A stretch of DNA of 62,887 nucleotides, filler included, from Sphacelaria rigidula (Eukaryota): assembly GCA_964200075.2 (NCBI GenBank). It is 6 parts of 6 records of this genome, joined end to end, with 100 filler letters (N's around TTAATTAATTAA, not from the genome) between each part and the next. Parts side by side here need not be neighbours in the genome. Positions count along the whole stretch, not along the records: positions 31,495 to 41,892 come from CAXNAA020006578.1; 5 more parts are not named here. One strand, given 5' to 3'. Shown here piece by piece: positions 1 to 62,887 of this stretch; position 1 is the stretch's first letter; every line of letters starts with the position of its first letter. Under the pieces are notes generated by a model. The model ran no database searches and had not been told where the DNA came from. It saw only the letters and a list, made by a program, of their open reading frames with translations. The position numbers and the translations under genes are program-made.

Positions 1-188
1 CTCTCTTTTGGGGCGTAAAACGACGTAAAAACTCCAAAAATACATTTTTCCGGGTTTATATTTTTGTCTATTGTAAGAAGCGGCCTTAGAGAGCGCCCAC
101 ACGAAATTTCAATACACGAAAACCAAACGTGGGCCGGTTAGTGGCCTTCGAAATACTGTCCCGAATTTCTACCGATCCGGTTCTTCAA

Positions 189-466
189 AGGCCCATGCTC
201 AGCCCAATATTTAGAGTTGGAGCGTAAAATTTGGTATGGACAATGCATAGGGCATGAAAAACCAATTACGTCGGTACCGAAAGGTTTTTCTTGTTTTTTT
301 CATGAGTTAAGAGCAATAATCAGTTTTCAGGTATCAGTAAAATGCCCGTAACTCATGAAAACAAAAAAACCTTTTGGTACCGACGTAATTTGTTTTTTCA
401 TGCCCCATGCACAGTCTATACCAAATTTTACGCTCGAATTTTGAATATTGGGCTGAGCATGGGCCT
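189..466. repeat. Imperfect ~130-bp inverted repeat (arms ~189-317 and ~341-466), probably DNA-transposon termini or a foldback element
   Basis: aggcccatgctcagcccaatatt...tacgtcggtacc...catgagtta is mirrored by taactcatg...ggtaccgacgta...aatattgggctgagcatgggcct. Confidence 0.75.
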
Positions 467-1728
467 GCAAACTTCAAATCCGCCTCTAGGCTGGCCCAGC
501 TCGTAGCAATTTCGAGTTCCATTGAAGAGTAGTACGCAAGGAAAACCCCCAAACACCCATGGATAGTCAGACCGCACATTACTGTACATGAAATCAGCAC
601 GTTGCGGTGTTCAAGGCTTGATATATGCGAGGGGTGAGGTCTTTGTCCAACCTTTCAAATACCAATTAATTGTTTCGTCAACAGATGCTGGTGCAAAATT
701 TTGAGAGTAAATCTAGGCGATAGGTTATCACTTGACCGGATTCCGATGCGGCATTGCCAATACAGTACAACACAGAGTATACAGCACAGTACCGTATGAG
801 TAGGGCATGGCTGGGCAGATTCATGGAGTACCTGGGAATCGAGATATCACCCAGGTGCTATTCTGCGTACATGGTTGGTAAGTTGAAGCTCGGAGCACGT
901 TTCCAGGGACACACAGCGGGTGCATCATGCACAAAGCACACAACACGATTGAAGGATGATACGAGGGTATCATCTTGTGTGCTTCACTGCTATCAGAAAA
1001 GTGTACGGGGAACACTGTGGCCACCGTTTGTCGGGTGTACTGAGCACAGGCACCCGTGCCGTACGGTGAGCATCATTGGTCGAGGGTGTTGCAGTGCATT
1101 GCCTAGAGTACATTAGACTTCAGACGACTAAAGTTCATGTTGCATCACAATGCCCACCTTATATGCAAAGTGCCCGCCCGTCTAGCTTTGCTTACCACGC
1201 CACTCACTCCTTCTACACCTGTACCTTGCTCACAGTACAGTACACTGTACCGTACATGAAGTGAAGAATCCGGCGGAGTATTATCCGAGCAACATCTCAT
1301 TGAAAACAAATATCCCGCTCGGGAAGACCTTGCTTCAATCATCGAAGACCTCAACATCGATTGCGGCGGTTACAGCCTTCCACAATTGCGCCGCATACTG
1401 TTTTCGACCGCCCAAAGATTTTGGATATATCGCCGCCTCTTCGTTGTCCTAGTGTCCAAGAAAAACGGCTGAGCCCTTGTTAGTACCTTGCCTCTTCCGT
1501 CTCTTTCTCTCCTTGCCTGTCTCTCTCGCAAACTACATATCGCTGTTCCTGCCTCTGTACCGGTTTCGCGGTCTGTTTAGCCATCCCGCAGGCGTACAGT
1601 GTCCAAACACCCGTCAACTTTGTTGTTACGTGAAGCTCGCTGCCCAGCAGTAGCAGCTTTTCGGCTACGAGTCCTGAGCCATACCCCCGAACTCACACCC
1701 ATCTATCACCATCAAACACTAGTAAACC

Positions 1729-1916
1729 ATGGTGTTCTCGACAATGAAGGCGCTGCTTCTAGCTTCTCTGGTGGCTTCTACGGCCGTGGCGTACTGTCCC
1801 AACTCGTGCAGCGGACACGGGTCTTGCGGGACCGATGACCAATGCACGTGCTATCTGCGCCCGAACGGCGACGTCGCCTGGACGGGTGCCGACTGTTCTC
1901 TCCGGACCTGTCCCAA
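1729..1916 (+). CDS. SIG3: Exon 1 of a secreted cysteine-rich EGF-like repeat protein (SIG3/tubular mastigoneme protein family of stramenopiles); gene 1729-8699, ~213 aa
   Basis: ATG followed by a signal-peptide-like stretch ([16 protein letters not shown]) and [11 protein letters not shown]...CTC...[12 protein letters not shown]. Donor AA|GTGAGT at 1917. Joins exon 2 in frame (AA+A = Lys). Symbol is by family resemblance only. Confidence 0.85.
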
Positions 1917-2723
1917 GTGAGTTTAGTTATTGGTTATTTCGCGTTCGGGGAGAGCACCTGCTGCATCAGCAGTTGAGTTCATGATGTAAAAAACCCGAAG
2001 TGCTTGGAAAACGGTATTGCCGACGAAATTATGATTGCCCTTCGTTTTAACGCGCAACTCTCATCCCTACCCTATCCTACTACTGCTGATACGGAATCCC
2101 CAACCATCAACCTCTCTTGTAGCCTAGACTTCTTGCCCTGAATATTAACCATACGAAATCTCGAACCCAGCAAGAAGCCTTAGACTCGGAACTGCAGTAT
2201 ATCCACCTGGCCTCCACCCTGACTACAAAAAAACTTGGCCTTTAAACCCCAAGCCCCCGGAACGAGAGATACAAGTAATCAACCACGTCCTCTTTTGTTA
2301 GTAACGCATGGGCAACGCCAATCGTAGTTTTTTTCATCTGGAATGTGCGCCAAAAAGTGTAATAATTTGTCGAACCTGCATTTCTCTTGTGTAGCTCTTC
2401 CTATTAATAGCGGTCCTGGACCCCATTATCATGATGCCGGACCTCAGTATAATGGTGCCAAATGTCAGGGGAGATCATATTAATAATTATGATATCAGAA
2501 GGAGTGAAAGGACGCGGAACTTCACTTGTTCAAAATCATGAGTGATTTCTCTGACAATTGCGAGACCCAGAGCTCACTAAGAAACAATACAATGAACATA
2601 CAGATGCTACAAATAATCGCATGTTTTCGCGAATAATCATTAGCATTATTCTGTTTCAGAGGTCTATGACGGTAGGTGGCTAAATGCATGCGTACCTTTG
2701 TGAATTATTTTATTCATAAACAG

Positions 2724-2970
2724 AGGAGCTGCATGGGCAATGGCAGCAATCGCCGCAAACAACGCCCACCCAGAAGTAGAATGCTCGGCCAAGGGGATCT
2801 GCGACCGCACCACCGGTATCTGCGGGTGCTTCGAGAACTATGAGGGTGTGGCGTGCGAGCGTACCATTTGCCCCAACGACTGCTCCGGCAACGGGTTCTG
2901 CTTCACCGAAAAGCAGCTCGCGGCTGATGCAGGGACATCTTACATGACTCCCTGGGACGCGGAGAAACAG
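2724..2970 (+). CDS. SIG3: Exon 2 of the SIG3/mastigoneme-like EGF protein
   Basis: Acceptor aaacag|A at 2724. Encodes GAAW...[46 protein letters not shown]...PWDAEKQ. Donor CAG|GTGGGG at 2971 (phase 0). Confidence 0.88.
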
Positions 2971-4142
2971 GTGGGGTTGATTGGGTTAACTCTTAGACAG
3001 CGAGCCTCGCCTCGGAACAGTTTCACAGGCTGACAATCCGGGGACATCCGGGGGTTTCCAGGGGGCTGGCAGAGGTAGTTTGGAACAAGGGTGTGGGAAC
3101 CTGTTCGTAGAACAGCCGAAAACCTCACCAAGTCAATCATGTGTGTTTGGAAGTTTCCCACGGAAAATGTGAAGCCAGGAACGAGGCCCGAGAGGGGCGT
3201 CCTGGCTCTTCTGCCCAATCTCGGCCATCAAAATGGCCACTTTGATCCCCTACAGGTAGACAGCAGGTGGACTACTGCGCTGTCTAGCCGTATATCTCAA
3301 TGTAATCATGACAATTCAAGCATGCATTACATGGGCATAAATATCGTGTATTTATTCTGCTCGTGGTCTATGTCGCTTGCCTGACCCCTGATGCATTGCC
3401 ATCAAAGCTTCACACTGTCTGTTGTGTTGTTGTGGAACACTAAGCAGAGACATCAGCAGGACACAGTTTACTGTATTTAGTGGAGAGCGATGGTATACTG
3501 ACTTCCTCTTGTACCCAGCAGAGACATAGATTCAGAATCTTAGTGACTCTGCACGCAACAGGGTACAGGGTCAACACGGTCAGGGGTCCTCGTGGACCAT
3601 TTTCTATATAGATACCCGACATCCACATGTTTACGAAAAAAGGCGTTTTGTGTAGCGAGAAGAGAGCTGTTCTGGATCCCAAACGTGGCATGGTCCATCT
3701 CAGTCCACCTGCAGGGGGGTCGCTGCATGAGGGTTGAATTCGATCGGTTGGTTAACCTACTTTTTACTTATATATTGAGATATGTTTTCATGCGCGAATC
3801 GAGCGGTATGATGTTCTGCACCGTTTTTTACTTAGCTCGATATCTTCTGATGAAGTAGCTTGAGCTCTATCATTGCATAAGAGGTTCGTGGCCGTAGTTT
3901 TTTCACCGGAGTGAGATTTCGAGAGAAAATTATGTATTGTACTGGTGGTGTACTAACAGTAAGGAAAATACTGATGTTACGAATAGGTGCTGATACCGAC
4001 AATCATTCATTTACCTGGCGTCATCTAACCGTACTCGAAAGGTCAACCACATGCAAGGCCTCACCCCTGTGCGACCACGCAGGGAAGAACAGGTGTGAAT
4101 ACATTTACTGAGCATGCACGTATTTTGCTAACCATCCGAGCC

Positions 4143-4771
4143 GGTCGGCCCGATGGCTCAGTTGGTAACTTCGAAACCTTTCGACGGTTGGGTCGAGGGT
4201 TCGAATCTCAGAGTGATCTGGGATTTTTCATCACACAATGCCCAGTGAAGAGCGACTATGACAAAATTCGACTCAGCGGTCGACGAGGGAAAGGAACTAC
4301 TGAACCCCTCTGCTGCAACCCTTTCACGATAAAACAAAAGGCAACACGGTTCGGACGAATCATGGCCGGGTCAAATCACTAAATCCACGATTTCTCAGGC
4401 CTGATTGCTCGAAAGGGAGAAAAAGGTCGACTGCTGGTCGAACAGGTCTCCACGCAATTTTTGCGCCATTTCGCGTGCCTGGGCTGCGCGTACCTGGGTT
4501 GCAGCGCTGAAAACAAAGCCTAAGGATTGATTCGTACAGTACGAATCAATCACACTAGAATCAAGTAATTTCCGGACGAATCATCAACTCGTCCAACCCT
4601 TGAAAGGCAAGCACCGCAGAAGGAAGGTGGAAAACTAAAAACAAATAAACAAGAAAAAAACTCCTGTGTTGGTCTTCCTCCTGTGTGACCCCGGCTGGTG
4701 CGCCCACATATACCGAAAGGTGTAGACCGACGTCCAAACAAAGATGGAATGACAACACACACACGCACGCA
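4143..4771 (+). mobile_element. tRNA-derived SINE family A, copy 1 (interrupted by a hAT MITE)
   Basis: A box TGGCTCAGTTGG and B box GGTTCGAATCT. Body (gtcgacgagggaaagg...gcaagcaccgcagaaggaaggtgg...cctcctgtgtgacc...gcgcccaca.ataccgaaa) and (CA)n tail are shared with copies at 21719, 44535 and 20997. Confidence 0.8.
4345..4602. mobile_element. hAT-type MITE (258 bp) inserted in SINE A
   Basis: Perfect 8-bp TSD AAAGGCAA (4337-4344, 4603-4610). Imperfect TIRs CACGGTTCGGACGA / TCGTCCAACCCTTG (11/14). Removing it restores the SINE consensus. Confidence 0.8.
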
Positions 4772-5055
4772 CAGATCTGATGGGCATTTTTTCAGATAGT
4801 GATTCGAGCGATATAGCAAATCGCCCCCTATGGAGTTGGCGTCGGTCGACCACGACGCTGTAAAGCACGCCACCCATGCGTAAGCTAGGCAGCCAGGTTA
4901 AGGGCGTTTTTTGCGCGCTTGCGTTTTTTTTGCGGCAACCATGATGGTGGTCGAGCTAGATCATATTGTGCGGGGTGAGGGAATCTCGAATCCGTGCAAA
5001 GGAGATGATCCTACTACGTGGTGTTGAAATGGTGAGACACCCATGAGGCTGTGTG

Positions 5056-5183
5056 GAACCCGTGGCTGTCTCTGGAAGTGGCGATACCACAAAATGAAGG
5101 AACTCATTGGAGGCTGTCATCCAAAGGCAAGGCAATCGGTAGGCTTCGGGCGACTCAATCTTAGCACGATGCAGCTCACCCTC
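5056..5183 (+). repeat. Dispersed repeat; an inverted copy lies at ~59497-59624
   Basis: gaacccgtgg.tgtct.tggaagtggcgata..acaaaatgaag.aactcatt.gaggctgtcatccaaa.gcaag...gatgcagctcaccc matches the reverse complement of 59497-59624. Confidence 0.75.
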
Positions 5184-5510
5184 TGTGCGACTCGCCGAAC
5201 ACACCGCGGCGCCTCGCGCTTGGTGGTTTTATTGCGAGCCTGCCCGGCGTGCTCAGTTTCAGCTTTGTAGGAATGCGAGGTCAATGGGCATATGACTCCG
5301 GCACGCAAGATCATGGGTACACCCCTCCAAACCAGCCGCAGATTGTCACGAAGAAAATTGCCATTCCGCGTATTATTGCTGGTTTCAGACTGCATAAAGA
5401 ACCTCATGTGGGCGGCCCTGGCGGAAATGATCCCAAGGGTGGAAGTTCCCAGCCGCTCGGTGAGCCCGACTTCTGTCAGTTTAATTAACATATTGATCTT
5501 TTCTCCTTAA

Positions 5511-5649
5511 CCCTTCGGAAACTAAAGTGCTGATTTTTGTTTTGTGAATCTGTGTGAATGGGCATCATTTCGACTTGAAAATGACTGAAAATGATGCCGG
5601 TTTACCAAAACAAAAATCAGCACTCCCTGGGGGTCTAGTTCCCAAAAGG
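5511..5649. mobile_element. piggyBac-type MITE (139 bp)
   Basis: TTAA on both sides (5507-5510, 5650-5653). Termini CCCTTCGGAAACTA / TAGTTCCCAAAAGG, plus the internal inverted repeat agtgctgatttttgttttg / caaaacaaaaatcagcact. Confidence 0.8.
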
Positions 5650-6344
5650 TTAAGCTGTCAACTTTTCAGGGGGGACTATCGCGACATAAGCGATCGGCTG
5701 ATGCGGTGACTAAAATGTCTCCTTGATTTAGGCCTACGGACGTTCGGTTTTACCTCTCAGGCCTTGGGATAGCAGAGACACAGATTGAACACCAGAAAAA
5801 TTGGTTCGACGTTTGGCTTGCTCCATTGGACTGATATGTGTAAACGCTTGTAATCATTTTCTCCAGGATTCTGTATTCATATTCATACCAAACAATAGCC
5901 GGATCCATACGACTACGACTTGGCGAAGAGAACCATTAAGCGCATCTATGTCCTACAGATTTGCGGAACCATCAGGCGACCTGAAAGCATTGGTTGTCCA
6001 CCTTTTCCCAGCATCGCCGGTACGATTACCGTATGTTACTGTAAATATCACCCGCGTGTTGTACACCGCCCTCCGCGAACCACTACTACTACGGTTCCAG
6101 CAGTGAATATCTACGTTATTGTATCGGGGTATGTAATGTACCACCATTTCCTGAATGTCATCCCCAGGAGGTGGCTTTTTAGTCGTCGCCACGTATCCCT
6201 GGAAGGCTGTACGCATCATAACCCACGGTGCTTTGTTTACTTAGATGGTTCTGCTAGGATACCGCGTCGCCGTGTGCGCATCGGTGGAATCGATGGGCGG
6301 GTAAGTAGGCTTGCACAGGGACACAGCCATTTCTTATTCCTAGC

Positions 6345-6484
6345 ACTACTTCTACTACTATACTAGTACTACTAGTACTACTAGTACTACTACTACTACT
6401 TCTAGTAGTTATACCACTAGTACTAGTACTAGTACTGCTGCTGCTGCTACTACTAGCACTCCTACTACTAGCACTCCTACTCTA
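6345..6484. repeat. (TAC/TAG)n low-complexity microsatellite
   Basis: Directly visible tactactagtactactag... array. Confidence 0.9.
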
Positions 6485-6856
6485 CGGAGAACATTCTGCA
6501 CTGCAAATTCCGGGACGAAGTTGTTGCAACAACCTTTTTCACCGCATAAGAAGAACCCAATGTACTGTTAGTCGTGTACAGTGCGATTTCATTTTTGTTT
6601 CTATATTCATTAATCGTCATGACATCGGCCAGAACGCTGCCACCGATCACTGTTCAAACAGGCTTCATATCCTTTAGAAAGATCCGGACGTTGAAGAGTC
6701 AGGTCCGTGTATCACTCCATCACTGTTGCTGCCAGCCTAACAACACCGTAATCGTCCCGCGATAATGCTGCTGTTTCATCAAGGCGTTCGTCTCGTATAG
6801 TCTTGGAGAAAACACGCCCCCCTTTGCCTGCAGTTCGAACGGCATCGCTCAGGGCC

Positions 6857-6950
6857 GGGGGCGTCCTCCTTTGTTGCTTACCTTAGTCGTTTGACTATTG
6901 ACCACGCATCCCTTTCGAGACGGGCTGGGGGGTACGGGAAGGAAGGGCGT
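6857..6950 (+). repeat. G-tract-bounded ~60-bp micro-repeat (other copies at 10335-10398 -, 20864-20896, 31322-31394, 59270-59345)
   Basis: Core ttgctt.ccttagtcgtttgac.attgaccacgcatccctttcgagacgg flanked by G-rich runs. Confidence 0.8.
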
Positions 6951-7404
6951 GTAGGTGGTCTGCCCAAGAGTAGACAACCATCGACCAAGTGAACAACACA
7001 CATCAAGTATTAGTAGTTGTGGTAAGATAGTCTTTCAGGCGCCGACTTGTTTATGATCACACGTAGCGCGAATTCCTCAAGCGGACAAAATACTTGGGGG
7101 CGCGTTCTCACCCCACTCACCTCTGTTTTTGTGCATAGCACTTAATCCCCTGAGGCTATGGATTCGTCTCGAGGAAGGGTAGGGGTTAAACGTGAGGTTA
7201 CGGAGCGGTCGTCTCGACGAAGGGTACGGGCTACACGTCTGTAAAAAAGATAAAGTCGCGTGAAACAAACGAATAGACGAGCAGACAGGTGGTGCATGTT
7301 TCAATTGCGGACACCTGGTCGGCTTTTTCCGTGTCACCGACTGGTCCATCTCTGTACAGCACGAGTATCTACTGAGACGGTTCGGAACGAAAACACACAG
7401 GCGC

Positions 7405-7429
7405 ATGCACACGCACACGCACACGCGCG

Positions 7430-7504
<75 letters not shown>
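7405..7504. repeat. (CA)n/(CG) microsatellite
   Basis: Directly visible. Confidence 0.95.
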
Positions 7505-7506
<2 letters not shown>

Positions 7507-7780
7507 GAGTACGACCGACACGGTAAGTTACTGCTTTTCCGAAGTTTTCTCTGCGGGACCTTCAGATGAGGCTGAGGCTGGCCCCACTTGTTTTCTCTTC
7601 GGTGCCGCAAACCATAAACCCATCAGTGGCCGGTCTGTAAGCACAGTGTCGAGCGCTTCCTCAGTGGCCTTGTTGGCTGCTGCCAACAAGAAAATGACGA
7701 CATACCGAAAGCACAACGAAACAACAAACACATGTCAAAACCACGCCTGCCTACGATGCGAATACGTACGTAGGTACATC

Positions 7781-8075
7781 GTGAGGAAACATATATTTCA
7801 CACATCGGACAGCTCATGAGCTACCGAAAATAGCAAATCGAAGGGGACTCTCAGATTGCTCATCCAAAAACACGAATGACGTGACAGCAGGGCCCGAGAA
7901 GCCAAAGCGCTATTTTTGCGCTTCTCCGCGTGCTCGGTGTCCAGCGCTGTAGGGAGAAAATACGGAAAAAGCGATCACATGAGCTAGTTCGTGATCCGGA
8001 TCAGTACACTAATAAGAAGTAATATTTAGGTAGCTCATGAGCTGTCCGACGTGTCATATATTTTTTCTTGCGTCA
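7781..8075. mobile_element. MITE with ~50-bp imperfect TIRs
   Basis: atatatt..cacatcggacagctcatgagctacc.aaaata mirrors tatttaggtagctcatgagctgtccgacgtgtcatatat. TSD not resolved. Confidence 0.6.
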
Positions 8076-8492
8076 CCCAAAACGTCGCACACAGCGAGAA
8101 TGAAATCCTTCGGTTCCCACTTGCAATAACTATATTACGATCTTGCTTATTCTTCCATCCCTCTCTTGCGAACGCTTGTTTTTTTTCCAGCGGCCGCAGC
8201 AGATCATCTCGTTTTTCACTCTTCGGCGTCTTGTTCTTCTTCTGCTACTCTTTTGCTCGTTCAATCATCGTAAAACCACTCTGTTGACACATACGCCAGC
8301 TTTCGACCACCTTCACCACCAGCACTACTACTACTACTACCATTAGAAGATCCTTCTCTTTCTACGGTTTGTATACTCAGTAGTTGCATCGTGTCACCTC
8401 ATCATTATCATCACTATCACCTACAACAGCAATATATATATCATCACCATAATCTTCAAATACACCTGCTAAACATTTACCGAACCGATCAG

Positions 8493-8699
8493 GTGGGGTG
8501 CAAGTGCGACGCCGGGTTCCGTGGGCCCGACTGCTCCCTCCAAGAATGTCCCTCCGGGACTGACGTGATGGGCGGGGATGGCGCCATGCAGGGACGAGAC
8601 TGCTCCGGCCGCGGCATCTGTGACTACACGATGGGTCTCTGCTCGTGCTTCATGGGCTTCTACGGCAGCAAGTGCGAGTATCAGACGATCCTCTCGTGA
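8493..8699 (+). CDS. SIG3: Exon 3 (terminal) of the SIG3/mastigoneme-like EGF protein
   Basis: Acceptor atcag|GTG. Encodes [23 protein letters not shown]...[34 protein letters not shown], completing the WDAxKxxGCxCD motif across the intron. Confidence 0.88.
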
Positions 8700-9782
8700 A
8701 ACCAACCCTGGGAGACATGGAACTCGCGTAGGTTGTGCTTTCCCCCTATTTTCTCAGGGGAATGCTTTTTTTGGGGAGAATTAGGCGAATCATGGAGAGG
8801 GGTCATGCTTGTTGTGGTCCACCTGGGCTGATTGAACTAGGAGATGGAGTGGAAGCGGGGTGACGGGGGGGGGGAGCGGGGGGCATCCAGGATAACATCA
8901 CATCATGGGTGACCAAAAGCCCGGGTCCGATTCTTAAAATGGTTACTCGATCATAGAGAACCGTGCTACCTAGTAGATAGCCCCCCACCTCCAAGAGCTT
9001 CACTTGGGTGTATTGCCGGGGTTCCCTCTCGGGCATCACCTCAGCTGACCCCGAAACACTTGGGGGCTTGAATTCGGTGTGCTTTGTTCCTTATTATAAA
9101 GCGGCTCCCCGCGATGAATCAGCTGTTCTTCCTGTTTCTGAGGAAAAGCGCGCAAATGATCCCAACACTCTTGCTCGCTGTTTGTCCCCCCCTCCCACGG
9201 ATTGGATAAAAGTGTACTGAGGTGGAGCAAAAAGACAGAATCGTCGGGAATAGTGTTGGAGTCAAAGATTGTCGGGGGCAATGCTAGAGTAGGGGGAAAC
9301 ATGGGAAGCTATATATATATATACATACATGAGGTATAGCGGGGAGGGGGGGGGGGGTTAATTGACTCAAACCAGAAAGTTGTACAGCTAAACATTGTAT
9401 TTTTCAATTTTAGGAGGGATATTGCTTGTTAGTGGGGGGGGGGAGAATAGGTTGGGTGAAAGTTAGAAGCTGCGCCTGCTGCTGCTGCAAAGATGTTATT
9501 TATTTCGTGCTTATTGTTTTTTTACTTCTTTAGTTTCTTACATTCTTCTTTGGCGCGCGCGGGGGGTGGGGGGGGGTTCTCCGTTGTTGTTTTTTCCCCC
9601 GTCCCTCGTCGAGCTCATCCGCGGTACAATGCTGAATCTGTCACAACACGTGCTCATATTTTTGTATATACATCAATAATAGCGGAGTACTTTGCAGTGC
9701 AATCGATTATTTTGATGTAAATCGATCCGAGAGTGTGATGTCTGTTCATTTTTCAACACGCAACGTACTTTGGGTTTTCAGC

Positions 9783-10101
9783 TTATATCAAGTGTCGACT
9801 AGCTGGCTGGTGGTCGTGACATCCCTTCCTGTGCTTTCTCAGTTTGAGTAGCGAACGAACTGTCATCACCGCTATTAGTGGTCGTAGCATTGCATGGGGA
9901 TGATTTGCTAGCTCTATCAGGGTCTCGAGCCCGCACACGTGGCTGTCCATAAAGTTGTCAATGCGGCGGAGGCTCCCCTCGTTGTAGCAATAGTAGTACT
10001 CATAGCAGCGTAAAGGGAAACGCGCAAGCACAGGGCCACACAGCGCGTACACAACGTGAGCCAGGTTCTCGGAAACAACATGCGGGTAGAGACAGTTGCT
10101 C
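9783..10101 (-). CDS. Probable terminal exon of an unidentified gene, convergent with the SIG-like gene
   Basis: Acceptor cgaaacag|G at 10101 opens a 105-codon frame (SNCLYPHVVSENLAHVVYALCGPVLARFPLRCYEYYYCYNEGSLRRIDNFMDSHVCGLETLIELAN...*) with protein-like composition. No family recognised; upstream exons would lie beyond the contig end. Confidence 0.4.
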
Positions 10102-10398
10102 CTGTTTCGGAGGTTTCAGGCGGCAACTGGATGAATGAAGGGCATCCTTTTTTTTGTTTTATTTTCTGCAATGCCGGCTGAACTAACTACTCAACAGAGT
10201 CATGCTTCAGCCCTTGAAAGGTTCATGCATCACCAGCAGCCAGCAGCAACAGCAGGAGGAGGAGACATAATCGCAGCAGTCACTGATCGCTACTATACGT
10301 ATGTCGCTACTATGCGTATGTCTGTCCCAAGGCACCCCCTCCCCCCCTCCCGCGCGCCCCCGTCTCGAAAGGGATGCGTGGTCAATGGTCAAACGACT

Positions 10399-10498
10399 NN
10401 NNNNNNNNNNNNNNNNNNNNNNNNNNNNNNNNNNNNNNNNNNTTAATTAATTAANNNNNNNNNNNNNNNNNNNNNNNNNNNNNNNNNNNNNNNNNNNN
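10399..10498. other. Artificial 100-bp contig spacer (N44-TTAATTAATTAA-N44)
   Basis: Stop-in-all-frames linker, repeated every 10,498 bp. Confidence 0.97.
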
Positions 10499-10986
10499 TG
10501 CACGTTCTGCTCTCTGCATGCTTAGCAGCCGATCGACCAAAAAGCTGATTTTGGAGGATGACACATACGCGCTTACTCGCAGTGCTGTAAGACTACGTAA
10601 TCGGATGCTTGAGACACATACAATAGCTCAAACAAAGCGTCGTGCTCTTGTGCACACGCAGAAAAAAACAGAACGGAAAACGGATAATATTTCGCGGAGA
10701 TATGAACGATTAAAACAATTTGTATCTTAATTGGCTCTGTATCTTGATTGGCTCTGTATCTTAATTGGTACATTTCCCTCTAAGATGTACTACAGTACCC
10801 CCGAAAACTATTTTACATGTTCAATTCCGATGATGTTCACCAGATACCCCCACAGTTATCACGAATCCCATCTGAGGGGGAAGGTGCCAGCGCTTTCCGT
10901 TGCTGCATCAGATCCCGTTTGGGACCGTCAGAAGGGATATTCAAACAGCAGCTCCCGCGGATTCTAAATTAAGAAGAATTTCCCAA

Positions 10987-11637
10987 GCGCGTTGCACTAC
11001 AGTAGACTAAGTATTGTTCAACAGCCCACCGCGAAACCGGTTCTCAACACAGCTACGGCGGAAGTGGCCATACAGGGCGTGATCGTTGGTTCAGACTGGA
11101 TGAAGCGCCTCGCATGGGCACTACTGGCGAAACAACCCCAGGCGTGGGCCTAACCCTTACCCCCGTTGTGTGTGTATGCAGCTTTATTGTGGGGCAACGG
11201 TATATCTCAGCAGACTGCTGAATGATGATGCGTTTCGAAGATCGTTGGCATCTGCCGACGCATTGGATCGTTTCGCTGACGGCGATCGTCGCCGGCGCAA
11301 CAGTATGAAGTCTCTCTCAGATACTCAACAAGAGGCGCTCGAAAACTCGATGACTAGTCCAAATGAGTATGTTTCCAGCATGCTTTGGTACGTGCTCTGT
11401 AGCGCTTAGACGCAAGTAGGGGTTGCTCTAAAGATGCTGCACAATAAATGACGGTGGCTCTTCTGTTGGACTCCTCACCATCGTGCTTTCGCTGCCACGC
11501 AGAAACTTCTGCGTTAGGGGCACATGATCGAAAGTGGTTGCGAATCCCGAGCCTTTTGAACAGAGTAAATGAAATTTCGATGGCCCGTTGAACCTTAATG
11601 AAATGTTGAACCTCGAAAACGAATACAAGCTGTTCTT
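10987..11637 (+). repeat. Dispersed ~650-bp non-coding repeat (probable non-autonomous TE); second copy at 43296-43986
   Basis: Collinear similarity from gcgcg.tgcactac...gcggaagtggccatac...tttcgaagatcgttggc.tctgccg...cgcaacagtatgaag...gtaaatgaaatttcgatgg to ...gctgttc. Confidence 0.85.
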
Positions 11638-12268
11638 TATCGAAGAGGGGGGGATTCGGCTCACGGAATAATTCACGTGTGTAGTTTCTCTTTCCTACGC
11701 CTAACAAGGTTCCTGTGAGATTGGGCGTCTAGCTTCTGATGAAGAATGGGCTATTCGGCCGTTTGTGCCGGCGGCCTCATTTTCACTTGACAATTTCATA
11801 CGTGACTCATATGATGTACCCTAGCGGTCAAAGAGTCAAGATTCCGAAGGGTTCAGTTGTTGGGGATGTTTGAGGTTGTTTTGTCTTATTTTGCTCAAGT
11901 GTAACTCTATGCTTCAAGTCTCACGCTGCGCTCTTGTGTGCCCCGTGTGCAGCAGTACACACGCTGTACTAGGCACGTATTGGCAAGATGACATGTCGTA
12001 CCGTACAGTAAAAAGGGGCTTTCGGCAGTTGTGGTGTACACGTATGAGGATGGTGAAATGGTGTGAGCAGGGGGAGGGGCTACAGTTCTCAATACTGTTT
12101 TACTACGAAGTACAAAATACGTTTTGGTCTACATTCGCAGTCTCTTATGCACTATCGCAGCTGTAGTCGTACAAATGCATCTACTGCTGTAAACGTGTGC
12201 CGCTGTATACACATGACAGTATCGAAATTACATGTTATCAAACGCACTCTACTCTTATGCGGAGTTGA

Positions 12269-12391
12269 CAGGGTTTTTTTTCGGTTTAGCGGTTGGAACC
12301 ACTTAACCAGGACCCGGAATAGCGGTCAAGAACCGCTAAATCGGTTCAGCGGTTAGTCCCGGTTCAGCGGTCATTTCCCGTTTTCACACTA
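12269..12391. repeat. Cluster of CGGTT(C/T)AGCGG/AACCGCT motifs resembling hAT subterminal repeats
   Basis: Starts CAGGGTT and carries repeated cggtt.agcggt in both orientations. No TSD found. Confidence 0.4.
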
Positions 12392-12832
12392 GGGATCACT
12401 AAATCGGGACCTCTACTGTAGTCCAATGCAGAGGTTAGTTATCCTATGGGTGTGGAGCCAACACTGTGTACCAACCGCAGCGTGACGCGTTCTGCAGTAC
12501 CACCTGCTCACTGCACAGCGGGAGGGTGCAGGGTGACAAAGCACAACGCAAGACGCCACATCCTTAGCCTATCCCTGTCCTGCATTGATTTCGCGGTGTC
12601 CTACACAGATCGCCGCATCATTTATCTAGCCGCGTGTACCGCGGCCAACGCGTACACAGGATATCACGCCTCGCTACGGGCTACAGTATATTACTACGTC
12701 ACATTTTGTAAAGCTGTCCGTGCTGCAGCTACAGCGTGCGTTTGCCCCAGGTGGCGCACGCAGGAGTGAAAGGCCGTCTGCGCCGCTGTAATGGCTGCCT
12801 GTATCTTGGGCGAAGCTGTATGGTAACACAGC

Positions 12833-12910
12833 CGCGGCTGGTGCGCCTACATATACCGAAAGATGGAGACCGGCGTCCAGAACAGATGGGGCGACAACAC
12901 ACACAACACA
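12833..12910 (+). mobile_element. 3' tail of SINE family A or of its partner LINE
   Basis: ggctggtgcgcc.acatataccgaaag.tg.agacc..cgtccagaa...gacaacacacac matches the SINE A 3' end, but the upstream sequence differs. Confidence 0.65.
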
Positions 12911-14338
12911 CTCAATATGCGCAGTACACTTTCAACATCGTGTTCGTTTTGACTATAGAAATATTCAATCTTTGTCTACTGTTGGGTGCATTTCCATATA
13001 TAATGCAGGGTCTGGTACATCTCGACTTACAATGTAACGGAGGGTCTGGTATTTTTCCACCTGCACATTGTCATAATGATGTGGTGTGTAGCTGATGCAC
13101 TGGCTGAGGTCTCTCAGCACGAGTACCAGGAGACCATTGGTTCCAGCTGAACCAAGCTCTCATGTGGGCACAACGTACGACCTATAGATATCCATCATGA
13201 GCAATCACACAGTAGGTCCATTCATGTGTAAATTGCTGGCTAGGAACTCACGTGTTTCATGGCATCATGTTATATCTACAAGCAGCTCTCTTACTCAGTA
13301 CAGCCGCGGCGCAGCCATAGGAGCAGGGCGTAGTGATGGCCCAGAGTAGACCAAGGCAAGGCCAGTAACTGATCGAGGTGGGTCAACGCGGCCTCTGGCC
13401 GCGGCTGGACAATCCTAACTAATGACAGTAGCAAACGCAGTAACAACGCGTCACGGAACCCAAGGTCTACGAACAGATCCGCACGCCGTGATATTTTGCT
13501 ATGCCATCACGCTTCATCACACTAGCCCATCCTAGACGAGTCCTTATGCGGTTGAATCATCACCACCTGGGCAAAATGCAGTTGCGCCGAGGAACTTGAA
13601 AGTGCGACGAGAAAGGGCTCTTCTGCACTACACTCGTACAAAAGCATGAAGCGAGAAGAAAAAGAACAGATATTCTCCCACATCTCTCAAAGGCGAGCAT
13701 CACTGCCATCCGACACATCAAACGTTCAATCCACAAAAGGAAAACGTTATATTTACGTGACACTCATTACCTATGTTGCAAGACAACATACACGCAAGTC
13801 CATTTACAATGTAAAGCACTAAATGGTACGCACGCGTAGACTTCATCTACCAACGGGACAAGGAGGGAATGCCAGACAATCCGGGAAGAGGGTAGGGAAA
13901 TCGCAGTTGAGTCATAGCATCGCGGCAATTGCTCTGGTCGAACGCAGATCCAAGTGAGCTCCACGTCTTTGTCCGACTCCGTCCCCACACATCCGTCGCG
14001 TATAGCGAGAGCGACACTCTGCTCGATTCCGTGGCAGAGCGTTTAAAGTATCAAACCTGACAGAAAAAGGCGTGCAGCGTGAAGTACACTGCGATGGCAG
14101 GGGACTACGCAGCAACAAGGAGATAAAAGCAAGGATGCAGCCCAAGTTCAGGGTTGGTGTGCCCCAAGTGCAAAATTCAAAGTCTCTGCGGGAGTGGGCA
14201 CGAGCCCATCCAAGACGACACTCAGGGTAAAAAAAACCAAGGGCCTTTGGTGAAACGTTTTCGTTCAGCGCGGCGGATCAAATATCGCGTGTTATGAGCA
14301 AAGCCTTGGTGTCAATCATACAAAACAACTCGTCAGGA

Positions 14339-14624
14339 TAGACCCCTACTGGACTCAGAACAAGTTCACAAGACTGCTCCAAGGGCTTCCTCCTTCGCTA
14401 GGGCTTGGAGGCTTCGACACAGTTGTTGTTCACAAACTCACAGTCTTCGTTATCGGAAGTAATCTTGCACCTCCTTAGACATATATACTGGCAACCAGTC
14501 ATGGTCATACTCAAGAGAAAATCCCATGACCTGATATCATGATTCAAAGTTTATATCCAAACCTCTATGGATCAACCTGCAGCTCCTCATGCATCTGCAC
14601 GTGTACTAGAGGTGGACTACTCTA
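14339..14624 (-). repeat. 3' LTR of gypsy element 1
   Basis: About 18 mismatches to 18667-18952 by manual count (~94% identity). Termini TAGA...TCTA. Weak PPT-like AGGGG just inside. Confidence 0.92.
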
Positions 14625-15608
14625 CAGCACCCCTAAAACTCAGCACTACTCGAAGTAGAAAGCGAGTTTGACAAACAGTAGACACCGACTAACACGTTCA
14701 TGCTACCTTTGTCCGCCTGTTAGTGACACATGACTATGCAATGTCATGTTCACAAAGCAAATGATCATTTACAAAACGCTGAACAACGACACTTGAACAC
14801 AGCGTCTCAATCGAATTCAGTGAAGTCAACAATTCAGTCAACGGCAATTTCCCGTCGTGGCAAACTTGCACAAAGCAAACGCGCCAAGGATAATACCATT
14901 TCGAACCGTATTATTCGATCATATCACGCACTCAAAGCTTGATACCGTACTTTGTCTACAAACGTGCCTGCACCTTTTGACTCAGTCCCAACTGACGCAG
15001 CTCAGCACAAATATGCGGTGCTCCAATATGCGGTGCTCCTTCCAGACAAATGGGCACACCATCCACATTCTCCGTTTTTCAGATGCGAAACACCATCCAT
15101 GTGCTTATCCAAGGACATGACAAGCCATCAAAATATGTGCCACAGTAAAAGATCACTGTATCCGCGCACGATTTCTTTCATCGTCAACCTCTGGAAATAC
15201 TCACGTTATACTTGTTCACATATAAGCCTACGCATTTCGCAGTTTCCGCTCACTTTCACGCCAACAGCAGCAATCACCATCTCCTACAGCCAGTTTCTGC
15301 AAACCGCACAAAAATGATTTCACTTTTGTTTTTTGCGAAGAGTAATATACGAGATTTACTTCATTCAGCACATAGCAGTGTACTGAAAACTGTCTCACTC
15401 TGACTCTTCAGACACCATGCACATCAGTCGGAGATGCATGCTAATATTTCACTCAGCAGCTTCTTTGCAGAAACCACCATGTATCATGCGTGCCAACCAG
15501 AGCAACACAACACACAGATCCAGGAACCACACCACAACCACCTACAATCGTCCACAAAACGATTCAGGTATACAAGTCACAATGTGCTTTCTCATTCTCA
15601 ACTAGCAA

Positions 15609-16709
15609 TTACCCCAGTATGTCCTCCTTAACATCACCCAATCCGGCGCTCACCACAACATCAAGCACCTGCGGTAATGCCTTCCTTGTAATTCTCCTGC
15701 GCTGCTCCTGAGACACAGCAGCTCTCCGGCTAAAATCTCGTCCACACCGTAGAGCGGCATTTTCAGTCGAACGGTCGCTCCTCGCAACATAGATACAGCT
15801 ACAGCTCTCACAGCGGTCCCGAAAACCAGTGTGCAATGCCAACTGCACGGCAGGAACCAAAACCACCCAGGCACTAGCATCGCGTCTTTCTTCCTGCATT
15901 ATGACCTTCAAGGTACGAACAATGTCACGCATCATTCGCTCACGTTCACGATGTGACAACCGCGGGTTGGCCACCACTAGTCCGCGATCCATCAGCGACT
16001 TCTCAGGTACTATCACCCCACAATTCTCATATTGTGATGCCGTATCGCTGACCCATCCCTCCTGCGGCCCGAGCGCTTTGTACCATGTCAACAGATGCTT
16101 CACAGTCGTCGCCGCCGTACAAGATTCCGCGGGCTCTAACCGTACAAAGTCGCGTGAGTCATCCATCCTTACCAATATGTACTCGAACGGATCTCCTTCG
16201 TCCAAGCCATTGTCTCCCAGCGGACCACCCTCGTGAACATTGAGAAAATTAAGATGAAGCACCTTCCCTAGGCGAGCACCATGCACTACCTCCTTGTGGG
16301 GACGGGGAACTCCCTCCCCCGCCTTGTATGCACTCATGCAGCGAAAACAGGACTTCTCGGGCGTTTCAATCGCCGCCCTCGCCCACACTACCTGCAAACT
16401 GCAGTACACGAGCCCGAGCGCCACCAATGTTGCGATGCAGCGTGCCAACCACGCCATCCTCACCGGAAAGTACGCCCTCAACCGAGCCTTTGCCTCAACA
16501 GCAACAGGTTTGAATTTCACTTTCAAGGGCTCGACGCGAGCAGGCGGATAACCATGCAGCACTCGCCTAAGAATGCTCGCTCTGTTCCGTACAGACTCAC
16601 GAATTTGACTCACGTCACTTGCCGATATGCCGTAATCCGCGGCGGCTTGTACTGCCTCATCCGGCGCAACATCAAGCTCAGCAAGCTCTTGTTCCGGGGA
16701 TCTGCTCAT
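15609..16709 (-). pseudogene. Pol remnant: RT N-terminus fused in frame to the integrase core
   Basis: PARVEPLKVKFKP...RAY.P...LVALGLVY...WA...FR (RT start) runs directly into VHG..LGKVLHLNFL...YILVRMDD...VRLEP...TA.TTVKHLLTW...WVSDTASQY.N (rve). No YxDD motif or RNase H. Confidence 0.8.
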
Positions 16710-16998
16710 TGCCGGGATCTCGACAACGACCGCTCGACTGAGGAATTAACGGGCTCCGCCCGACCTCCTGGTTGCTGTAAAGCGTCTACCACGATACTGA
16801 CACGCCGACAGTCCGTTAAATCAGGCGTGTTTACTACACCTCGCACCAAAGTGTTGCACGTGCATAGGCCCCCAAGCTACTGCACACATCAATGCCGAGC
16901 ATCTCCAGCGTAGGGCTCCCCATGATTATCACATTATCTGTACCCGGCATGACCGCATATGAACAAGGGTCCAGCACAACCGGCCCCCAGCGGGTGTG

Positions 16999-17223
16999 TC
17001 AAGCGGTTCGGACAGGGCAAGGTTTTTGCTTCACGCATTCAACGTTGCTGTTAGCCAGTTTCACCAGCTGTTCACCAACCATCGGTGTGACCAGTCGAAC
17101 ATCTGGAACCACAGCTTGTAATTTCGCCGCTACACCCACTGACATGGTCATTATTCCAGATCCCGAGTCTAGAATGGCTTTGGCCGGACAAACAGTCTGT
17201 GCCCCTGCACTCGGTACGGACAA
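16999..17223 (-). pseudogene. Retropepsin-type aspartic protease remnant
   Basis: KAILDSGSGIMTMS motif. Confidence 0.75.
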
Positions 17224-17598
17224 GTCGGCGAGACACCATATTTCCTCTTTTTCTACACATGTACCCTCAGATTGAAAACCTGATACCTCACCCAGTTATG
17301 TCGATCTTCACGACGACATCGCCTCAGATGTCCAGCGAGGGACTGTTTCCCCTGTTTCCCCCGATACGGTCTGCTTTACGCCAACAGTAGAAATGACCGG
17401 TTCTGGTGGTAGCATTGCTCCACTGCTGGGAGCACCCCCTCCATCGGTTGAAAATATAGCGTTTGTAGCGGCAGGACTCTTGCCCCCTCCTCGAGGCACC
17501 TGTCCAGGGCCCTGCGACAGCTGCTGCTGTTGCTGCTGCGTGTCACCGGCCTTCGACTACCCACCTGCAGTATGTTGTGGAGCAGCAGCTTGGCTTTG

Positions 17599-18398
17599 CT
17601 ACTCACGATCCTTCACGAAGTGACCCTTGTCTCCACATGAGAAACAACCTGCATATCTTGGGCCCAGTTTCCGAGATCTCCCAGAACTGGCAGTCTCGCT
17701 GCCAGTGGTCGCCGTTTTTCCACCGTTCGGTTCACGCTTGGACCCTGAGGTCCCGCTGCCGCCCTTCTGTTTCAGCAGCGGCTGGTGACGGCGCTGTTCG
17801 TCAGCCGCTTTTACCGTCTTCCATGCCTCTGCTGCTTCCCGATCTGCATACACGAGCCCTCTTTCCACCCCTCCTTCATGTGGAGCATGTTGAGCACTTT
17901 TGTCTTGAATTCAGGGGGGGACATGCCGGCGAGAAATTCCCGCGTAATTATTTGAGCGGGTCCTGCTTTGAAAGTCTCGTCCTCGCGGAACGCGCGCTCG
18001 ATGCTCGCGTTTTCGGCAAAAACCTCCTCGAGGGCACCCCACTGTCCCTCGATTCTACCCATGACAGTCGGCTCGTTGCGAGCGGCCAACGCCTTCCGCA
18101 CACCCGCCGCAGCAACTGAAGGATCGATCTCTGTATCAATCCGACATTTTGCATGTCGGCCTAGTGCCTCGTTTAGATATTCATCATCGAGTACCGATCC
18201 GTCAAATATTGTACGTGATAAACACGTGCGAACGTGCTTGGGCACGAGTTCTGTCATGATCAATAAAGCGGTCTGTACTGTCCTCCCCTTATTGCTTAGT
18301 TGTACGCTCTCTTCGTAATCCCTATATTTTTTTAAAAAAGTCGTCTGGAGGTATCTTTGCTGAAATGCCGCCCGTACTCCGGTGCTTTTGCGATCCAC
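17599..18398 (-). pseudogene. gag-like remnant (frameshifted) with degenerate CCHC knuckle
   Basis: FLKKYRDYEE...R.. helical ORF followed by GCFSCGDKGHFVKDRE; lies directly after the 5' LTR. Confidence 0.7.
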
Positions 18399-18666
18399 CT
18401 GACATAAGCTTAGTAAATTTAAATGTCACCTCATCGCCTGCATCGCTCCCACCTCCTTTCCTGCGCGCTGCCATTCTTCCTTAGCTGCATGCAATGCTTT
18501 CAGCCAACGTAGCCGTCCCTCTGTTCAATGAGCTGCAACGAGCTGCCTCGCGTTACGGACTGCACATCTCTCTGTGTACAATACAAAAATGCTTGTGCAG
18601 AGACTGCCCGCAGCTGAAACAAACCTTTGCCAGAAACCAGCGGGTTCCCTGAATAAACGTTCGTTA

Positions 18667-18952
18667 TAGACCCATACTGGACTCAGAACAAGGTCACAAG
18701 ACTGCTCCAAGGGCTTCCTCCCTCGCTAGGACTTGGAGGCTTCGACACAGTTGTTGTTCACAAACTCACAGTCTTCGTTATCGGAAGTAATCTTGCATCT
18801 CCTTGGACACATATACTGGCAATCAGCTACGGTCATACTCTAGAGAATATCTCATGACCTGATATCATGATGCAAAGTTTATATCCAAACCTCCATGGAT
18901 CTACCTGCAGCTCCTCATGCATCTGCACGTGTACTAGAGGTGAACTACTCTA
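18667..18952 (-). repeat. 5' LTR of gypsy element 1
   Basis: Direct repeat of 14339-14624, same length. Confidence 0.92.
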
Positions 18953-19692
18953 CAGGACGCAATACCCAACTCAAAGCAATCGTCTGGCGGAAATACGGCC
19001 TACAACAAGGGCGGTATAATTGGTCATTCCCAGGGGAACACTAGACCACGAGCAACGGAACGACACAGGAGAACGCACCCGTGTCGCCAGCTGACCAGGC
19101 CGCGCCGCGGGATAGGTCTAGAACAAACAAACGAACACATCCACATAAATTGTCGAAATGCATTAACTCACCTCGACCTAAAACAGTCTTCGTGCATAAA
19201 TATGGCCTACAACAGGGGCGGTATAATCAGCAGTACACGGTGTGTCGTAGCAGCTCAAGTATAGGACTACGATACAACCGGTGTTGGGGGGGTACGATCT
19301 AATATCTGACCTGATCGGGGTGGGTGGGGGAGGCTGGGAAGTAGACAGGGCAGCGGCATATGGAACGGGCACGTGGGCTGTGTCCGAAGGCATTTCTCCC
19401 AGAGAAAATGTTCGAGCTCAGGTATTATTTCCATAGAACAGCAAAATATTATACTTTACACTGAGGAGGGGGCACATCGTGCGCTAGAAAACCCTGCGCG
19501 GTTACGGTGCCATTTCTCTCTCCTTGACAAGGGACGGGGACCATCTGAGACCATAGTAGTAGTCAGCATCAGAAGTTTTCAGAATCCGTAGTTGTTGTAG
19601 TTTTCAAGTTTTTCTCGAGTACTGTTCTTCATAACCAATTGAAAGAGGTGACGCCGGTAGATTCAGGGGGAAAGCGTAGGCTTCGATCAAAC

Positions 19693-20121
19693 TACAGTGC
19701 CCAAGTTGGTGTTTTTAGAGTAATACGGGCTAGATACCCCGTTTATCAGGAGGGTGTTATTGACCGTTTTTGGTTCAATGAAAGCAGCTTTTCGGCTCTT
19801 CCGCGACGAAAAGGTAAGTATTCAGATAAATGAATGCGTATACAATTCTTCACCACAACGATCGAGATCGTGCTTCCCTCCTATACTGCACAGACCTCAG
19901 CCTAGCATTTTCTGCGAGTGGCCTCTTTTCGGGGGGGTTTCGCGTAATATTTTCGATGAGCACTCGAAAGTGCTAGCGTCGATAGTTTTGGCGAAATGAG
20001 CAGGCCGTACTCAAATCACAATGCCCAAGTTGGGGTTGTGGGGGCCATACGGAGTAAAGACTCCGTTTATCAGGAGGGTGTTATTGACCGTAAATGGTAC
20101 AAGAAACGTAGTTTATCGGCT
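19693..20121. repeat. Two ~110-bp direct repeats (19693-19800, 20018-20121), probably DNA-transposon internal or subterminal repeats
   Basis: tgcccaagttgg...ccgtttatcaggagggtgttattgaccgt...tcggct is present twice. Confidence 0.7.
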
Positions 20122-20896
20122 TTAGCGAAGTGAATAGATGGAATTAAAAAAACTATATATTTTTGAGTCTGTACTCACATGATCGATATGGATTCGGTCC
20201 ACTGGAAATACCAAAAAGCTAGAACCTGGTGTTGCACTTTCGCAGGACCCCCGAAGATCCGTCAAGTCCGTAAGTCACTCAATATTGATCGCACGTATCT
20301 TTTCTTTCAATATTTATCAAGAGGGTAAAAGTATCTCCAGATACCCAATTTTTAGCATCCAACAATCACTGTGATGAGCGGTGGCAAGCAAAAGAAATAT
20401 GGGAAATCCTTGAGAAACTAAGAAGTTACGCATTCTGCATACTTCTGACGCTGACTACTGTCCAAGGAAAAGCTCAATCGAGCCGGACTGAAGTGAGGTT
20501 GTCAAAATCGTGGGGGTGGTCGCGCAAAACTTGTGGGCTTACACCCGGAGGCAATTTTTGTCGCTAAAACCACAACTCGTCCATCATCAGGCGAGTCCTG
20601 AAAAGAGGCTCGACTTGTAGACCGTTGACGGGAAAAAAAGACATACGCCATGACAAGAAATCGGTCAGGCAGCGTTGTCCCAGAATGGCGGAAATCAACT
20701 GCGGTAGACTCGAATCAATTGTGCCAACGTCAACAACGCGACCCGTATTACATGCTTGTGCTGTCACAGGGGGAAGCTACAGTCTCCACGACTGACGGGT
20801 CAGCTTCCCACACCTCAGGACCATGCTGCGCGGTGGGATACCGCAACATGCCAAAGGGCGCCCGGGGGGAAGGAGGGGGGGGGGGTGTACTCATGA

Positions 20897-20996
20897 NNNN
20901 NNNNNNNNNNNNNNNNNNNNNNNNNNNNNNNNNNNNNNNNTTAATTAATTAANNNNNNNNNNNNNNNNNNNNNNNNNNNNNNNNNNNNNNNNNNNN
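20897..20996. other. Artificial 100-bp contig spacer
   Basis: N-TTAATTAATTAA-N linker. Confidence 0.97.
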
Positions 20997-21120
20997 AGGA
21001 AGGTCGACACAGGAGCTTTTTCTTCTTTATTTGTTTCTAGTACCCCATCTTCCTTCTGCGGTGCTTGCCTTCATTTTTTATCGCGAAAGGGGTTCAGCAG
21101 TCCCTTTCCCTCGTCGATCG
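20997..21120 (-). mobile_element. SINE family A fragment at contig start
   Basis: Reverse complement of cgacgagggaaagg.actgctgaacccc...gcaagcaccgcagaagg. Confidence 0.75.
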
Positions 21121-21718
21121 CCATGAATATTTTGTATATATGACCTTTGATCCCAACTGGACCGTCTGAGGGTCACACACGACTTATTTGTCTTCATTTT
21201 CATACTTCCTCTGTTTCGTAAGTCTGGGAACTCATGTTGGGAGAGACTGTTAACGGTCTCGTAAGTCTTCGGCGATAACGTTTTCGAAATCTTGAGCGTT
21301 TTTTGGGTTGAAACACATTTTTTTGTCTTGTGCACTACCCTGCGTGGTCTAGCGGCTAACAAAAAAGTACTCTGGCCGAAAATGGCCGTATTTTGACCAC
21401 TTTCCGCTGAGGGGGGGGGGTGAGGGCACGATAAAAAAACAACACTTGAAACCCCAAGACTTATCTCCAGCCCTGAACCTAACCCCCCCTCTATCAACGA
21501 TCCATGTCGCATCCCCCGATACTAAAACTAATATAATAGTGAACCTACGCTAAAACCAAGACACTTGGGGGGCAAGCCAACCAACAGTAGGTCCCCATCT
21601 ACTCAGCGCAAAGGGCCAAAATGGCCATATTTTGACTTCATTTTAGTATGGACAACTAGCTTTTTTTAAATTTGTTTCTTGCATCAGCTTCGTTGGCATT
21701 TTAACTTTCCAGATAACC

Positions 21719-21995
21719 GGTCGCCCCGGTGGCTCAGTTGGTAACCTCGTAACCTTCTGATGGTTGAGTGGNNNNNNNNNACTTAACAGTCGACGAGGGA
21801 AAGGTACTGCTGAACCACTCTCGCGATAAAAACGAAAGGCAAGCACCGCAGAAGGAAGGTGGGGTATTCAAAATAAATAGAAAAGAAAAAGCTCTTGTGT
21901 TCACTTTCCTCCTGTGTGATCCCGGCTGATGCGCCCACACATACCGAAAAGTGTAGACTGGTGCCCAGAATAAATGGGACTACAAAACACACTCG
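21719..21995 (+). mobile_element. SINE family A, copy 2 (internal N gap)
   Basis: ggtcgccccggtggctcagttggtaac head, family body and acacac tail. Confidence 0.8.
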
Positions 21996-23819
21996 ACACA
22001 ACGAACCCAACATTAGGATGATCGGAATAGAGTGCATACTCGGAACAACTAAAACTCCATAACTTCCCAGACTTGTGAAACAGCGGAAGTATGTATTCCA
22101 GTATGGGACAATCGGAACAGAAACAAGTGTACTACCCGTGTATACATGTCATGACCTTCAGAGCTCAGTTGAACGCGGTGCGTGTTTGTATGATCACGAG
22201 GGGTTGCGACGTATCGGAAATCGTACATGCGCCGAAGGGGGCAACCATTCTATATACAGTACCTAGAGTGGTAGCCCCTCCCTTCGCGAACCCCTTCCAA
22301 CAAGAACGCGTTTGGGACACGAGGCCATCCCCGACGCAGCTCAAATCGCATACTGCAGCACCACACTACAGGATTGTGGAGTGACATCTGCATCATATCA
22401 AAGCCGTCAAAACGTGCGACGAGAAATCCCTCCATCTGCATCGATGTACTACAACAGTAGAGGTGTCTCACACCTGTGGAGTACACGATGCCCATAAGCG
22501 GTGCGCACGCGCGATCGCTGAGGCCGTGCCTTCCCCGTATGGAATCCATCACGTCTCGTGCTTGCGTCACCTGCGGTAAAAACAATACAGGATATCGTTG
22601 CAGATGCGGACAGTACAATGTATGTTACTTCTTGACCGGTCGAGGTACAGGTGATTTTTTGTATCCAGTGCGTTATCCCGCTCATCTCCACTCATCACTT
22701 ATCGATGAAGTGGTGACTGGCCGCTGTCCCAGGGACCGTCTCATCGTCCGCAGTCTCTCAAGATCTCCTGCATTTCGTGCTCACTATGCAACCGGCGGCT
22801 AGCCAACACGACACAATGCCGTGCAGATAGGTGCCCGTGGGATTGCGAACGGACCAGTTCGCACGCAGGAACAGCATGATTTTCTCTTCCCTCCGTGTTG
22901 TGCAAATGAAACGACCTTGACCCGTCAATCAACGGAGGAATGCTCCAACGACAGCGCCGCACAAACTTCGTCTCTGCGAGCTACCTTCATTTCTGCGAAA
23001 TATGACAACTCACCAAATGTTTTGAAAGATGCTTCGCAGATGGAGACTATGGCTGGAATGTGATACAGGTGGGGTGGACGAGTGTAGAGCACATCGGCGA
23101 TATTTGGCTCGTTGGAAAATGACACGCGGAACAGTTCCCTCCTGGTCAATCGAAAGAATTATTAGACCCCACCGGCGCCATGTTATCATTACCGATGCGA
23201 AGGCTTGAAAATGGTAATTGAAAATCCCCGATGTGCTACGGAAACCTGCGCTCGTGAGTGGCTTCATGTTTTAACGGTATTGTTCCTGATAATTGAAAAG
23301 TTCTAGACTCGAGGATCAGGAACGTTGGGATTCTCATGGCGAATTTCCCGACATGGACGCAAAAATCAAGACCGAAATGAATACACAACCAGGGGTACGC
23401 TGGGCAATAGCGAAAAGAGAATATCAGAAACATGAAGCAGAAAAATAACACGTGGCGACCGTCCTTGTAAACGGGAGGGCTTATCGTGTGTACTAAGCAA
23501 GTAGGGTCAAAACATTTGAGACCCTGAGCTTCGGTTACAATCGCCCATGTAAATATAAAACCCAACGTGGAACGCACACAAAAGGACACACGTCACGACC
23601 GATGCCGAAGAGGGAGGCGGTATTTGCGTACGGAGTGATTGAACAAGAGCGCAATATTCCAGACGTAGGGGTCAGGGATGTCTAGCGCTCGCTCCGGAAA
23701 CTCTCGACCAAAAACAAACAAAGAAGAAAACAGTATGATGAGCAAAACAAGACAAAATGTGCGTACAATGAAGAAAAATAAATAAATAAATAAATAACTC
23801 GTGGCTGTTGTTCCAGAAT

Positions 23820-26800
23820 ATGAAACGATATCTCCTACCCAGTACAGCGATATTTCCCGACGAAAATGACGCAAATCAACTCCACGCTCCCATGTAACTT
23901 GCATGATACTCTTTCAATGTGTTTGAGAGATTACCGCTATCTTACCACCACGACCGCGGACCAGTTGATGGCCCGAAATCCTATCTACCGCAACGCGTTC
24001 CAGGGGTGCGTTCGCATCCTCGACCGTCACATGATACGGCGGAGTTTTGATCGCATACTTGGTCAACACATACTGGCTAAGCCCCAGCGGCAGTTGTTTG
24101 GGCATATCCCAGGATTCATGAGAGGGGATACACGGTTTGCATCGTAGCATCGAGACGGGATTTTTCGGTTTTAAACCAGGTTCATCCGTGGGAAAATCCC
24201 AATACAAAATGTTCGCTCTCACCGGACTCTTGTCGGGTGCGGTAGCGCTTGGACCAACAGCTAAACTTTCCCAAGGACCAGTCCAATTCAAGGATAGTTT
24301 CGCCTTCAATACTTTGCCCAAAGAGGATAATTTTGAGCTAGCCCGTTGATTGATGGTCTTCACATCGTTATATACCCATGCCTATTGGCCTACCTCCCAC
24401 ACCGGGCGGTTCTGTACCACATCATCCAACATCGAGTTCGCCCTGGCCACCTTGGTGGAACTGATGTGGTTCTGTTCTCGTACCACTTCATATGCAAGAC
24501 GAAGGCGATTGTTAACCGACGAATGATACTCTACAACATCATGATCCAGACTCTGATGTCCGCCTGTATTTTTGCATTCGGATACCGTTAAAGGTAACCT
24601 AGGCATGCGACCAATATGAACTTCATTCGGTGACAATCCCGTAGCGGCATTTACTGAATTGTTATAATTCATTTGGACAAGAGGCAGATGCAGATCCCAG
24701 TCCATCTGTCTCTCATTTGCCACAGTAGCAAGCATCTGTGCCATCGTATGGTTCACTCGTTCCGTTCCACCATCGGTGAGAGGTCCTGATGGCGCCCAAA
24801 TGAGTCGATGCCTGTGAATGGCACTCGTGTAGAACTCATGGGCGCAGGAGCATCGGGACATAGATGCGGATGGGTTCATCACCTAGCAAGCGGGGATGTC
24901 GACCTGTAGGCTTTCCCCTGGGAAGGGCTGCTGTGGGCCGGCGAACTAACAGAACTACCCCATCATCATCCGTATGCAGCATACCTTTCCGCGAAAGTTC
25001 AGTAACTCCGTCCTGTGTGGGGGCTTTGAGAGTCCCGACGGGCAAAAGAATTCGGTTCCTGAGAATGGACATGGGCAACCTTTGGATAGATGATGAATAG
25101 CTGATATACAAGCAGGTTCTGCCTGTTGTTCCCGGGCCTAGTCGACGAGGGAGAAGAGAATCAAGCGTTTCTTGAATACGCCATCTGTTGAAGCGTCTAC
25201 TTCGCGTCGGATCGGGTCGGGGTGCGGGTTGCAAGAAGCGGTGATGTTGGAATTAAGGGTGAGCCTACCAGGTGGTGTATTCTCAGACGGAACGTTAACG
25301 TCTACTCCTGCGTCGATTAGCGTAGTGGGTGTTGTGGTGGTGTTGTTAATCTCCTCACCGAGGGGGGGGGGGCACAGCCTTATGGTTGGCAGGAGCGGCA
25401 CGGTCGGGGTCGACTTTCTGGAGGCCTTGCGCCGAGGAGGTTGAGGAGGCGCAAGGAAACTATCGGGGACCGGAGTGGGGGCAGGGAGGGGAAGGTCAGG
25501 ACAAGATGAGGCTAATTTGGTGGCCGTTTCGGTGGTCCGCCGTCCACGAGTCCTACTCGACATCAAATCTCGAACTCGAACTGGTAAGACGGAGTCAGCA
25601 AAGGACAGTTCTACATCTGCTACGAAAACCATGCGCTGGCCAGTTGCACGAAAATAATCATAGCCAACAGTATTCGTAGACAGTCCATTCCAAACTGGTA
25701 CAACGATTGACGTTGCAAGCTGCCTAGAACTGATGCGTGGGCTGTGGTCGTCAACCCACCCATGCCTAAAGCCGGCGTTTCTCTCAGTGAAAGTGGTGTG
25801 TAGAGACTACTATGTCCATTCCTGCTAATGAAACATACAACGTCTTCGGTGGGATCGGTGATACGTCCCATGGGGGATTCATCGATAGGTTGAAACACGG
25901 GATCTCATGAATTGGGGATGGATCTTTTCTTAGGGATGAGAAACTCGGAGAATGAAAATCTTCGTATCCACACCAAATCTACGAGATATTGTTCCACTTC
26001 TTCACCTACTGATAGCTGTTGACAAGTGCTACACGCCATCGGAATTTGGATTTCGATCACTGAAATGTTGGGTTTCTAGGTGAAAAACCAATTCTGGGGA
26101 ATTCCGGGTGTCCGAACGGACGCCAAAACGGTTCCGAAATTGGTTTTCACCTAGGACCCCAACATTTCGGTGATAGAGATCCAAATTTCTATGGCGTGTA
26201 GCAGTTGTCAATAGCTATCAGTAAGTGAAAAAATGGAACAATATTTCGGAGATGTCGTGTGGATACGAAGATTTTGATTGTCCGGGTTTATCATCCCCAA
26301 TAAAAGATCCATACCCAATTTGTAAGATCCCGTGTTTTGAGCTGGTGTGGGCAAGCGTGACAGAAAGACGGCGTTTGCATTTTGCGGACCTGTGCGATAT
26401 TTCAACTGGAAGTTGTAAGACGACAGGATTTCGAACCAGTGTTGTACCCTAGCGTTGTGTTCCGCCATTTTGGCAAGGCTTTTCCAAAGACGTATGATCC
26501 GTATAAATCACAAACGGGATGTCATACAAATACTGACGCAGACGTCGCATGCCCTGGACAACTGCGCCGGCCTCTTATTCGATGACAGACCAATTCTGTT
26601 CATTTGGAAAAGTGGTGCGACTCAGATATACAATGGGACGAAAAGTAGCATCGTCTTGCTCCTGTTCTAATGTGCAGCCAAACCCAATTTTGGAAGAATC
26701 TGTGTGGAGACGGAAAGGGCGGGAACCATGTTCCGCTGCCGACCAGTCGGGGAAGACGAGAATCGGTGGGCGCGAAAGGGTGTCGAGAAGACGGCGGACG

Positions 26801-29800
26801 GCTTTTTCCATTTCCGATGTGAACATGAATCTCACCCCTTTTCTGAGAAGGGTGATGGGGGGTTTCAGCGTTTGGGCAAGGTTTGGCAAGTACTGCCTGT
26901 AGTAGCTGAGACCTCCCAACAAGGAACGCAGCTGAGAAATATCCCGTGGCATGGGCATATCGGCGAGAGCGGCGACCTTGTTGAGGTTTGGGCTACGACC
27001 TTCGGGGGTGATGCAATGACCCAAGAGCTCGATCTTCGTGGCGCCAATGCGGGGTTTGAAGGGGGCGAGTTTCAAGTTGTGTTGTTCAACCGATTCAAGA
27101 ATGATGCCAACTATTCGACGTGCTCAGCCGGTTCGGAGTCGTGGCACACTGCATCATCAAGGTACATGTGGCATTTGGGGAATCCATCAGTTACACGGAA
27201 CATTACACGTTGAAACGCACCTGGAGCTCCGGCGGTACCTTGTGGTGTAACCAGCCACTCGTACAAACCTGATGGCGTGCAAAACGCCGCCAGTTCAATA
27301 GAATTCGGATCCATCACGAATTGATGGTAGCCGGACTGCATGTCAAAGTTCGAAAATATCTTACCCCCGCCAAAAGAGCCAATAATTTCATCAATCCGTG
27401 TAAGTGGCAGCCTGGCGATTTTGGTGACAGCGTTCAATCGTTAATAATTGACCGTCAGTCTATTTTTGCCATTCTTCTTGCGGACAACTACTAAAGGCGA
27501 GGCCCACGGAGACGTCGAGTGCCGAATTAAATCGGCGGATAAGTAACCATCGAGGATTACTTGGATCTTATCCGCTAAGAGGGGGTTCGTACGGTACGAA
27601 CGCATAGCAATAGGTGGAGTGCCATCAGGGATTTTTATCTTGAACGGTGTCGTGGTACATTGACCTAAATCTAAGGGTGCAGTAGAAAACTGTTCAGAAT
27701 ATCTAATCAAGATGGACCTCAATCTATGGACTACAGTGGGTGTCCAACCATCGCCGGATAGATCAAAAACAATATGCCGCAAATAAGGGGGGTGTCATCC
27801 CACAACTTTTGAAAACTGGCGCGTTGTTCTGGGGAAAATCTATCCAGTTTTGCAGTTGGGGGTTTAGGTTCAGGCGCATCTAGTGGGTTTGTTACCACCA
27901 TGGGGTCAGGCATGTGTAGCGGAGGGGGGGCCGTGGGTTTCGGAGGGTCGGTTGACAAGTTGGTGTGCGCAGGCGGGCACACATCTGACAGGGCAGTTCG
28001 TACAAGAGGCGCTTGAGCATAACCCAACAACTGCCCGTTGAGTATATCGAAACATGCAGGGGAGTATGGCCTGCCTACCTTCATGAAAAAATACTTCGGT
28101 CTGTTCAAACGGATCAACCTGTGATTGGTCAGGATTAAGCAATTCGACCAAATAGTGTCCTGTGAGGGCGGGCGATCCATTGCGTCTCACGAGGTTCACA
28201 TGGATACGTTGGGGTTCACGAGAAAGCGAGACTACGTGTTCACCAACATGGTACAGGCGGAAAGCACCACCTATTTGTGTGGATCATCCTCGTAGGCATG
28301 AGCCCTCGAATCAGTGTCGAAGTGACTCAGTGACAGTTTGCCTGTAACTGGACGGTTCGGGACAGGTGTGTCAGACGTATATGTGTGTGTGGGAAAACGA
28401 AGCCAACTATCTCGACCCAACAAAACATCGAAAGACATGGAACCGTCGGGCACAATCAGTGCCCATACGGATAATCGAGCAGTGAGAGTAGTGTCCTGGA
28501 AGAATTGTACACTGAGTCTCACCGATTGATTAACCGTAAGAGATATGGAGGAACCAAACCCGCCAAAAACACGAGGGTGCACGGTGGACAGACAATGCTC
28601 ATCCGCCGCGCCCGGGTTGATCATCTGTTGCCAGCAGCTGGCTGTAATGAACGTACGAGGCGAACCTGAGTCTGGGAGTGCACGAGCTGTCAAATGACAG
28701 TTTGAACGCGCTCCACTATGTAAACCTATCTCAGTCGTGAAAGGAGCATCATCCATAGTTGCAGTACCACTGCAAAATCGGGCCCGAATTCGGGTAAGAC
28801 ATCCGACACATCCTGCTTTGCGTTTTGAACGAAGATGCTGAAATACACCCGTTGATGATCCTGTGGAACAAGCTTTTGGTCGGAAGGATTGTGCGTGCGT
28901 GGAGTGTCAGGGTTTGTGCCTGAAATATTTGTTTCATCATATCAGTCGAGGATTGAATCTCATATATTGCAACGGAGGGGCGGTGCCGGGGAAGGGCAGT
29001 TGTCGTGGTTGGACCCGACAACTGATTCATGCGTGGTGTTTCACCCTTATTGGCCAACAGAGGGGGCGGATCGTCATTGTGCAAAGCGGGATCAATTTAA
29101 TCATCCAGCTTGGTCGGAACGGAGGACGATTCATCGGGGCGCAATGTTGAGTTTGATACGCCAATCAACTCAATACCGTCACTAGTTAGGGCCAATATGG
29201 GAGGTTTCGGAGACGATTCGCCAGGACGTGGGGTCGGTACAGCTGTGCTGTTCAACCCGGCGTCTACTATAGAGGCCAACGTGGACGAGTTAGGAGACGA
29301 GTCGTCCTGCGTAGCACTTGGTCTGCCTGGTGACGAACACACGATTGGGGTTTATTCATGACTAGGATGTGAACGTCCATGAGTCGGCGGAGTCTGTCCC
29401 TACAGACGGCGACGCTGCATCGGAAATGGGTTCTAACGCAGTGCACGAGGGGTGGGTAGGGAGCAGTAACGATCTGTTCGAAAGCTGGGAAGTACCGGCC
29501 TTTTCCACTTTAAGGCTTTCATCTGTTTGAGCCCACACGCAATCTCTTCCTTAGAGTTCACGTGCGCTTGCTACATCAGGGTTATCTACATGATCATCTG
29601 GAGGAGCCCGCGTAGGGTGACGCGTATAGCGCACGAAAGGGTCGGCGGCTCCAGGAGCTAATGAAATGAGTTCTCGGACAGTCGAACCTAGGTCACGCTC
29701 TTGGCGCACCACCTGAGTCGCTGTCACTTGGGTTTCCATTCCAACCCGCTGAGCGACGAAAAGCATGGGTTCTTTGCGGTTGCGACCCTTCAAGGAATAA

Positions 29801-31321
29801 TTACGCTCATCAAATAAAAGGGAACAGGGTACCGGAGGTTTTGCGGAACTAGGTAGGATGGTTAGCCGGGCACTCAAGCAGCTGGGAGGATGCTTGATTG
29901 TGTGGCTTTGAATTTGGTATCTTCCAATGAACAGGCGAAGGGGCAGCGTCTACTGTATCAGAAGATATTTCGGCTCCGGATGCGTTAGAAACCGCACTAC
30001 ATGACTTCCTCTCCCTCGAAGAGAGGGGATTCGATTGAATATGATTATTACCTGGTGGATGTAAAACTGGGTGATTAAATCCAGAATTTAAACGTTGGGA
30101 TTGGTCACTGCTCAATTGATAGTCATGAAATGGTGCATGGGCCTCGACTGTCTTCGAACCCTTCAAGGCAGTGTAAGCATATCCAGGGAACCCACACCAC
30201 ATGGTTGAACCATCGGTAGCGGCCGTTGATTCACGTGTGTGGTGTCTGTGACCTGACCGAGCGAAAGAAAATTGTTGGGTATTTCTGCGGTGAGTCACCG
30301 GCGAACGTTGCTTCCTAATTGTGGAATTGTGCTGACGAATGAGGAATGAACGGTCATCAGAAGTAGAAAACGAACAGACGGGTGGCGGCGCTTAGGTTTT
30401 GGGTTCAGCAAACCGTCCTGGGTTACCCCACTGTATGCTATTTGGAATCTCCGAACTTGTAGAACGTTCCCAAAACGTTGTGAAGTTGTGAGGTGAGCAT
30501 CAGTGTTGTGTGGGTACCGCCCTATCGGGGTGCAGCCGCAGCACGAGGTCCTCTCATGTGTAAACGTTTATCGTTTTGTGATTGGGCCGGTGAATGTGGT
30601 TGAAAGTGTGCAAGGTCAGGTGGTTCAGGCGTTGGACAACGTTAGCGATTATCAGTACCGTCAAATCGGTTGTCGCAGTCGGAGCGGTGCAGGCGACTTT
30701 ACAAACGCAGTTGTGACTGCCAGGCTTGCCAATATAGTGAAAAAGAGTGCGAAGCTTCTGAGTGTATTTTTGCTATCAGCTTATATTCTTGCTCCGCAAT
30801 TTCTAGAGCCTTCGTGGATTCGCGCATCGCGCGATCTAGTTCGCTCTGTTCCGTTGGATTTTTCCCGGGGTGGACATCTACATTACGGGGTACCTGCGTG
30901 GGCTCCTGGACCCCTGGAATACCCTCATGTTGATCCGCCTCGAGGCGGGCAAATTCCAAGTCTGTCAACGCACGGTTAATCTGTCTAAGACTGTTGTTTC
31001 GAATCTGGTGCCAGCACTCGGTTTGTTCCGTCACCGGAAAATTGTACCAGTGGCGCGGGGGAATGAAGGCTGGGAGAGGCTGCCTAAGCTGGTATTATGC
31101 TTCGTCACACGTGGGCGGGAATTTGTTCCGATTTGGGCGGCGTATCAACAGCCAGAGTGGGGCGATTATGGGGTTCAGCACCGGATTGGTTGCGGAGGTT
31201 ATCGTCAAGAACGGTTTCCGTAGCATTAGGGCTCACGTGGAGAGATGCCATCTCAGAATGAAAAGTGGGAACACCGTCAGTGTTTTGTGTGGCTATTTGG
31301 TGTACAGCGGAGTGTGCGCCA
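23820..31321 (-). mobile_element. Decayed Ty3/gypsy internal region (gag-PR-RT-RH-INT-chromo-like), cut at the contig end; LTRs not identified
   Basis: PR ALPDSGS (28271-28756). RT SPWASPLVVVRKKNG..RLTVNY, FDMQSGYHQ, PQG, YLDD (27111-27782). LRSLLGGLSYYR and LHTDSSKIGFG (RNase H; 26575-27075). INT TERVNHTMAQML...YNNSVNAATGLSP (24382-24882). KLSLNWTGPW (GPY/F motif). Many stops and frameshifts. Confidence 0.93.
25894..26336. mobile_element. Foldback MITE (443 bp, ~200-bp arms) inserted in gypsy element 2
   Basis: Termini AACACGGGATCT / AGATCCCGTGTT with 4-bp TSD TTGA (25890-25893, 26337-26340). Excision restores the pol frame LSRLPTPAQ|PIDES. Confidence 0.88.
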
Positions 31322-31394
31322 AGGGGGGGAGAGGGGGGCGTACTCATTTATTGCTTGCCTTAGTCGTTTGACCATTGACTACGCATCCCTGTCG

Positions 31395-31494
31395 NNNNNN
31401 NNNNNNNNNNNNNNNNNNNNNNNNNNNNNNNNNNNNNNTTAATTAATTAANNNNNNNNNNNNNNNNNNNNNNNNNNNNNNNNNNNNNNNNNNNN
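31395..31494. other. Artificial 100-bp contig spacer
   Basis: N-TTAATTAATTAA-N linker. Confidence 0.97.
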
Positions 31495-32220
31495 ACCTTT
31501 GTTCACGTCCCGCATTTCCCCCTCTAGCCCGTCCCGTTCCTCCTTGCATAGTTCACATTCTGCCACTATATGACTTCTGCACTCTTTTCCCTTGCCACAG
31601 AGGCAGTTATGTCCATCTACTTCCTCCTTTCGACTACTGGTATATCTCTTCCTTCTTTCTGGCAGGTCCAGGACCCCCACCCGAAATCGCAGTTTCAGAT
31701 TTTTCGCAGCGTCTATTAGGCCATGCAAATATGCTTTCATTCCAATCCCTTCTCTCAACCACCCGTATATCTCCAGGTGTTTTTCCTCGTCTACCTTGCG
31801 TCTGAGCGCTCCTTTTCCCCTTATTTCTACCATATATCATATTTTTGGTTTGTGCCCCGCGTCTTCACCTGTGGACAGTATTTCGTCTTGGTTTCCGCAT
31901 ATCTCCTTCCACACTTTCTCGACTTCTATGCCCCCTTATTCCAGCCTGCCATTTCGTACTTCTCTTCCATACAGCCCTATCAACTATAGCTGACAATTTC
32001 TTTCTCTGCATGTTCTTTACCTTATATTGCCGTCGCAATTTCCTCATGTCCCTGTTTGTTTCAAGTGGGCACATTCCCAACCCTGCTCTCAAAACTGTAT
32101 TACTCGTCGTTTTCGAGCATCCCAAGTATCTTCTTTGCTACTGCCATCTGTACTATTTCCAACCTCTCCACCAACTTCCACGTTTCCCTCCTATACTTCT
32201 CCTGCATATAGCAGGAAACG
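31495..32220 (-). mobile_element. LINE (non-LTR) ORF2 C-terminal fragment, frameshifted
   Basis: Post-RT motif LGCSKTTSNTVLRAGLGMCPLE and C-terminal LKLRFRVG.LDL...C.CG..KEC.SHIVAEC zinc-knuckle-like motif. Confidence 0.75.
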
Positions 32221-32519
32221 GTATTGGTAAGGCGAGCCTACGTCTGTGACCACGGGTTCGCGAGATCGGACTAATGTGCGGAAATAATAGCAATAATAAT
32301 AATTGCAGCTTTGGTGCGATTACGTCCATCAGGATACATATCCTAATCTTAGTGTCTAGGTGCGGGTCTCTGAATCACGTCCACGTCCAACTTGCCTATC
32401 TGTGCCTCACCCTTTTGAAGGGGAGGAGTTGAAAGTGGGAACGAAAAACTGTGTATACAACCTCGTATATATATGTACAACGCTTTGTTCTCCTTCAACT
32501 TATTTTTCTGTTATTTACT

Positions 32520-32693
32520 TTTTGTGTACGTCGTAGTCTACTATGTCGTTCTGTTCTACTTTTTCTTCTTTCTTTTCTTTTTCTTCGGCGAGTGTGTCAA
32601 TTCTGTTTTGTCTTGGGTACGTCTATCATGCGACCACGGCTGGATCTCTGGGGGGTCATTTAAAGCGCGACAATCAAATCAGAATCAAATCAA
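32520..32693 (+). mobile_element. 5'-truncated retroposon 3' end with (AATC)n tail; other copies at 47083-47136, ~53750-53812, 58310-58400 (-), 60790-60962
   Basis: Shared core catg.gaccacggctgga.c.ctgggggg.tca.ttaaag.gcgacaatcaa(tc)n. Confidence 0.75.
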
Positions 32694-32806
32694 TGTATGT
32701 AAGGAATAGTAGCGGCCTTACTGGAAAGGCAAGCCTACGTCTGTGAGCATGGGTTCGAATTATCGGGCTCATGTACGGAAATAGATGAAAACTCCCCTTC
32801 TTTCAC

Positions 32807-33312
32807 CTGTCTTCCGCCTCACGCGTCCGAACCCTCAGCCTCTCTAGCTCGCTCTTCAGTCTCCGGTTGTACGAAATTAACCACGCATCCACCCCTGCCT
32901 CCACGTCTGCCCCCTCCCCACCTTCCGCTAACCGCCCTTTCTTAGCATCATCACCATAATCACCAAACGTCTCCACATCAGATCCGCTGTTTTTGGAACC
33001 GATCCGCTGCGACCCGCTTTGCGGATCATCGTCGCGCGAACCGGTCATATCTTCTTCCCCATCTTCTCCTGCTACGGCTGTGTTGTTGCCACGGCTGCCG
33101 TGCTGTGGTGCGGATCTTTGATCCGTGAGGCTTGTGTGCCGATGGGTATCGAATTCCGAGTTGGACTCATCCCGTGTACGAGTAGTGTCATCATCCACGC
33201 TAGTGCCGCGGTTGTTGACGTGGAGGTGGTCGTCGCTTGTTGTTGCCTGGGCGTTTAATCCTCCTCCATAGATGCCTTCCAAGATCCGGATCTTTTCCCT
33301 CATGGCTTCCAC
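32807..33312 (-). CDS. Internal exon of a CASP (CUX1-related Golgi coiled-coil protein, COY1-like) gene
   Basis: Acceptor cgcag|GTG and donor AG|GTGAAA. VEAMREKIRILEGI...VDAWLISYNRRLKSELERLRV resembles the CASP pattern V..LR.K..IL...L.LL.KNR.L..EL..L+, with a long low-complexity insert. Confidence 0.6.
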
Positions 33313-34258
33313 CTGCGAATGTTCGAATGTTGTTACTCATCACTGCATGTACATGTATCATTTCACATTTTTCACCACTTTTGCCGAGTTTTCTCTGGCG
33401 GCAAGGCATTTTTTCACGCGCTTTTTTCGCAGCGCACCAAGAAGGCTCAGCGGTACATTACCGTTTAGGTTTGAGTGCCATCTGATACCTGTGGCACGTG
33501 TTCTGGCCACCGAAAGTCGCTCAAACTGGCTCTTTTTCGCATGAAAACCTTTTCAAGATTACGTGAAACTCGAAACGGGAACCCGAACCACAAAAAGCCG
33601 GTTAAAGATCATGGAAAACTTCAAACAGGATAACTTTTGGCGCGGTATTCTTTCCCCATGTTCCTCTTTGTCGCGTTCTCATTCCTTTGGGAACACGAAC
33701 ACACCGGTTGTGCCGTCAATGTCACGAGAACATGAGAGCAAAGCAGTTGAATACAATTGAACACTGCCTTGGCCTTGGTCAGCAACGAACACAAGACCGT
33801 GCAATGGGCCGTTGGTGAGATGAACAAGGCACAGCAGCACGGCAGCACAGGAATGCTTGGCCACAAAAAGCAATCACCCTGTTGAAACAAAGTCCCGGTG
33901 ACGTGGAAGCCACAGCAATTTACAAACAACATGCCAAGAATATTCCACGCATTCCAATTTTTTCTGCAAGTGCCTCCCGCTGTCATGTCTTTGTGGCACG
34001 AGAGCAAGTTCGCACTCTTGCGCTTCGATAATACCACACACGTCCTACGCCCGCGGTTCCGCAGTCGGCCTCTGTCCGAATTTCCATATTTCCGCACGAC
34101 ATCCGATCACACATGCGATATTTTGTACAGTCACGATCACTACCGTATATCGAGATACAACAGCCTCTCTCATCCATATATTTTCGATTTGTGTCACCTC
34201 CGGGAGGCCCGTACCAACCTCCCGAAGGGGAACCTCGCAACTATTATAACATCATTTA

Positions 34259-34620
34259 TGAGGAAGGCGTATCGCTACGGTAGACAGGGACCTACGGGTA
34301 AGACTGTCGTTGGAGATGTCCTGACGCCGAAGAAACTCCGAGGCTGGGCGATGATTCCCTCTTGTGTAATGCAGGCAAGAAGGAGATCAGACGATAGAAG
34401 TGATCCACCGTGAGGCGGACCCTTTTCCTAGGGGCGAAGTTCGGGCACCCTGATACCAGTCACCTGGCATCCCCCCGACTTGTCTAGTATCGTTGGTCTT
34501 ACAGGTTCCTGGTATTTTAATCCTTTCGAACCGTTCCTACCCCGTACCTGCATGCGCTGGTTCTTCATACATGTGTCGCATCAATCTCTGGTGTGTCATT
34601 GCAAAGAGGTGTCTTCCACA
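34259..34620 (-). repeat. 3' LTR of gypsy element 3 (TG...CA)
   Basis: TGAGGAAG...CTTCCACA. Adjacent cttccccct is the PPT (AGGGGGAAG on -). Roughly mid-80s % identity to the other LTR by eye. Confidence 0.92.
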
Positions 34621-37600
34621 CTTCCCCCCTTTATGCGCCTCAAGCCCACCAGGACTGTGGCTGATGGGACGAGGTTATCATCGTCTTCGCTGATGATATA
34701 TTCGTGGAAACGCCTTTGGGTGATAATCATTGATTGAGTCACGCCGCTGCTAATCGCAAACGTAGCCCTCCTCTATACTGTGGCTTGAGTAAACATCTCC
34801 AGCGAACTTAGTCACCAGTGGCCAATAACAGTGTATGCATTTGCAAAACCTTTGATTTCGGTATTTTTTGCCATGTAACTGTGTGATATGTGACATATTT
34901 CCATTAGATGCATTTGCACTTTGGAGCTGGTTGCATCTGCTAGTTACACATGATGGGCACTGGGACACTTTTCGATTCACGGAGTCCTGGGTTATTTATC
35001 CTCGGATCCTGGGATGCATTCGGATCCGCGGACAACTGAGTAAGACAAAGTCCTCGCAAGGCGGTGGGCATGATGTTTTATCCTGTGAGCATTATGCTCT
35101 TCGGCGAAACATCATCGGAATGACCCTTGCTTGTTGTCAGCACCTACCCCCATTGCTGAAAGGATACCTTCCTTGGGAAGTTGTACCCTCATCACCGCTG
35201 ACATGTCAGATGTAACTCCGTTCGTGTCTGTATTGTTCTGACATCGTTTTATTTGAAATTCTCACTGATTTCCGAATTTTAACTCGAGGCTACTGTTCAA
35301 CCCTTGAGCGTGTTGCTTGGACGCTAGATCAGTCTGTTGAGCAACCACTTCTGTTTCCGTTTCCTGGTGTTTGTGGATTGCGGATCTGGCCGTGGGCATT
35401 CTGCTAGCCCCTCATCATGTCGATACTTCTCAATGTGATATTTACATTGTGGTACTCTATCGGCTCGGTAAATTAGGTCGCCTGCTGGGCTGTAGCCTCC
35501 GATATTTATAGTTATGAAGACTTCTCCGACCTGGTCCTGAAGTGTGGCCTCTGGAGCGTGGCCTACCACTTTTTCCACCACGTCACGCTCTATTTTAGGT
35601 CACGTTTCGTCTGTTTGGTCTATCTGCGGAAAACGTATCCGATTGCCTAGAAACAACTCGCTCAACTTATCGAAATCTGGTGCTGGCGGTGTCTCTCTAG
35701 GGTGGTATTTCTTCAAGTGAGCGAGATGTACAGACACTTCTTTGGATTTGTCGCCCAGTTTGATTCTATAAACAACCGACGATAGTCTCTCGCTTATAGT
35801 GGAAGGTCCTCTCCATGGTGATTGGAGCTTCGGCTTTGGGACCCTCTGAGTCTTGGTACGATTTGTAAAGAGGTACTTTTTGACCGGTTTAAACACTGCG
35901 AACGACTTTGACTTGCTCTTCTTGTTTTCTTGCTCATTCGCTCTTTCTCGTAAAGTCTGTCTCTCAAGTTCAAATCCCAACTGTAAGTGTTGCCATATTT
36001 CTTTTGAAAACTCTTCGGATATTGCTGCTTGGCTTTCCTCCGGCATGCCGAGGATGACGTCGACCGTCAATCTGGGCTGTCTTACGAATATCAAAAAGTA
36101 CGGTGTCTCGTGCACGGTGTTGTGGTATGAGGTTTTGTACGTCATTTACACGAAGAAAGAAATCACGCCCAATTTTTGTTTCCAACAGACATATGCATTG
36201 CTAGCATCGCGTGCATAGTAGAGTGAACTCGCTCCGGCACTGGATTACCTTGCGGGCGTAACGGTGTCGTGCGAGTTTTATTGAAACCCAACTCTTGTTG
36301 CAGTGCGTCTATTAGCTTGCTTTCAAATTTGGCTCCTTGGTCGGAATGCAGCTTTTCCGGGATGAAAAATGTAGTGAAGACTCTACCAATGAGAATTTTG
36401 GCTATCGAGGTAGGCTCTTTTTTCGGTACCAAAATGAGTAGAGCATACCTGGTGAGGCGGTCCATTACGAACAGTATATATTTACATAGTACTTCAGCGT
36501 GTGACATCGAAGATGTTTTGTATTCGACCAGGTCCACCGACACTCTTTCGTATGGCCGTTCTACCGGAAAGTGTTCCACCGGCAATTGTTTCCGGTTGTG
36601 GGCCGTTTTTCGGCGTTGGCAACCTTGACATCTAAGGCACTAATCCTTTCTATCGCGGTTCATCATTGACGGCCACCAATATTTCCGCCGGATATTGTCG
36701 TAGGTTCGCTTAAAGCCCAAGTGGCCTCCGGACAGTGCATGGTCGTGATATGAGTGTAGCACAAAGCCTACCAAGGACTTTGGGAACATAAGCTGGTCAT
36801 GGAATGCACTTCGTTTTTCCATGTGTCCAGGCAGATATGATTTGAGTAGCACCCCGTCTTGTACTGAAAAGCATGACATGGATGTGATCGATACTTTCAC
36901 TGGAATTGGAGCGTCCTCTTCAGTAATATATTGGATGTGGGGTCCGTTCTCGAGTGCTTGCTCTTTTTGCAATTTTTTGCGGTCGACTGATATTAAACGT
37001 TTGTGGCGCTCGCGTATACTGATGACACGGTGAACAGCTCTCTGTCGCTTTGTGCCGGTTTCGAACTGTTAAGCTTATCAGCTGATATTTGGAACTGGTG
37101 TTGTGGTTTACTTGTTTGCAACGCGGGGCCATCCGGTACGTGACGACATGTTGGTTTAAGTAACGGCTAGATTCCAGTCTCTTGTCGCTGCTCGAAAGCG
37201 AATAGTCGTGAAAGAGTGTCCGGAATGACATGAAGTTCCCCCGGTTTGTGTCTGACCGCGAAACCGTATGATTGTAGAGCGATCGCCCAACTGGTCAACA
37301 TGTTGCTCGTATCTTGCATTGCATATTGATATCGGAGAGCTGCATGATCAGCTACACACGTAAATTGGCGGCCCCATAAGAAAGGTCTTAAATCCTGAAT
37401 GGGTGGCACGACCGCATAACATTCTTTCATAGTGGGTAAGTAGCGAGATTGAGCGTCGTTGCAACGTTGACGAAAGTATGCTACGGTTGCGTCGTCGTCA
37501 CCCTTCTTCGGGGACAGCTACGCTCCCGCGCCTCGGTCTGACGCATCGACATTTATCGTAAAGTCTTCAGTGAAATCTGGAAAATGAAGGACGGGTGCCT

Positions 37601-39844
37601 CGGTCATTATGTGTTAAATTTTCCCGACGGCTTCATGTTCAGTATTTCAGCGTTTTGACACTTGTTTCGCCGCTTCTGTCTTTGTGACATCTACCAGTGG
37701 TGTTATGTATGGCTGTAGCTCAATTTGGTATGAAATTCCGCACAAATGTATCGTGCCGAGTACTGATCGCAACTCTTTAATGTTGGTGGGTTCCGGCAAG
37801 TCGAGAATGGCTGTCACTCTTTCGTCACTCCCTCTGATGCTACCTGCGGACAGTATATGACCAGAGTACTTGACCTGGTCAGGACCGAATCGAATTTTTC
37901 ACGGTTTCAGTGTGAGACCTGCTGTTTGCAGTGCTTTGAACGTGCTTTCTAGTAGGGTGAGATGACTCTCCCAGCTTGATGAACGACAAATGATGCCATC
38001 CATATATACTAGTACACCAGTTTTGGGTCCAAAGGGTGCAAAAGCTAGAGCCATTATGCGCGAAACGATAGAGGGTGAGCATGCCAAACCAAACGGTAAG
38101 CGGTTAAACATCAATTTTCCCCTTTGCGTCAGGAAAGCTGTGTTCCCTTTTTCGCTCTCCGCCACCGGTATCTGGTGAAATGCACTCTGTACGTCGCAAC
38201 CAGTTAAAAATTTCGCTCCTGCTACCGTGTCAGTGTGACTTCCGATAGCTGGCCTGGGCCATGATTGGCGAATCAGGTTTTTATTCATTGTCGCTCATTA
38301 ATCCTTGGACCTCGAGGGTAGTCCATCTGGATCACGCATTCTGTTTGCAAGTGAAATTGATGCCGATTCGACAGCTGACCTACTCTCGCCGTCGAAGGGT
38401 TAATCCGCGCAAAACCGTGCGATTCGATCGGCCTTTGCTACTATTGTGACTGCTGATCCCTAAGTGCTGGGGCGCTGTTCGATTATGCCGTCTTTCTTCA
38501 TCTGGTCGACGCATGTGTCAATTGCGTCTTGCACTCCGGGGTTTGCTCCATATGGAGCTAGGCCCACTGGTTGCGTACCACGTTTGAGGGGAAAACGTGC
38601 TTCATCTAATAATGTACAACAACCCAACTCTCCCGGATTAAGCGAAAACACAGAGCGGTATTTTGCACAGAGATCCAGTACTTGTGAGCACTGTTCTGGG
38701 GAAAAGGTGGTATTCTCGAAAGCGTTGCGCAATGCTGGACGTAACTCTTCCCTTGAATTTTTACTCACTGACTTATTTCCTTCCGTCACGGCACTGCCTG
38801 TGGCTGCTTTTTGTCTGTTGTACCGGTGTGATATCGCCTAAAATCGTATTTCGTTTCAGGTGTACATGTCGGTTAGACGGGTTGACGATTTGTATTATTG
38901 CCGTCTTAGTTGTTGCCGACCAAGTGCATACTGTCCTTGCAGCAATGATGCATATGAATGCTTGGGGAACATCAGGCGATCGAATGTCTTCCTCGGTTAT
39001 TATGCGTCGCTCTACGACAGCTGGTGTTGTTGACGGGGCATTTTCCGTCTTGACCAATACTGCCATCTCGCTTCGCGGCGGTACACTGCATGTTTTCATG
39101 AAGGAAGCTGGGATGACGTCCATGAGACAGTTCACACTAACTACAGAACACTGTGCTGTTTCGGGGTGTGTTGGATCCTGTGAACCCTGTTGTTTTCGAT
39201 GTGATGCTTCAAGTTTTACTGTGGAATCACGGAATGTCAGTTCTTCTGCTTGCCAGTCGAGTATGGCTTTGAAAGCACTTATACAAAGTAATAGAATTGT
39301 CTAGTAATCAACAATCCGGACCTAGATTAGGTTGTACAGACGCTTCTACTGGCAAGGTTTGAATCCTCAACTTGAGCCCGAAACGGAAGATTTCTAAAAT
39401 TATCATGGGGGAACCGTGCGCGCTTCTATGATCGATAGATTCTGGCGGTGTAGTTTTGATTTCAGCTGCATTTGATGCTGAACATTGGCTGATACATGGT
39501 ACATCTGCTGCGGAATCGATTGTGATACATTTACTCTGGCTGTGACTCTAACGCGCACTGATGCACAGGAAAACGCTGTTGGCGTGTCTGTATACCTGAC
39601 GAGTGATGATGCGTTCGTTGTACGAATCCTAACGGTGATCGGTAAAGCTTGGACTTGAAAAGGAAGACTGGTGTTTCGATTTTCAATTTTCTGTGATGAG
39701 CTATTCACAAAACCCTCCTGCGGAGCTAAAAACATACGTTACGTCTGTTCGACGCATGCGCCACCTGTACTCTGCTTATCGTTGCTATGCTTCTGCTCTA
39801 GCTCATACTGTACTCTGTTCACCTCTACGCGAGACTTTTTACGT

Positions 39845-41017
39845 ACTCCTCGTGGTGGGCCTGCTGTACTCCCAGAAAATGAAAATTTCCAATCTTACGA
39901 GCTAGAGGGTTGACGATTTCGCGTCTTCTCGTTTCCCTCGATTGTGTGCGTAAAGATTTACTGTTTTTGCCCTGCCTAGACAAGGGAGCCTCCCTTGGGC
40001 GTCTTCATGGGTTGTACTTTGTGGCAAACTCTACGTGGCTCTGTGCAAGGCGGCAGTCGGCCATCTCGTGCGTGTTCCTACACCTGCAGGGTGCGTATTC
40101 ACAACGATTCGACTCCTTCGGCTTTCCGCTAGTCTGCTTGTCGCTGCTCGTATTCTTATCGCTATCAGCCCTGAAGTGGACTTCTTTCATTTCTACACCT
40201 GCTCTACTTCTGTGCCTGTCACGGCTGGTAGACCGTTTCTCGGCACGTCTCCGTTTTCCCTTGATCGCCTTCAAGTGGGATTGAAGGTCCGTCAGGATCG
40301 CGCCTTGATCGGTTGTCACTTCAGCCAGCTCTGGACAGGGAGTTTGCAATTGCGGCCGAGACATCGGAGGTGCCTCCTCCAGTTTGGTTTGGCCATGTGC
40401 AGAGGTTATTTCCTGGTGTTTTTCGGCTCCACCTGTCACTGTTTGAACTTGAAGTTCAAACAGCGACAGCTAGAGACAAAAGACACAAGCAAAATAACTC
40501 CTGCGCATGGCCAAACCAAACAGGAGACACCCCCCATGTCTCGGCCGCAACTGCAAACTCCCCACGTCCAGAGCTGGCTGAAATGATAGCCGATCGAGGG
40601 AGAACGAGGACGAGCCGAGAAACGATCTACCAGCCGTGACAGGAGCACGAGTTGAGAACGTGGAGAAATAAAGAGAGTACGCTTCAGGGATAATATCGAT
40701 AAGAATACGAGCAGTGACAAGCAGACTAGCGGAAAACCGAAAAAGTCTAATCGTTGCGAATACGCACCCTGTAGGCACGTACAAGAACACGTACGAGACG
40801 GTAGACTGTCGCCTTATGTAAAGTCACGTAGAGTCTGCTAAATAGTGCAACCCATGAAGACGCCCAAGGGAGGCTCCCTCGTCTGAACAAGGCATACGCA
40901 GTATATCTTCACGTACAAAATCGAGGGAAACGAAAAGACGCGAAATTCGTCAACCCTCTGGCTCGTAAGATTGAAGAGAGTGATTTTTATGGAAGTACAG
41001 TCAACCCAGCACGAAGT
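39845..41017. repeat. ~1.17-kb imperfect palindrome (inverted duplication of 3' gag) centred at 40451
   Basis: Centre ctgtcactgtttgaactt-g-aagttcaaacagcgacag. Arms are collinear out to ~39845 and ~41017. A manual 100-nt sample shows 17 mismatches; the right arm has a ~40-bp deletion. Confidence 0.92.
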
Positions 41018-41018
41018 G

Positions 41019-41035
41019 TCCCACTGCTGTCACCA
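41019..41035 (-). promoter_or_regulatory. Primer binding site, probably tRNA-Leu
   Basis: The minus strand reads TGGTGACAGCAGTGGGA four nt after the LTR, complementary to a ...UCCCACUGCUGUCACCA tRNA 3' end of the Leu type. Confidence 0.75.
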
Positions 41036-41039
41036 AATA

Positions 41040-41405
41040 TGAGGAAGGCGTATCACTACAATAGACAGGGACCTACGGGTAAGACTATCGTTGGAGATGT
41101 AGTCCTGACGCCGAAGGAACTCCGAGGCTGAGCGATAATTTCCTCTTGCTTAATATAGGCAAGGAGGGGGTCATACTATAGAAGTGATCACCGTGAGGTG
41201 GACCCTTTTCCTCGGGAAATGTTCGGCCACCCTAATACCGGGCTCTTCCTGGCATAAGCCCGAGTTGTCTAGAATCGTTGGCCTTACAGGGTCCTGGTAT
41301 TTTAATCCTTTCGGACCGTTCCTACCTTGTATCTGCATGCGCTGGTTATTCATACATGTGTGGCATCAATATCTGAAGTGTCACGACAAAGAGGTGTCTT
41401 CCACA
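41040..41405 (-). repeat. 5' LTR of gypsy element 3
   Basis: Direct repeat of 34259-34620. TSD not recognisable (attta vs cacta). Confidence 0.92.
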
Positions 41406-41892
41406 CACTAGTATTGCTATTATCATTTATCACTGTTACAATAATATCATCATCATCATCACCATCATCATCATCAGCATTAGTATGCCAACCCAAAATA
41501 CCTGCTTCCGGGTATTACCCAACGGAACGAGGCCTTGGAATGAACTTTGCTTCTTGCGTACTCATGTTCCCAACGACGGGAAGCAGACCGTCCTCAAAGA
41601 AAGCTCTATCCGCGGTGATTCGGACCCCGCGATTCCTATCAAGGACGTCATTAGCGGGTCTGCTTTTTCCCCCGAAATTTCCGAATCCTGTGCAGAAAAA
41701 AAAATCTCTCCGAAAAATGTGAGAGCAGTTGCCTCAACCAGGCCAAGGTCACGCTATAGGTCATCTCAAGTCATAACAAAGATTTCTCCGAAAATCTAAT
41801 GTCGGAGTTTTTTTTCCGGCTTTTTTTTTTTTGAGAAGTCAAGGGTACACGTCAAGAAGTAAAAACGACACACCGATGTCCACGGGTGATCG

Positions 41893-41992
41893 NNNNNNNN
41901 NNNNNNNNNNNNNNNNNNNNNNNNNNNNNNNNNNNNTTAATTAATTAANNNNNNNNNNNNNNNNNNNNNNNNNNNNNNNNNNNNNNNNNNNN
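41893..41992. other. Artificial 100-bp contig spacer
   Basis: N-TTAATTAATTAA-N linker. Confidence 0.97.
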
Positions 41993-42753
41993 CTCCTCGC
42001 CCGTGTCCTTTGTGTGTCCTCGCTCGGCGATTACCAATCGCTCGAGAGATAGGCATCATCGATGTTTCCAGCATGTACCCAATTTTCCATGGGCCAGAAC
42101 ATCGAGGTGCGGAGAGATTCCTTCTCTTCTTGCCTTTGGCCAGTGCGAATATCGATTTCTCTCTGCCTCTCTTTTTGGACAGGACGCGCCTCTGTGCGCT
42201 GAAAAACATGTCGTTGAAAAAGAGGGTAATGTTCCCGTCACCGCTACTACTGTTCTCTGTTATACACATGCCAGCAAGGGCGGTGGTGCGGCAAAAACAA
42301 CAGATATATCCAATTCGAACTTGGGGGGTGTTATGCATCATCGTTGATTTTACCCGACATGTATGTGAGCGACCCTCTGCATGCCCAACGACAAGAAGAG
42401 CGTGCGAGACGCCAGTTGGGTGGGAGGGGGGTGTATGAGACATCAAACACTTATGGAGACCTTCTTGACATGCGGAGTGAAAAAAAATACTTATGGTAGT
42501 GATCTACCCGTTGCGAGCGCGGTGCAGAGGGGTGCGTCCATGCTGCAATCTGGAGCACGCGCTGGCTGCGTGAACATCTCGGTACAGTAGATTTCAAGAA
42601 TTGATTCCGATGTGACGAGGTCACGCACTACCACCTGGGGCGAGTTATGACGCCACGAAGAGCAAGGGTGCTCTATGATCAACCACTTGTCGTTGCATTT
42701 GACACCTACGCCATCAACCGCCAACCTCAAAGCTCTTATGGCTTTTGAGCAAC

Positions 42754-43086
42754 CACACGCGGCCATTTGGCTACCTTCAAACTTCCTCCAGGTGGGTACG
42801 CTTTTCGAGCCTCCAGAGGAACTAAACGCCTCCGGAGGGGTGCGCGGCCCTCCAGCGGATATTTTTTGGTTCCCTTCAGAGGGGTTGAACGCCTCCGGAG
42901 GCTTATTCTTGCCTCCGGAGGGCAGCGCATACCCCCAAATTCCTCCGGAGAAGTGCGCGGCCCTCCGGGTCGGTAGAGTTTGGTCTCCTCTAGAGGGATG
43001 GAAGGCCTCCGGAGGCTTGTTTCCCTCCTGGAGGGCCGCGCATCCCCCCGGAGGCATTTTGTGGTGTAGCCAAATGGCCGCGTGTG
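42754..43086. mobile_element. MITE with perfect 21-bp CAC...GTG TIRs (CMC/EnSpm-like) and internal CCTCCGGAGG array
   Basis: cacacgcggccatttggctac / gtagccaaatggccgcgtgtg, with many palindromic cctccggagg units inside. TSD unclear (ac/at). Confidence 0.8.
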
Positions 43087-43295
43087 ATGCTGGCGACAGT
43101 ACGACAGGCAAACCCGATCATAGCTAGCTTTCGTCGCTCTACTGGGCTGGCTGACGTCTGTACATAGGTCGCCCGGCGGAGCAACATATACCAAATTTCG
43201 CAATCTTCGTAAAAACAAAACAGTTCGCTTTTTTCAACTACATAAACATGATTGAAATGACTGGAAATTAAAAAGAAACGGCTCGAGTTTTTGAA

Positions 43296-43986
43296 GCGCG
43301 GTGCACTACAACAGTAGTGTTGTTCAACAGCTCCACCGCGGAACCGGTTCTCATAACAGCCACGGCGGAGGTGGCCATACAAGGCGTGAGAGCTGGTTCA
43401 GACTAGATGAAGCGCCTTGCATGAGCACTACTGGCGAAACAACCCCAGGCGTCGGACTAACCCTTTCCCACTTTGTGTGTGTCTGCAGTTGTATCGTGGG
43501 GCACCCGTTTGATCTAACTGACCACTGTACTGTGGTTATGCTGTACTGTGGTGATGATATATCTCAGCAGACTGCTGAATGACGCTGCGTTTCGAAGATC
43601 GTTGGCGTCTGCCGCCGCAGTGGATCGTTTCTCTGACGGCGGTCGTCGCCGGCGCAACAGTATGAAGCCTCTCTCAGATACACAACAAGAGGCGCGGAAA
43701 ACTCGATGACTAGGCCAAAGAAGTATGGTTTCAACATGCTTTGTTACGTGTTCTGCAGCGCTTCGACGCAAGGGTTGCTCGATAGATGCGGCACAATCAA
43801 TGAGGGCGGCCTTTTGTTTGGGCTGCACACCATCATGCTTTCGCTCCAGTGCTGAAACTTCTGGGTCAGGGGCACATGGTCGAAACGCTTGCGACTCCAG
43901 AGCCTTTCGAACAAAGTAAATGAAATTTCGATGGTCCGTTAAACCTCATAAAAATGTTGAACCTCAATAACGATTCCAGGCTGTTC
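43296..43986 (+). repeat. Second copy of the ~650-bp dispersed repeat
   Basis: Collinear with 10987-11637. Confidence 0.85.
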
Positions 43987-44534
43987 GGGCTAAAAGCGGG
44001 ATTTTTTATCTGAATTTTCGCTTCGAATGTATAATACTGTACAAGTATACTGCCTCTAAAAAATCGACACTCGGCTTAACTGTTGAGTGATTCCGCTAAA
44101 GAACGCAGCACTCGTCCTTACCCTTGAGTGATTCCGCTGAAATTGTACACAACCCGTGAGTCGTTGTCCTAGTGCCGTGAAACAGTAGCACACGGGCCCT
44201 CAGGCACCTCTGCAGTGGTGGCGAGGGAGACAGTTTACCAATTTATTTGAGGTTTTCCGTTACCGGCTATTTCATACAAATTTTAGTATAGTGATTTATG
44301 ACAAACTTAAGATGCTTTACACCATTATATACAATTTTACGAATTGAGGTCTGCACTTTACAGTTGCAGAGGAATATGGGGTATCAATAGAGACGGAGGG
44401 TGCTTCAAAGGCTTCGACAGAAATCGTCCGCGTCAACGACGGGTGAAGCAGCGGTGCACAGCTTCATGCGTCGTCTTCATTGTTTTGGTCGACCTGTACA
44501 GTATATATCTAGCGTTCTACGATGCTCTGGCACC

Positions 44535-45548
44535 GGTTGCCCCGGTGGGTCAGTCGGTAACTTCGACCCTTCTGACGGTTGGGTCATGGGTTCGAATCTC
44601 GGAGCGACTTTGGATATTTCTCACACAATGCCCACCACGAGTGGAGAGTGACTTCGTCGTGGGTATACACAAAACTCGACTTAACGATCAAGGAGGGAAA
44701 AGGACCATAACACTAAACTAAGTTTCTGTTGAGAGAAAACTCTCGGGAACGGGTCCCCTCGCCACCCTTGCCGGAGGAGAATTTTTCGAAAATTGTCACA
44801 TATATCTATTCATGTATTTATGTTCTTGTTTGATTTTTTTTCTAGTTTTTTGTCGAAATCGTTGAAAGAAATTGATCAAATAGCAATGAAAACCCCCGAA
44901 AAGTCTGGCGGCCTTCGCGAGGTTCGTATATTTGCTTCTGCTCCTTGCCCACCCCGTCCCGATGACCTCGGATGCCGGCAACGCTCACACACATCTATGT
45001 TCAATACACGAGCGCACAGTAGCGACAGCCTGTAGCTAATGTAGCAACATTATCTCACGCCTCGCCCAATTCGCCTGGACTACTAGTGGTAGGTAGTCGA
45101 GGCACACGACACGGGACAGGATCCCATAAATGTAATCACGGCAGGTGATGAGCTCGGAGGGGCGGTGTGTCCGTCATCTCAGCGTTCTCCATGCCAAGGA
45201 TCTCTGTACACGACAGCTGACCGTATCCGCCAACGCCTCGGCAATAAACCAGGAAAAAGCAGGCTGGGTGCCCTCCCCCCTCGCCCTCTCGCCCCCTCGC
45301 CCCCGTAAAAACCTCGAATTTTCGATCTTGGACCTACGTGTCCCGAAAGATTTTCTTGATAGACCCTTGGAACCCCTATCGCTATAAAAAATAAAGCCAA
45401 GCACCGCAGAAGGAAGGTGGACTACCAACACACACAAAAAAAAACTCCTGTATTGACCTTTCCTCCTGTGTGACCCTGGCTGCTGCGCCCACACATACCG
45501 AAAAAGGTGTAGACCGACGTCCAGAATAAACGGGATGGCAACGCACAC
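44535..45548 (+). mobile_element. SINE family A, copy 3, interrupted by a ~650-bp insertion (~44718-45370)
   Basis: tRNA-like head (gtgggtcagtcggtaac...ggttcgaatctc); the body resumes at aacccct.tcgc.ataaaa. The insertion has degenerate TIRs (c.aag..tct.t..aga.aaa.ct.tcggga). Confidence 0.75.
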
Positions 45549-46574
45549 TGGGTGCGCCAGCGGCCAGTTTAAACTTGACCAGTAACTGGCCGGAGCTGCC
45601 ATTTCACAGCCCCGCGCATTATAATAGCTTCACCACGGTGGGTGAAGGACGTGAACAAGGGCGTATAATCTATCCATATGGCCTCCCTGGCGACGAAATA
45701 CCCTGTATCGCCCTGAAAGGTTCAGGCAGCCGAGAGGACAACGCCCTTCAACACAGCCGGTCGGATGTGATGGGTGGTCGCCGTGTCCTAAGTCTTGTAC
45801 TCAACCATGTATCGGTTCCGCAAGAATTGTCACCCCTCTTGGAACGCAAAACGCCTCCTTTGTTCGTCATGCTCACTAAGTGAGTTGGGGTGGTCCCTAC
45901 TCGTACCCGTACCCGCACAACACAACAGAGCACCTCTGTTGGACTTAGATGATCAGCGAAGCACTACCGTATCTACTACAGCAGTGTACAGAGCATCTCC
46001 ATTTCAACCTTTTGGGTGGAGTACTTGCGGCCATTTGCTGACTGCATCACATTACAGGCAATGCGTTAGCAGTTGGCAACGTCTGCTACCGTCACTTCTT
46101 TTCACCAACCGGCTCTCTTTTACATAACCTAATTCTGCCGCTGATCGGAGGAAACGCGACCACTGACTGTTGTGACAGATCAAGGAACACCAGGCATCGA
46201 TTGCTGCTGAAGGCTACTGCGCTGTAGTGGACTATGCTGTGATATACTTGCTGTAGTGTGTTGCGGTGCAGATATCAGAGGGAGGACATGACGAGTGCGG
46301 GCCGCAACAGCAGCGACAGAGTCCATGGTGAGAGGAGCGTTGTCAGTGAGTGTGCAAACCGTCGGACGAGTCCACCTTGCTGTCGAATCCAGCGTACCGT
46401 AGCATGCTGTGCTGTAGCAGATGCAGAACAACACGCTCCGCCATTGAGTCTGTTGGCCTCAATTTTCTTCGGCAGTAAGATACTGAGCATGCCATCTCCC
46501 GCAAGACCCCGCTTGGATGATATCTTGATGAGAGATACTGTTTTTGTCCTGTGTTCGAATTGACATAGCTTTCA

Positions 46575-47061
46575 AGGCTAGGTTGGGTAGGGTAGATACT
46601 TTTGAATACTCGGGTAAGATACTCGGGTATTTACTTCCCACACCGTCTAGGAAGATTGGGTACGGCCTCGAACTCTAGGCAAATTTCGGGTTGATTGGGT
46701 ACAACCTCAAATATTCTACCCAAATACAGGGTAGATTGGGTACGACCACAAATGCTTTACCCGAATTTCGGTAAGTACTCTCAGTAATACCTGGGTACAG
46801 AGCACAAGCACCACTCGGGTATGATATCAATTATTTACCCAAAATCTGGGGAGATTGAGTATGGCCTCAAATACTCTACCCAATTTTTGGGTAGATTGGG
46901 TACGGCCTCAAAGACTTCAACCAAATATTGGGTAAGCCCTGTCAGCAATACCTGGGTACTGTATAGAGTATCACTTGGGTGTGACCTCAAAACTCTCCTC
47001 AAATTTGGGTCAGTTGGGTACGATAAAAACACTTTACCCAATTTTTGGGTAGATTGGGTAA
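46575..47061. repeat. Imperfect tandem array of GGGTAGATTGGGTAC / TACCC motifs (hAT-like subterminal or MITE array)
   Basis: Repeated ~50-60-nt units ttgggtagattgggtacg.cctcaaa.a.t.tacc(c). Confidence 0.65.
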
Positions 47062-50000
47062 ATACTGTACCCCTATATTATCTTGAGACCACGACTGGAC
47101 CCCTGGGGGGTCAGTTAAAGTGCGACAATCAATCAAGAACCATATTGGGTAAGGCCGTGTCTTGGCACGTCATTTTTCGATCGAAAAAAGAGCGGTGGAA
47201 TAGGTTTGAGCGAGTTCGTTCATATCTCGCAAGTTGGATCCGAGCGAAGTTGCAAAGCTTTCGATCGAAGCAAGACTAAATTCGTGAAGCGGTACTTGTT
47301 CGGTTGTCTACGAGTTGGGCCAGCAGTAAATCCCGCATTCGCAGGTCACGCCACAACTCCTCAAGTTTCCCAAATCAGCCCGACTTGAGTATAGCACTGT
47401 TATGGGTAGGAATGGGGGCCGATTTTGGGTACTATATTCATGGAAAGTGCACGCTGAACGCTAGATGCGTCAGAAGTGGCCCGTAATCCAACGAATCATG
47501 TCTATGGAAAATACACGCGTCACCAACAAATGACGATTTGGCTCATAAGAAATGAACTAAATTTCTAGTACATTTATCAAGCCTGGGAGTGGTCGGTGTT
47601 GAGGTGATTTTGTTCCTCCGGGAAAAGCTCGCTCCACATCAGTAGATGGACAATCTTGTTGCACTAGCTAGTGTCATGCTTTTGTCTGTACCAGTCGGGA
47701 AGCACACGCTCCCCAGCTGCCACCCCATGTTTACCGTCATTGCGAAGATAGCAAGACAAGAGCACGAACAGCAGCTGTTGTGGCCGCTACACATCAACGT
47801 AACTGCTGTGAAAGGCGAGCCTGACATAGTGTTAGAACGAGAAAGTACGGAAATTTTGAGATCATGAGCAGCAGCGTTGCGCATGCAGAAACTACTGAGA
47901 ACGATTCTGATTATGTTGACGATCAAGAGGTTCACGCTGTGCGGATTGGTTACGCGCTGCATGTCCTACGTCCAGCTATGACTGCGGGATTGGAGAGTGA
48001 ATTTCTCATGGGCCCCATGGGGTCAGGGTCATGGCATGAATGGAAGGAACCCCATCTTGTCAGTCGCTTGGGCACGGTCTGGTTCTCCCTGTCCAGATCA
48101 ACATCTTCAACGACAATTTTCCCCCATTTTCAGTATGTACAGGCAGTCACTTGAAATATCGTGGCTCTGCCGACCTAGGCATACATGATGCGCAGTCTAA
48201 AATCAAAATCACTCGTCACGCCTTGGCTTCTCCGCTGGAATCCTCAGACACAACAGCCGAAGTTCATGTGTGATCTCGCTCTCTGCAACTCAATACATGA
48301 AGGGTACTCGCTGTTGAAAGGTGAATTTGCCCTTTTTGCACAGCCGTACAGAGCGAAGCAGCACCTGGTGGCATGCCACAAAGTAAAATGACATCCGTCA
48401 CACACTGCTCGCCGCCAGAAAAAAAAACACGCAGCCCAAAACGAAGCTTGTCGAACATCGCATACTTTACGCCCCATTCTGATACCATTAATAGTATATA
48501 CAGACAGTTACTAAAGACATGACTGCGGTCGCCAGCAGATGTAACGCACATACTCGTACTAAAATCGCTCTCGACGCCTTGGCTGCTGCACTGGATCCCT
48601 GACATGAAGCAGCCGCCAGCTTTGTCTTTCTTCTGTCAACTCTCCCTCTGTAATTCGACACTTCAAAGGATACTCGCCGTTGAACGGCGAAATTACCCTT
48701 TGTGCACAGCCGCACAGAAAAAAGCGCGCCTGGGAGCACGCAACCAAAGTGCATGTCGTCACAACTTGCTTGCGGCAGGAAAAGAAGTATGCGCATCGAT
48801 TTTTTTGAATTTGCCATCTTCGACCTCGAAAGACGCTACTGGTCCTCAACCCCAAAGTGCCGATCGCGCAACGCTTACAACTCGGCAACGAAGCGGGGGA
48901 TTGGACTGCGGTTTCTTGCGTGCGCTCCCCACACACCCGAGTGATGCTGACTCGCAAATGAGCTAAATATACTAAAATGAGGTGTTTTTCGCTCTGGGAG
49001 GAGATTTCCGTGCCGCTGACGCGACGCCAGCAAAATACCAATTTAGGTCCTCTAGATCTTGTGTGTTTGCGGGGGGCTGTCAAGTGCCGCGGACCGGCTT
49101 CCTTCCTGTGTCGAGAACCGAGCGATCTCCAGGCTACAGCTTTCCCATACCCCACGAACTGAATATGTGATGAAGCGTGTGTTCTGTTCGTGAGGGCCTC
49201 GGCACAGGTCCGACCACCTACTGACGTGCTCATTATTCCTCCGTGTTATTTCTTCTTTTAAATCTTGTGTCGAGTTTTGCTCTTTAGGGCCCCCATTCCT
49301 ACCCATAACTGTTTGCTGCAGACCAACGTAATAACGCACGGCTCCGCCGCTGGTCGATTGGCGCAGTTTTGGCGATAGTGTTTTTGTACTGCACTGAGTA
49401 CTGGGTGCGTCTCGTGTTGTTGCGTGATAGCTAGGCCCTGACTCCATCATCTGCTCTCTGTTTTGCTCGTTTTGTGCGCTTTTTCTGCGCCTTTCTTTGC
49501 TTTTCTGCGACCCCCTCCTCTTTTCCTGCCCCTATTTTGTTTTCGGCCCCTCGAGTTGTTCGCAGACCCTGAATGTTTCGGGCCATGTTTAGAAAAACGA
49601 TCCTACCACATACCGCACATCTCTGTCGCGTATCTCATGTTTCGAATGTATTTCTCGGCGACATTTTTCATTCGTGTGTGTTGTGTTGCTAGTCTTGTAC
49701 CAGTACAGAATATCACGTGATGCATCGAGAGAGGTGTATATATTTTGAGTATTAATCACTCCGTGCTGTGGAATTCGCCATGATCTTCGCATACTGAACA
49801 AATGGTTTCCTCCCACAACATGAATCACTTCGAAAAACTAAAACAAATAGATAGCGACAGATCGCGTGAGCTCTGCGACCCTCGCGGCCGGTACCTCGAA
49901 AACAAATAGCACCGACGTGCCTGCTTCAGCCTCCACTACTCTTGTTTTTGTCCTCCCTCCTAAATCTTCAATCTACTCCCCTTCGTCCTCCTCCTCCTTC

Positions 50001-51556
50001 TCCTCCCCCTCCGAGTTCATCGGGAGAATAGCCGGTAACGGTGCACTTTCCGCCATGAAGTTTTTTTGAAGCGATATTTTCAGAGTAAGAGAGTCCCGTT
50101 TGCACCACTTCACTCTAAAAACCGTTCCTCCTCCTCAGAGTTCATAGCGGAATGAAAAAGAACCACATCCACCTTCACCACCATGGTCACGTCCAGTCCA
50201 AAGTCAATACACCCTAACAAGCAAAGTGGGACAGTCATCATCCATCAAAATTGCCATACTCATCACGATAGGCCATTCACGAAGTAGAAAAGCTTAGCAT
50301 CGCAATCAGGAGACGTCCCTGACGCCGCCATGGTATCAGCTATCCGCTTGGTTGTGTTGCGTGAAAATTCAAATGCTCGACAGGTACACGTTGCGTTGGG
50401 TGCACTTCCTCATTCTTGCCAGCTTCAGCTGGAAGAAGACGGTGGGAACGATTCGTAGTCTACAGCGCACAAGCAGTACTACACCCGGCTGTATTCCCAT
50501 CCCGTGAGAGATCGTAACGTCTCGCACCACCGTTATGGGCGGCATTTGAAAAAGTCATCGCAATCCGGCCGTGGTCTGCTATTTGAAAGTGCTGCGTACC
50601 GTACTGTCTGCACTACTGTTTGCACAACTGACTTTCTGTACTGTATCGCTGTACAGTATAACAGTTCGCACCATTGCGATGCACTGTTGTAAGGTTTTGT
50701 ATTGCCCTGTACTCCACGCTGCACAGAACTGTAGCACTAACTACAGCACGACAGTGTCCTGTAGTGCGCCGTAGTGGATTGAAGTACTGCAGGTGAAGTG
50801 AAGAAGCGTGGTGTGTGGTGCGTACGGTGCCAGCAGTGTACGGAACAGTCAATTTTGTGCTGTCCTATGCACTTTCGAAGTGGACGCTGGTCGATCGTAC
50901 ATTTGGCGGGGCAACCTGCGGCCCATCACTGCGACAAAAAAGAATCACGTCAAGCCACGTCACATCAGCTTCCGCTATGAACCTTTTAACGTCCACTATG
51001 AAGTTCCGAAGCTTACACTCTGCACTCTGACTCTATGATAGAAAACACCATCTCCCGAAACTCTCTATTATCCACATTAGCTGATTGCAACAATCCAGCC
51101 CGTGATCAGGAGCAGCAAACAAAGAGCAGAATAACAAAGAAGGAAAGGAACAGAAAAAGACAGAAGCAGCAGCTACAGAAAGGAAAGAAAGGAAGCAGCG
51201 GCAACAACAACAACAACACACGAACACAAACGCAGACGCAAACGCAAACAACACCACGAGATGATTATCTCGCATTACGTAGCTGATTGCAACACTCCAG
51301 CTCGTGACGAGAGACGAAAAAAAAGGGAGAAAAATTAAAGAAATTAAAATAGCAGAAGGCCCGACTCGTACATGTCACATGTTCGAGATTCACGTTTCAC
51401 ATCAAAAGTTGAGCTAGGACAGTATTGCGGTAGGCCACCAAGTGGGGAGCCCTGATTTGACTTGACGTTTGAACAGAGCTCCCCACGTGGTCCCCGTCCC
51501 CCACCGTAGTACTAGCCTTTGAGGTGGAACGTGGAACATTCACGTGTAACGTGTAG

Positions 51557-51798
51557 GGCCCTGAAAGGAGGAGGTCCGTCTGCCTACAGGTTTTTCGCCC
51601 GGGAAAATCGCAAGTCTGCGCTGTTAAATAGGAATCTGCGCCAGGCAATCCCAGTTATGCTCTATCCTCTCTAGAATCTGCTGCATTTCTGAAAATCTGC
51701 GATATATTCCGATTTTCCTGCTTCTTTTTTCACGGCCGTTTTTCTGCGCAAAAATACGGAATTCTGCGTCTTCTGCGACCGCAGAAGGATTCAGGGCC
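51557..51798. mobile_element. Possible PIF/Harbinger-type MITE
   Basis: GGCCCTGAA...TTCAGGGCC termini, near-TSD tag/aag, internal tctgcg repeats. Confidence 0.4.
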
Positions 51799-51892
51799 AA
51801 GTGATGGCGTGTCTTGAGACGTTTCGTTTCACAGAATGCGATGGAATTAAGATCGACAGTCCCGCCGCACAGGTACACGAACGCCCAATATG

Positions 51893-52210
51893 ATTATTTA
51901 TTATGTTTTTTTCTCTTTATTTGTCGCACTTTTAACCCCTTCCCTTCCTCCGGACGAGTCCGTGGTCGCGAAGGATCAATCCATGTCTCCCTGGTACCCG
52001 CCTTTCATTTTGGTCTCGCGGATTGGGTCAGCACTCCCGCACCGCTTCATCTCACGTCAAACAAACTCAGTCAATTGCTTTGTTTACTCACGCTCTAACG
52101 CTTTCCACCGTGGAAATCAGATACTACGAAGAAAAAATTCAACGCATCGGGAATCAAACCCTCATTTCCTCCACCCTGATGGCAACAGTCGGACCATTAC
52201 AGGTATGCTC
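51893..52210 (-). mobile_element. tRNA-derived SINE family B, copy 1
   Basis: B-box-like GGGTTTGATTCCCG on -. Body (cgcggattgg..., gagtccgtgg, ttaacccc.tcc) is shared with 55437-55748 and partly with 58932-59130. Confidence 0.6.
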
Positions 52211-52340
52211 ATGCAAAAGCACTGATGGTGCTGCAAGATGGCATCAAGCTCGTCAACAGCTCCATCATGGAAGCGACCTCCGAGACGTCTGTCATACATC
52301 AACGTAAGAGGGAGAAGTACTACTTGAAAATGCGCTATAG

Positions 52341-52377
<37 letters not shown>

Positions 52378-52390
52378 ACGAGACAAAAAA

Positions 52391-52490
52391 NNNNNNNNNN
52401 NNNNNNNNNNNNNNNNNNNNNNNNNNNNNNNNNNTTAATTAATTAANNNNNNNNNNNNNNNNNNNNNNNNNNNNNNNNNNNNNNNNNNNN
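52391..52490. other. Artificial 100-bp contig spacer
   Basis: N-TTAATTAATTAA-N linker. Confidence 0.97.
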
Positions 52491-55093
52491 TCGCTGAAAG
52501 TGTGAGGAAAGCACTGTTTTAGGCTTGAACCTCATCTCAAAGTTAAACCTCGATTCGCACAATTTGTTGTTGTGTCCGAAAAAGATCTCTGCGCTGCCTC
52601 CTGGGCGAACTGTAGGTGAGGCGCAATCGCCGAAATATTCACCTGCAAACTCTACTCCAGTGCACTGTCAGTTGACATCGCTAGAAGACACTACCATCAC
52701 CACCTTGCCCGCTGCCAGACTGTGAACAGACTGTCAGGACGTACGATCCGCTAGCATTGCTACTGTCTGTACGGGGGTGTTGCTCCATTGTCAGGTACGT
52801 TTTGGAGCATGATACTAGATGAAGATCACCCTTCCTTGTACATGGGCACCAAACGCTGGGTTTATCACTCAAGACTTCGATTTTAAGGATGATACAAGGT
52901 AGGCAGCAGCAACTGCTGTGTGTCCAGGTGCTCCTTGGAGCAGGATGCGTTTGGTGTCCGTTTGACGAAGTTATCCCCCAAAAACCGGAATCGATAAGGG
53001 TTTGAGACTGGAAAAATCTAGCAAAAATCTAGCAAAAAGACTAACGCAAGAATCTGATCGCAAGAATCCCGACGCAAAAAAAATATCGCGAAAATCCGAT
53101 CGCAAGAATCCCGACGCAAAAACGAAGTCGCAAAAAAACACTGAGTCGATTTTTCACCCGCAGCAGAAACCAACTTCACTTTGTGAAATTGGAATCCTTC
53201 GGGTCCCACCACTTCTGTGGCCGCCTTCTCTGTTTCCCTTTCCCCAGTCCTTCTCCCTGGGCGTTCTTATTTCCTCTCCGTATATATATTTCACACGTAA
53301 GACAACTCAATCAGGTTAACTCGAGTTAACTCCTAACCCACCACTCACCTGTGAGTTCATGTTGTAACATAATTTGGCGATATATATTGTGGTCGGGTGA
53401 ATCGTAAAAGATAATTCAGTGATGCATACTCTGGCCGGGTGAGTTAGAAAAGATAACTCAGGGGTGAATTTCTGGCATATCTTGGTCAGGCATGTAGAGG
53501 TCGAAATAGATGAGCCGGAATCTGCTCCCACGGCTTTTTGTTCATGATTGATCAGTCTGGTTGAAAAATACATTTCTACCGAAGCCATGTTGCAGCGGCG
53601 GGAATTTTTTCCTGTTTTTTTTCATCTTCGTCCTGTTTTTTTTTATTTCATCATCAATTTCTTTTTCTTGTCTACTCCGTCTGTTCCACCTCTCCGTTTC
53701 CTTCACTTCTTCAGAGAGCATTCCCGTTTTTGTCGGCGCATCTTGTTGTTTGATCATGTGACCACGGCTGGATCTCTGGGGGGATCAGTTCGGGTCCGAA
53801 AGTCAATCCATCGAATAAACAAGTCGCTGAATGCCAACTGTCGTTGCATCGTCGGGTCACAACTTACAATCGACTCACGAGTTACATCGCTGCTGCTTCG
53901 TGTCCCCTTATTTAATCAAAGGTTCATCCTAGATATTGTTCTTTCACCGTTCTTCACACTCCTCACGGGGTGCGAATCGGTCTGTTTCGCTCCCTCAAAC
54001 ACTCAGCTTCGTGACCATCCCGGCCTCGCGATATCAGTACGTGTTCGGTCTACCTCGCAACAACGCAACTAACAAATGCCCGGGTGGGTCCGGCACATAG
54101 AGGTAAATATCCTGCTTACCTCTAACCTAGCTATTTTATCTTGCTCAAGGGGGGGCATATCTACAGCAACATTTCCAACTAATCAACCAATTTCGACTTC
54201 CGTTCATTTCCATACGAGTCCCATTTTTCACAATCCCCTGTTATAGATGTATAACGGCCGACGTTGGGTCCCGAATCAAGCGTAAATTGATACCCCGAGA
54301 TCGGCGAATTTCTACTTACACCGCCCCCAAACCCATCACATCGGCCCCACCTCCATTTCAGATTTCTTATTTCCGCATGAAGTCCAACCCCAACATAGTC
54401 TTTATACTACCAACGGTCAGAGAGGCGGAGCGGGAGCCTCATCTCCAACGCATGTTACGATTTACTTGAGATATTTGCTCCAAGAGCTATGATTGTCACG
54501 CGTGCTTTTTCTCGACACATTTAACCTCCACGATTGCATTTCATGTCTACTCCAGGTAGAATTCACGAACAGAATACAAGCATAACCGCTATGGAGAAGA
54601 GAAAAGATATCATCCTTTATCTCCCGCGCAAAATTTTGTGGGACAACCAGCACGTGTGACGATGGATTCAGCCTGTCGCTCTACAGGCCTTCAATCAGTC
54701 GCCATAACCTCACTTGACAAATACTATTAACAACAGTACAATTCAGAATCCGCTACAGCGCAATGTCATGACAATGCAACATACGGAGAGCAGTGACACC
54801 ATCGCGGAAGCACACCTGCGCTCCAAAGTTGCTTTCAAAAACAACGACTCTAACATCGCTCATTCTCTTCAGCCCACATCAATTACTTGTAATACGCAAC
54901 CTCCCCTCCCCCATCCCTTCCCGCCCACATCAAGTAACGCATACCCCCCACGCCGCAAGCAACGATTCCAGCAATGGTACAACTAGGCAGGGGCTATCCC
55001 ATTCATATCTCCCAGAGGTACAGTACTAACGCAATGGTCAGATCAATAGGCGACAGTGGCTGTAGCCATTTGTGTTTGTTGCTGACAAAGATC

Positions 55094-55390
55094 TCATGTC
55101 ATCATTTCAATTTTTATCGGTTCATTCGCCAAAGCACTATCGCGGGTCGACATTTCTATTCCCGATGCCGACGGTAATCGACGGAACTCGCCACCTTTCG
55201 TCTCAGCAGACGGCGCACGAAACGCCTTGGGAGCGTTCTCCGTTTTTAGTGGTGTTGCTGCGCCTGCCGCTGCTTCCTGTTCCAAATTTCGCATCTCGTC
55301 TGCTCTTCTCCTTGTATCCTTGATTTTCACGTTCACCACCAGCCCGCCTAAAACCAGCGCACCTCCCACCACGAACTTATAGCTGAACGG
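55094..55390 (-). CDS. SLC35B3: Exon 7 (terminal), PAPS transporter; total ~409 aa
   Basis: gtgcag|PFSYKFVVGGALVLGGLVVNV...*; last TM segment plus a hydrophilic tail. All splice phases are consistent. Confidence 0.85.
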   Translation of the reverse strand, partial: PFSYKFVVGGALVLGGLVVNVKIKDTRRRADEMRNLEQEAAAGAATPLKTENAPKAFRAPSAETKGGEFRRLPSASGIEMSTRDSALANEPIKIEMMT

Positions 55391-55436
55391 CTGCACGGGC
55401 ACAGGAACACAAAAGAACGAGACCACCCATGGTCTT

Positions 55437-55748
55437 CATTTTATTCTCTTCGCTTCTAACTCCTCCCCTTCCTCGGAAAGAGTCCGTGGACTTAAGGTAT
55501 TAGCCCACCTCCATCTCTATGCATGCCTTTTAATTTGCTATCGCGGATTGGATCATGACCAGCACTTCAGTACCGTGTCCACTGACGTCATTTCTGTTAT
55601 CCCACTACTCAGCTCCCCACGCTTTTACCGACGAATATCAGATTATTCTCGAGAGAAACTGAAAATAATGCACCTTCCGGGAATCGAACCCGCATTTTTT
55701 TCATCCAATGGTGTTAATTCTACCATCACACTACCCTGGCGCGGCGGC
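55437..55748 (-). mobile_element. tRNA-derived SINE family B, copy 2 (intronic)
   Basis: Minus-strand head gggtagtgtgatggtagaat...gcgggttcgattcccggaaggtgca (A and B boxes, tRNA-Gly-like) followed by the family body. Confidence 0.65.
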
Positions 55749-56565
55749 ATATGGACACAGTATGTCGTGAAATAACTGAGGAGAAATGTAATATTGTGCA
55801 TTCACACTCAACACGGGGCATACTTCAGCGTTCTTCGCCGGGAGTTGAAAGCGTTCGAAGGTTGGTGTTGTTCTACAAATGAACACGAAGCACTGTTCCA
55901 GAATGGAGCCAGTTTCCACGCGTATTCGACACAACGTTTGTGCAGTTCACGAGGAAGCTAAGGGAAAATATATATATAGATCTCGTGATATTGGATCTCC
56001 GCACGACGCGTTTTGCGCGATTCTAGGGCGCAAATTTCCGCTGTTCTCTCAGCTTCGACTTCATCGACAAAGCGCAGCTGCAAAAAATAGTTGAGACACG
56101 AGCAACGTCGCGCTTCAAATGTTGAACAAGCGATGGCGCCGCCGAACTTCTCCCTGACTCGACGGGATGCTAGCAGTCTACGGCCGACAGCACGACGCTG
56201 CCGATTTCCTTTCCATCATAGAGCGGGGAAGTGGGCTATGCCAATGTGGCGAAACATCACGGATGATCCATCTACAAACGATGCGGGTCCCACGTCAGCA
56301 CGGCTGATTTGAACTGAAGGGTAGTGAGCTCCATGTGCAATACAGGATGACATGGTGTGAACCACCTCATGTCCCTACTTCTTGATATCTCGAAAACTTG
56401 ATTTGAACCCAACGTTTTGAGTTCGTCAAGACAATGGAGAAACTACTTAACGATGAAAAACCTCAAACGAAACGAGAGCCTTCAGCGGTGGCCGACACCG
56501 GTATACCACCGTTTCTCTCGACAACGGACGTGCACGTGGAATGAACGGTAGCCTCCGATCCCCAC

Positions 56566-56706
56566 CTTTGGGAACAGTAGGAAGGACAGCGCCACGGTCA
56601 TGGCCTTTCGGGTACCCCCCACCAGTACGGCCGTCACTCCACCGTACTCCTTCACGACCATCATGTGAGACGCGATTGCCATGTGCGAACACACGCAGTA
56701 GATCAT
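56566..56706 (-). CDS. SLC35B3: Exon 6, PAPS transporter
   Basis: cgcag|MIYCVCSH...VKEYGGVTAVLVGGTRKAMTVALSFLLFPK|gtgggg. Confidence 0.9.
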
Positions 56707-57088
56707 CTGCGGTTTCCACACATGTGATAACGTATGCGAACGAACAGAGCGCTCAAAATGCATTCATCACATTCAGAAGTATTTGACCAGGACTATTTGA
56801 CACCGCAACAACCTGTAGATGACCCAGTGCAAAACCCCACGGCTTCATTCATTGAAAAAAACTGCCAGGGGACTCGGTAACTTTCCTACCAGGAGCCATA
56901 CCCCCACCCGATTTTTCGCACAAAATACGGATTTCTCGTCGTTGTCTCTACCCCAAATACGGATTTTTTTACGGCTTGTTTCACCCAAATAAGGGTTTCT
57001 CATAGTCACGGCGGCGCCCATGCCCTTTGTTTTTTCTTTCGGGGAAAATACGCTCGAGACAGTCATACAGCCTCTACAGCACCCATAC

Positions 57089-57244
57089 CATGTACGTCGC
57101 CGCGTCTGGGTTCGTCCAAGCATATCGAATGAAGTCGAACATGTTCCCGTTGGCCAAGGTGGACACCACCATCCCGAAGACAGTGAGAAGATTGGTGAAG
57201 AACGTAACTTCCACTCTCGAGGCGCCCAGAGTGAAGACTTTTTC
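57089..57244 (-). CDS. SLC35B3: Exon 5, PAPS transporter
   Basis: tgcag|EKVFTLGASRVEVTFFTN...AATYM|gtatgg. Confidence 0.88.
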
Positions 57245-58024
57245 CTGCAGCGCATGAAGCAAAACAGTCATCACGCGCAAGATCAACCAGATGCGCATGA
57301 GGTCAGAATACAGGCGGAAAAAGACAGTAGTAGACGTGGAGCTCTTCCTACCCCTGCTTCCCAAAATCCATGGTTGAAATATACTCGGTTCTAGTGCGAC
57401 CCATAGTATTCGGATCTTTAACGGGCTCACAACCCCGAGAACACGCTATCGTGCTCAGCACGCGTTTCGGCGTCGACTTCAGATCTGGCAACGCACGGTT
57501 CGCCTCAGATACTGTATGTGTCCCCATTGCGACAGGATTTTCGATCTATCTTGGGATGGAATTGGACTATAATAGGCTTAGCGGTACACGTTGGAAAAAG
57601 GAAAAATGTTCAACGATGGATTCAGGGAGCCAGCCGAGATGGGGAGAACCCCTCCCTCCGACAAAACGCAATGGAGAAAAGATGTCGAGGAAAAAAATAA
57701 AGCAGAACCAGAGCGAAAGTTTGAAAAAGGATCGAGGACACACTCATACGCATAAGAATATGAACGTTGAATTTCTGCCAACAGCAGCGCAGTAAAACCC
57801 TCGATGCTGTTACTCGAAAGAACAAAAAAAAAGAGTGAGGTGTCCGCTGACACCTTCTACTTTATGGAAATGACCACGGTAGTGTAGCACGAGGCCTGGC
57901 GGACAAATATCGGCATACATAACCTGACGATGCAGCGCGTGCTCTGAAGCGCTTCGTGTCAAAAACAAGTGTCTCGGCGAGATAGAGTAACTCCTGCGGG
58001 TGCGATGGTGTCGCATGAAATTAC

Positions 58025-58246
58025 CTGAAGATTTGGCAAAAATGCATCCGCACAAACAGATAGCATCACCATAGCGATCCCGATGGGATTGAAATCGGGC
58101 TCCAGAGTGGAGTCCGCGTGTGCGAAAATAATGAGGCCCGAGCAAAGCGCCGCTGCTGACATAAATTCTCCGCGACTGACGAATTTCTTGCGCCACACCA
58201 CAGCGATGACCATCGTTGGGATGAGCTTGCAAGATCGGAAGATGAC
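58025..58246 (-). CDS. SLC35B3: Exon 4, PAPS transporter
   Basis: tcag|VIFRSCKLIPTM...GLIIFAHADSTLEPDFNPIGIAMVMLSVCADAFLPNLQ|gt; the VIF.SCKLIP.M and ADS...P.F...G...S..ADA...N.QE motifs are typical of SLC35B3. Confidence 0.9.
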
Positions 58247-58659
58247 CTGACGGCGAAGACACGTGAGGGCAAAACACAACGTGTGAAAAAATGACGCAAC
58301 TGAGTGATTGGTTTTGCTTGATTGATTGTCGCACTTGAACTGACCCCCCAGGGGTCCAGCCGTGGTCTCATGAAAGACGTACCCAACAAAACGAAAGTGA
58401 AACACGCTCTGAAAAAAACGGAGTAGACGCTTTTTTCAACACATCGGGCCTTCGGTCATCACACATGCAGAACAACAACAGTTATACTCACGATTCATGG
58501 TAAAACAGGGCGAAGAGCGGTAACACGTGAACTTTGATAGATTTTCACCATCCGAATAGGAACTAGAATAACCCTGACGAAGACAGCACAAGACCAACGA
58601 GGACGCCTCCGTCCACTTCTTACTAGGAGGGAATCTCCATTCACAATTTTTTACGTGCC

Positions 58660-58985
58660 GACATCCTCATAAATTGCACAAGAGAACTGCAAAAACAGAC
58701 TCGCACTCCGACACGATCGTCGCAAAGATGGTCGCTCCAGACATAGATTTTTCGTCATTTTCCAAACGTTGAACCCCCCACCACCCCTCCCCCCTCCTCC
58801 GGATGAGACCGTAGTCTCAAGAGACATCCTCATAAATTGCACAAGAGAACGGCAAAAACAGACTCGCACTCCGACACGATCGTCGCAAAGATGGTCGCTC
58901 CAGACCTAGATTTTTCGTCATTTTCCATACGTTGAACCCCCCACCACCCCTCCCCCCTCCTCCGGATGAGACCGTACTCTCAAGA
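58660..58985. repeat. Near-identical 163-bp tandem duplication in an intron
   Basis: Units 58660-58822 and 58823-58985 differ at about 4 positions. Confidence 0.9.
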
Positions 58986-60113
58986 GGACAACGTGCCTCT
59001 TCCCCGGTACCCGCCTCATATGCTGCTATCGAGGATTGGAAGAAAAAATACTACACCCCGTCTACTCCCGTCGAATTTACTTCGCAACTCACCCTTCCTC
59101 GCTTCCAAGGATGGAAACCAGATTCTACCCAAGAAACACCCGTGTCTGGAGTCTGAAGTCATGCTACGATGGGATGGGGGGGGGGGGGGCGAGCAATCAT
59201 TTATTGCTGGTTTTTACCGGGTTACCATTTTCCTCGCACCCCCTTCGACACGGATGAACGNNNNNNNNGCTGGCCTTAGCCGTGTGACCATTGACCACGC
59301 ATCCCTTTCGAGACGGAGGATGGGATGGGGGGGGGAAGGGGGGGATACTTTTGATCTCGCATGCCATGGTCATTTGACCGTTGACCTCCCCTCCCTACAA
59401 AGCCGGGACGGAGAACGCCGAGTTCTAGCCGGACCAGGCTTGCAATCAATCACCAAGCGCGGAGCGTCGTCATGTATTCGACGAGTTGCATGAAGAAGGG
59501 TGAGCTGCATCCTGCTAACATAGGTCGGCCCGAAGCATACTGGTTATCTTGCATTTGGATGACAGCCTCGAATGAGTTGCTTCATTTTGTGTTATCGCCA
59601 CTTCCAAAGACAACCACGGGTTCGCCACTCACTGCCGATGAGGCTCATAGGTATGTCAGACGACCTATCACACTCGCGGTGCGCTTGCATTTGATTGAAA
59701 ACGGTGTCAAGCAGGATGGAAGAGCGTTACTTATTGGTAACAAGCGCGTTCGAACAACCGATGTTGCTTTCAACGACGATTTCAAGTGAAATTTTGTGGA
59801 AGAAATGGCCCAACCCCCCCCCCCCCCCCCCCCCCACCGTAGCCCCTGCCGGGGTTTCAAACGCCCCCCCCCCGTTTGTATAGGGGCTACTGCTGTATCG
59901 TAGCATGACCCCTTGTCGGTATCCGAACCCGCAACTTTTCGTGGAAACTGGCGATATGTGTGCCATTTTTAATTTAGACCACCAGAGCGCGGTGTAACCC
60001 GCAGTATACGTGTGCAACAGCGTATGACAGGTGTGTTTCAGGTCGGACACAGAGGGTGGAATGCGAAATCAAGTCCCCCGGGAAGACTCCGGAAAGGAGA
60101 GTGGAGGTGCAAC

Positions 60114-60332
60114 CTTGGTCGTGAATTTTATGTAGTTCAGGGCGATGTTCGACAACAAGCTGGACGCGCCCAGGAGTCCAGCCAAGAGTATGTAGTTTTG
60201 GAACGGCGCCACTCGGGTGTTCCAAGCTCCGCCGTGCAGTCGCTCCAACGCCGAACCAGCTAGCACGCCTGTGGCCTCGAGCATGCCGAGCGACCAACCG
60301 AACTCGAAGGCCGGCATGGCGAACAGCTTTTC
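60114..60332 (-). CDS. SLC35B3: Exon 3, PAPS transporter
   Basis: aacag|EKLFAMPAFEFGWSL...RVAPFQNY...LSNIALNYIKFTTK|gt. Confidence 0.88.
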
Positions 60333-61181
60333 CTGTTCGACGTGAGCGCCAAATGTGCAGGATTTTCAGCATCGAAATCCCCGTGTCGCGCACGGACACA
60401 GTAATTGGGGCGTGATACGGGCACACATAGATAATACACACAAATGGGTACGTCTATTTTGTGACGCGTTGGCTGGATCCCTCAGTGATCAATTGATGAT
60501 CGACAACTAGAGGCTGCTGCGTCGAGGTCCGCCAATCGAAGAATCCTGTCTGCTCATATCGGTTGTTGATTATGTCCTCAGTCGGTGGCTCTGCGGTTCC
60601 CACTGGTGTGTGTCTGTATCTACTATGCTGCCCTGAATCCCTTGGGCTTTTTCCGTGCTCCCTCTTTTTTTTCTCGTTCTCTTTTTTTTTCCTTTTTTCT
60701 TTCCTTTTCTTTTTCCTCCTCTTTTTTGGTTTTGTTTCAGACCGGCCATGTATTTCTGTGCTTTGATTTTCTTGGCTTTTCATCCTTTTTTTTTACAACG
60801 TCTTATTAGTCTACTATGTCGTTCCGTTCGACTTTGTATGTTTCTTCTTCAGCGAGTGATTCGGTTTTGTTTTGCCTCGGGTACGTCCATCATGTGATCA
60901 CGGCTGGGTCCCTGGAGGGTCACTTAAAGTGGAACAATCAATCAATTAATCAAATCAATCAATGAGGCGTGTGTCATGGCGAGAGCTGCTCCTTGTTATG
61001 CCACACCATTCGACCACGGGGTGCTCCAAACGTCGCGGTGCTGCCAGCTGCTCACTGTTGGGCATTGCGTGTCGGTAGTATGCAGATGTCACCATACACG
61101 GCTACCAGTATACGAAGGAGAGAAAAAAAACATCGTAGTCTCTGCGCAACATCAAAATTTGAATCCAACGCTGGTACACAC

Positions 61182-61321
61182 CTGAAGGATGTTGTGAAGC
61201 CCGAAAAATAAAAACACCAAACTGACGATGATGAAAAATTTCAAAAGAGGATCCACGGAGTCCAACCACGTCGCAAAAGGCCCCTTCGATTGCACTAGAT
61301 GGCCGCGGCTATCTCGATCTT
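61182..61321 (-). CDS. SLC35B3: Exon 2, adenosine 3'-phospho 5'-phosphosulfate transporter 2-like (UAA family)
   Basis: catcag|AA...LKFFIIVSLVFLFFGLHNILQ|gtgtgt; first TM segment ending in the LQ|E motif. Confidence 0.8.
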
Positions 61322-61386
61322 CTGATGAGGGTGGGACGTGAAAGAGACGAGACGATCAGAAAAAAAATAAAAATAAAGTAGTGTAC

Positions 61387-61441
61387 CCTTGCGGTCGGTG
61401 GGATGCGCACTAGTTCGACGACCACCAGTGCCAGCGTTCAT
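61387..61441 (-). CDS. SLC35B3: Putative exon 1 of the PAPS transporter gene
   Basis: ATG...MNAGTGGRRTSAHPTDRK, donor G|GTACAC. Phase 1 matches exon 2 across a 65-nt intron. Start is uncertain. Confidence 0.55.
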
Positions 61442-62887
61442 GATTGACAATAATCCGTCCAACACTTCAGCAGTTACAATTTCGACGAAACGTCACTTGA
61501 AGAAGCAATCTCCATGCAGCAGTCTTTTCCTGGCCATGGCTCGGCTACGAGTACGACAGGCTATTTTCCGGAAACGTTGGACTACTCACTAGCAATGACC
61601 CCGCCCTACTCGGGACGTACGTTTGCTTCGTCTAAAAAAAAGAGACGGCAATAGACGTCAACGCGCGCACAACTCAAAATTCAGGACAGCGGGTACTTCT
61701 TCACCGCACCAAACAGCGGAATACACACACTTTACGGCCGTTGTAAATAAAAAAAACGGCGCAATTCAAGAGACGGCGACATATACAGCTACCGATACCC
61801 ACGATAGGAATCACAGCCAAGCACGCTGTGCCAAGCTACCCTGTCCGCATCCTCCAACAGCTTTCATGACCCCACACCTTTGCCACCTTGCGTACTCGCT
61901 CCGTTTTCCGACTCCAGCAAGGCTCGCGTCTCTTCCTCCACCTTTTCAACGCCTATCTCCTCATCTGGGATTGCGAGCGGTATGGGGGGCGCGGGGGGGG
62001 ATGATTTGAACTCCGGATCTTTTCAGTACTCTTGTACCTCACCCTTATCCTGTAAGGGGTTGGGATGGAGGGGAGGGGGGGGGGGGTGCTCATCAACGTA
62101 ACCCATGTTCCCTTTTGCACTGTTGACAACACAGACCGGAGGAAAAAGTAGCACGCAGTCATCTCATTGGTGGGAAAAAATAAAATAAAAACGCATCATG
62201 ACTAAAATAGCATAACCGGTAGGCACCAATGCGGCATATCGCTGGCCGCGCGCCACGCGCACTTAGGTGAACTGTGCCGACACCGTACCGTGCAGTCTCT
62301 GCGTTATCTTCGGCAACTTGCTACGTGCGCTTCATTCAGTCGCTGTAACAGAAGCCGCAGACGCAATAACGTACGTGCAACCACGGTGTGCACTCGCTGC
62401 GATCCATACACACTCAGTGCATCGTACCACCCCGGATGTGTGTCGTTTTCCGAGTGTACCTGGCAGCTTGAACAAGCGGCGCAATCGGCCTTACGGCGGT
62501 TGGCATTCTGCAAGCGGTAATTCAGCGAAAGGGTCGTTGGCGTCGTGGAGTGTTTGTGGAATACGCACTGCCACATGTGATTTAGAGAGCCCAGAGGCCC
62601 GTTTCAAGGGCGTTACCATCTGATGGGGTGGCTGGTTGTATTGTACGACGACAAAATCATCTGTACTCAATATTGAGTGACGTACGGGCTGACCAGGCAT
62701 CGGAGGTCCTGACACGTTACAGCCGAGATTCTCACTCTTCGGTGATTTCGGTCAATCGCGCCTGTACCGATCGTATTTGTGGAGAAATGTACATATCTGG
62801 GGGGGGGGGGGGGGGTTTCAATCTCCGTACTCATTGCACTAGAGCCGAAAAACTGTGTTTCGAGGTCAATAACACCCCCCTGATAAA

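What the first reader, a model, noticed from the sequence alone, without database searches (positions are those of the whole stretch)
39845..41035. Gypsy element with a spacerless ~1.17-kb hairpin directly behind its PBS: candidate 'killer'/silencer retroelement
Seen: immediately downstream of the 5' LTR and tRNA-Leu PBS, the normal leader and 5' gag are replaced by an inverted copy of the 3' gag region. It folds back at a single base (40451) onto its template, with arms of ~570-600 bp and ~83% identity in a 100-nt sample. LTRs, PBS and PPT are all retained. Known: a fold-back derivative of a transposon (maize Mu killer) produces hairpin RNA that silences its family in trans. Inference: LTR-driven transcription would begin with a long dsRNA against the family's gag. 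Because the cis-signals are intact, the hairpin element could itself have been mobilised by autonomous copies. Arm divergence looks similar to LTR-LTR divergence, so the foldback may be as old as the insertion or older.
Basis: partly seen in the sequence, partly recalled or inferred. Interest (0 to 1): 0.8.

Follow-up and report, generated by a model that had tools for sequence, protein, structure and literature searches.

The report
Retrotransposon fossil with internal fold-back hairpin
An old, broken jumping gene, probably in a brown alga, carries a mirror-image copy of the back half of its own coat-protein gene right behind its replication primer site; this is most likely a copying accident made when it inserted, and although it could once have made silencing RNA, nothing shows that it did.

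Summary
A degenerate Ty3/Gypsy-type LTR element lies on the minus strand (34259-41405). It has two 362/366-nt LTRs, an 18-nt PBS, a PPT and RT-RNaseH-integrase. Directly after the PBS comes a palindrome (arms 41017->40452 and 40450->39845, centre 40451). The arms are 83.8% identical over 556 sites.

Exact contigs from three samples in two studies bridge the apex. One also bridges the PBS junction into the LTR. All sit at single-copy depth, so this is not an assembly artefact.

Full-length gag relatives (420 aa; the closest named one comes from the brown alga Sphacelaria rigidula) show that both arms start at gag residue 273. Residues 1-272, which include the capsid domain, are absent from the whole window.

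Arm divergence (K2P 0.186 +/- 0.021) is not distinguishable from LTR divergence (0.138 +/- 0.021; p = 0.13). The fold-back is therefore about as old as the insertion.

[quoted passage not shown] The product then decayed neutrally.

The 'killer/silencer' and 'mobilised' ideas are plausible but have no support here. I found no second copy, no RNA evidence, and only two perfect duplex runs of 19 bp or more remain.

The parts
41040..41405 (-). 5' LTR (366 nt; TG...CA on the element's strand)
   Evidence: Direct repeat with 34259-34620, 87.5% identical over 360 sites
41018..41035 (-). Primer binding site, 18 nt, 4 nt after the LTR; reads TGG... on the element's strand
   Evidence: Sequence read directly. 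tRNA identity not tested: no tRNA gene in the window
40452..41017 (+). Inverted arm: a copy of gag residues 273-416 plus about 170 nt beyond gag, antisense to the element; contains stops, frameshifts and a 44-nt deletion
   Evidence: tblastn of P0005: 40448-40600, 40473-40790 and 40780-40842 on the + strand; arm alignment
40451..40451 (.). Centre of the palindrome (single base); corresponds to gag codon 272/273
   Evidence: the repeat finder I4; 21-nt perfect palindrome 40441-40461; tblastn
39845..40450 (-). Sense arm: gag residues 273-420 (zinc-knuckle-like C..C..H..C part; 154-aa open frame 40005-40469) plus the gag-pol spacer; continuous with the rest of the element
   Evidence: tblastn of P0005: 40454-40008 on the minus strand, E 1e-35; phmmer hits P0002-P0004
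38773..39738 (-). Region where the protease should lie; no family matched
   Evidence: ORFs 39403-39738 and 38773-39300 gave no retroelement Pfam hit. The placement is inferred from position only
37899..38294 (-). Reverse transcriptase fragment
   Evidence: Pfam RVT_1, E 1.2e-15
38299..38403 (.). TTAA-flanked insert of about 100 nt interrupting pol; a very high-copy repeat, not part of the element proper
   Evidence: Sequence; summed depth about 200,000 in this bin against about 65 for neighbouring exact contigs in X1, with many loose ends at 38300-38318 and 38393-38403
37167..37517 (-). RNase H fragment
   Evidence: Pfam RT_RNaseH, E 1e-16
36163..37068 (-). Integrase zinc-binding and catalytic core, in two adjoining open frames
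   Evidence: Pfam Integrase_H2C2, E 1.1e-12, and rve, E 1.6e-10
35600..36145 (-). Integrase C-terminal SH3-like part
   Evidence: Pfam Integrase_p58_C (E 2.2e-5) and SH3_Tf2-1 (E 1.3e-4), both below their curated cut-offs
34621..34632 (-). Polypurine tract (AAAGGGGGGAAG on the element's strand), abutting the 3' LTR
   Evidence: Sequence read directly
34259..34620 (-). 3' LTR (362 nt)

Best explanation
This is a single, old, dead copy of a Ty3/Gypsy-type LTR retrotransposon, probably in a brown alga, that was most likely born defective. In one faulty round of reverse transcription, DNA synthesis made a U-turn at gag codon 272/273 and copied about 570-600 nt of the 3' gag region backwards. [quoted passage not shown] The resulting DNA had two normal LTRs, so it could be integrated. 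It lacked the leader and the capsid half of gag and carried a perfect palindrome of about 1.17 kb with no spacer. Since then the arms and the LTRs have decayed neutrally to about 84% and 87.5% identity. Shown: the anatomy, its reality in independent samples, which part of gag is duplicated and which is missing, the equal age of arms and LTRs within error, and single-copy depth. Inferred: the reverse-transcription origin and the order of the two switches. When young, an LTR-driven transcript would have folded into a long perfect hairpin against the family's gag 3' region. That it ever silenced anything is not shown, and today it is most likely inert.
For: (1) The inverted arm starts within 0-3 nt of the end of the 18-nt PBS. 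That is exactly where plus-strand strong-stop DNA ends (mechanism as described in passages of PMC9278108). A random breakpoint would fall there less than 1% of the time across the 816 nt or more of replaced sequence (272 codons plus leader; my estimate). (2) Both arms begin at the same gag residue, 273, in opposite orientation, around a single central base. This is the mark of a fold-back copy and not of two independent insertions. (3) Arm K2P is 0.186 +/- 0.021 and LTR K2P is 0.138 +/- 0.021, Fisher p = 0.13. Both pairs were therefore reset to identity at about the same time, as one reverse transcription would do. (4) Decay is symmetric. Over the 148 gag positions 273-420, the left arm alone is derived at 26 and the right arm alone at 19. 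At 5 positions the arms share a state absent from the four outgroup proteins, 83 positions are unchanged, 9 are ambiguous and 6 were skipped. (5) Both arms carry frameshifts, and the right arm also has stops and a 44-nt deletion, so there is no sign of selection. (6) Self-priming of minus-strand DNA by reverse transcriptase after RNase H action is documented in vitro (passages of PMC6088434). Proviruses with internal inversions occur naturally: 2 of 78 HIV-1 proviruses in PMC9278108 (passages). (7) Exact contigs sit at single-copy depth (62-76 in X1) across apex and junction.
Against: No target-site duplication could be recognised: the 5-nt flanks ATTTA and CACTA match at 2 of 5 positions. The two LTRs might therefore not stem from one insertion, which would weaken the age comparison. 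The point estimate of arm divergence is 1.35 times that of the LTRs, and at non-CpG sites the excess is nominally significant (74/469 against 33/312, p = 0.043). This could mean the fold-back predates this insertion, or that the inverted arm was copied from a slightly different co-packaged template. An intramolecular snap-back normally leaves a loop of a few bases, yet here the centre is one base, so the exact switching mechanism is unclear. I found no microhomology at the PBS/arm junction. No experiment or read data bears on the mechanism itself.
Confidence: 0.55

Rival explanations
1. Post-insertion chromosomal rearrangement. A normal copy inserted, and later a double-strand break inside gag was repaired by fold-back (hairpin-primed) synthesis and end joining. 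This deleted the leader and 5' gag and added an inverted copy of 3' gag.
For: Fold-back inversions and templated inverted insertions at DNA breaks are well documented in yeast (abstracts of PMC7467729 and PMC11724301 in the listing). No target-site duplication or second copy ties the structure to the act of insertion.
Against: The arms are not younger than the LTRs; the point estimate is older. The outer breakpoint would have to fall by chance within about 3 nt of the PBS end. The documented templated inverted insertions are mostly 5-34 bp (abstract of PMC11724301), against about 570 nt here.
Confidence: 0.2
2. A hairpin 'killer' element. The fold-back copy was transcribed from its LTR, its long double-stranded RNA was diced into small RNAs that silenced the family in trans, and, with its cis signals intact, it may have been copied by autonomous relatives.
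For: The transcript region still folds almost end to end (minimum free energy -847.5 kcal/mol for 1221 nt). LTR, PBS and PPT are retained. The arm divergence estimate lies above the LTR estimate, which is the direction re-mobilisation predicts. [quoted passage not shown] Mu killer shows the principle for a DNA transposon (abstract of PMC3440606).
Against: There is no evidence of transcription or small RNAs from the arms. The exact locus is single copy. No second apex exists in the window. The only relatives found are canonical gag proteins with a normal N-terminal part. The arms decay symmetrically with stops and frameshifts. Only two perfect Watson-Crick runs of 19 bp or more remain, 32 and 20 bp. 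The leader, where packaging signals usually lie, is deleted, and a perfect 570-bp hairpin next to the PBS should hinder packaging and priming (inference from general retrovirology).
Confidence: 0.12
3. Two elements. A second copy of the family inserted head-to-head into or beside the first, and deletions trimmed both.
For: Antisense nested insertion of an LTR element into itself has been observed for EVD in Arabidopsis (passages of PMC11624286).
Against: Both copies would have to be cut at exactly the same gag codon (273), to the base. There is no third LTR or other remnant of a second element in 34259-41405. The arms share 5 derived states.
Confidence: 0.03
4. Assembly or sequencing artefact (chimeric palindromic read).
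For: Spacerless palindromes are a known artefact of some library types (recalled, not from a call).
Against: Exact contigs from three samples in two studies bridge the apex, at the depth of their neighbours. The arms differ by 16%, mostly by substitutions, which no artefact of one molecule would give.
Confidence: 0.01

Closest known systems
Mu killer of maize (natural inverted duplication of part of MuDR; Slotkin et al. 2005, cited in PMC11624286; abstract of PMC3440606 seen)
   Same: A naturally arisen inverted duplication of part of a transposon's own coding sequence that could give a long hairpin RNA homologous to the active family.
   Different: Mu killer derives from a DNA transposon, is thought to be transcribed by read-through from a flanking gene, and has genetically proven heritable silencing activity. 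Here the element is an LTR retroelement with its own LTR upstream, the fold-back sits flush against the PBS, the arms are 16% diverged, and no activity is shown.
Defective retroviral proviruses with internal inversions, and self-primed minus-strand DNA (PMC9278108 and PMC6088434, passages read)
   Same: DNA products of error-prone reverse transcription that keep both LTRs and can integrate. Reverse transcriptase can extend a folded-back 3' end.
   Different: Those cases are somatic proviruses of a retrovirus or in-vitro products of strong-stop DNA. None of the passages I read describes a spacerless inverted duplication abutting the PBS or a germ-line fossil of one.
5'-inverted LINE-1 insertions made by 'twin priming' (recalled, not from a call)
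   Same: An inversion at the 5' end of a retroelement created during the reverse transcription that made the insertion.
   Different: That is target-primed reverse transcription of a non-LTR element, and the inversion has little or no duplication, so no long hairpin results.
Antisense nested EVD insertion in Arabidopsis giving potential LTR hairpins (PMC11624286, passages read)
   Same: An LTR retrotransposon arrangement with inverted homologous segments, considered as a trigger of silencing.
   Different: That arrangement arose from two insertions, its inverted parts lie 1.9-2.6 kb apart, it concerns the LTRs, and its authors did not test it as a small-RNA source.
hpRNA loci of Drosophila, rearranged endogenous pararetroviruses and LTR palindromes of maize Sireviruses (PMC10317233, PMC9868043, PMC4728375; abstracts in listings only)
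   Same: Inverted repeats derived from selfish elements or their targets that feed RNA interference.
   Different: These are host loci or short LTR palindromes with measured small RNAs, not a gag fold-back inside a full LTR element.
Foldback/MITE-type elements (two are present in this window at 189-466 and 25893-26337)
   Same: Long inverted arms of similar identity (86-88%).
   Different: Those have 27-41-nt central spacers and make up the whole element. The palindrome studied here is internal to an LTR element, encodes gag on both arms and has no spacer.

Membership tests
Ty3/Gypsy (Metaviridae-type) LTR retrotransposon | Two direct LTRs ending TG...CA | tested here: met
   34259-34620 and 41040-41405, 87.5% identical; TGTGGAAG...CTTCCTCA on the element's strand
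Ty3/Gypsy (Metaviridae-type) LTR retrotransposon | Domain order RT - RNase H - integrase | tested here: met
   RVT_1 at 37899-38294, RT_RNaseH at 37167-37517, Integrase_H2C2 and rve at 36163-37068, all on the minus strand; 5 of 12 ORFs scanned carried a retroelement domain
Ty3/Gypsy (Metaviridae-type) LTR retrotransposon | PBS after the 5' LTR and PPT before the 3' LTR | tested here: met
   18-nt TGG... motif 4 nt after the LTR; AAAGGGGGGAAG abutting the 3' LTR. Which tRNA primes it was not testable (0 tRNA genes)
Ty3/Gypsy (Metaviridae-type) LTR retrotransposon | Complete gag (capsid plus nucleocapsid) | tested here: not met
   Only residues 273-420 of the 420-aa relative are present, twice; residues 1-272 have no match in the window (best E 2-8). 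The capsid domain (Retrotrans_gag) is seen only in relative P0004, 1 of 3 relatives scanned. The copy is therefore a defective member
Ty3/Gypsy (Metaviridae-type) LTR retrotransposon | Aspartic protease between gag and RT | tested here: inconclusive
   No Pfam hit on the ORFs at 38773-39738; the region is degenerate
Ty3/Gypsy (Metaviridae-type) LTR retrotransposon | Target-site duplication of 4-6 bp | tested here: not met
   Flanks ATTTA and CACTA match at 2 of 5 positions; at about 13% divergence this is weak evidence either way
Mu killer-type trans-silencing hairpin locus | Inverted duplication of transposon sequence | tested here: met
Mu killer-type trans-silencing hairpin locus | One transcript running through both arms | not testable with these tools
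   No run on record as RNA holds the stretch. Contigs cannot show transcripts, and the run guessed to be RNA gave no exact contig inside the arms
Mu killer-type trans-silencing hairpin locus | Small RNAs from the arms and silencing of active family members | not testable with these tools
   No small-RNA data were reachable and the single run-search and read-laying runs were used
Mobilised non-autonomous hairpin lineage | Two or more copies sharing the apex and the PBS/arm junction at different loci | tested here: inconclusive
   One apex in the window. Exact contigs are at single-copy depth. The whole genome is not held. The tables were truncated, so diverged copies cannot be excluded
Foldback/MITE element | Inverted arms form the ends of the element, with flanking target duplication | tested here: not met
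   The arms are internal, bounded by the PBS on one side and the gag-pol spacer on the other

The most novel reading that the evidence does not exclude
Faulty reverse transcription itself made a ready-to-fire silencer. The fold-back copy had an intact LTR promoter and a perfect 570-600-bp hairpin against the family's gag. On this reading it acted as a natural 'killer' allele that shut down this Gypsy family through the 21-nt small-RNA pathway of a brown alga that lacks DNA methylation. If such born-defective hairpin copies arise regularly, they would be a built-in self-limiting route for LTR families. They might also contribute to the 5'-biased small-RNA peaks reported on LTR elements in Ectocarpus.
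Probability: 0.1. Interest if true: 0.8.

Novelty: new variant of a known kind. Interest (0 to 1): 0.4.

Why it matters
Natural transposon-derived hairpins that can start silencing are known from very few cases, the classic one being a DNA transposon in maize. This copy is a clean, independently confirmed fossil of an LTR element whose hairpin seems to have been produced by reverse transcription itself. The junction sits exactly at the end of the primer binding site. The copy shows that an integration-competent hairpin form can be made in a single step. It also gives a precise junction signature (PBS end joined to antisense internal sequence, plus a spacerless U-turn) that could be searched for across genomes. 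In brown algae, where transposon control appears to rest on small RNAs without DNA methylation, such copies would be natural candidates for the first trigger of silencing. As it stands, though, this is one decayed copy with no sign of activity, so its value is as a lead and a mechanistic curiosity.

Tried and rejected
- The whole genome is not held, so the apex and PBS/arm junction could not be searched genome-wide.
- The scan's earlier notes held nothing on this genome or sequence. A looser word search gave 8 unrelated findings.
- Expression: no RNA holder is listed. Run X6, only guessed to be RNA, gave three exact short contigs (41018-41168, 36884-37034, 37027-37235) at depth 2-3 and none inside the arms. 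This says nothing either way.
- The tables were truncated (167 joints, 2147 loose ends and about 18,000 pieces not shown). Diverged paralogues bridging the apex could therefore be neither found nor excluded.
- The 'opposite strands' joint 39974/40708, seen in three DNA runs, looks like a paralogous gag 3' copy that matches one arm in part and the other arm in part. I do not read it as a second hairpin.
- Protein searches: the sense-arm ORF against longer proteins found nothing, and the apex-spanning 124-aa ORF found nothing. Both rely on shared 5-residue words and are weak. The exhaustive phmmer search found 4 proteins, one of them the window's own fragment. The full gag found 3.
- The metagenome contig scan with the gag alignment gave one locus at 34% identity, too distant to show the family's normal layout, so no DNA of a canonical copy was obtained.
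- Pfam found no family on either arm ORF. Rfam found nothing in 34000-41892. There are no tRNA genes in the window.
- No target-site duplication was recognised.
- My first divergence figures were inflated by flank bases and are replaced.
- Literature: eight full-text searches turned up no description of an LTR retrotransposon with an internal gag fold-back abutting the PBS. The review of reverse-transcription-linked recombination in LTR elements (PMC6894440) has no occurrence of 'hairpin' or 'palindrom'. This covers only the held library.
- PMC1170264 (plus-strand strong-stop transfer in Ty elements) is not held.
- I looked at no supplementary files. Those of PMC12477816 may hold per-family small-RNA profiles that bear on the silencing idea.
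Full report
WHAT THE WINDOW IS. The 62,887-base window is not one continuous stretch. It is six pieces of about 10.4 kb joined by N44-TTAATTAATTAA-N44 linkers. The finding lies wholly inside the piece 31495-41892, so the linkers do not affect it. No whole genome is held for the window.

THE OBSERVATION.
- Self-BLAST and the repeat finder show a long inverted repeat centred on base 40451.
- With exact boundaries the arms are 39845-40450 and 40452-41017. They have 556 aligned sites, 90 mismatches (60 transitions, 30 transversions), 83.8% identity and 11 gap events, one of them a 44-nt deletion in the right arm.
- The central 21 nt are a perfect palindrome that occurs nowhere else in the window; 0 of 100 shuffles gave a match.
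- A direct repeat, 34259-34620 against 41040-41405, is 87.5% identical over 360 sites. On the minus strand it reads TG...CA with matching terminal inverted bases.
- The element therefore reads on the minus strand, in this order: 5' LTR (41405->41040), 4 nt, an 18-nt TGG... primer binding site (41035->41018), the inverted arm (41017->40452), the centre, the sense arm (40450->39845), pol, a polypurine tract (34632->34621) and the 3' LTR.
- Pfam places RVT_1, RT_RNaseH, Integrase_H2C2 and rve in that order on the minus strand, in short broken frames; 5 of 12 ORFs scanned carried a retroelement domain.

IS IT REAL DNA? One run search found six runs from three studies that hold the stretch. I laid four of them on 34000-41800 at 85% likeness.
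- X1 and X4: an 893-nt contig matches 39985-40877 with no difference and bridges the apex.
- X3, from a different study and labelled an algae metagenome: a 1439-nt contig matches 39898-41336 with 4 differences. It bridges the apex, the PBS junction and part of the LTR.
- In X1 the chain of exact contigs from 38377 to 41335 has depths of 62-76, so this copy is present once per genome equivalent.
- The arms differ by substitutions at 16% of sites.
An assembly or library artefact is excluded as far as contigs can show.

WHICH PART OF THE ELEMENT IS DUPLICATED?
- Neither arm ORF matched a Pfam family.
- An exhaustive phmmer search of 1.84 billion representatives with the 154-aa sense-arm ORF found four proteins. 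One is the window's own 61-aa fragment.
- Their cluster members include a 420-aa protein, P0005. P0004 is named by NCBI as an unnamed protein product of the brown alga Sphacelaria rigidula.
- P0004 carries a Retrotrans_gag capsid domain at residues 80-147, just above the curated cut-off; it was the only one of 3 relatives scanned to hit.
- tblastn of P0005 against the window matches residues 273-420 on the minus strand (40454->40008, E 1e-35). It matches residues 273-416 on the plus strand in three frames (40448->40842).
- Residues 1-272 match nothing in the window (best E 2-8).
- So the arm next to pol is the genuine C-terminal, zinc-knuckle part of gag plus the spacer before pol. The arm next to the PBS is its mirror image. 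The leader and the capsid-bearing 272 residues are gone.
The organism is probably a brown alga or a close relative. That is an inference from the one named relative and the run label, not a determination.

AGE.
- With exact boundaries, arm K2P distance is 0.186 +/- 0.021 and LTR distance is 0.138 +/- 0.021 (Fisher p = 0.13).
- At non-CpG sites the excess is nominally significant: 74/469 against 33/312, p = 0.043.
- My earlier figures (82.1%, K2P 0.208, p = 0.035) included non-homologous flank bases and should be disregarded.
- CpG is not depleted (observed/expected 0.77-1.15). This fits an organism without cytosine methylation, as reported for Ectocarpus (passages of PMC12477816).
- The four relatives served as outgroups over the 148 gag positions 273-420. 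Both arms match an outgroup at 83 positions. The left arm alone is derived at 26 and the right arm alone at 19. The arms share a state absent from the outgroups at 5 positions. At 5 positions the arms differ but both states occur in the outgroups, at 4 both arms differ from them, and 6 were skipped.
- The arms therefore descend from one sequence and have decayed at similar rates. Both have frameshifts, and the right arm also has stops and a 44-nt deletion.
The fold-back is about as old as the insertion, possibly somewhat older, and certainly not much younger.

HOW IT MOST LIKELY AROSE. Two features point to reverse transcription and away from later chromosomal repair.
- First, the inverted arm begins within 0-3 nt of the end of the PBS. 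Plus-strand strong-stop DNA ends with the copy of the PBS (mechanism as summarised in passages of PMC9278108), so this is a natural free 3' end during replication. A random break would land there less than 1% of the time across the 816 nt or more that were replaced (my estimate).
- Second, the arms and the LTRs have the same age within error. One reverse transcription resets both pairs to identity at once, so this is what that event predicts.
- I infer two non-homologous switches in one replication cycle. The first is a U-turn of the growing DNA at gag codon 272/273, perhaps at a broken template. Reverse transcriptase can extend a folded-back minus-strand 3' end once RNase H has removed the RNA (passages of PMC6088434). 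The second is a join between the end of the roughly 570-600-nt inverted stretch and the end of strong-stop plus DNA.
- The product keeps two LTRs and can be integrated. Proviruses with internal inversions are a known minor class: 2 of 78 in PMC9278108.
- Several points remain open. The centre is a single base, whereas a simple snap-back should leave a small loop. I see no microhomology at the PBS/arm junction. No target-site duplication is recognisable. The slightly higher arm divergence could mean that the inverted arm was copied from a non-identical co-packaged template, or that the hairpin copy was replicated once more.

DOES IT DO ANYTHING?
- The 1221-nt region still folds almost end to end (minimum free energy -847.5 kcal/mol).
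- Only two perfect Watson-Crick runs of 19 bp or more survive, 32 and 20 bp. Allowing G:U pairs, seven runs of 21-37 bp survive.
- When new, an LTR-driven transcript would have carried a perfect hairpin of 570-600 bp against the family's gag 3' region. [quoted passage not shown] The silencer idea is therefore reasonable as a hypothesis.
- Nothing I could reach tests it. There is no RNA holder, no exact contig inside the arms in the one run guessed to be RNA and no small-RNA data.
- Nothing suggests the copy multiplied. Depth is single copy, the window holds one apex, and the only relatives found are canonical gag proteins.
- The deleted leader and a perfect hairpin beside the PBS would be expected to hinder packaging and priming. 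That is an inference from general retrovirology.

COMPARISON WITH WHAT IS KNOWN.
- In form it resembles Mu killer of maize, an inverted duplication of part of a transposon (abstract of PMC3440606; cited in PMC11624286). It differs in element class, in having its own promoter-bearing LTR, in its likely origin and in lacking any shown activity.
- In origin it resembles inverted defective proviruses and, by recall, 5'-inverted LINE-1 insertions made by twin priming.
- It differs from the two MITE-like fold-backs elsewhere in the window (189-466 and 25893-26337). Those have 27-41-nt spacers and make up whole elements.
- Eight full-text searches and a review of reverse-transcription-linked recombination in LTR elements (PMC6894440; no occurrence of 'hairpin' or 'palindrom') gave no description of an LTR element with a gag fold-back flush with its PBS. 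This holds only within the held library.

VERDICT.
- Observation: confirmed.
- Best explanation (about 0.55): a born-defective, single-copy fossil of one aberrant reverse transcription, now inert.
- Rivals: later chromosomal fold-back repair (0.2), a once-active or mobilised silencer (0.12), two elements (0.03), artefact (0.01).
- Novelty and interest: it is a new variant of known kinds of thing and of moderate interest. Its main use is a precise junction signature that could be searched for genome-wide.

Noticed in passing
window 10399-10498, 20897-20996, 31395-31494, 41893-41992, 52391-52490: Regular N44-TTAATTAATTAA-N44 linkers split the window into six pieces of about 10.4 kb, so features on different pieces need not be neighbours in the genome. 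Short N runs also lie at 21772-21780 and 59261-59268.
   Followed up: partly
window 38299-38403: A TTAA-flanked insert of about 100 nt with imperfect CCCTT.../...AAGGG-type ends interrupts the RT region. Summed contig depth in its bin is about 200,000 against about 65 for neighbouring exact contigs in X1, with many loose ends at its borders. It looks like a very high-copy miniature transposon with a TTAA target; 'piggyBac-like' is recalled. The repeat finder found no inverted repeat of 10 nt or more.
   Followed up: partly
window 189-466 and 25893-26337: Two MITE-like fold-back repeats: arms of 77 nt or more at 88% around a spacer of about 27 nt, and 202-nt arms at 86% with a 41-nt spacer. They are unrelated in sequence to the gag palindrome.
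   Followed up: partly
window 14338-14627 and 18666-18955: A 290-nt direct repeat at 93.8% identity, 4.3 kb apart, possibly the LTRs of another, younger element.
   Followed up: no
window 10985-11635 and 43294-43986: A dispersed repeat of about 650 nt at 86% identity on two different pieces; family unknown.
   Followed up: no
window 39772-39876 and 39974/40708: Contigs at roughly single-copy depth in three DNA runs skip about 100 nt (39772->39876) and then join 39974 to 40708 on the opposite strand. This is most simply a paralogous copy of the gag 3' region that matches one arm in part and the other arm in part. A similar 100-nt skip appears at depth 182 in run X6, which is only guessed to be RNA.
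   Followed up: partly
window 41018-41168, 36884-37235: Run X6 (guessed RNA, possibly DNA) holds three short contigs identical to this copy, over the PBS/U5 part of the LTR and in pol, at depth 2-3. This could be faint transcription or DNA carry-over.
   Followed up: no
window 34000-34260: The flank left of the 3' LTR has very high summed depth (about 90,000 in X1) and AT-rich loose ends at 34235, so the element sits next to another abundant repeat.
   Followed up: no
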